A stretch of 62,283 nt of DNA, filler included, from Dugesia japonica (Eukaryota): the NCBI GenBank assembly GCA_001938525.1. It is 5 parts of 5 records of this genome, joined end to end, with 100 filler letters (N's around TTAATTAATTAA, not from the genome) between each part and the next. Parts side by side here need not be neighbours in the genome. Positions count along the whole stretch, not along the records: positions 31,745 to 41,444 come from MQRL01161711.1; 4 more parts are not named here. The stretch is one strand, 5' to 3'. Positions 1 to 62,283 of the stretch are shown here, piece after piece (the stretch's first letter is position 1; each line of letters begins with the position of its first letter). A program made the position numbers and the translations under genes. The notes under the pieces are model-generated. The model was not told the DNA's origin. It saw only the letters and a program-made list of their open reading frames with translations, and made no database searches.

Positions 1-505
1 TCCAATGATCTGCCAGAACCAACCGTAGATTTGGACGCTGATTGAGGGTTTTATTATGTTTGAAATAAATGTTGCAAATTGTAAATGAAGTATTATTATT
101 TGTTGCTACAAATTTTTGTGGATGATAAAATTTATAAGAAGTAGAATGGTAGTAATAAGTTATTTTCTTACTGAGCATGTTAGATTGTTGCTGTCAGTGT
201 CCACCGATTTATGAATAAGACGCGATACCACAAAGTCGCGCTGAACACGTGTAAAAAGTTGCATGTCACAGAGGTGACATAAATACTTGTGGTTTTTGGG
301 TATGCCCCTTGACAGGTAAATAAAATATTAAATACTAGAAAAGAGATCAATGTGTTCAAAGATAGAATTTTAGAACACCAAACCCTAAAAACCCAACAGT
401 TAGGTAATTGTCTATAAAAAACATATTACTAGTGACAATTTATCTATAAAACACATATTTTTAGTGACAATTTTTCTATAAAAAATATCATTAGTGATGC
501 AATTT

Positions 506-1001
506 TTAATAAAAACTTATTAGTCGGTTCTTGTTTTCATTGAAAAAGAAATCCGATTGAAGTTCTATTATGAAATTTTTCATAACTTCAAACATGTATA
601 TTGCTTTTGTCTGCAATAAATATTTAAAATATTCATGCATCATCAACAGCATATATTTATGAAGTAATTCTGGTAACCTTTCATGTAATATCTCCAACGC
701 TAATTCTAAAATAAAAAAATTAAATAAAATAATAAATTAAACTCTTACCATAATACTTTTCCTAATTTTTGTCTTCAATTTCAGTATAACCCTCACTGAC
801 ATCACCATCATCATCATCATGACATGTATCTTCCATCTTTTCATCTTCAATAGTTTATTCTTCATTTATTTCTTCATTAATATTGGTTTTTCCGTTATCA
901 TTGGCTTCCATTATATTTTCTATTCCTTTATGGATAATGTCATTTTCAAGTTCTTCCTCTCCTTGGACAGTGTTTTTAAAAAAGATTTCACAAGTATTCA
1001 T
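506..1001 (-). pseudogene. Element accessory gene, acidic N-terminus, one 43-nt intron (706-748)
   Basis: Reads MNTCE..EEEELENDII..DDDDGD, then GTAAGAG...TTTTAG, then ELALEILHERLPELL. Contains internal stops. A homologous copy with the same intron lies at ~25940-26290 (+). Confidence 0.55.
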
Positions 1002-1039
1002 TTTGTAAAAAGTGAATTTATTTAAATAAACAAGTCCTA

Positions 1040-1290
1040 TTTATATAAACTCGATAACCAATCATATCAATTATAGTACATATTAACCAATAGAAACTCA
1101 CAAATAATGAGTATGTGTGTATCGCAACTAGTATATAAACTCAGTAACCAATCATTACTGTTAAAACAAATATTAACAAATCATATCAATTATACTAAAT
1201 ATATATCAATAGGAATTCGTAAATAATGAGTATGTGTGTATCGTAACCATTATATAAGCAAAGGTTTACTTAAAAGTAATCATTTTTAAA
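1040..1290. promoter_or_regulatory. Divergent promoter region with CCAAT and TATA boxes, partly duplicated
   Basis: Repeated AACCAAT and TATATAAAC/TATATAAGC motifs between divergent ATGs at 1001 (-) and 1299 (+). The block AAATAATGAGTATGTGTGTATCG is present twice. Confidence 0.45.
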
Positions 1291-1298
1291 ACTCCAAA

Positions 1299-1612
1299 AT
1301 GCAAGAAAATCAACTCAATAAGGAAAACGTATCAACAATAAATGTGGAACTAGGGAAAATTACAGATTTCCATAATTATAAGATATTCTTTTTGAAGACT
1401 CCAATTATGTATAAATTCAAGCTATGTTTGCAAGATTGAGCAGACAAATTGAAGTCAATGAGACTATTCATATAGCCTTTAAATAAAAGGAGGAGAACCA
1501 ATATGAAAAAAACAGTCAATATATGATTCAAGTTGAGATTAAAGGTTTCAAGAAGTCCATTAATTCAGTAGGAGTCATTAGAAAAGTTAAAAATATTGCA
1601 AAGAAGATCTAA
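1299..1612 (+). pseudogene. Element accessory gene of unknown function
   Basis: MQENQLNKEN... is disrupted by stops. An inverted homolog lies at ~25290-25735. Confidence 0.4.
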
Positions 1613-1829
1613 ATTTACTTACTTAGTGTTTGCTTGATGTTTTCTTTATGTTATTTTTTTATTGAAATAAATATTTACGTAATAAATCTTGTTAAATTTA
1701 ATTTTTTTAAAAGAAAACTAACTAAATAAAAAACTAAATAAAAAATTACATAACAAAGAAACTAAATAAATAAAACCAAAACTTTATAATAATACATTTA
1801 TTTTAAATCAAAAATAACAAAAATAATTG

Positions 1830-2119
1830 TTGTATTCATTCAATTCAATTTGGTGTTTCTCAATAGCTACATAGAAGTTAAACTCTGCGCACTCGATACA
1901 ATCAGGTTCGCAAAATTCAGCATCCATGTAATCATTGATAATAGAGTCCAGGGAGCATTGGTTTCCTTTCTTCATCAAGCATCCCTCTTTTCTCCAATAT
2001 GTCTATAAGAATTCCTAAATTAAATTTATTGATAAAATTATAAAATTAATAAAAATCAAATCTCTTTTACTAAATTGTTCTTCCATTATCTTCATTTTTC
2101 TTGTATTTGAGGAATTCAT
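1830..2119 (-). pseudogene. Small Cys-containing accessory gene with a putative 56-nt intron (2015-2070)
   Basis: Reads MNSSNTRKMKIMEEQF, then GT..AG, then ...YWRKEGCLMKKGNQCSLDSIINDYMDAEFCEPDCIEC. Confidence 0.35.
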
Positions 2120-2281
2120 ATTTAAAAATTACAAGAAATAATAATGAAATGCATTATAAATATATGATTAATAAAAAACCACAACGTAATGTATTAATTA
2201 TTTGAAATTTAGTTATCTTAATTTAAATTGATATTTTTTGTACTTGCATTGTGAAAGTTTTGTATCCATGTTGCAAATTTT

Positions 2282-2733
2282 CTAAATTTTATCAAGCAAA
2301 TTAAACAAATCTGAAGTAATGTTATTCACATATCCTAGAAAATACAAATTTTAAAGTACAAGTATGACTAGTTTTCCGGCTGAGAACACATTTACACATA
2401 AAGGGTCATATCTTACAAGTCTTTAAGCAGGAAATAACTCTGGTTCGAATCAACAGTTGATTATTCTTACTAATTTATACAAATTTATTGAAACTCCCAT
2501 ATTTACGACAATGAATAGCGATTGTAATTGCAAATTTTTTATGTCATAAGGGTTCAAATCATTGGGTTCCAATGGTTTCTTACAACCCATTATTCTACAT
2601 TTTCCTGATCTGAAGAATATAATTGTATATGTCACTTTTGACTTGGAATTGACAGAATTTACCTATAGGAAAGCTCATTTTTCTTTGTTACTTCTTGCGA
2701 TACTTCACCTCGGTAATTAATATTGGCTATCAT
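2282..2733 (-). pseudogene. TATA-box-binding-protein (TBP)-like gene carried by the element
   Basis: Read-through translation gives TIIFFRSGKCRIMGCK ... LQLQSLFIVVNMGVSINLYKL ... FEPELFPA*RLVRYDPLCVNVFSAGKLVIL. These match both TBP repeats ([46 protein letters not shown]). Confidence 0.8.
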
Positions 2734-2847
2734 AATTAATGAATTAAAGAGGAATATTGGGGTTTTCATAAAAGTTAATTTAATTGATTCGTTAAAACAA
2801 ATATAAACAATGTATTAAATTATGAAAAAAAATTAAATAAAAACAAG

Positions 2848-3478
2848 ATGGAGAGATTAAGAAATGATGCAGTCTATCAAATTGTAGGACCTAGTGGTTG
2901 TGGGAAAACTTTGTTTGTATGCCAATTATTGAAATCCAAGTTATTCAAGGCTATATTTAACAATATATACTGGCATAGGGGTGCAGATGAGGAGCATGGA
3001 TTGATTAAATCTGAATTTTGTAATATTAAAATAAAAATTATAAATGGTTTTGATTCTAATTGGAGCAAAAGATTAAGACCAAATGATTTTACTGTTGTTG
3101 ATGATCTGTATAAGGAGGCAAACAAAGAAAAAGATTTCAATAATTTATTCACAAAGATATCGAGACATGGTTATGTAACTGTGATATTTATAACTCAAAA
3201 ATCTATTTCATCAAAGAGGTAGTCATAGAACCCGTTATTTAAACGTGTAAGATTTGGTCTCATTCAAAAATTCTAGAGATCAAACTGTTGTTGATTTTCT
3301 AGCAAGACAAGCATAATCAAATAACAGACAATTTCTTATTGAATCCTTTAAAGATGCCAAAGAAAAACCACATGGATATTTATTTCTTGACTATAAACAA
3401 CAATGTACAGATGATTATAGAGTAAGAACAGATATATTCAATCCAAATGGTATCACAATATATAAACAAAATAGGTAA
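2848..3478 (+). pseudogene. Polinton A32/FtsK-like genome packaging ATPase (frameshifted)
   Basis: Walker A GPSGCGKT, Walker B TVVDDL and SRH..VTVIFITQ. Out-of-frame continuation gives KPHGYLFLD and RVRTDIF. Confidence 0.9.
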
Positions 3479-3729
3479 TTTTTCATAATATTTCAAAGAA
3501 TGACAAAATTAAAGAAATTTATAGTTGATTAAGTAACTGATGGTGTTGTTAAACGTCAAAAAATATTTTTTGAGAAGAAAATGTATGGAAAAAAAATAAA
3601 CAATTGCATAAAAAACATCATGTAAATAAAAAATAACGAGTAAATAAAAGGAATATGTTTAAAAAACTTGCAAAAAGAAGTGGAAAGAAGCTGTGAATAA
3701 TGAACAGAAAAAAGATTATAAACAAATAA

Positions 3730-4062
3730 ATGATATGTATTATTTTGATAAATAAAGATGAAATTACAAAGAAGCATTCCGTTTTTACAGTTTTGATTAA
3801 ATCATCAAAACCTTTTAGAATGAGAATTTTACAATCATTCCCACCATATGTTATAGATGATTTACTTGAAATTTTTATAGATATTGTTCGTGGTAATGTA
3901 TATTTGAGTGCAGCAAAAATGAAAACATTGAAGAAACATAAACAAACTTTATTAGCTCTTGTAAACACAAAAAATAGAAAATCAATGAGACGAGTAATGA
4001 ACAATCAAAGTAGTGGTTTTATAGCAGCATTGCTACCAATTGCATTAGCTGCATTGCACTAG
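3730..4062 (+). CDS. Polinton core/membrane-active protein (GGF-type amphipathic C-terminus), probably degenerate
   Basis: EIFIDIVRGNV..LKKHKQTLLALV..NQSSGFIAALLPIALAAL; lies between the ATPase and MCP. Confidence 0.65.
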   Translation: MICIILINKDEITKKHSVFTVLIKSSKPFRMRILQSFPPYVIDDLLEIFIDIVRGNVYLSAAKMKTLKKHKQTLLALVNTKNRKSMRRVMNNQSSGFIAALLPIALAALH

Positions 4063-4068
4063 CTAATA

Positions 4069-4338
4069 ATGGAAAAATGCTACCCACATTGAAATCAAAT
4101 GCATTAGCTTAACTTGGAAATGTAGTTTCTTCCTTACCTTAACTTACCTAGTGGAGTTATCAGTACGATTCCAAAGATAGCTGGTATATTACCACAAAGT
4201 ATAACTAATAAAATACTATCTGGAATAACTAATATGCTAACAAATCTACCCAAAACAGAACCAACTAATAAAAAACACAAAACATCGCATGCAACACGTA
4301 TAAACAAACGAATGAGAGGACATGGAACAATATTTTAA
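4069..4338 (+). pseudogene. Small basic core-like protein upstream of MCP
   Basis: Ends ...RINKRMRGHGTIF*. MRGH|G fits the adenain consensus (M/I/L)xGx|G. Confidence 0.4.
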
Positions 4339-4340
4339 AA

Positions 4341-5537
4341 ATGATTTGCGGTAAAACTGAATTATGTATTTTTGATCGACCATCTCCTCAAGCTGTAATT
4401 GAAAATAGTACTTTCNAAGATGTCTTTCCTATGAATTCAATTTCTGAATCACATAGCGATGTAGAGTTTTTTATAAACGGATCTCAAATAGAATATCTGG
4501 ATTTGAATGATACTTTATTGTATATTAAAGTAAAGGTAGTTGATAAGGATGATTCGGTTCCTAGTAACTATATGTTGCATAAACATTTGAAGGATGTAAT
4601 ACTTTTGTTTAATAATTTCAAAATTGAAGGTGGAAATAGATAGTATCTTCACAAAGCATTGATTGAAACTATAATTAATTATAATGGTGATAGTAAGAAT
4701 ATGTGTCTTACAGCAAAGGGATATGGATCAGAAGCAGATAGAAAAAAGACTATTGGAAAATCAAAACAATTATGTCTATGTGGTTCTTTGCAACTCGATT
4801 TCATGGATCAATCGAAATACCTTATTCCTGGTGTCAATATTCATATTCGATTGAAACGAGCAAATGCTGATATTTGTTTGGAATCTACAGCCAATCGACC
4901 TAAATATGTATAACTAGATGCAAAGTTAATGGTTAGACATGTACGAGTTGAACCCTCAATATTAATTGGTCATCAAATGGGCCTAAAAAAGCAAAATGCT
5001 GTTTAATCAATAAGAACCAATGAAGTCGTTGCATTTGCAATTAGAAAATATAGTTCATCATTTTATAAGAAACAAATCTTTGGTGATCGTCGATTACCTA
5101 GCTTTATTTTGGTTACATTTCAAAGTGGTGAACAATATAATGGTTGTTTTAAAAGCTCGAGTTCAACATTTCAAAATCTAAATGCTGTTTCCGTTTCCTT
5201 GACGAAAAACACTGATTATCGAGAAATATATACTCAAGATTTTACAAACGATAATTTTGCCACAACATATATGCAATCTATCGTACAAAATATGGGATTT
5301 TTGGATAAAAATATGAATTGTGGAATAACACTTCAAGATTTTAAGGATAATTATCTTTTCTTTACATTTGTTCTTGCTCCAGAATTTGATATAAATCAAC
5401 GTCAATCACCTCAACAGGGAAATTTGAGATTGAATATCAAGTTTGCCAAAGCTTTAACAAAATCGGCATATGTTCTCCTTTATAAGGTAATTGATAAAGA
5501 AACTCAGATTAAAGAAAACGGAACATTATTGGTGTAA
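4341..5537 (+). pseudogene. Polinton double jelly-roll major capsid protein
   Basis: KTELCIFDRPSPQAVIE..F.DVFP..VEFFINGS..YLDLNDTLLY, KYLIPGVNIHIRLKR and GNLRLNIKFAKAL; split by stops and frameshifts. Confidence 0.88.
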
Positions 5538-6119
5538 ACAATGCTATGTGCTCTTAAAATAATTGTAATAAAGTAAGAGTTATTGTTTAATTTATTAATT
5601 CTATTCAAATTGAACGGAGTACACCAATATTACTTAAATCATCTTATTTCAATAAACAATGCGTCAATATTCATACAACAACTCTATGCAAAGAACACTA
5701 GATAACGGTTTACAATAAAAAAAGACACATTACATATAAAATATTTATTTGCATGTATTTGTATTTTCAGAAATATATGTTTTATTGTCAAACAGTCTTG
5801 TTCATTTTTTCTTTTTAATAATACTAAGAAACAAAAGTATTCTATTTAAATATACTTGTTATTATTTATTTAATTTTGTGAACATATCATAAACATAAAT
5901 TTAACATGACACGAGCATGAATTTACATTAATTCCTCATAATACATGGTTATTATGCAAATAAAACCTATAATACACGATTACTATGTAAATAATACACT
6001 CATAAACCAACTGTAATTAAAAAACTATTTACTTATAAGTTGTTTTATATAAATAATACAAGAAAGAAACAAAACTATTATTTAAATCTATTTATTAAAC
6101 AACAAAATAATAATTACAT

Positions 6120-6292
6120 TAATTCCTTTTACAATTACAATTATTGCGAGAATAATTGTTGGACATAACCATTGATCAAAATTTTGGTTTTTTTATTGAT
6201 ATTGGATAACAATTCGATATTTCGACCTTGTATTTGACAGGAATTGAAAAAGACAAGGTCAAAATATCGAATTGTTATCCAATATCAATAAA
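6120..6292. repeat. Short dispersed repeat with a 40-bp inverted repeat (6192-6231 / 6253-6292)
   Basis: The arms match 39/40. The reverse complement of 6120-6231 recurs at ~57645-57770 and ~58358-58490. Confidence 0.7.
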
Positions 6293-7369
6293 CATACTCA
6301 TGTTTTCTCACTAAAACATTGTTGATCCTGTTTATGAATTGAATTTCGTCAACGGACCCACTGGTAATTTCATCTGACAATTTTTTAATTTGTCTTTGCA
6401 CTTGATTCATTTCTTCAACGGATCCATTGGTACTTGCATCTGTAATTTGTTTAATTCTTCTTTCGATTTGGTTCATTTTATAATAGTAATTTTGAATTGT
6501 AAAAGTGACTTTTTTTACGAAACCTGCTGTTTATATACTTGGTGCAATACATAAATACTTGTTATTTGTTAGTTTTTATTGGTCGTTACATGATTTAAAG
6601 AAAATGAATGGTTATTATTCATTTTCATTTATATGATTGGATGTAATTTGTTTTAAATGATATGATTTGTTATCTAAAATATTCATGAACATGATGAGAG
6701 CATGCATTGTGGATGCATTGTGCATGACGCGTGCATGCATTTTGCATAGTGACCTCTTATTACGCGGTTAATATGTAAATAATATACTCATAAACCCTGA
6801 ATTATAGGGTTGCTATATAAATATTACACAGTTTCAATGTAAATAATACAAATAATATACTCATAAATCCTATAATACAGGGTCAATATGTAAATAATAC
6901 ACTTATAATCCCTATATTACACGACTGCTATGCAAAGAAAATACTCATAAACCCTATACATTCATAAAAATATTTTCTTATAAGTTTTTTATAAAGACTA
7001 TAGTTAGTTATATATAGTTATATATAGTTATATAGTATTATATAGTTATATATGAAAAGGTTCCATAAAATTATGATTTTTATGAAAACCGTTCGATGTT
7101 TTTATCATTTTGTTCTAAGAAATATTCTCAATTAATATGTTTATTATAGAAAGAATTGCATGACTAATGTGTTTTTATCAAAATTTGCATCACTAATAAG
7201 ATTTTTCATAGAAAAATTGTCACTACTAATATGTTTTTTATAGAAAATTACCTAACTAATATGTTTCTTTTAAAAAAAATTTGTTTTTTATCATCTTGTA
7301 ATGAAAAAAGTCTATTTGAATATTTTATCATGAAAATATCACAAAGACTCTTTGGTTATTTTTAATACA

Positions 7370-7870
7370 GTGAAAATCACGTGCTGGGAATTTTTATTGA
7401 TTTTTTTTAATAAATGCAACTCAGATGCAACTCAGATGCAACACACATACACCAAAATCACGTGCCTAGGTATTTTTACTAATAAATGCAATAGGTATGC
7501 AACTCAAATGCCACAAGAATGCAACACACATACACTGAAAATCACATGCCTATAAATTCAAGACTGTCCCATTTAAAGCAAAAATATTTTTAAAAAAATC
7601 AATAATTCCTCAATTTCTTAAAAATATCAAGTCTACCTAATATCTTGCCATAATATCAAGACCGTCCCATCTAAAGAAAAATAATCCATAATGCTTCAAT
7701 CAAGACTGTTCAATCTCTTACAAAAATATCAAGACTGCCCATACCATGCAATAATATCAAGACTGCACATACCATGCATATATATCAAGATTGCTCAAAA
7801 AAAATTTTAATTTCCCATGCAAAAATAAATTTTTGAATTTCCCGCCAAAACTTTTAACAAAATATCAAGA
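7370..7870. repeat. Subterminal tandem repeats (AAAATCACGTGC...TGCAACACACATACAC units; AATATCAAGACTG units)
   Basis: Directly visible direct repeats. Confidence 0.7.
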
Positions 7871-8771
7871 CTCCCCTCTTTCCACATCAAAAATTATTAA
7901 AAACAACCTTTCCCACTCAAAAATACATCATTTTTACAAAAATACCATTACTTTCTATAAATTCATCAATTTAGGCAAAATACAGCATTTTTACTACAAA
8001 TAAAGATTTCAAAAGATTATGACGTCATAACCATCCGGCAGAAAAATTTTAAATAAGTCTTAAAAAATTTGATAATTAATTCTATTTCCACACATACCAC
8101 TCTTCCCCTCCCGAAGATTTTTTTAACACTTTTATACTACTTACAAATATCAACCAATAAAAATTTAAGCACAACCAATCAGAAATTAAGTCACAATCGA
8201 CATCCAAAATATTTTCCATCACATTACCTTTCCAACTACTTATCAATTAACAAAATCCAACAACCCCATATAAACATACACCCTCCCAAAAACATCCCAC
8301 GATAACTCATACGACTGTGACCGCGCGCTACCACACTTCTAGGACAAACTATCCATCCAACCTCATAAGTCCTTTAGACTTATATATAGACCAAATTTTT
8401 GTCCAACCAAAACCAAATCTTAAAAACCGCCGAAAAATTATTTCCAAGATGTCTAGCTCCCCTCGAGTCCAAATTCCTTCTTTTACACACAACCACACGC
8501 ACAAACTCAACTTGACCTACTTTTTAAAAACTTCCTTAGCAACCCAAACACACACAAATTTTAAAATTTAAAATCACATACACACTCAGGATCAAAAAAA
8601 ATGATCCGATCAAAAAGAAATTTGATTCGATCAAAATTTTTTGATCCCAAAAATCTTAGAAAAAAACCATCTTAAAAATAACGTCACAAAAATTGGGTCA
8701 CAATCGTAAGCAGTTATCGAGCCCCTTGGATGTCCTCTCAAATTGTTACCGTGCGCTACTAATCCTCTACT

Positions 8772-9190
8772 CACCTTTATACAGCATTCCTTTAAAATTC
8801 AAATTCATTAATGTCTGAAAAGTTGCTGGTGCTGTATATAAACCTAAGGGCAAGCGATTAAAACAGAAATGTCCAATCTTTGTACTAAAAGCTGTTTTCA
8901 TTTGTGAATCTTCGTCTAATACAACTTGATAATAAGCTTGTCCTAAGTCTATAGATGAAAAAATAGTTCATCCATTTAAGATATTCAAAAGCGTGTTTAT
9001 ATCAGGTACCAGAAAAGAGAATTTTTCAGTTACTTTATTCAATAGCCGAATATCCCAACACATTTGGATAGTATCATATTTCTACGGTAAATAAATTCCA
9101 GGTGTAAGATTTGTGCTACTATACTAATGGTAACAAGTTTCAAATTTCTAACAGCATTTTGTTTCAACGAGCATTCAACTCAGAAGGAAC
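8772..9190 (-). pseudogene. Ty3/Gypsy reverse transcriptase fragment
   Basis: FSSIDLGQAYYQV..KTAFSTKIGHFCFNRLPLGLYTAPATF. Confidence 0.85.
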
Positions 9191-10624
9191 TGTTTTACCA
9201 ACCAGTACAACACAAATTAAAACTCTTTTCATGAAAACGTCCAAAAAGTTAGAGCCACAATAACTAAAAAAAATTGATGAAATTAAAGAATCAGACGGCC
9301 GATTTTCATTAAGCTATGATGAATCGACATCTATCAGAAATCGAAGATTTTTGAACCTGAATTTACATTCGACTGGCCAATTCCTTTCTCTGGCATTGAT
9401 TAGAGTAATGCGTAGAATTACAGCATTAAAGATGACGCAACTTGTCAAAGATCGGCTCCAAAAATATCATGTATGTATGTATGATGATGTTGTTGCATCT
9501 ATGACAGATAGAGCAAGGCTGATGCTTAAATTTGGGCACGATATAAGTACAAAGAGAAAAGTGTTCAGAACAACACAATCAACCATGCAGAAGATAATGA
9601 AGAAAATGAATATGAGGATGAAAGAATGGATGAAAACTTTACAGATGGGGATTAAGATGCTGTTTTTGAATTCATTTCTGATTACAACGAAATTATTAAA
9701 ACAAATCAGAACAATTGTCAAACTCTTCAAAAAGTTTCCATTTCGAAATGATGATCAATTGCAACCTCAGAACCTCAAAAGCCACGGGTTGTAAAGTCTC
9801 TGGTTTTGAACTGTCAAACTTGTTGAAACAGTTTGCATGCAATGTTGGAAAGATTTTATGCTTTGAGAAAAGAAGTTAAAGTTGCTATGATCCAGCTTAA
9901 ACAGATATTTGATCTAAATGATTAAGAATTAATAAAAACCAAAGAACTTTGTAATGTACTCGCCCCTCTAAAACTTGCAGTTAATTATCTGTCTCAAGAA
10001 AATGCTGATCTTCTTTTAGCTGAAAATGTTATTTCTTTCACTTTGAAAAAATTAAATGAATTAAAAACCCCATTAGGTGATGCGCTTGCTAAAAAATTAG
10101 AGATTAGAGTACATGAGCGCGAAAACCCCTATCTAATCCATTTATTTTAATATTTGAAAACCCCGGAATTTATTGATATGAATACTGATCAATTCGGACA
10201 AAAGATTCGAAGAAACAAAATTTCAACCTTGGCTAGCCAGCTAATGAGACGTTTGTTCAAGAGCAAAAGTAGTTTTGATGTTGAAGAAGTCAAGGTTGAC
10301 CAGAAAAAATCTATCTCCTTACAAAAACCCCATACTTCTCTTGCTGATGAACTTAATTCCTTCTTATATGAGACAGACAACAAATCCACATCAACAGAAA
10401 ATAAGTGCTGTCTAAGCATTATCAAGAAAGAAATGCAATTGTATGAAGCTACTAAGAAAAGATCTGAAAATCTAGAGAAAATTTGTTCATTTTGTCCAAC
10501 ATCTGTAGAGGCTGAAAGAGCTTTTTCTGTCATGGGTTTATTTGCAAACAGAATAAGAAACCGTTTAAATGATGATACTTTGAATGTTCTGATTGTAACA
10601 AAAAAGTATTATAATAAACAATAA
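9190..10624 (+). pseudogene. hAT-superfamily transposase relic
   Basis: FSLSYDESTSIRNRRFLNLNLH and MTDRA. C-terminal dimerisation motif PTSVEAERAFSVMG...RNRLNDDTLNVL. Confidence 0.85.
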
Positions 10625-10711
10625 TAAATATTTCTTGTATTTTCCTGTAATATTCTGATTGCACCTAAAAAGTGTTATTAACAATAAAGATTAGTTCACA
10701 TATTCTGCTTT

Positions 10712-11165
10712 ACTAGTAGTAGATTACTTCACTAATTTGAATTTCCGAATCAAATACTCCATATGCATACATTGTCACTGATTCCGTCAAGGCTTTATGA
10801 AATTGCACATCCAACTTGAGATTTCCGGTTTTAGGTAATTAAGGTTAATCAACTGCGAATTCCGGAGCCAATACAAAAGTGAAAAACGTATACAAATCTT
10901 AAAATTCCTTCACTGTAATATCATTGTTTCAATCTACATTTAACAGACTCATATTACGAATAATCGATTGAACATACGCCTCAGTATAGTCAGTATCAAA
11001 GTTAGTAGTATATGTTTCTCGATAATCAACATTTGTCGCCAAACATATTGACTTTACACCAAAACTTGAGAATGTCAAGCAAAATGAANCATAATCACCA
11101 CTTGCTTGTTTCGATGATTGAAAAGCAATCAAAACAAATTTCGGTAATCGCTCATCACAAAAGAG
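10712..11165 (-). pseudogene. Second Polinton MCP, C-terminal fragment
   Basis: DERLPKFVLIAFQS..NVDYRETYT..FFTFVLAPEF..GNLKLDVQFHKAL; paralogous to 5080-5537. Confidence 0.85.
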
Positions 11166-11949
11166 ATTATCTTTATATTCTTTATGTAAATTTTTTTCAA
11201 TTTATATAATCAAGGATAAAGATGATAATTTTTAATCATGTTTTTCTTACTCAACCTAACATTTTCTATCTAATAGATACTTTGATGATCAAATTTGAGT
11301 TACCTTTTATTTTTTCGAAATTCTATGATCAAATAATATGATTACAATAATATGAGATTACAATTATCCATGATAACAACCCATAATAAGTACTTGTTTT
11401 TAATTTTATTCCATTAATGATAATGTAGACGTCTTTTATCCGTATTAATACTGATACTTGAAAACATTTTATTGACTTTTGTGGTCTATCGATAATAGCA
11501 TCGTCTTACAGTTCAATAGTAGTGTGTTCAATCCCTATGATTGTCCATTTATTCTTTGCTTTGTTTTTTGGATGTTACAAGTCTCCTATAAAGATTGACA
11601 ATTTTAGATGATGATATTTAAAATTAGCAAAGAATTATCTATCCAATAGATACTTTGATGTTCAAATTAGACTTACCTTTTATTTTTTTNNNNNNNNNNN
11701 NNNNNNNNNNNNNNNNNNNNNNNNNNNNNNNNNNNNNNNATTATCCATGAGAGCAGCCCATAATAAGTACTTGTTTTTAATCTATTTCATCAATAATAAA
11801 GTTTGATTATTATTTATTCATATTAATAATAATGTTTGAAATATTTTCAATAGCAGTTCTTTTACAGTTCATCAGTAGTGGTTCAATTCCTATGATTGTC
11901 GACTTATTTTACACTTTGTTTTTCCTTTATAACTTTTTTATCAATAAAA

Positions 11950-12988
11950 TTTTTTTATTTTCGAAAAAAGTTACCAAATCCGAGAGGACAGCTGAATATC
12001 TTCGTTAGGAAGCATTTTTCCCGAGACGATATTTAAACTTTACTTAGTCATTTTTTCCTCCTGAGTAAAATAATACAAAATTTGAAATTATACGAGGTAT
12101 GTATGCAGAGAAAATTTAGCACCAAATTCAAAATTTGAGATTTTTCACCACAAAAACCTATTTATTTCATTCCAGATAAACCTTGGCGATTTTAGGTTTA
12201 TATATTTGGAATCAGCAAAGAATTCTCTATCTAATATATATGATTATTTTATATAGATGAGAAATAATTTTTTCGAAAAATTTTTATTTGTGAAAAATAA
12301 TTTCCATCGAATTTTCCATCGATTGATGCAAAAATCTCGATAAAAATTTTTTTGAAAAATTTTCGAAATTTCGAATGTTCTCCAGGATTCCCATAAAAAT
12401 TTGATAAATATTTTAAAAATCTGAAAATTTAAACAAAAATGGCCTAATTTTATCAATTTACCATAAAAGTTTAAAATAATTTTAAAACTTAAAAATTTAA
12501 ACAAATTCGAATTTTCCACGAATTTCCATAAAACTTCAACCCAAATTGACCAATCTCGAGAAAATAATTGACCAAAAACACCCAAAATTTACCTAAACAA
12601 ACCAATCCCGAGAAAAATTAGACCAATTTCACCTAAATCTGTTAAAAATTGACAACATTTGACCCAATCACCCAAAAAAAACTACCCAAACTAAGCAATC
12701 ACGAGAAAATATTCGAACGAATTCACCTAGACCAACCAAAAATTGATCATATTTGACATAACCGAGAAAATTCCCAACCAAATTTACCTAAACCACCCTA
12801 AAATTGTCCAGATTCGATCTCACCGAAAAAATTACCAATTAAATACACATGAAAAATTCTACTCCTTAAAAAGCCTATAAAAAATTTCTCAACTTAATAC
12901 ACAATAAAAATAAAAATTACTGGATCACTTATGTAATAATCCAATTACATCAACGGGGGCGGAGAGTGATCCAGTGCGCTACTATACT
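11950..12988 (+). mobile_element. Polinton-type terminal/subterminal region (family B)
   Basis: ACCAATCCCGAGAAAAATT-type tandem units, ending CCAGTGCGCTACTATACT. Homologous blocks at ~27000-29123 and ~41690-42455. Confidence 0.7.
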
Positions 12989-13607
12989 ACAACTAATACT
13001 GATTTCGCAATTCTTTTTATTTTTCAATCCAGAAACAACAGGTTTTCCATTTTTAATCCCAACATTTAAATTTTCTTCAATTTCTTTTATTTTAATCTTT
13101 CCTTCATCAATAGTATTAAACTTTAATTTTATAGATATTGATGGAATATTTTTCAGAATCAATTGCTTATCAGATTCAATAACTGAAACTAATGGCTTCT
13201 TATTTTTGGTATTGATTAAATTGAATCCAAAGTTTTTTGCATCTGATAACGATTTAAACTCCATTTCTACTTGACAATCTGTTTTAAATATTACTTTTTT
13301 CATCGAAAAATATATACCAATTATATTTATTGATACGGACGGTATTATTAAGTTGAAGACTACCATTTACAATACTTAATTGAAATTTATCTTCAATTTC
13401 CATCACTTCTCTTATTTTATATTCAATTTTTTAACCTTTCCGTATAGTCTGTGGACAATAATTGAAAACAAATTCTGTCATGGTAACTTCCTAATGGCCA
13501 TCTTTTAAATTGATGGCATTTTCAAAGTCAACGGAATACTTGCTGGCATTATTATGAGGTCGAGTTCTTGGACAACTATTACTGGGCAAAACCATATTAA
13601 AACTCAT
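12989..13607 (-). pseudogene. Polinton minor capsid (penton) 5' part, truncated by a terminus
   Basis: MSFNMVLPSNSCPRTRPHNNASKYSVDFENAINLKDGH*EVTMTE matches the LPSNS...WEV.L.E penton N-terminus. Confidence 0.75.
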
Positions 13608-13615
13608 TATTGAAT

Positions 13616-14362
13616 TTAAGATGCTCGAATCCACGTAGGTTTTAAATAACCATGCCATTCAACTAGATATTGTTTATATTGGCCTTGACTTTTGATTTTT
13701 AGAATTGATTTGATTCGATATATACTCGATTTTTCCGGCAACACTTGTAATTCCTGCTCATAAAATTTACTTTGAATAATATTACTGTCTTCATCACGTT
13801 TTACATACATGACTATGGTTTGTCTCGTGTTGATTTCCGAAATTTGAAAGACTTCATAACTCCAGTTATTATCAAAGTTTTTAATGAATGGCGTAGTAAT
13901 AATTCGAGAAATCCGTACATGTTGTCCAATTTTATATTTTGGTTTTGGTTTTTATTGATGAAATACTGTACCATCATCTGTAACATCAACTGGTTTCTTT
14001 CCTCCTCCAATACCTCTATGTTTAGAATGGTTGCATGCATACATCATTTTTGGTAAAACATGTATCCATTTTTTGTTACCTTGTTTGGTAAAGAANTTGT
14101 TTAATCTAGTGCGTAGTGTTCGATTAAATCGCTCAACTAGAGCAGCCTTGTACTGAGAAAATACTGAATAGTGCAGTATACTATATTGTTTCAGTAATGA
14201 TTTGACCTGAGTATTGTAAAAATCTTTAGCCAAATAAGTTTGAATAGCTTTTGGATGAACATCTTTGAACATTGCCGTCAAAGCCAACAGCATATCTTTA
14301 CCAGATTTTCGTTTTACTGGAATCGCATGCGCAAATCGACTAAATACATCAACACATGTCAA
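13616..14362 (-). pseudogene. Polinton rve integrase with C-terminal chromodomain
   Basis: CVDVFSRFA, FYN, KAALVERFNRTLR and NHSKHRGIG; chromodomain YRIKSILK..YLVEWHGY...TWI. Confidence 0.9.
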
Positions 14363-14899
14363 AATATATCTATAATAATAAATTTTTCTTATAATATATT
14401 TAAATATTATGGTAATAATAATAATGATAATTATAATAATGATTAACGTTTAAAAGGTCATGATTAAATTGTGAAATTTTTCACGTTTAAAAATAATACG
14501 AGGCTCATCATTTTTCATTAATAAATTTAAAGGTTAGTGTGTAAAAGCTCATGCCAAAAGTGTGAAATTTCGTTGTGAAAAAAACATTTTAATTTTGGGA
14601 TTTCATATATAAATGCTCAATGCGCTACGCTTTAAAGTTTTTTTACGAACTCATATTTGTAGTGTAATAATTAACATGCTAATAAAAAAAATAATTATTT
14701 CATTTTTTACTTTTCGCACGTTTTAAACAAGTAATTAGGTGTGAAAAATCACACGTCAATAAAAAATAATTTAGTGTGAAAATTCTCACATTTAAAAAAC
14801 AATAAATAAATAAATGTAAAAGTCCATTGCTTACAATTAAAGTGTGAAATTTGGCTCTAAAGGTGTCAATTTTCACACTTATTGTTGTTTATATTTATT

Positions 14900-15410
14900 T
14901 ATACCTGTCAATCATCTGGGCTAAAAAGACCGTAACTACCTACTTATGTTGTATTTATATCAGAAGAATCAATCAATTTTACTTCTGCCAAGAATATTCC
15001 ACATAATTTCAACATATCGATTCCACCAATAAAACCAGGAGAAATACTTTCAACAACTAAAATTTCTTTCATCAAAGGTTTCTTTTTCCATAAAATTTGT
15101 ATAAGACATGATTCATGTTTAACTCAACTCCACCGACGAGATAGTTACAGGGAGTTGGTAAGAGATTTTTTCCATTTCGCTATCATCAATATCATGAATT
15201 TCATCTAAATTATTTATCTTGTTCACACTTTGCTCTTCGTCATGAATACATGATATTTTTCCATTTTGATGGCCGTTGGTAACCAAATAACAGTCTTTAA
15301 AATAATGACCATTTTTACCACAAATTAAACATTTATTTTTAAGCGGACCTTCATTTCGTCTATAACTCATATTACCACAACAAAAGCATACACCTTTTTG
15401 TAAGATTTCA
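14900..15410 (-). pseudogene. LTR retrotransposon gag zinc knuckles / protease fragment
   Basis: CFCCGNMSY (degenerate) and CLICGKNGHYFKDC CCHC knuckles. Confidence 0.6.
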
Positions 15411-16293
15411 TCACCTGAAGGTGCATTGATTGTAAAATTTCATTGCAATCATCTTCATTGCTCGTTGGCTTGATGAGAAAAATTCCTATTATTGCTCGAT
15501 TGTTAAAATGTTTTATATAATAAGTTTGATATGGTTTTCATGAAATTTAAGGATTCACAGATCTTTGAGTGCTGATATCTGACTTTTTGAGTTTTTGCGG
15601 GAATTTTAATAATTCATATGAATTTCATGAATTTATATGATTTATTATGGTTTATAAGGGTTTTATAATGGTATTTTATATGAGTTTTTATGAGGTTATA
15701 ATTGGTTTAACAATGTTTTATAGATGCTTTATACTGGTTTTAAGGACTTTATCGAATATTTCATTTATATTTAAGTGTTTATTGAGTTTACATGAATTTT
15801 TAGGGTTTTTCGTTTTTATATAATGGTATTTCATATGAGGTTTTAATAGGTTTTACAAAGTTATATAAAGCTTTTATACATGCCTTAAGGATTTCATCGA
15901 ATATTTCATGATTTTTTAGGGTTTTATGAGTTTATTTATAAATATTTTATAGTTGTAGTACATATGATAGTTTTATGTTTGTTACGTGAGTTTTTATTAT
16001 TTTCCGTAGATTTCCTAATAAATATCTCTATTTAAATGTCTAATAATAATTATAATAATATTAAACGTGTAAATTAAAATACTAATTAAAGTAATTATAT
16101 TAAAAATATTATGAATATTGATGTTTGTTTAATCGCATCAATTTAATTAATTAATTAAAATTAGGGTATAAACAAAAGACGTCCAGGCTTTAATTTTTAT
16201 AATTTAAATCGAAAAAAGTAGGTTACGTTTCTTTAAATGAATGATTTAATTTAATTGTATTTTTAGATTATAAGTAATCAAATTAATAATAAA

Positions 16294-19200
16294 ATGACTA
16301 GCAAAATGAACAACAGTATGAGCATGAACTCGATGAAGAGAAAAATCAATAATGTAATTATGATTTTTTAATTAATTAATTATATTTAATTTGATTTTTT
16401 TAGATTGAAAACCGTGGAAATAATAAGAGAAGAAGAATAACAATGATTATATTCGCAAATCCGATTTCAAAGAAGTATAAATCAGTCTCCAATTCATGGT
16501 GAAGAATTCAGAAATGAAATCTGTTCAAATTCCAGAGAATGTGAGGAATAAAGTTGAAGAAGAAGTTAAGAAATTCAAACATTATAAGGTGCAATTTGGA
16601 ATCGATGTTGAATGGTCGTGGTCACATAAGACTATAGGATACTCAAATGAATTTATGGATAAAATACAAGAAAAAGCAAATGCTGAAATTTCAATGCATT
16701 CAGAACTAAGCAATGGATGGAAGATTAGCAGAATATTAGAGCTACGATTTAATTTGACGAAATATGTAAAGGTAATTTATCCATATGGTCTATCATTCAT
16801 TCAGAGTCCTGCAGCATTACGTCGATTCAAGGCAATAATTAATGTTAATAATAAAGACAACAAATGTTTCATATATAGCATACTTGTAGTGCTTAAGTAT
16901 GATATAGTTAAGGATAATCGGGATAGACCGCAAAAATATAACAGTTTCTTAAACGAATTAGTATATGATGAGCAGAAGATGTCAATAAAGCTCATTAACA
17001 TTCCAGAATTTGAAAACAAAAATAATTTATCAATCACTGTGTTTAAATGTAATCAAACTATTGATAAAGAAGAAAATGAAATTTTATATAAAAACCCATA
17101 TGTGGATATCATTTTCAGAAAAAAAAATCTCAAATGGACTCCCTGTAACTTTACTAATTTTTAAAATCATCAAGAGTTTTATTATACTGCAGTGGTAAAT
17201 TTAGATCGATTGCTAAATTTACACGGTCAAACACAAAAAATTTAAATTAGAAGAAAATAGTGTATCAAGTGTTTACATAGATTTTGGACACAATCAACAT
17301 TCGATCGTCATGTAGCTCTATGTACCTCAAATACTGAGAAAACGACCTGATATAAAATGCCCGAAGAAAAAGAATTAAAATTCAAAGATTACGGAAAAGC
17401 AATAACCCCAGCTTTCGTAATATATGCAGATATTGAAGCTGTTCTTGCATCAGAAAAATCTAGTCTAGTAAAACATATGCCAATAGCTGTAGGGCTTTTC
17501 TTAATACCGTTATTGGAAACAGCTATAAAATGTAAGTACTATTCATTTTCTGTTACTAACTGTATGGTTGAGTTTTTACAAAGTATTGATAAGTTGTCGA
17601 AGAATGTAGTAACCCTTTGGTATAAAAAACATATGTGTTCAGAAATGAACTTGACAGCAACAGATCAAGAAGCCTTTACAAAAAGCACACTATGTTATAT
17701 GTGTGGAAACAATAAAAACAATCTGGTTCGTGATTATGATCACTATAATGAAAAATACCTTGGAGCTGCATGTAATCAGTGTAATTTATCACGCAAGGTC
17801 ATGTTTCATAACTTTAAGGGTTATGATTCACATCACATTATTAAATATGCACTCAACCAATTTTCATAATAGGATCTAAATCCAATTGCACAATCAACTG
17901 AAATGTTTTTAGCAATGTTTACACGTGTTGGAAATCATCTTTCAATAAGATTTATTGATTCATTCCAGTTTCTAAGTTCCAGTTTATCAACATTGACAAA
18001 ACCCTTGAAAGCTGGCCAATAAAATCAACTGAATTTCTACATGGACAACAAAACAAGGGTATACTCCCTTACAAATTTGCAACTTCATATGAAATGCTTA
18101 TAAATCGAACCAAATTACCACCACAATGTTCAGAAACAACAAGTGGAGAATATGAAGTTAGAAATATACTTGTTGGCAGATGTCTTTCAAACATTTCGTA
18201 AAAAGCACTTAAAGAGCATAATTTAGGGCCTCTACAATTTGCTTAATTGCCAGGGTTGTGTTGGCCAAGTGCTCTCAAGTCAATGAATATATCAATTGAA
18301 TTACTCCAAGATGCTGAAATGCATCGTCTATTTAAGTTAGGAATTCGTGAAGGAATGACTTTTGTGAACAAACATTATGTCCAGACAGATAAGAATACCT
18401 GCTTGAAATTGATCTTGAAATACCTATCAAACATCATGATAGATTAGATCAATTACCTTTGGCTCCAGAACATAAATATCCACCTGAATCGAAAGTTAAG
18501 AAGTTATTGATGACACATTAACCAAAACGACATTATATCATATATTGGAAATTATTGGAATTATATATAAAGCTTGAAGCTCCTGTGACGACAGTGCATA
18601 GAATAATACAGTTCAAACAAACAGAAATATTCGCGAATTATATTAATGTAACTTCTGTGAGAAGAGCGGAATCAAAGTCCAAATTTGAAAAGGATTTCTA
18701 CAAACTAATAAATAATGCACTATATGGTAAGACAGTGACGAATTTAAAGAATCGCATTAATCTTCGGCTATGTAATAATGAGAAGAAATTTGTGACTTAC
18801 ACTAGTAAAATTACATTAAAAAAACAATGGATATCGCAGAAGGGCTCGAGGCTGTATTGCTAGAAAAAGATACTATATGTCTAGATAGACCGAGTTACAT
18901 TGGTCAAGTTGTTCTAGATTTGAGTAAATTGCGAATGTATAGGCTCCAATATGCAGAGTTAGAAAAATATCGACAACAATTTCATTGTGAAATTGATATA
19001 ATTGCCGGCGATACTGACAGTCTTTTCTTATCATTTACCGGAGTAGATAAAAACCAATTCTTGTCTCTGATGAAATCGGATGGTCTGGTGGATATAAGAA
19101 ATTACCCAAAAGATCATCCACTCTATTCCAGCAATGTGGCTAACAAAATTGGATTGTTTAAAGATGAAGGAGAAGGTAAAGATTATACTTAATTGGTATT

Positions 19201-19533
19201 CCTTAAGCCCAAATGTTATAGTTTAAAGAAAGAAGATGCTAGTACAACAATAAAGGCAAAAGAGGTCAGTTTGAAACAACCAGATATCAATCATCAAAAC
19301 TATTTAAATGCGTACAGTACAGATAGATATGGAGAAGAAGAACCAGACAAAATTATGCAGACTAGCTTCCAGTTAATAAATCATAAAATTTTATTAAAAT
19401 AGTGAGTATGGAAAGTGTATTGTCTTGCCGGGATGATAAGAGCATTTGGAAAAAAAGAAATAATAGTATGGCTTATGGTCATCACAAAATTAATAACGAA
19501 GAAGAAGAAGGCGATGAAATGATGATTATTTGA
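16294..19533 (+). pseudogene. Protein-primed family B DNA polymerase (pPolB) pseudogene
   Basis: SNGW, NKCFIYSIL (vOTU-like), YADIEA, DYDHY..GAACNQCN, FHNFKGYDSH, KLINNALYGK, GDTDS, KPKCY and DDK. Many frameshifts; putative 5' intron at 16354-16403. Confidence 0.92.
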
Positions 19534-21632
19534 CAATTTCTTTTATGATTTTGTATTTATATGGGGAAATAAATGTTTTTATATATTGGTTTGTTTTTAT
19601 TTATTGATTGTGTATATATTATTAATAAGGAAAGAAATATTTATTGCTGTAGTTTTTATAAAAGCATAATGACTCTTTAGATTAGTTCATAATGATAATA
19701 ATATTAAGAAATATGTATTCTTTGGCGTGAAAATATTTAATTGGTAATATATATTTCATTGTAGTTAAAAGACAAATTGTAAATAATCATAAAATAATAT
19801 TAATGATAACATATAATATGATTTAGTAATTCTGTATTATTTTATGTAATGTTGAATTCTATAAAGGTGAATATCTAATAGATTAAATGTGACGCTTGTT
19901 ATGTGTGCATTGATTATGTAATATAATCAATTTCGTAAGTAAGCCAGTGTGTATGCATCCCTCTACTTATATTACATATTGTATTAAATTATATTATATN
20001 NNNNNNNNNNNNNNNNNNNNNNNNNNNNNNNNNNNNNNNNNNNNNNNNNNNNNNNNNNNNNNNNNNNNNNNNNNNNNNNNNNNNNACAAGCACAAATGTT
20101 TTATGTTTCTGCAAATAAAGTCCAAGAAGATTTAAAAAGAAATAATAGAAAAGTAACTCACTTATAAATTAACTTCATTGTTTATTATAATAACTTTCAG
20201 AAATTGATCATTATCATTCTGGTAGTAGTTCTTGTTTTAATTATAATCGGAAGTATGGATAATATGTTTGATAATTTTTTAAATAAATTTATTAAAATAT
20301 TAGTGGATAATTTAAAAAAGTTAATTTACACCAATTATTTCTAATTAACTTAACGAAATTAAACTAATAAGATTTAATTAATTGAAAGAGTTAAAATTTT
20401 TATTAAATTTAATGTAAACATTTTTTAGATTTTAAATATATAAAAAAATAAAACTTATTTATTTTAAAAAAATAAAATTATTAATTAATTATTATTAATT
20501 TAATTAACATGAACAGAAAATTAATACTCTTACTTCCAAAAGAATATAAATATTGCTTAAATAATTGTATTTATAATAACCGTTTATCCTGAGGGAACAT
20601 TAATTACCTAGACATTTAATCCTCATTCTCCGAAATATTTATTCATTCTTTATTTATTAACCTACTTATATTTAATTTACAAAACTAGTTTTTTTTGAAA
20701 ATATAGTAAACGAATCTTTAGAATACACCGAGTACATTAATGTAATGTTAATGCAGTGTATTCTATATTTAATATCAACACATAAATCAAAGTAAAATAT
20801 TGCACAAAAGCACCATTCTACATAATAAATTAATTTAAAATAGCATAAAATTCAATAATAAATTTTAGAAAATATTAAATTATATTTTAAAACTAAACCT
20901 TTTACTATTTTTTAGAATTAGTAAAATTTAATATAATCAATGTTTCCGAAATTAATATTTTCAATTGTGTATTCTAGAATTTGAATATACAAGAATTTGT
21001 GTATACAAGAATTTCTATCAAGANNNNNNNNNNNNNNNNNNNNNNNNNNNNNNNNNNNNNNNNNNNNNNNNNNNNNNNNNNNNNNNNNNNNNNNNNNNNN
21101 NNNNNNNNNNNNNNNNNNNNNNNNNNNNNNNNNNNNNNNNNNNNNNNNNNNNNNNNNNNNNNNNNNNNNNNNNNNNNNNNNNNNNNNNNNNNNNNNNNNN
21201 NNNNNNNNNNNNNNNNNNNNNNNNNNNNNNNNNATTTTCTCACTTTAGTATTTGCTTTCCTAATAGCAAAAAACATAATATAGCAGGTAGTTATTTTTGA
21301 ATATTTATTTTGAAATTTTTATAGAAGTCTCAATTACAAATCGAAAACAGATGAAGTTTGTTCAAATGATTTCACTGTGATACAAATTATACAATTATTT
21401 TTTTTAAAAACAATTTTTTTTGATATTATTTTTCTATTTTAAACAATTTGAATTAATAAATTAAAATTAAAAATATTATTTTAACAATAATATTTATAAT
21501 TTCATTTTTATACTGATTAAATTTATGAATATTTCACCGAAGTTTGTAAATAGCATTTTGGTACATCTGTAATTTTTAGTATATTATAACTCAAACCATT
21601 AAGGCCTGTCGTATATAAATATATATATATAT

Positions 21633-21732
21633 NNNNNNNNNNNNNNNNNNNNNNNNNNNNNNNNNNNNNNNNNNNNTTAATTAATTAANNNNNNNNNNNN
21701 NNNNNNNNNNNNNNNNNNNNNNNNNNNNNNNN
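21633..21732. other. Artificial contig spacer
   Basis: 44 N + TTAATTAATTAA (stops in all six frames) + 44 N. Confidence 0.95.
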
Positions 21733-21819
21733 AGGTAGACGCTATTGTAGATAGAGTATTAGCGCATCAATGGACAAAAGAAGAACTTCGTAAAGAATTG
21801 CTGTTTTAAATGAATTTGT

Positions 21820-22640
21820 TTGTTTAATCACCTTTGTTATGAAATATATTATTTTACAACTCAAGTGTTAATTTTTATGGAAACAAATAACAAAATAAAA
21901 GATTCTGAGGAAACTACTTACATGGCTAATGTTAATTTAATACATGATTTAGATAATATTCAAAATTCTACAACTAGTGAGAAAATTCAAAGAGCAATAG
22001 TAAAACTTGCAATGAAGGGAAAAATAATGTAAGGTTCTGGTAATGAAAGAAGTAATACAGCTTTAGCTAAAGTTAACGCTTCTGTTGATAATGTAGACCA
22101 ACGGATCCAAGAATTACATAAAACATTTATTAAAAGAAAAGAAAACTGGCTCAAAGTAAAAATATTTTACAAAGATGAAACATGGTCAGTTGATTTAATG
22201 TTTTTAGGTCCATGTACTTGTTATGACAGAAAACCTAAAGCAAATATCCCTGTTTTAATAATTATAGATTTATACACTAGATTTGTTTTTTTACAAGTTC
22301 ATAGAAATTATATTTGAAACAAATAATAGAACACCAGTAAATTTATGGGTTGATCATGGAAAAGTATTTTACAATAAAGTATTTATGGAATTTTGTAAAG
22401 ATAATGACATTAATTTGTATTCTACTTCTTTAGAAACTGAACTTCAAGGTAAAGCAGTTTTTGCTGAAAGTGTGATAAGAACATTAAAAAGAGAATTATA
22501 CAAAATCTTTTCATGTCAAAAGAATCAAAAATGGGATGAAGAAATGTTACAAGATTTAGTTTAAGATTATAATAATTCCGTACATAGTAGTATAAAAATT
22601 ACACCTCAACAAGCTTCTGACAATCTTCAACTTTTAATAG
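21820..22640 (+). pseudogene. Polinton integrase with an upstream in-frame PLA2X-like segment
   Basis: ANVNLIHDLDNIQN..EKIQRAIVKLAMKGKIM*GSG continues in frame into ELHKTF..DETWSVDL and IIDLYTRF. After a frameshift it gives WVDHGKVFYN, AESVIRTLK and YNNSVHSSIKITP. Confidence 0.82.
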
Positions 22641-22719
22641 AAAAAACTATTAATTGGAATAATACAAATAAAGATTTCTCTGTCATGTGTTGCATTTATT
22701 AAAATATATATGAAAGAAC

Positions 22720-23360
22720 AGCAAAGATCGGGGTCTTTGTGAAATTTTCATGATAAAATATATGAAAAAAAACTAAAGAAGGGAGTCTTTGTGATATTAT
22801 CATGATACAATATTCTAATAAAAGTTCAAAAAGGGGAGTCTATGTGATATTTTCATGATAAAATATAACTATATTTTTATAAAACGTCAAAGAGGGAAGT
22901 CTTTGTGATATTATCAGTATAAAATATATGAAAAATAAAAACGAGGTGAGTCTTTGTGATATTATCGTGATACCATATTCTAATAAAAGGTCAAAGAGGG
23001 AAGTCTNNNNNNNNNNNNNNNNNNNNNNNNNNNNNNNNNNNNNNNNNNNNNNNNNNNNNNNNNNNNNNNNNNNNNNNNNNNNNNNNTATTCAAAATAATC
23101 AAAGAGGGGAGTCTTTGTGATATTTGCATGATAAAATATTTCAACAAAGTTCAAAGAGGGGAGTCTTTGTGATATTTACCTGATAAAATATATGAAAAAA
23201 TTCATAATGGGGAGTCTTTGTGATATTTTCATGATAAAATATAACTATATTTTAATAAAACGTCAAAAAAAGAAGTCTTTGTGATATTTTCATGATAAAA
23301 TATAACTATACTTTAATAAAACGTCAAAAGGGGAGTCTTTGAGATATTTATATGATAAAA
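22720..23360. repeat. Tandem array, ~50-60 bp unit (AAAGAGGGGAGTCTTTGTGATATTTTCATGATAAAAT)
   Basis: About 10 visible units; an inverted single unit lies at ~7320-7353. Confidence 0.9.
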
Positions 23361-23429
23361 TACTGAAATTAAACTTTTTCTTTCCAAGACGATAAAAACA
23401 TAGTACTTGTTTCATAAAAAAACATTAAC

Positions 23430-24210
23430 TAGGTAATTTTCTATAAAAAAAGCATATTAGTGTTGCAATTTCTAATAAAAAGTATCATTAGTGTTGCAAT
23501 TTTTGATACAAAATCTCATAAGTGTTGCAATTTTTAATAAAAAGTCTAATTAGTGTTGCATATAATTTTACAAAATCTCATTAGTGTTGCAATGTTAAAT
23601 AAAAAGTATCATTAGTGTTGTAATTTTTGATACAAAATCTCATAAGTGTTGCAATGTTTGATACAAAATCTCATAAGTGTTGCAATGTTTAATAAAAAGT
23701 ATTATTAGTGATGCAATTTTTAACAAAAAGTATCATTAGTGTTGCAAGTTTTAATAGAAAGTTTAATTAGTGTTGCTATTTTTAATAAACAGTCTCATTA
23801 GTGTTGCAATTTCTAATTAAAAGTCTCATTAGGGTTGCAATTTTTAATGAAAAGTCTCATTAGTGTTGCATATAATTATACAAAATCTCATTAGTGTTGC
23901 ATGTAATTATACAAAATCTCATAAGTGTTGCAATGTTAAATAAAAAATCTCATTAGTGTTGCAATTTTTAATAAAAAGTATCATTAGTGTTGCAATTTTT
24001 GATACAAAATCTGAGAAGTGTTGCAATTTCTAATAAAACTCATTAGTGTTCCAATTTCTAATTAAAAGTCTCTTAGGGTAGCAATTTTTAATTCAAAATC
24101 TCATTGGTGTTGCATTTTTTAATTAAGTGTCTCATTAGTGATGCATTTTTTAATAAAAAGTATCATTAGTGTTGCAATTTTTAATTAAAAATCTCATAAC
24201 CTATGCAATT
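23430..24210. repeat. Minisatellite, ~31 bp unit (ATTAGTGTTGCAATTTTTAATAAAAAGTCTC)
   Basis: More than 20 head-to-tail units without spacers; related units at 420-525 and (inverted) 7150-7260. Confidence 0.92.
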
Positions 24211-24968
24211 TTCCATTAAAACATATTGAAAATGAAACCTTCCAAAATAAAACATATTAGTCATGCAATGTTTCTATAAAAAAAAACATTTTACTAGTGA
24301 CAATGTGTCTATAAAGAAGATATTAGTCATGAAATGTTTCTATAATAAACAAATATGTAGTGACAATTTTCTATGCAAAATGATAAAAAAAAACATAAAA
24401 AGTTTCCATGTATATGGCTAATAAGCCTATATAAAAAAGACGTATAAGTAAATATTTTGCTATCTATATAAGGTTTATGAGTGTTATATTTACATAGTGA
24501 TCTTGTATTATTTACAAAAAACAACCATGAAATAATCGGTTTATGAGTGTATTATTGTCTTAGGTACCGTGTAATATTTACCTAACAACCATTTAATATA
24601 TGGTTTTTGTGTGTATTATTTACAAAGCAACCGTTTATTATAAGGTTTTGATTCTTTTATTTACATATTAACCGTGTAATGTATTGTTTTCGGGTGTATT
24701 ATTTGGTTAGATACTATATAATATTTACATAACAAACGTTAAATATATGGTTTTTTATATTTTTTACACAGCAACCATGAAATATAAGGTTTATGAAATA
24801 CAAGACTTATGAGAGAATTATTTACATAGCAAATGTGTAATATAAGGTTTATGATGGTATTGTATACATAGAATAATTTGATTATCATTTTTTTTATCTT
24901 GATTTAATTTAATTTATTTATAATTTAAATCCATCAAAACCCTAATGTTCCTCTTTAATTCATTAATT

Positions 24969-25215
24969 ATGATAACCAATATTAATTACAGAGGTGAAGT
25001 GATGCTAGAAATAACAAAGAAAATAAACTTTCCTACAGACAAACCATGTCAATTTAGAGTCAAAAGTGGTAAATTTACAATTATTTACATCAGATGAAAA
25101 AAATGTAGAATAATGATTTGTAAGAAACCATTGAACCCACATGATTTGAACCCGATGATATAAAAAATTTACAATTTCAATAGCTATTTATTGTCGTAAA
25201 TATGAGAGTATTGCT
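24969..25215 (+). pseudogene. Second TBP-like copy (5' part)
   Basis: MITNINYRGEVMLEITKKINFPTDKPCQFRVKSGKFTIIYIR*KKCRIMICKKPLNPHDLNP; homologous to 2490-2733. Confidence 0.75.
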
Positions 25216-26999
25216 ATTTAAATTAAAAATACTTTTTTTTCATAAAGATTTATTTGAGTATAAAAAAACACAACACTAAGCAAATATTAAGTAAACAAAT
25301 TTCGATTTTCTTTGCAATATTTTTAACTTTCCATATAACTCCTAAAGAATTAATGTACGTCTTGAAACCTTTAATCTCCACTTGAATCATATATTGGCTA
25401 CTGTCTTCATATTGGTTTTCGTCTCTTTCTTTAAAACCTATATAAATAGCCTCATAAACTTTAATTAGTCTGCTTAATCTAGCAAACAGAGCTTCCAGTA
25501 TATTTCTATCCTTCTCATGAATTCCAAATAGAAACAGACTAAATTTAGATCTTTTTATTGAAACTGGTTTCTAAAAAAAATATTTATTTATAATGAAAAA
25601 CAAAAATAATTACTTTGAAGTCATAAATAATTTGAGTCTAAAAAGAACAATTTTTAATGGAGGAAATCTATATCTTTTCCATTTTCTACAGTTATTGTGG
25701 GCGAGTTTTCCTTAGTGAGTTGGTTTTCTTGCCTTTTTGAATTGTAAAAGTGTTTAATTTTATGTAAACCTTTCTATATATACTACTTGCAATACACACA
25801 TACTAATTATTTGCGAGTTCCTATTTGTTAATGTTTGCTAAAATTGAAATTATTTATTAATATCTGTTTTAACAGTTATGATTGGTTACCGTGTTTATAT
25901 AATTAGGACTTGTTTTTAAAATAAATTCACTTTTTACAAAATGAATACTTGTGAAATTCCTTTTGAAAACACTGTCCAAGGAAAAATAGACTTGAAAATA
26001 ATACTAACTAAGAAGAAATAGAAACTATCATTGCAACCATCAATATTAATGAAGATCAAACTGTCATTCAAGATGAAAAGATAAAAGATGCATACCCTGT
26101 CGAGGAAGAAGATGGTGTTTGCTTTGAATATTTGGATAAAAGATATGAACATTATTATGGTATGAGTTTAATTTATTATAACTTTATTTAATTTTCTTTT
26201 TAGATTTAGCCAAACAGATATTGAATGAAAGGTTTCCAGAATATTATAATGACTGTGAACTGATGACTACAAAGGAATACTTAATGAATTATATGAGTTA
26301 TTCCCAATATATTTTTAGAAATTATTTTAATGAATCATTGCTTAATAAAAGTTTTCTATTATAAATTAAACATTAATTAAAAAATACATCTGAAATTTAA
26401 TTTGATTTTAAAATATTTCAAAATTTCATCAANNNNNNNNNNNNNNNNNNNNNNNNNNNNNNNNNNNNNNNNNNNNNNNNNNNNNNNNNNNATTTAACCG
26501 TAAAAAATATTAAATTTAATCATAAAAATATATAATTGAAATCTAATTTACTTTCAAAACACGATGAAACAATTAATTTCAAAAGTATAGTTTTAATCAA
26601 ATTTCACATTAAAAATTAATCAATTCACCATACCTAATTTATTCAATAAATTATATGAGATATTTTCAATAAATAATTACAAATTTGTCAAAATTACCAA
26701 TACTTAATAAAAAATTCCTATTGTAAATTATTGTCAATTAAGAACAGGTAAAATAAATAAATATTAATTAAACAGATTATTTACTACTAGTATAAACCTG
26801 CAAATAGTGGATACAAACCAGTAAGTAATAGAAAAGACCATTTTTCAGTAAGATCATTGATGACTGAAATCTAGTGCACTGTGATCAGAACACTGAAATC
26901 CAGTGCACAGCGATCAGATCATTGAAATCTATAGCACGGCAATCAGAACACTGTGATCATAGCTTTGATAACTAAGTACTAGCGAGGTGTGGGAAAATC

Positions 27000-29123
27000 A
27001 ATACAAAAAATAGGTTGAATCGAGTAAATTATTAAACTATTTTATGTTTCTCATGGACTCCAAAAACGAAGTACTTGTTTTTTAATATAACTTTTATCTA
27101 TAAATTTTGATGATTTTTAACCGTGTTATTCGTACCTACCGTAAAATTTCACATCCTATAGTATCAATTTCTACAAAATTTGAGTTACTTTTGATATTTA
27201 TCGAAAAATATCAGAAAGTCCTGGACTAAAAACTGAGACTATATTTAAACTTTGCACAGTTAAATATTCTTTCTGAGTAAAATGATGCCCAATTTGAAAC
27301 CTTACGAGTTATGTATGCAGAGAAAATTGAGTATAAAAATTCGAAATTTGAGATTTTTTCACCATAAAACACTATTTACTTCATCGAATATAATCTTTGG
27401 CGATTTGAAGTTAACATATTTGAAATCAGCAAAAGATTCTCTATCAAATAGATACTTTCTAAACCTATTTAAGAAGAAAAATACATTTGAAAAATTTTTA
27501 TTTTTGTAAAATAATCGCCGTAATATTCTCAGCAGTTTGGNATAAAAATCTTTGAAATCTTAGATACAGAACATATTTTATCAAAGCTTTAGACTGTTAA
27601 CCCAGACTCCCATAAAAATTTCATTTAAACATTTTTAAATTTTCATATTATTTAAACAACATGAACGGTTTGTACGGATTCCATAAAAACTTCCAATAAA
27701 AAATTTAGCGACCAGATTAATTACATTATGTAATGCACACAAATGTGTGCTGCCGCCTATTTACATTAGAAAAATACGAAAAAACTTATTATTAGTATTA
27801 TTATTATTATAAATATTATTATTTTATTATTATTATTTTTATTATTATTAATTATTATTTATTTTTTTATTTATATTATAATTGTTATAATAATAATTAT
27901 TATTATAATTATTAGTATTATTAGTTTTTATTAATATTAATATTATTAATATTTTTTTTTGTTTATTATATTCATTTTGTCAAATATACTCTGCTTTGTT
28001 TTATAATTTCTTTATGGACTTAGTTATGATTTTCATTATTAGTATAATTATGGTCTTATAATTGGCAGAGCAGCTTCACAAAAGGCAGTGAGGTGATTTA
28101 TGTCAGTGATCAGTAATTGATGTATCTTTAGATACCAATGTATCATGGCATAAATCCAATACCTCTCTACGGAAGAGGGAGCCTTATTTATATAAAACAA
28201 TTATGATTTTTATTATAACAGTAATATTATAAATGTTTTTAATGTCATTTTAAATAATAATTATTATTAATTTTATTATTTATACGTTATAATATATTGT
28301 AAATTTTCATGACATGGTTGAAACATTTGTAAATTTTGCATAAAATGATTGTGTATTTTACGAAATTAACATAACATTGTTGAGTAAATAATTGACTTCA
28401 TATTATAAAGTAAACTTCAATTTAATTTTTACGATCAAAGTAGAATATTAGAACAAAGTAGAATTAAAATAATCACCAAAAGACTGAGAAAAATTAACCA
28501 AAATGACCAATCTGGAGAGAATATTAGACAAAATCACCCAAAATGGCCCCAAATTGACTATTTCTAAAGAAGTAATTGACCAAAATGCCTAAAACCTAAG
28601 ATAAACTAAACCATTTCGAGTAAATTATTGATAGATTTGTCAAAAATGAGATAAGTTTACCTAAACCATCAAAAAATTAATCTCATTCAACTTTACCGAT
28701 GAACTTGTCAACCAAATCATCCAAAACTGAACAATCTCTAGGAAACATTTGATCAAATCACTCAAAACATTACCCAAATTAATCATTTATGAAAGAAACT
28801 TTCAACTAAATTAACATAAAACCGACTTTATTCGACATAATTGTGAAAATTGTAGATAAAAACCACCTAAAATCAATCAAAAATTTACCTTACTCGACAT
28901 CACCAAACAAATTCTCAACTAAAAAGACTAAAATAATACTTCTGCTTAAAAGGCCTAAAAAAATTTCCCAACTAAATACACAGGGAAATATTGACACAGT
29001 AAATCCGATTTCCTAATATACTCTCAATTTTTTTAAAATTTTCCAACTAATTGCATTAGGAATAAATTTCATTACGTCAGGGGTTATCGAATGTGTGCTG
29101 TGTCAGTGCGCCAGTATCTATCT
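27000..29123 (+). mobile_element. Family B terminal region
   Basis: Blocks homologous to 11950-12900; ends TGTCAGTGCGCCAGTATCTATCT at a gap. Confidence 0.65.
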
Positions 29124-29569
29124 NNNNNNNNNNAAAAAAACTTCATATTATATCTTATCCAAATTCATTAAAAACCATCTAAAAATATACATAATCGAGT
29201 AAATTATTAAACTAATTTCTGAACTTCGAGGACTCCAAAATTAAATAGGTATTATTTTCAAAATAATTTTTTTTCTATAAGGTTTTGGTGATTTTAGATG
29301 CTGTTATTCTTGATCAGCGAAATAGTTTATATCGAATATATTATTGTGAATTTTGAGATACTTTTGATATTTTCAAAAAAAGTTACCAAAATCCGGGAGG
29401 ATAGTTGTGCATATTCGTAAGGAAGCAGTTTTCTTTAGAAGATATTTTAACTTTGCATAGTCTCTTTTTCTCTTGATTAAAATAATAACAAATTTAATTT
29501 TGTAATTCAAAAGTAAACATTTTCAAAGTTTATTAAAATTATAATAAATCAATAAAATTTAAACAATCA

Positions 29570-31644
29570 TCTTAAAATATTATATCTAACATCAGTTTTT
29601 TTAATCTTTTTGATCATCAATTTTTGTAGCCACTCGATCCTTCGTGATTTATGGATTCTAGAATAATTTAAAAGCGCTTGACATGGGCTAAGAAATTTTG
29701 ATATTTCAAAAGAACCTTCATATCTTTATCTATTTTTCTTCAAGTTGTGAGATTCTACCTTTACTAGAACTTCTTCCCCTTCAATGCATTCGGAATAAAT
29801 TTCATTATGCCACCGGTTATTGAATATGTGATGTGTCAGTACGCCAGTATCTATCTACTCTTATAAAAAAATCCGGTGTTCTCTTTTATCTGATTCATAT
29901 TCATTTAAATTCAATGCCACATTTTTAAAATTTTTATCAACTAATTCTNNNNNNNNNNNNNNNNNNNNNNNNNNNNNNNNNNNNNNNNNNNNNNNNNNNN
30001 NNNTTTTTCTTACATAAACTTTTTCACACGGTGATACTCCAGTTGCCTTTTGTTGGGTTGCATTAATTGAAAATTGAGTTCAAGGTAATAGCTTATCCCA
30101 ACTAACTTCTTCACATCCACTTTTTATTGTAGGGACAATCATATCACTTAGAGTCCTGATCGTTCTTTCTGCCAATCCGTTTGATTGATGTTGGAATGGA
30201 GATGTAAAATCTTAGGTAATTTCAAATTTCTGTATCATTCCTGTCATAGGTTCCCTTCGAATATCTTGCCTCTATCTGTCAGTAGGGATTTATGCTTGCC
30301 GAATCTATATATCCAATTCTCTTTAATTGATTTAACTACATATTTTTGTCTTGTTTTGCTATGGCTGACAGGCTAACAAGATTTCTGTATCGATCTATAA
30401 TGACTAAAGCATACTTCTTCTTTTACTTTGATTCATTAAAATAAGCTATATCAATGACAATCTGTTCTAATGCTCCAAATTCGGTTCGAGGTAATAAAAA
30501 TTTGTTTGTTTTTTCTTTATATTTATTTCTTTGATTGCAAATTAAGCATTTGTTAACTCATGTTCAATCTTTCTGAATATATCATGAGTAGATGGATAGT
30601 AGGGGTCTGGCGCACACACATTCAGTAACCCCCCCCCCGCCGATTAGTGATGTAATTNNNNNNNNNNNNNNNNNNNNNNNNNNNNNNNNNNNNNNNNNNN
30701 NNNNNNNAATGACAATCTGTTCTAATGCTCCAAATTCGGTTCGAGGTAATAAAAATTTGTTTGTTTTTTCTTTATATTTATATCTTTGATTGCAAATTAA
30801 GCATTTGTTAACTCATGTTCAATCTTTCTGAATATATCATGCCAAAAATACGTTGTTTGAATATATTTAGTTAATTTTCTCATTCCCAAGTGACATAATT
30901 CTTCATGACTGTAATTTATTAAACCAACCACTGATTTACCTGCTAAAACAATGATCTTCGAATTTTTATCAAGAAACAGAAATATATCTTCTTTCATAAC
31001 GAATATTTCAATATCACTGAAGAATTTGGTTTAATTTAAATTTTTACTAACTTGGAAGCTTTGATCTTTAATATAATCAATTATATCTTTGATAATTTGA
31101 TAATTACTTTGAATTTTTATGATACTTTCTTTATCATAATTTGAGCTTTCTACAATATTAATTTGCCAAACTCTAGATTTTCCCCCTTTTGCTTCGTGAT
31201 GACTCGTCAAACATTTGGCAAATAAATTTTTTCCTATTTTTGATAATCCATCACTATTACCATGATCAATGGCTTTGCAAAATTGAAGATCAATTTCAAA
31301 TTTTATTAGGTTTGTAATCCACGTCTAGAACTGTGAACTAATTGATTTACTTGTTGTTTTCATAAACACTAATGCCATATGATCAGTTAAGGCGATGAAC
31401 TGTTTTACATAATGCTTGAAATGAATCATAAATTCGTGAATTTCCAATAATTCCTTTCTGGTTAGACAATAAACCTTTTCATGATCATTTAAANTACGAG
31501 ATGCATAAGCAATAATAGTTTCTACACCATCTATCGACAATTGATTCAAATTGCATATTTTTTCTTTTAGTAGTTTAAAACTGCTGTAACATTCATAAGT
31601 ACACTCAACGACTTCTTTTGATCCAGTTATTGCTGCGTATAATG
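29570..31644 (-). pseudogene. Ty3/Gypsy pol relic (RNase H and integrase)
   Basis: IAYASR.LNDHEKVYCLTRKELL, ALTDHMAL, HGNSDGLS, HEELCHLG, IVIDIAY, TDRGKIF, SNGLAERTIRTL and ATGVSP. Confidence 0.88.
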
Positions 31645-31744
31645 NNNNNNNNNNNNNNNNNNNNNNNNNNNNNNNNNNNNNNNNNNNNTTAATTAATTAA
31701 NNNNNNNNNNNNNNNNNNNNNNNNNNNNNNNNNNNNNNNNNNNN
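31645..31744. other. Artificial contig spacer
   Basis: 44N-TTAATTAATTAA-44N. Confidence 0.95.
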
Positions 31745-31883
31745 ACTCATATTCTCCAAATCCTGAAACCCGCAGTTCGACATCAAAACCTAAAACCTAA
31801 AACCGGGATATGCATATCCCAAATAAAAAAAATATAAATCCCAAATAAAAAAAGTGATAGGATTAAATTGGTGGTAGTATAAA

Positions 31884-32324
31884 ATGGCAAACCCAAATGA
31901 AAATGAAAATAATTTAAGGATATATAAAAATTATAACATTAAATATTTTTTAGAAAATATTGTTAAATTTGAAAGAATAAAATTTCACCCAAGATTAAAA
32001 AATATTAAAAGATTACAAAATGAAATTCTACAAATTATCATCGATTATTTTTACAGATTCGGGAGAATTGTGATAAGCATAGATGTAGGAGGTAAATATA
32101 TAAAAATGATTAATGGTGAATTAGTTGAAAACAATTTTAGTTGTTATTGTTGTGATATTAGAATTAGTACAGAAAGTGAAATTAAAAATTCTGTAAATAA
32201 AATTTTTAAGAAACTCGATAAACACATTAAAGATTCTGATAATGATGATACAGAATTTGACAGAGAATTTAATTGGAAACTTAAAAATATTGTAGGAGTT
32301 AAAATTACAATATACAAATATTAA
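31884..32324 (+). CDS. Stand-alone paralog of the pPolB terminal-protein-like domain (146 aa)
   Basis: Colinear with pPolB aa 122-252: YKNYNIKYFLEN/YEHYKIKYFLES, IIIDYF/IITKYF, GKYIKMIN/GNYSKMVN, RISTESEI/RIILESEI, W..KNIVGVKITIYKY/W..NYIVDYKIQMCKY. Confidence 0.88.
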   Translation: MANPNENENNLRIYKNYNIKYFLENIVKFERIKFHPRLKNIKRLQNEILQIIIDYFYRFGRIVISIDVGGKYIKMINGELVENNFSCYCCDIRISTESEIKNSVNKIFKKLDKHIKDSDNDDTEFDREFNWKLKNIVGVKITIYKY

Positions 32325-32453
32325 AATGTTTTTTTTATGGAATAAATGAAAGTGTCAAATAAATATAAGTTTAAATAAATATAAATCTAAATAAAAAAAT
32401 AAAAATAAGCGTAGTAAAAAAGTGTAGTATGATTAAATTGTATATTTAGAAAA

Positions 32454-35400
32454 ATGGCAACGGCATCAACTCCTATCTTTAAATGTAATCATTGCAATAG
32501 AACATTTAAGAATAATGCAGGTCTTGGATCTCACACCAAATACAGAGTATGTTCTTCTATTTCAACTAAAATTAAATGTCCAAAACCTGGCTGTAATAAA
32601 TATTTCAATACAAAATTAGGTTTAGATAATCATTTAACATCAACAACTTGTGGAACTCTACTAGAAGTAAATTTAGAATGTACAATTTGTAATAGAAAAT
32701 TTAAAACTATATCCCACACAAGAGGACATTATAATTCTAATAGACATAAAGATAAAGTAAATCAACAAACAAACGCACCACCCTATATTGATCTAGAAAT
32801 TGAAGCCATTTTGGGAATGTATGAACACTATAAAATTAAATATTTTTTAGAAAGTGCAGTTGAAATGGGAAATCCTGTTGAAGAAAATATTTTAGAATAT
32901 GTTCAAGATATCAAAATATTTAAAGATGAGGCCGAAGAAATTATTACCAAGTATTTTAACTACGGTAAAAAAATTCTTGTATCAATGTCGGCAAAAGGTA
33001 ATTATTCAAAAATGGTTAATAATGTATACGAAGAAAGAGAATTTGTTTCTTATTCAATCAATAATAGAATTATTTTAGAAAGTGAAATAGCAGACGTTAC
33101 AACTCGTATGTTTACTTTTTTAGAAAATAAGATTCAAGATGAAGATAAACAAGAATCCGGATGGACGTTTAATTATATTGTGGATTATAAAATTCAAATG
33201 TGTAAATATCAATCTTTATCAGGAGCCACATTTCAAAAATTACCATTTAAAAAACCAGGATTATTAAATATAAAAAATTATGATAATAAATGTTTTGCCT
33301 ATTCAATCTTGGGCCACAAATATAGAGATTTTCATAATCCAGAAAGAGTGGGTAATTACACCCCACATTTAGATGAATTAAATTTTGAAGGATTAGAATT
33401 CCCAATAAATATTTGTGATGTGGAAAAATTTGAAGAATTAAATGATTGGAGTGTAAATGTATTTTCAGTAAGTAATACTAAAAAATTAGAACCGTTACAC
33501 ATTTCCCATTATAATACAAGACCCTCATCATTAGAAAAGAAATGTAATTTATTAATTTACAAAGAACATTACATGTTATGTAAAAATCTTAATGTGTTTT
33601 TTACAGCAAATGGAAATCAAAGTTATTTATGTGTGAGATGCATGAATTGTTATTCAAGCGAAGAAGTATTAAAGAAACATCAAGATCTTTGTGTTGAGCA
33701 CAAACCTAATAATATTAAATTCCCAAAAGAAGAATATTATACTTTTACTAAACATTATCAGAAAAATAAAGCAGCATTTTATATGTGTGGGGATTTTGAA
33801 TCTTATACTAACACCATAACAAACAAACAAAAAACTTTATCTCTTGGGATTTATGTAAAATCCGATTATCCAAATTTATTACAAAGTAAATATTATGAAT
33901 TTTCTGGTGAAGATACACATCAACAAATGTTTAAGTTTTTGGAAGAGATGAATGAAAAAATAGACGACATCAAAGAAAATAAATTAATAAAAGAATACAT
34001 GGGAAGAAATCATCCATTATTTGATGAAAATGTTAATTGTAGATATTTTGATAGACCAGTTATAGATGAAGTAATTGATCACAATCATTTCAATGGAAAA
34101 TTTCGCGGATGGGTTTGCAGAAAATGTAACATAAGAGATCTTTCAGTTAGAAATTTATTTATTCCATTTTATTTCCATAATTTATCAGGATACGACTCTC
34201 ATTTATTTTTCCTTGAATTATTAGAATATTCTCCAGGAAAAGTAAAAAATATAATTCCTTACAGTTCAGAAAATTACATTTCATTCCATTATGGGAGTAT
34301 TAGATTTCTAGATTCCAATAGATTAATTCCATTTACACCAGTTGAAAAAATGGGGCAATTATTAACTAAATCTAAGAATTATCCAATACTAAAATCTTTC
34401 AATTTAAAACCTAAAAAAGCAATATTTCCTTATGAATATGTAAAAGGAAAAGATATTTACCAAGTTGAAGAATTATTAAAAAAAACTACACCACCAACAA
34501 AAGATGATTTCTTTAACACATTAAGACAAAAAGAAATATCTGACAATGAACATGATGAATTTTTAATAGATTTTTTGAGTTTCAATAATATGTGGGAATA
34601 CACACTCCATTATATGAAATTGGATGTTTTAATTTTAGCAGATTATATTGAAAATTTTAGAAACAAAACAATGTCAAGCGTCCTTAAACTTGACCCATGT
34701 TATTCTTATTCAATGCCCGGTTTTGGATGGGAATGTGGAAATTATTATGCCTCTGCAAAATTAAAATATGCAAAACCCGAAATTTATAATATATTTTTAC
34801 TAGGTGAAAAAGGTCTTAATGGTGGCCCATCATCTGAATTGGGTGAAAGACAAATATTTGGACATGATAAAATTAAAGAGCCATGTGGTAGACGATTAAA
34901 TCAAGCACAATATGAAGATTTATTAAAAATGGTTAATACTCATGAATTTCTTCCAGATGAATATGTTGATGATTTAATGGAAGACACATTTATTAAATAT
35001 TTGGATGAAAATTCACTTTATGGAACTGGAATGACAAAGGCACTTCCAACTGGAGAAATGAGAGAATGCACTGACTTAACATATGAAAAAGCAACAGATA
35101 CACTGAATTATATTTATGAAGTGGATTTAGATTATCCACCAGAGATACATGAGAAAACAAGATACTTTCCATTATGTCCTGAGAAAATAAATATCACAGA
35201 AGACATGTTAAGTAATTATCAAAAAAGTTTTAATAGGAAGCTAGGAAAAGAAAATATAAAATTAACACTAAATCAATTCGATAAAAAAAATTATGTAACA
35301 CTAGGATCAACACTAGATTTATATCTCGAAATAGGAATGAAAATAACAAAGATTCACAGAAAGATAGAAATGGAAGTAAAACCATGGTTTAGAGATTATG

Positions 35401-36290
35401 TATTAAAATTAGTTGAATTGAGAAAAGAAGCCAAAGCAAATGATGATGCATCAGGTGATCACATTTATAAATTAATGTTAAATGCTTATTATGGAAAAAG
35501 TTTAGAGAATATTAGAAATCGATGCGATGTTGAAATTGTTGACAACGATAGGGATTACCAGAAATTCGCATCAAAACTAACATTTAAATCTAGTAAAATA
35601 TTTACAACAAATGAAACAGGAAAAGGAAAAATAGCAGCAATGCATATGATGAAATCGAATTTATATTACAACAAATTTCCTTATCTTGGATTTACTATTT
35701 TGGAACATGCAAAATTTATAATGTATGATTTTGTGTATAGAAAAATGCAACCATTAGTTGGGCAAGGAAATTTTAAAATACACTACACCGATACAGATTC
35801 ATTATTTGTAGAGATAAAAGGAAGAGAAAATCTAAAAAAATTAGAAAGTTTACTTGGAAATGAACTCGGTCAAATGAAAGATGAATTACCAAATGGGGAA
35901 ATAATTCAAGCAGATTTTATAAGACCTAAAAATTATGCTTATAACTACACTACTACATCAACATCAGCACCAGGCCTTAACTTTGCATCGAGAAATAAAG
36001 GAATTCAAAGTTCAAATAAATTTTTGATGAAAGATTATGATGAAGTTTTAAATAATCCAAAGAAAACATTTTATGGAGCAAATTATTCATTGAAATCAAA
36101 GAATCACGAAATAGAATTAACTAGACAAAAGAAAGTTGCATTAAATGCTTATAGTGATAAATTAATATTAGAAGATAATGGAATTCGAGGATGGCCACAC
36201 GGAAATAAATTTGAATGTGATAATTGTGAGATTTGGCATTTAAGATTAGACTTGATAAATAAAACATTAACATGCATATTTTTATTATAA
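32454..36290 (+). CDS. polB: Protein-primed family B DNA polymerase (1278 aa) with N-terminal zinc fingers, TP-like and vOTU-like domains and an EndoVII-like insert
   Basis: Three N-terminal C2HC/C2H2 fingers; ESGW; NKCFAYSIL...EHY. Exonuclease motifs GDFES, FHNLSGYD and Y...D; DHNHFNGKFRGWVCRKCN. Polymerase motifs DENSLYG, KLMLNAYYGK, YTDTDS and PKNY. Confidence 0.97.
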   Translation: MATASTPIFKCNHCNRTFKNNAGLGSHTKYRVCSSISTKIKCPKPGCNKYFNTKLGLDNHLTSTTCGTLLEVNLECTICNRKFKTISHTRGHYNSNRHKDKVNQQTNAPPYIDLEIEAILGMYEHYKIKYFLESAVEMGNPVEENILEYVQDIKIFKDEAEEIITKYFNYGKKILVSMSAKGNYSKMVNNVYEEREFVSYSINNRIILESEIADVTTRMFTFLENKIQDEDKQESGWTFNYIVDYKIQMCKYQSLSGATFQKLPFKKPGLLNIKNYDNKCFAYSILGHKYRDFHNPERVGNYTPHLDELNFEGLEFPINICDVEKFEELNDWSVNVFSVSNTKKLEPLHISHYNTRPSSLEKKCNLLIYKEHYMLCKNLNVFFTANGNQSYLCVRCMNCYSSEEVLKKHQDLCVEHKPNNIKFPKEEYYTFTKHYQKNKAAFYMCGDFESYTNTITNKQKTLSLGIYVKSDYPNLLQSKYYEFSGEDTHQQMFKFLEEMNEKIDDIKENKLIKEYMGRNHPLFDENVNCRYFDRPVIDEVIDHNHFNGKFRGWVCRKCNIRDLSVRNLFIPFYFHNLSGYDSHLFFLELLEYSPGKVKNIIPYSSENYISFHYGSIRFLDSNRLIPFTPVEKMGQLLTKSKNYPILKSFNLKPKKAIFPYEYVKGKDIYQVEELLKKTTPPTKDDFFNTLRQKEISDNEHDEFLIDFLSFNNMWEYTLHYMKLDVLILADYIENFRNKTMSSVLKLDPCYSYSMPGFGWECGNYYASAKLKYAKPEIYNIFLLGEKGLNGGPSSELGERQIFGHDKIKEPCGRRLNQAQYEDLLKMVNTHEFLPDEYVDDLMEDTFIKYLDENSLYGTGMTKALPTGEMRECTDLTYEKATDTLNYIYEVDLDYPPEIHEKTRYFPLCPEKINITEDMLSNYQKSFNRKLGKENIKLTLNQFDKKNYVTLGSTLDLYLEIGMKITKIHRKIEMEVKPWFRDYVLKLVELRKEAKANDDASGDHIYKLMLNAYYGKSLENIRNRCDVEIVDNDRDYQKFASKLTFKSSKIFTTNETGKGKIAAMHMMKSNLYYNKFPYLGFTILEHAKFIMYDFVYRKMQPLVGQGNFKIHYTDTDSLFVEIKGRENLKKLESLLGNELGQMKDELPNGEIIQADFIRPKNYAYNYTTTSTSAPGLNFASRNKGIQSSNKFLMKDYDEVLNNPKKTFYGANYSLKSKNHEIELTRQKKVALNAYSDKLILEDNGIRGWPHGNKFECDNCEIWHLRLDLINKTLTCIFLL

Positions 36291-36325
36291 TAAAATTTTC
36301 TTATAATAAAATTTTCTTATAATAA

Positions 36326-36844
36326 ATGGTAGAAAATCTAAAAGTAGTAAATCCAACTGAAGAAGAGTTAGAGAAAATTGTAAATAATAAAAAATGTAAA
36401 TCTGTAAAAATTGATGGTAAAAATTATTATATCAGTAAAAAAGTAAAAGAAGAGCTTAAATCTCGCAAAGAAAGTAGTAAAAATGGGGGATTTGCATTCC
36501 TAGCTGCAATCCCAGCAATTATTGGGGCGCTAGCCGGAATCGCGTCCGGAATCGCAAGTACCGTAGCTAGCTCTAAAGATGCAATCAAAACTCAGAAAGA
36601 AATCAAGGCTTTAGACTCTGCAGGTAATGGTATTTATTTAAATCCATATCAAGGTTCTGCAGTTCATAAATATTTTAAAAATATTATCGAAAGTAGCGGC
36701 AGCAGTAGTGGGGAAAACTTTAGAGATTTAACTAGAAACTTTAAAGATGGAATCGAAATAATTAAACAGGGTAATAGATTATATTTAAATCCTTACAAAG
36801 GAACTGGACTCTATTTAAACCCTTACACCACTAACTTAAAATAA
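36326..36844 (+). CDS. Core/membrane-active virion protein with GG|F amphipathic helix and three YLNPY repeats
   Basis: KNGGFAFLAAIPAIIGALAGIASGIA; GNGIYLNPY, GNRLYLNPY and GTGLYLNPY. Confidence 0.75.
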   Translation: MVENLKVVNPTEEELEKIVNNKKCKSVKIDGKNYYISKKVKEELKSRKESSKNGGFAFLAAIPAIIGALAGIASGIASTVASSKDAIKTQKEIKALDSAGNGIYLNPYQGSAVHKYFKNIIESSGSSSGENFRDLTRNFKDGIEIIKQGNRLYLNPYKGTGLYLNPYTTNLK

Positions 36845-36864
36845 TTAAATTAGTGCTTTATAAA

Positions 36865-38361
36865 ATGAATACAAAAGAAGTTGAAGAAAGAATTAGAGAT
36901 TTAAGAGCATTAGTAAAATTTCAAGAAAATTATAATAATTTTTTCTGTGGAAACACCCTAGAATCAAGAGAATTACAAAGTCAATTATCATTCATGCAAC
37001 AACCAACAATTTCAGCAATAAATAAAATTAATAATATTTCATTAAAATCAAATTTATTAGAAACTAGAGATTTAACAAAATTCTTTTTAAATGAAAAGGT
37101 AATACCATTTATTCCTGAATATTCAATTGAAAATGTTAATGCTGAAGGAAGATTAACTCAAACAATTATTCCAACATTTTCAAAATTAAATGTTACTGCA
37201 CCAAATCAAGTTAAAAGTTTTATGGAGATAACTTTAAAGGAAAATAAAATTTATTTATTTGAAGAAAATGGAGAAAAAAATTTCTTGTTTAAATCTGAAG
37301 TTATTCCTTATACTGATGGAATTTTTAGAATGATTTTAGGAAATAAAGATGGAAAAGAAACACCCCAAGAAGTAGAAGTTTATTTAAATAAATTTTTAAC
37401 ACCAATTCCTACTAATTCTCTTTATGTTAATGAATTAAAAAATAAATTTAGAAAAGTTATTACAAGGGATATACCTAAAAGAGCCGCAAAAAGAATAAAA
37501 GAAGAATTTAAATCTGCTCCAGGAAGTGAAGGAGAAGTATCAGAAATTCCATTAGATGTAGAACCAGTAGTAGTAGTAAAAGCACATTCACTACAAGAAC
37601 CAATAAAAGCACATTCACTACAACATTCAGAATCAAAAGAAAGAGAACAAGTATCAACAGAAGAAGAAGAAGAATCAAAATCAAAATCAAAATCAAAATC
37701 AAAATCAAAATCAAAATCGGTACTAGAAAAAGAAGAAGAAGAAAGAGATATACTTTTTAAACTTTTAAATGATAAAGATACAGTTGCATTTAGACCCTCT
37801 AGTTTAGAGATTAATACTGGAAAATTAACAGAAGCAACAACCCCTCTTGTTGGAACAGTTACAATTAGACCTAGTAATAATGAGTATAGTAAAGTAGTAT
37901 TGAAAAGTTCAAGGGTGGGAATAGTTTTCTTTGAGGTTGGTGATAAAAAATGTTTTTCAGTTAATGATGTAATTCATGATTATTCAGATGAATTTGTTGA
38001 CATACTTATGGGGAACATTACTAATATTGGATTAGATGTTGAAACTAAAAAGTTAATCAGGATATATTTTAAAGGTGTAATAATAAACCAAGACGTTGTT
38101 AAGAATGATAAATATTGTAAATATTTAAAATCATTACTAACATCAATACCAACACCAACATCAACACCAAAATCAACACCCAAAAAAGGAAAAAGTCTCG
38201 GACCAATAGATTTATTTGAAAAATTAACATTATTAATTTCAGCTGTAAAATCTGGGCATAATAATTTGGAAAGTGACATTAAAAAAACTTGTAAAAAATT
38301 AAAGATGAGGGTGTTAATTTCTAATAAAATTTATAGTAAATATAAGGAGAAATATTTCTAA
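36865..38361 (+). CDS. Conserved Polinton protein (resembles the family annotated gasderminX in adintoviruses) with a duplicated core domain
   Basis: C-terminal PIDLFEKLTLLISAVKSGHNN resembles the PNELVDRLRLL.AS..AGN motif, and YTDGIFRMI resembles Y..T.GL.ELI. Family name is from memory and unverified. Confidence 0.6.
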   Translation: MNTKEVEERIRDLRALVKFQENYNNFFCGNTLESRELQSQLSFMQQPTISAINKINNISLKSNLLETRDLTKFFLNEKVIPFIPEYSIENVNAEGRLTQTIIPTFSKLNVTAPNQVKSFMEITLKENKIYLFEENGEKNFLFKSEVIPYTDGIFRMILGNKDGKETPQEVEVYLNKFLTPIPTNSLYVNELKNKFRKVITRDIPKRAAKRIKEEFKSAPGSEGEVSEIPLDVEPVVVVKAHSLQEPIKAHSLQHSESKEREQVSTEEEEESKSKSKSKSKSKSKSVLEKEEEERDILFKLLNDKDTVAFRPSSLEINTGKLTEATTPLVGTVTIRPSNNEYSKVVLKSSRVGIVFFEVGDKKCFSVNDVIHDYSDEFVDILMGNITNIGLDVETKKLIRIYFKGVIINQDVVKNDKYCKYLKSLLTSIPTPTSTPKSTPKKGKSLGPIDLFEKLTLLISAVKSGHNNLESDIKKTCKKLKMRVLISNKIYSKYKEKYF

Positions 38362-38378
38362 ATCTATAAATAAATTAT

Positions 38379-38393
38379 GCCCGCGCAGCGGGC
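38379..38393 (+). terminator. GCA-triloop hairpin after the 502-aa gene
   Basis: GCCCGC-GCA-GCGGGC-TTGTT, starting 18 nt after the stop; terminator function is inferred. Confidence 0.5.
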
Positions 38394-38439
38394 TTGTTAA
38401 ATGTTTAAATTTTAAATGTTAAAATTTAGATTTTAAAAA

Positions 38440-38877
38440 ATGGAACTATCAAAGCCTGCTTCGCAGACTAAATATAATTTAATAGATTTCCTAAAAACTT
38501 TCGGGATTAATACAACTACAAATTTTGATTTATATTCAATAGCAGATTTTTTAGATTTAGATTTGGAGATTTGTATGAAGGATGAGATTTTAGATTTGGA
38601 TGCCACCCAAAATTATATTTTTAATTACCAAAATTCAAATCAAAAAGGAACACATTGGACATGTTTTTCTAAGGGTTATTATTTTGATTCTTTTGGGTTA
38701 AAACCTCTAGAACAAATTTCTAAATTCACAAAAAAATATAATGAAATTGTAGTCCAACATTACGGCACGAAAATTTGTGGAATTTTATGTATTTATTTTT
38801 TGCACAAGATTCAAGATGTTGGGTTTGATGATATTATTTTAGAAATGAAGAAATTGTATGATTTAATAAAAAATTAG
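38440..38877 (+). CDS. Adenain-like cysteine maturation protease
   Basis: NYQNSNQKGTHW, YYFDSFG and VQHYGTKICGILC give an intact H-D-Q-C set. Confidence 0.95.
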   Translation: MELSKPASQTKYNLIDFLKTFGINTTTNFDLYSIADFLDLDLEICMKDEILDLDATQNYIFNYQNSNQKGTHWTCFSKGYYFDSFGLKPLEQISKFTKKYNEIVVQHYGTKICGILCIYFLHKIQDVGFDDIILEMKKLYDLIKN

Positions 38878-38892
38878 TCTGCGCAGCAGGCT
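38876..38892 (+). terminator. GCA-triloop hairpin overlapping the protease stop
   Basis: AGTCTGC-GCA-GCAGGCT-TTTTT. Confidence 0.5.
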
Positions 38893-38930
38893 TTTTTAAG
38901 CTTAATTGTTATTATTTTAGTGTGGCATTT

Positions 38931-38952
38931 CCAATACGATTAATCGTATTGG
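38931..38952. repeat. Perfect 22-bp palindrome between convergent genes
   Basis: CCAATACGATT/AATCGTATTGG. Confidence 0.9.
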
Positions 38953-39018
38953 CACACCACTGCTACACCTTAATCCATTAACAGTAGTATTTAAGAATTA
39001 ACCCCAAAGGGACCCAAA

Positions 39019-39033
39019 GCTTGCTGCGCAATC
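39019..39033 (-). terminator. GCA-triloop hairpin after the penton stop
   Basis: Minus strand reads GATTGC-GCA-GCAAGC-TTT. Confidence 0.45.
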
Positions 39034-39042
39034 ATATTTTTA

Positions 39043-39702
39043 TTATAATCTATACTTTCTTAAATGTACTAAAATCGAAATATTCTCTTGGTTAAAATCA
39101 ATTGTATTAAAGTTTTCATCAACAACATTAAATCTTAAACTATCAATGTACTTTGTATTAATTTTAGAATAANNNNNNNNNNNNNNNNNNNNNNNNNNNN
39201 NNNNNNNNNNNNNNNNNNNNNNNNNNNNNNNNNNNNNNNNNNNNNNNNNNNNNNNNGATTCTCCTTTTGAAGATTTTACATAATTACCTTTAACGATATT
39301 ACAAGTTAAATTTATCATATTAATATTTGAGATATCAATTTTATTTTCAGAATAATATTTTCCTGCTGGATAAGATTTTACTGCAAAACCTAAAATTTTA
39401 TGAAAAAAAGATTTTTCCTCGAATGTTAATGTATTAGTGATTTTCATATTACATTTTGTTGTAGATGTATCTGCTGAAACTTCAATTCCATACTTTTCTA
39501 ATCTTGATGATATTTCTTTTATTTCATAAGCTCCAGGTTCTATTCTATTTTTACTATTAAATTTATTATTTTCATTTGTAATGTTAAAAATAATGTTATA
39601 GCAAATTAATCCGAGTTCATATTCGGAATCTAATTCTAAAGGAAATTTTAAATCTAATTTTAAATCATTTTCTTTTCCAACTATTAAGAATTGATGTGAC
39701 AT
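39043..39702 (-). CDS. Minor capsid (penton) protein; contains a sequence gap
   Basis: FPLELDSEYELGL..YN.IFNI..NNKF, IEPGAYEIKEI, ILGF, INLTCNIVKGNY and IDFNQENISILVHLR. Confidence 0.88.
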   Translation of the reverse strand: MSHQFLIVGKENDLKLDLKFPLELDSEYELGLICYNIIFNITNENNKFNSKNRIEPGAYEIKEISSRLEKYGIEVSADTSTTKCNMKITNTLTFEEKSFFHKILGFAVKSYPAGKYYSENKIDISNINMINLTCNIVKGNYVKSSKGEXXXXXXXXXXXXXXXXXXXXXXXXXXXXXYSKINTKYIDSLRFNVVDENFNTIDFNQENISILVHLRKYRL

Positions 39703-39736
39703 TGAATGCTATTTATTAATGATAAAAATTAATAAA

Positions 39737-39751
39737 GCCTACTGCGTAGGC
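39737..39751 (-). terminator. GCA-triloop hairpin overlapping the stop of the 477-aa ORF
   Basis: Minus strand reads GCCTAC-GCA-GTAGGC-TTT. Confidence 0.5.
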
Positions 39752-41172
39752 ATAATTCTATTTTCTTCAAGAATTTCTCTAACCTCACGAAAATTTGTTG
39801 TAATCATGAAAAATGAAAAACTGCTTTTTAATATAATTGGGAAATCATCTGCCAACTTACTAAATTGAATTAATCTGTTTATGTATCTTACTGAATAATT
39901 AATTCTCTTTAATTTTAAGTGTTCTAAAAGTTTTTTATTCTTTTTTAATCTAAATTTTAATATTCTTAGTGATTCCCCCAAATTTGAATAACCTATTAAA
40001 GTAATTCGTTTAGCTTTTACTACTACACCATCCCACTGATAAATTTTTGTTGATATTTCTTCTAAATCAAGTGATTCAAAATCTTCTTTTTTATCTAAAA
40101 ATTTTAAACTGTTTTCAACAAATTCATTTTCCTCACATCCTTCTTGTGTAAAAGATTCTAAAAGCCCATTTTTAAAACTTAATTTATTTTCTAGTACTAT
40201 TGCTACTCCTTCTGGTTCTGCTTCTCCTTCTACTGCTTCTACTACTGGTTTTGTTACTACTACTACCGATTCCGTTTCTGATTTCAATCCCGATTCCGCT
40301 TCCAAATCTGATTGTGCTAGTAGTACTGGTTTTGGTTTTGGTTTTGGTTCCGATGGTGTGGCTTCAGAATTAGAATTAATTTTAGAACTAGAATCAGAAT
40401 CAGAATCAGAATCAGAATTAGAATTAGAATTAGAATTAGAATAAGAATTAATTTCAGAATCAGAATTAATTTCAGAATCAGAATTAATTTCAGAATCAGA
40501 ATTAATTTCTTCTTCAAATGTTTTTCTTCTTGGTGGTTCAGATGTTATTGTTGTTGTTGTTGGTGGTGGTAGTAGTGTTGCTATTACTACATTTGTTGTT
40601 GGCAGTGTTGGTAGTGTTGGTGTTGGTAGTGATTTTGATTTTGGTGCTCTCGGTTTTCGCGCCCCACTACTTTTTGGTTTTCGTGCTTTTTTTGGTTTTA
40701 CTACAGGATTTGGTTTTGATGTTGGTAGTGTTGGTGTTGTTGTTGGTGGTGCACTACTACCTGCACTACTAGTACTTGGCATTTCACTACCAATTATTTC
40801 ACCGCCTGCACCAAGTTTTACAATTTTATTTTGAGCTTCATTTTTAGGATCCCAATAATGTTTTACTGGGGTTTTCATATTCTTTCCATCTTGTAACTTT
40901 TTAAGGGCATCTTTAACCCTACATTTATTCTCAAACATATAATTAACAATATATCTAAAATCTATCGTATTTTCTAATACCGATTCAAAGTAATATTTGT
41001 CATCACTAAGCTTAGCAAGAGCTTCTAAACTTAGTATAGTCTTATCTAAATTAAGAATGAGATTTATTAGCATGTGTATTTTATAAAGAATTAATTTTAA
41101 TCGTACAGAAATTTTAATCATATGGAAATATTTATATTTTTTTATTTTTATTAATTCTTTAAAAAATAGCAT
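39739..41172 (-). CDS. Hypothetical protein with a P/T/K-rich and (INSDSE)n linker and a basic helical C-terminal domain (start may be 41073)
   Basis: Uninterrupted 477-aa ORF inside the intact element. Confidence 0.75.
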   Translation of the reverse strand: MLFFKELIKIKKYKYFHMIKISVRLKLILYKIHMLINLILNLDKTILSLEALAKLSDDKYYFESVLENTIDFRYIVNYMFENKCRVKDALKKLQDGKNMKTPVKHYWDPKNEAQNKIVKLGAGGEIIGSEMPSTSSAGSSAPPTTTPTLPTSKPNPVVKPKKARKPKSSGARKPRAPKSKSLPTPTLPTLPTTNVVIATLLPPPTTTTITSEPPRRKTFEEEINSDSEINSDSEINSDSEINSYSNSNSNSNSDSDSDSDSSSKINSNSEATPSEPKPKPKPVLLAQSDLEAESGLKSETESVVVVTKPVVEAVEGEAEPEGVAIVLENKLSFKNGLLESFTQEGCEENEFVENSLKFLDKKEDFESLDLEEISTKIYQWDGVVVKAKRITLIGYSNLGESLRILKFRLKKNKKLLEHLKLKRINYSVRYINRLIQFSKLADDFPIILKSSFSFFMITTNFREVREILEENRIMPTQ

Positions 41173-41181
41173 ACTAAAATA

Positions 41182-41444
41182 ATGAACAAGTTCGGGGAAA
41201 GTTTATTTACAATAAATAATTCACAATTAATAAAACATGTTGACTCTAAAATTAGAATATCAGAATCTAAAAATGAAAATAAATTTGTAAATGAATCTGG
41301 TGATACAATAACAACTCTTAAAATAAAGGATGATCCTAAAGATCTTTCTGATGCAGTTAATTTAAAATACATTAAAATGTTGGAAGATAAAGTTGAAAGA
41401 CATGAATTAATTTTTACTAAACTTTTAAATATAGAAAAATATAA
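41182..41444 (+). CDS. Fibre-like protein, 5' part (truncated by gap)
   Basis: MNKFG; FVNESGDTIT...DPKDLSDAVNLKYI resembles the phage/Polinton fibre motif YV.K.GDTMTG...P....DA.NK.YV. Confidence 0.6.
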
Positions 41445-41544
41445 NNNNNNNNNNNNNNNNNNNNNNNNNNNNNNNNNNNNNNNNNNNNTTAATTAATTAA
41501 NNNNNNNNNNNNNNNNNNNNNNNNNNNNNNNNNNNNNNNNNNNN
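41445..41544. other. Artificial contig spacer
   Basis: 44N-TTAATTAATTAA-44N. Confidence 0.95.
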
Positions 41545-41689
41545 TACCTACTCTATTTGGTAAGGAAATTTCATTGAAAATGGTCAAATTTAAATTAGCT
41601 ATTACTAGAAAATTAATCTTTGAGGATTAATTAATCTTTAATTAATTAATCAATTAATTAAGAAAATTAATCTTTTTCTTGAGGAAAGA

Positions 41690-42455
41690 TTAAACCAAGT
41701 CACCCAAACTTTACCCAATCCGAGCAATCCCGAGGAATTATTTGAGCAAATCACTTAAAAATTACTCTAAACCATTGAAATATTGACCATATTCTACCTC
41801 ACCGAGAAAATTTTCAACCAATTTCAACTAAATCATCCAAAAAATTACCAATCCCGAGTAAAAATTTGACCAAATTTATCTGAACCAGCAAAAAATTGAC
41901 TTCATTCGACTTCATCAAGAAAACTTTCAACCAATTTAGTCTAAACCAATCAAAAATCAACCTTATTCCATCTCAACAAGGATATTATCTACAAAATTCC
42001 CCTGAATCACCCAAAAATCATCAATGCCGAGGAAACTTTGGACAAAAGCCACCTTAAAACAATAAAAAATTAGGCTCATTCGACCTCACCGAATAAATTC
42101 CCAACTAAAAAGCCTGAAAAATATTGCTGCTTAAAAGCCTAAAAAATTTTCCCAAGTAAATACACAGGGAAAAGTATAGCCACTTAATCCTATTACATAA
42201 AATTTCACCGATGAAATTAATCTTATGACATAATTTGTGTGCAAAATATGTTCGCCGCCTATTTACATTAGAAAAATGTATAGCCCTTTATGTAATAATT
42301 CTCGCGACAAGATTAATTACGTTATGTAACTCACATAAATGTGTGTCGCCGCCTATTTACATCAGAAAAATACAACCTCAGTTATGTAATAATCCAATTA
42401 CGTCGGGGGGCCTTGCTGAATGTGTGCTGGCTATCACCGCTTCTATCTATCTACT
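41690..42455 (+). mobile_element. Family B terminal region ending TATCTATCTACT
   Basis: Same tandem units as 12520-12900 and 28470-28990. Confidence 0.7.
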
Positions 42456-42900
42456 GTAGACGATCTTGTACCTATCTTCAACAATTACAATCAGATGAAT
42501 TATATGATAAAGAAAATTTTAATCCTCACTGATACAAGCTATCACAAGTTCAGACCAAGCAAATGTGGATTCTTCCAACTTAAAGAAAACCTTAATGAAA
42601 CTTGCAATATCAAAATTTACAATGAAGCAATTCCAAACATTAATGAGGAAAACCTGTACAATTTCTTGGGAGTATGATTTAGAGAAGCTAAAAAAACAAC
42701 CTTTGAGACATCATCAACAATGCAATAGTAGACTTTGGAAAAATCACAGAAAACAACCTTCATCCATCACAAAAAATCCAAGCGTACAAAATGTTTATTC
42801 ATTCAAGATTAATCTATTCTATGAGGAACAGAAACATTCTCCATATGAAAATAAACAACCCTCACCACAAAAATCTATGATCTTGGATTTATTTGAATAA
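42456..42900 (+). pseudogene. Non-LTR retrotransposon RT fragment (R2/NeSL-like)
   Basis: VDDLV...KFRPSKCG...IPNINEENLYNFLGV. Confidence 0.6.
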
Positions 42901-42959
42901 TTCAGGACTTTTTTGAACTAGTCACAAACTGATTTATAAATAAATGTTTTTTTATTAAA

Positions 42960-43840
42960 AAGCTTATGTTGACTTATTATACTAAGGAAAATTATGTGCT
43001 ATATTGAAAACTGCTACAAATGTACATGAGATTAGGAGTTGAAGTTAAAGTGGTCCATAGAGCGGTATGATTTACTCAAGCGTGCATCTTCGAAAATTAC
43101 CATGCAAAAAATACTGCATCAAAAGAAGAATGTAATACCGAGCTTGAGAAAAATTATTACAAACTTTTGAACAACAGTTTGTACGAAAAATTGGTTGAGA
43201 ATTTGAAGAACCGGATGAATTTGCGATTATGTAATACAAGTAAGAAGTTGGTAACATACGTATCAAAACCTAGCTTCCGGAAATCTATCAAAATTGATGA
43301 GGACCTGATAGCGGCTTTGATGAATAAAGAGTCAGCATGCTATGATCGTCCCAGTTACATTGGACAATCTGTACTTAACCTAAGTAATTTATAGATGTAC
43401 CAGCTACAGTACATTGACCTCGAGAAGTACAGAAAACAAGAAAATTGTAGAATTAATGTTGTAACTGGCGATGCTGACAGCTTTTTTCTGGAAATAACTG
43501 GTGTAAAACTAGAAAAACGTTTATCATTAATGATAAACGATTATTTGTTGGATACATCGAATTATAGTAAGCAGCATCCCCTGTATAGTAATAATTTAAA
43601 TTCAGTCATTGGGAAGTTTAAGGATGAGAATAATGGGAATAAGTATCGAGAATGGTGTTCATGAGGCCGATATGCTATCTTATTAAAAACACATTTTTCA
43701 TCAGTCATACCTTGACTGTTACAATGAGAATCGATCGCTCTTTGTAGATCAATTTAGGATCAGCAGTAAGAACCGCCAGTTATTTCGTGTTAGATCTAAG
43801 AAAATAGCTTTATGGAATAACGATGATAAGAGGTAATGAC
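42960..43840 (+). pseudogene. pPolB C-terminal fragment
   Basis: NNSLYEKLVENLKNRMNLRLCN, DRPSYIGQ, GDADS, GKFKDE and DDKR; close to the 18500-19480 copy. Confidence 0.9.
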
Positions 43841-43899
43841 TAAATAAAAATGAAAATTTGTATCTTTTTTCAACAGAAAATATTTCAATGCTAGGACAA

Positions 43900-44506
43900 G
43901 GGTTTTTAACCCCCATATATTACTTACAAAAATTAACCAACCAAATTATCGACCAAAAATCCCTCAAATTAACTCATTTTGTAACCTATCCGCTTTCACA
44001 TTACGTTTTCAACAAGCTATTAACTACCAAAATCCAACAAGTACTTCCAAAACTATTAATACTCAAAACATCAGTGCGTGATAACTCATCAGCTTTTACT
44101 GGGCGCTACCACTCATTGTAGATAGAACGAACCATCCTTCACCATAAGTTCTTAAGACAATGTATAGGCAGAATTTGGGTCCTGACACAACCATACTATC
44201 CTCACCCCAAAAAAGTGGAAATAAATAACTGCACAGTGCAACTGATTGCAATTTCACTTTTGCACCTACATCTTTTTGCACACTGCACCCAAACATACAT
44301 CTCAACTTTCCAAATACACACACACAATACCTCCAATACTCCACGATCACAATCGAGATCCCGACCTAAAAAAAGTAATTCGATTAAAAATCTGATCACA
44401 CCATAAATCTTTTAAAAAAATCCACAATAACCAATACCTAATTTATAGAACAGTATTATGTATTCTCGTTAAGGGGGGTATTCCAGTGCACTTTTATCAA
44501 CGTACT
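43900..44506 (+). mobile_element. Terminal region homologous to 8080-8771
   Basis: Shares AAAATCCAACAA..GCGCTACCAC..CCATCC..CATAAGT blocks with 8080-8771; ends CGTACT. Confidence 0.6.
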
Positions 44507-45460
44507 TTAATTAACGCTTGAAGACTAGATTAGTTTAAATCCATATAGATTTCTTATTAATTTTTTATATTCGATTAAATTATTTTTAATATTCCTTTTA
44601 CATATGTAGATGTGAGGCATATATAACTCTGGAATAGAAGAATCTTCTTTGATCACAAAGCTTTATTTTTATAAAATAAACTCATTTTTGACAACACAAT
44701 TTAAAATTAAATTTTTTACAATCAAATTACAATTAAGAATGAATTATTAATTTGTTATTATTTTTAGTCAAAATTAAATTACACTTAAAATGTCAATTAA
44801 TTAACAATAACAATTACAATTTAAAATTTAATCAAAACACTAAAATGTCAATTAATTAACAGTAACAATTTAAAAATCAATCAAAACAATTTTGCCTTAG
44901 TAAAATTGACAATTTCCAAACCAATTGAAATCAAAAAAATTCAGCGAAAAATTTTACGATACCTTTGAAAATTTTTCACACAACAAAAAACGTTTTACGA
45001 CTAAGAAAAATCTAAAAAATTACTTATTTTCAATTAATCCACACAGTAGATTAGTCAAATTGGATGAGTTTTGCAATACAAAGCCCATAATCATAATAAA
45101 CATTAACTTTTCTTTAAATTTGAAGTATTATTAAGCAACTAAGATTTGTAAACTGCATTTTACCAAAATATTTATTCTTAAAATATAAATTTCAAGATTA
45201 AAAAAGCTGTAGAATTAATTAGGTATTGAAAAAACTATATATTATTTATAAACAAATTCTAACTGAGGAAAAACAAATGCTTATTTATACTAAAACTATA
45301 AAAAATGACAAGTAATTGTTTAAATAAATCAAATTTATTTCAATAATAAATGTTCTTTTATTGAATATTTTTTCTATAAATTATAATTTTCAAATTAAAC
45401 ATCATGTTTTAAAATAAATGCCATTTTATATTTGACTTAGTTTTAATATTTATTATTTAG

Positions 45461-45811
45461 GCTGAGAGTAAATTCATTTTTGCTGATCGTCATGGATTAT
45501 TATGCCGAATAAAATCGCCACAAAAAGAACTACCTAAATTACAGCCAACAGCAAGAATCCGCACAAGTTCCGTAACAGAAAATAGTTTTGATAATGAATC
45601 ATTTGGTAGTGGTCACTCTGCTGATAACAATTTAAGTTCATCGTTAGAGAATCTTCATCTATTCAATAATAATGGAGTTAAGAAAAATGAATCATTTTTC
45701 TATGGATTTTTCAATGATACCAATAATTGTATCCATCAGAAAAAAACTGTTTCAATATTGGAACCAAACGGTCATAAAGTCTACCCAGATAAACCAATTA
45801 AGAAGAATAAA
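45461..45811 (+). CDS. Probable host exon (upstream part of the LRR gene)
   Basis: TTTAG acceptor, 117 open codons (AESKFIFADRHG...KPIKKNK) and a phase-0 GT donor. Confidence 0.55.
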
Positions 45812-46554
45812 GTTATTGTTAGTGATTTGCAATTTCCTGGTTTTTAGATTTGATTCTAAACAATTATTTTTGTTATTTTATATAGACAAATCTTAGCCTA
45901 AATATTAGCATCTTCATGAGAAAATATTTGTTATTAATTTATATTTGTTCAAATTAATAATTTATTTCTATCAATTTCTAATAATTTATTTCTTTAAAAT
46001 ATTTCATTTCTTTTTATTATTAAATATTTGCGGAATATTTTTAGACCAATTCTCCAAATAATAATAACAATAATAATAATCAATAATAATAATAATGACA
46101 ATGATAATAATAATCAATAATAACAATAATAATAATCAATAATGATAATAATAATAATAATACTAAATAATAATAAAATGATAATAATAAAATGATAATA
46201 ATAATATTAATAATAATAAAGATAATAAAAAATAAAACTTTATTGTTTTATATTTCGACGGATCAACCTAGTGTCATCATCAGACAAAAATGAAAAAAGT
46301 AGTTTATTCAGTCTATTATTTAAACAAAGATTCAAGCAATTATTCTGAATATCAAATGGCGATAATCTATAAAATTTGAAATTTGAAATAATAATAATTA
46401 TAAATATAATAATCAATGATAACATTTATCATAGGCATTATCATATATACATCACTCAATCAATAAAAGTTCTTCATTTACAATAAAATTTTATATTCAT
46501 GGTCCAAATATTTTTTATCATTCCTACATAATACTCAATTTAAATTTTAAATCA

Positions 46555-47415
46555 CGTTATGCCGATGACATTTTTCTTGTTTTTGAAAATCGCTCCCGTT
46601 TATGAAGAATATGAATAACTTGCATTCAAATATAGGCTTAACTGTTGAAGAAGAGATCAATTCAACTATTTCATTTCTTGATTTGCTTATTGAAAGAAAG
46701 AATACTTCATTTGAAACAGAGATATATAGAAGGAAAACTGATACCGGTTTGTTTACAAATCCTGCCAGTTTTGTGACATAAAATATGAAAGTAATATAAT
46801 TAAAGGACTAATTCATCGTTCTTGATCTCTCTCTTCTTTTTATATCAAAGCAGTCCAGAGTCTCAATAAATTAATTGACTTACTTCATAATAATGTGTAT
46901 TCTAAATTGTTTACAGACAAATTAATTTATGAAACTTTGAATAAACTAAATAGTGACTTGTCGCGTGTTTATGTATGTGAGATGGTAGAAACAGATCCTA
47001 AAATTATTTTATCTTTACCTTATTCTGAAGGCTTTGAAAATTTTAAGAAAATTTTAAATATAAAAGTTGTATCTCAATTTCAAAAGGTTATAAATATGTT
47101 CAATAATAAATCTGTAACCCCTTTAGGCTTGTGTTCGGGTCTTGTCTATCAATTTAAATGTAGTGCCACATACATTGGAGAGACTTTCCGTTATTTCTGC
47201 ACCAGAGTACAAGAGCATAGTTGAAATAGAAATATTGTTGAGCATCGGAGAAAATGTATAAAATCAATAAGGTTTTCTGATTTTAAAATCTTGTGTAGTG
47301 GATTTCATAATTATCGGCAGAGAGTGATGTGTGATGCTTTGTTAATAAGGGCATTAGATCCTAAAATTAATATTCAGTTGACGGATTCAACATCTTTCTT
47401 AAAATTATTTTATTG
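46555..47415 (+). pseudogene. Penelope-like element: RT C-terminus plus GIY-YIG endonuclease
   Basis: RYADDIF, TVEEE..STISFLDL, IYRRKTDTG and GLVYQFKC..YIGET...TRVQEH. Confidence 0.88.

Positions 47416-62283: not shown

Follow-up and report, generated by a model that had tools for sequence, protein, structure and literature searches.

An intact free-standing duplicate of the terminal-protein domain, without its predicted priming serine, in front of a Polinton polymerase gene of Dugesia japonica

Analysis of a 62,283-nucleotide stretch of Dugesia japonica DNA (five joined parts of assembly GCA_001938525.1, referred to as the window) revealed a 146-residue open reading frame, ORF146 (31884..32324, ATG at 31884, pI 9.1), which is a local duplicate of the terminal protein (TP, D1) domain of the adjacent pPolB and is located directly in front of the pPolB gene. 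The frame is intact and its product is free-standing, with a predicted TP-type fold and without the predicted priming serine. We tentatively favor, at somewhat less than an even chance, a non-priming accessory protein that tunes replication initiation. The arrangement of ORF146 and pPolB was observed in one lineage. ORF146, pPolB and all features within and between them are located on the plus strand.

The contig containing ORF146 (31745..41444) is bounded by N runs (31645-31744 and 41445-41544) and holds an incomplete element encoding ORF146, pPolB, proteins of 172 and 498 residues, an adenain-like protease, a 219-residue protein that is putatively minor-capsid-like by its motifs, a 477-residue protein and a cut 104-residue protein. 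The protease gene (38440-38877) gives a weak Peptidase_C5 match (E 0.02) and also matches ORFs beside pPolB in other loci (E 4e-12). No rve integrase, packaging ATPase or major capsid match was found within 31745-41444 and no terminal inverted repeat was found among the 25 longest repeat pairs, the contig being cut at both ends. Decayed integrase and ATPase relics are found elsewhere in the window, on other contigs. Two features place the element with the Polintons/Mavericks, namely a pPolB with TP, vOTU, exonuclease and palm domains and an adenain-like maturation protease.

The intact pPolB (1278 residues, 32454..36290) consists of zinc fingers, TP, vOTU, an exonuclease with an endonuclease-VII-like insert and the polymerase. 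Pfam identifies DNA_pol_B_2 (E 1e-13), zinc fingers and a weak Endonuclease_7, pPolB motifs are present at residues 446, 575, 849, 1006 and 1111, and 1684 relatives score at E <= 1e-30 among 7980 scored. The N-terminal C2H2-type zinc-finger region spans residues 9-99 (32478..32750; Pfam 9-29 and 74-99). It is followed by the fused TP (residues 115-252, 32796..33209, pI 4.8) carrying Ser235-Gly236-Trp237, which a profile of 45 relatives scores at 27.4 bits (single-comparison E 1.5e-10). Next is a TP/vOTU linker (Q253-G257, 33210..33224), a predicted cleavage region, with the G257 column holding Gly in 37, Ala in 7 and Pro in 1 of the 45 relatives. The vOTU-like protease domain (33225 to approximately 33650) contains Cys280 and His372, both invariant in 45/45 non-redundant relatives. 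The positions that the preliminary description had assigned to Ser235, Cys280, His372, Tyr252 and QSLSGA (253-258) are all correct. The domain order TP (D1)-vOTU (D2)-exonuclease-palm is that described for Polinton pPolBs by Krupovic, Kuhn, Fischer and Koonin, and in the accessible text of that work the TP role, the priming serine and vOTU-mediated release are 2024 modelling predictions (10.1101/2024.03.18.585575). Ser235 as the priming residue is likewise a prediction, as is the cleavage point at the TP/vOTU junction; no Polinton cut site is mapped in the consulted sections of that paper. ORF146 was earlier said to stop at that cleavage point: its stop does lie just before the QSLSGA equivalent, where the final strand of the domain ends, while the cleavage point itself is predicted.

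Homology between ORF146 and the fused TP, as first proposed, is significant in pairwise comparison. BLASTP aligns ORF146 residues 11-146 with pPolB residues 120-252 (48/141 identical, 34%, E 2e-16), and the Smith-Waterman score of 179 compares with 45 ± 6.5 for shuffles, 0/2000 of which scored as high, and 44 for a reversed control. All indels between the two are in frame. At the DNA level, identity is 65% over 297 columns starting at 31899, with the match reaching back to about ORF146 residue 6 and pPolB residue 115; the alignment originally described as end to end thus holds for residues 11-146, the first ~5 residues being unmatched to the TP domain. In a set of 153 proteins and 6767 ORFs, each of the two finds its only strong match in the other, and they are sisters in a 47-row TP tree (support 100/93). 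Similarity extends upstream, where the region including the start of ORF146 (31814..31893) resembles the pPolB upstream region with a local score of 63 that was equaled by 0/2000 shuffles (mean 31, maximum 55), and six further genes of this element reach 16-41; this suggests a duplicated promoter or leader. The pPolB upstream region is contained in the 129 bp spacer between the two genes (32325..32453, 15% GC), together with several AATAAA/ATTAAA hexamers. As noted before, ORF146 has no zinc fingers, and Pfam gives no match to it at all.

The main difference between the two copies lies at the priming motif. The family motif is G-S-G-W, with Gly before Ser in 43/45 relatives, so that of the (E/G)SGW initially given as conserved, Ser-Gly-Trp stands and Glu is what the window's pPolB has in the Gly column. 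In ORF146, F129-N130 fill the Ser-Gly columns, in which relatives have Ser in 41/45 and Gly in 38/45 cases, with Thr in the Ser column of 2/45. The preliminary description saw the motif replaced by an acidic stretch; Ser-Gly is indeed gone, while the acidic part consists of six inserted residues, with R-E-F-N-W behind them. The resulting acidic loop (residues 121-131, 32244..32276), modelled as joining helix 2 to the last strand, includes Thr123 within D-T-E. Residues 113-134 contain neither Gly nor Pro, and Ser118 and Thr123 lie outside the conserved linking position, so ORF146 has no counterpart of the typical linking position, a Ser or Tyr in the stretch from helix 2 to strand 4 accompanied by a nearby Gly or Pro. 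The 'SNGW' reported for another pPolB is present in a decayed second pPolB (16496-17164), but weakly supports the motif because its Ser precedes the conserved Ser column by one.

The predicted fold of ORF146 is that of the little finger of Y-family polymerases, as has been reported for TPs. A model guided by a 71-row alignment of fused TPs (pLDDT 74, compared with 46 for a single-sequence model) contains a helix (37-59), two strands (62-76 and 79-94), a second helix (98-120), the loop (121-131) and a last strand (132-145); residues 4-35 are below pLDDT 50 and the first-strand region is of low confidence. The predicted four-stranded sheet with two helices corresponds to PRD1-like TPs and pPolB D1, for which the fold and the Ser position have been reported as such in the accessible part of the source (10.1101/2024.03.18.585575). 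Among 48,161 PDB representatives, the best six matches are Y-family polymerases, aligned through the little-finger/PAD part at their C-terminus (Z 6.0-6.7, rmsd 3.1-4.4, 94-116 aligned residues), in line with the TP-type fold expected earlier, although Z values below 8 may reflect a common arrangement. Foldseek returned no PDB match below E 0.001, with Y-family polymerases again filling the list, and the best BFVD matches were an adintovirus C2H2 protein (E 1e-5) and a MELD virus PolB (E 4e-4). The little finger is the non-catalytic DNA-binding domain of Y-family polymerases. Y-family examples with the same predicted fold (PDB 2r8j, 5kt4, 7nv1, 4ir1 and 1unn; Z 5.7-6.7) share 4-10% identity with ORF146 and carry the domain as a polymerase appendage, whereas here it is a separate protein that would return to a non-covalent role.

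Stand-alone TPs are known from related systems. In adenovirids (pTP) and in the coral Polinton StCAV, a TP-fold gene lies next to pPolB, as here, but in both the polymerase is without a TP and the free TP primes (10.1101/2024.03.18.585575, accessible text). In the window, pPolB retains its own TP (residues 115-252 with Ser235, in one frame) and the vOTU, inactivated only in adenovirids, has both Cys280 and His372. ORF146 is therefore a duplicate and not an adenovirus-like split. The window's pPolB shares layout, Ser235, Cys280 and His372 with Polinton pPolBs and ORF146 shares their predicted D1 fold, while one TP per element is described in the accessible sections of the Polinton paper and here an extra, free and motif-less copy is present (10.1101/2024.03.18.585575). 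Streptomyces linear plasmids offer another likeness, a spare tpg TP gene beside the working one (for example two on SLP2), but these belong to an unrelated family, were regarded as acquisitions, in most cases retain the Thr/Ser of the priming site and proved defective in 3/5 cases according to the portion of the source consulted (PMC3572947).

The same gene pair was sought in other Polintons and found at 0 of 74 loci. Each locus's TP was compared with its own sequence, using the 74 of 111 loci with a near-whole TP (the other 37 being fragmented or cut; at least 600 bp of upstream sequence was present at 48 of those used), and the window, included as a control, returned its pair at 5e-16 whereas 7 loci gave stray matches (E 0.007-0.044). 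This sample contains some near-duplicates, consists of distant relatives throughout and includes metagenome loci that are the best 80 of 535. Self-comparison was used in place of a profile scan because the TP profile misses ORF146 itself; the scan of 6767 ORFs (111 loci plus the window) found no locus with two whole TPs, and none of the 137 TP-matching proteins among 153 had two TP domains. One locus (L034), in which the TP frame stops at the junction, was rejected as a natural split since the copy is decayed and broken several times. A search of 5.8 billion clusters (lengths 80-256) with ORF146 gave 6 candidates, none of which scored, and phmmer with the fused TP (residues 112-257) against 1.84 billion representatives gave 0 matches, blanks that say little given how fast this domain evolves. 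An Atlas search with ORF146 gave no usable match, and viral_contigs held nothing with pPolB 112-399 nor with ORF146 as confirming sequence. The Atlas search with the fused TP gave best values of 0.90, 0.88 and 0.88 to unnamed or unrelated-looking clusters, which are leads only.

Sequencing runs were compared for 4 of 24 listed runs, one of them (X8) taken as RNA by guess only. Contigs of run X1 are identical to the window over 31964-32456 and 32428-32590, and one contig of run X3 is identical over 31982-32156. Because these identical contigs exist in other runs and the two TP copies are just 65% alike, an assembly artefact was rejected. Run X3 also contains a second ORF146 copy, ~89% alike, with 36 differences over 31982-32312 and a net change of 3 letters. 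The host has many pieces related to pPolB. Summed contig depth is 52-75 over ORF146 and thousands over the polymerase core; it is equally low over the zinc fingers, so the low depth does not imply relatives without ORF146. Apparent joints from the spacer to 33225/33235 rest on ~22 A/T-rich letters and were set aside as chance. RNA run X12, of which about a quarter was sampled, gave 0 reads on 31745-32188 and none 99% alike anywhere in the window, and since the entire element is uncovered this blank is uninformative on ORF146 expression. Six X12 reads end at 32405, 15 letters past an AATAAA, and continue in A's, a possible ORF146 mRNA end; the X12 reads were not counted, because ~40 A/T-rich letters matched on average and none was 99% alike.

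We hypothesize that ORF146 is a non-priming helper or brake on replication, because the predicted priming serine is lost. The 5' part of the pPolB gene would have been duplicated in tandem together with its upstream region, and the copy would have lost its zinc fingers without a change of frame and acquired a stop immediately behind the last TP strand, so that it needs no vOTU cleavage. The fused copy, with Ser235 and an intact vOTU, would stay the covalent primer. The free copy, probably basic around the first strand and helix of its retained little-finger fold, could not be nucleotidylated at the usual site and may instead bind the element's DNA ends or initiation complex, thereby tuning initiation. 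Engineered TPs provide precedent: phi29 S232T and S232C keep polymerase and DNA binding (PMC4974454) and Bam35 Y194F and Y194A keep polymerase occupancy (PMC5175343), as far as the consulted parts of these papers go. These laboratory mutants are analogies for a decoy, because phi29 and Bam35 TPs have folds other than D1 (10.1101/2024.03.18.585575, in part), and ORF146 would be a natural gene. A complex prediction of ORF146 11-146 with pPolB 405-1255, run without alignments, scored 0.00 and is neutral as evidence. A fuller version, in which one fused and one free TP are co-expressed via a duplicated promoter and the free one, its linked serine replaced by the acidic loop, binds ends or polymerase as a natural non-priming regulator that limits copy number or excludes related elements, seems to us somewhat unlikely.

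ORF146 has evolved about four times faster than its fused sister (terminal branches of 1.96 and 0.49 changes per column), and its pI is 9.1-9.4 compared with 4.8, with 8 Arg compared with 3, a charge that also counts in favor of the non-priming reading. This fourfold asymmetry, the charge reversal and a lost motif with a kept core are what any neofunctionalization would give, and the duplicate may have been co-opted beyond initiation, for packaging, nuclear delivery, transcription control or countering host defence, with only the fold kept. We consider this unlikely, as the retained position and pPolB-like upstream region suggest co-expression with the replicase and nothing points to any specific other partner. 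It should be noted that the basic charge and hydrophobic count of ORF146 are inflated by A+T drift (20.8% GC compared with 25.3%; no Ala, and more Ile, Asn and Lys) and that the acidic fused copy is as unusual as basic ORF146, because relatives' TPs average a net charge of +1 ± 4.

Alternatively, ORF146 could be a second, ready-made primer linking through Thr123 (or Ser118), giving the element one cleavage-dependent and one cleavage-independent primer. The Asp-Thr-Glu context lends this option some probability: Thr123, flanked by Asp122 and Glu124, lies in the modelled loop before the last strand, where D1 TPs have their linking residues (10.1101/2024.03.18.585575, accessible text), phi29 Ser232 is similarly flanked by Asp231/Glu233 and Streptomyces Tpg Thr114 requires an acidic residue 115 (PMC3572947, in part). 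The Thr found in the Ser column of two relatives and split Polintons such as StCAV, which show that a free TP is possible (10.1101/2024.03.18.585575, same portion), also fit. However, the conserved Trp follows Thr123 at a distance of 8 residues and not the usual 2, the nearby Gly/Pro present in all D1 linking loops examined in the accessible text (10.1101/2024.03.18.585575) is missing, the insert resembles a plain 12-nt tandem duplication, a Ser-to-Thr change by itself abolished priming in phi29 (PMC4974454, in part), and a second primer would be superfluous with the fused copy keeping Ser235 and protease. We regard this alternative as decidedly unlikely.

There is a small probability that ORF146 is a partial duplicate which the element could do without, a relic on which selection is weak or has lapsed. 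It would then be comparable to the defective spare tpg genes of Streptomyces linear plasmids, 3/5 of the lone homologues tested being non-functional in the accessible data (PMC3572947). Its long branch and A+T drift, the 0/74 other loci with a second copy, the lack of RNA in X12 (where the entire element is uncovered) and a TP-profile score (45 relatives) of 9.0 bits, compared with 9.2 for the best of 200 shuffles, would agree with this, as would a pN of 0.39 and pS of 0.37 between the two TPs. The dN/dS comparison suggested earlier is thus uninformative for the duplicate alone. A codon model does reject omega = 1, although this does not imply selection on ORF146 alone because it averages over both TP copies, and omega 0.5 is still compatible with the core under F61. 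Against a relic, ORF146 contains no stop despite its fast change, and the neutral chance of 133 stop-free codons falls from 3e-3 with 0.2 substitutions per site to 4e-4 with 0.3. In-frame indels and the second X3 copy with its net change of 3 letters point the same way. Of 25 hydrophobic core columns, each of the two copies keeps 21, and at 31/65 differing positions outside the motif it is ORF146 rather than the fused TP that agrees better with the family profile. The frame thus appears to have been held open under selection, as supported by its intactness, which the preliminary description had read in this way, and by the conserved core; pairwise dN/dS alone does not show it.

Smaller still is the chance that ORF146 once served an earlier polymerase as its TP, was left behind when the pPolB of a related element recombined in, and is kept because it recognizes the ends of this element: one study describes in its accessible text that lineages frequently exchange pPolB (10.64898/2026.10.13.758929), the host has many related pPolB pieces, and the tandem order with two similar upstream regions would also fit unequal recombination between relatives, but the two TPs pair with each other in the tree of all sampled rows, a sample without the TPs of the host's other elements, and end recognition without the priming serine would still require the fused TP as primer.

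The case comes from one lineage and an incomplete assembly and presents a layout, a second TP copy lacking the predicted priming serine, not encountered in the 74 other elements checked; nor was a gene of such a non-priming TP-regulator kind found in the literature searched. It indicates duplication, instead of splitting, as a route to a free TP gene. The ends of the free copy (approximately pPolB 115-252) mark what can fold alone, and a paralogue pair from one element, with and without Ser-Gly, constitutes a built-in control for testing the 2024 predictions. If ORF146 does regulate, it would represent a novel means by which a protein-primed replicon governs its own initiation or competes with its relatives.

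ORF146, a free-standing 146-aa gene (31884-32324, + strand) located 5' of the Polinton DNA polymerase gene pPolB (32454-36290, +), is well supported by sequence comparison as a real and rare duplicate of the predicted terminal-protein (TP) domain of pPolB, with a function that is predicted. The preliminary description had proposed this duplication, and the pairwise statistics bear it out: ORF146 aligns with pPolB residues 120-252 at 34% identity (E 2e-16), scoring 20 standard deviations above shuffles, none of which reached this value (0/2000). At the DNA level, the two are 65% alike over 297 columns. Similarity (score 63, compared with at most 55 for 2000 shuffles and 16-41 for the other six genes) extends to about 70 bases 5' of each start codon and to the initial seven bases of coding sequence. 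The ORF146 stop falls at the position of pPolB codon 253 and, as described previously, the pPolB zinc fingers (residues 9-99) have no counterpart in ORF146. A 47-row TP tree pairs ORF146 and the fused TP as sisters (100/93). ORF146, flagged as long and compositionally unusual, has an end branch of 1.96, the fused TP one of 0.49. In the simplest history, the 5' part of pPolB and its upstream region would have been duplicated in tandem, after which the duplicate would have lost the fingers in frame and a stop would have arisen after the TP domain.

A TP profile was built, excluding window sequences, from 45 non-redundant pPolB relatives (121 in total, 102 with enough sequence before the cysteine of the vOTU protease domain). 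Residues 115-252 of the window's pPolB score 27.4 bits against it. At the column of Ser235, the predicted priming residue, 41 of the 45 relatives have Ser and 2 have Thr; Gly (38/45) and Trp (38/45) follow, and vOTU residues Cys280 and His372 are invariant. Both fold and Ser position reproduce the D1 domain as given in the available text of 10.1101/2024.03.18.585575, where the loop leading into the last strand has a Ser or Tyr close to a Gly or Pro. Using the relatives as alignment, ORF146 was modeled (pLDDT 74) as helix-strand-strand-helix-loop-strand from residue 37, residues 4-35 being uncertain; a single-sequence model has a similar element order at pLDDT 46. The guided model agrees with the TP-like assignment, its top six matches among 48,161 PDB representatives being Y-family polymerases, aligned over the little-finger/PAD region at their C-terminus with Z 6.0-6.7. 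These middling values call for care, and the model reflects the family fold more than that of ORF146 itself. Foldseek returned no PDB match under E 0.001, though Y-family polymerases were again listed, and the best BFVD matches were an adintovirus protein and a MELD virus PolB. By predicted fold and by homology ORF146 belongs with D1, but it lacks the D1 linking residue and is best described as a paralogue of TPs rather than a proven TP.

The reported replacement of the conserved Ser-Gly by an acidic insert was confirmed. ORF146 carries Phe129-Asn130 in these columns. The Trp is retained, and the loop, six residues longer and very acidic, has Thr123 between Asp and Glu. In sequence, the added stretch resembles a tandem duplication of 12 bases. 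ORF146 is basic (pI 9.1) while the fused TP is acidic (pI 4.8), a difference lying mostly in residues 24-47; net charge is +1 ± 4 in the relatives' TPs and -7 in the fused TP. Directly before the conserved Ser, intact pPolB has Glu234 (33153-33155), a Gly in 43/45 relatives. Judging from Glu234 and the unusual acidity, the fused TP may also have changed after duplication.

That strong divergence with an intact frame indicates selection was upheld in part. The chance that a neutral frame of this length contains no stop is 3e-3 for 0.2 substitutions per site and 4e-4 for 0.3; between the copies, 149 of 384 aligned bases differ. Hydrophobic columns are kept at 21 of 25 positions in both copies. 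Outside the motif, ORF146 fits the TP profile no worse than the fused copy, and of the 65 sites that differ it has the better fit at 31. The dN/dS comparison did not add to this, pN (0.39) and pS (0.37) being alike. Averaged over both copies, omega = 1 is rejected under a codon model (p 3e-5 to 0.01), with a core omega of 0.5 not excluded. A+T drift in ORF146 favours Ile, Phe, Lys and Asn. ORF146 is very probably under selection for a folded protein, with constraints relaxed or changed.

Four of 24 listed sequencing runs, one possibly the window's source, were compared with the window. Contigs of run X1, identical to 31964-32456 and 32428-32590, tile ORF146, the spacer and the pPolB start. Run X3, from another study, contains a contig identical to 31982-32156 and a second, spanning 31982-32312, that shows 36 differences and is a net three letters shorter; X3 thus has a second copy of the region, about 89% alike. 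In RNA run X12, no read falls within the initial 300 bases of ORF146, and nowhere on the stretch is there a read 99% alike. The same gene pair was not recovered elsewhere: of 111 metagenomic and viral-contig pPolB loci, all distant relatives and, for metagenomes, the best 80 of 535, 74 have a near-whole TP, 48 of these with at least 600 bp upstream, and none of the 74 carries a second copy of its own TP (window control E 5e-16). On this sample the layout is rare rather than demonstrably unique. A Polinton with a duplicated TP did not turn up in the literature searched, which covers few subscription journals and, for 10.1101/2024.03.18.585575, the available text; the figures and an SI table of that paper could affect the view of the priming residue and of further split or duplicated cases.

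Besides ORF146, the 9.7-kb contig (31745-41444), with a gap at each end, encodes the undisrupted pPolB of 1278 aa, an adenain-like protease and four more genes. No integrase, ATPase, major capsid or terminal repeats turned up within this contig, which leaves the element incomplete in this assembly. The gaps (21633-21732, 31645-31744, 41445-41544, 52867-52966) consist of N44, a 12-base all-frame stop linker and N44, an assembly marker rather than biology, and the element's flanks are not proven neighbours. The A+T-rich window contains many decayed Polinton pieces. Two pPolB relics with stops and frameshifts (16496-19312 and 42954-43661, both +) are 23-27% identical to intact pPolB, the former retaining part of the TP domain (12 bits). 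On contigs other than that of the intact element are decayed relics matching Polinton rve integrases (13646-14380, -; 22310-22618, +) and a packaging ATPase (2848-3448, +). A hAT transposase dimerisation-domain fragment lies at 10178-10624 (+, E 1.6e-4). Named pPolB relatives come from corals and one anemone, which makes an animal host likely. Three tandem ~16-bp repeats (36275-36331) span the pPolB stop and the spacer to a 172-aa gene (36326-36844, +). In this gene a Gly/Ala-rich amphipathic stretch follows an NGG-F site and a YLNPY motif occurs three times, features in which it resembles the membrane-lytic core genes of adintoviruses; summed run depth is very high over it. The 62-kb window has four G+C-rich hairpins with 6-bp stems and C-GNA-G loops (38384, + and 38882, +; 38463, - and 39746, -) and no others (mean of 0.005 in shuffles), apart from a weaker one near 39030 (-). 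The stems of the four differ by paired changes, and three lie directly 3' of stop codons (498-aa gene, protease, 477-aa gene), none behind ORF146 or pPolB. They are possibly transcription-end or late-gene signals.

In the available text of 10.1101/2024.03.18.585575, free TP genes occur in adenovirids and one coral Polinton, whose polymerases have lost the TP. In contrast, the window's pPolB keeps its own, and a split-TP identity for ORF146 was therefore rejected. Changed constraint would also suit an unrelated new job, ranked second and unlikely. Less likely is priming through Thr123, ranked third; flanked by Asp and Glu, this residue has surroundings that correspond to those of phi29 Ser232 and of Streptomyces Tpg Thr114 in the accessible part of PMC3572947. 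A relic, ranked fourth and more doubtful again, would fit the similar pN and pS; the open frame and preserved core speak for selection. A leftover from a polymerase swap ranks last and is improbable; the available portion of 10.64898/2026.10.13.758929 reports frequent pPolB exchange between lineages.

The fused TP is the likely covalent primer because its conserved Ser235 and an intact vOTU domain are kept. ORF146 appears to retain a fold through which Y-family polymerases bind DNA, is basic, would need no cleavage and probably shares the expression signals of pPolB; as far as the accessible sections of PMC4974454 and PMC5175343 go, priming-dead phi29 and Bam35 TPs still bind polymerase or DNA. 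On these grounds, we tentatively rank first a role for ORF146 as a non-priming accessory that would act at DNA ends or in the initiation complex.
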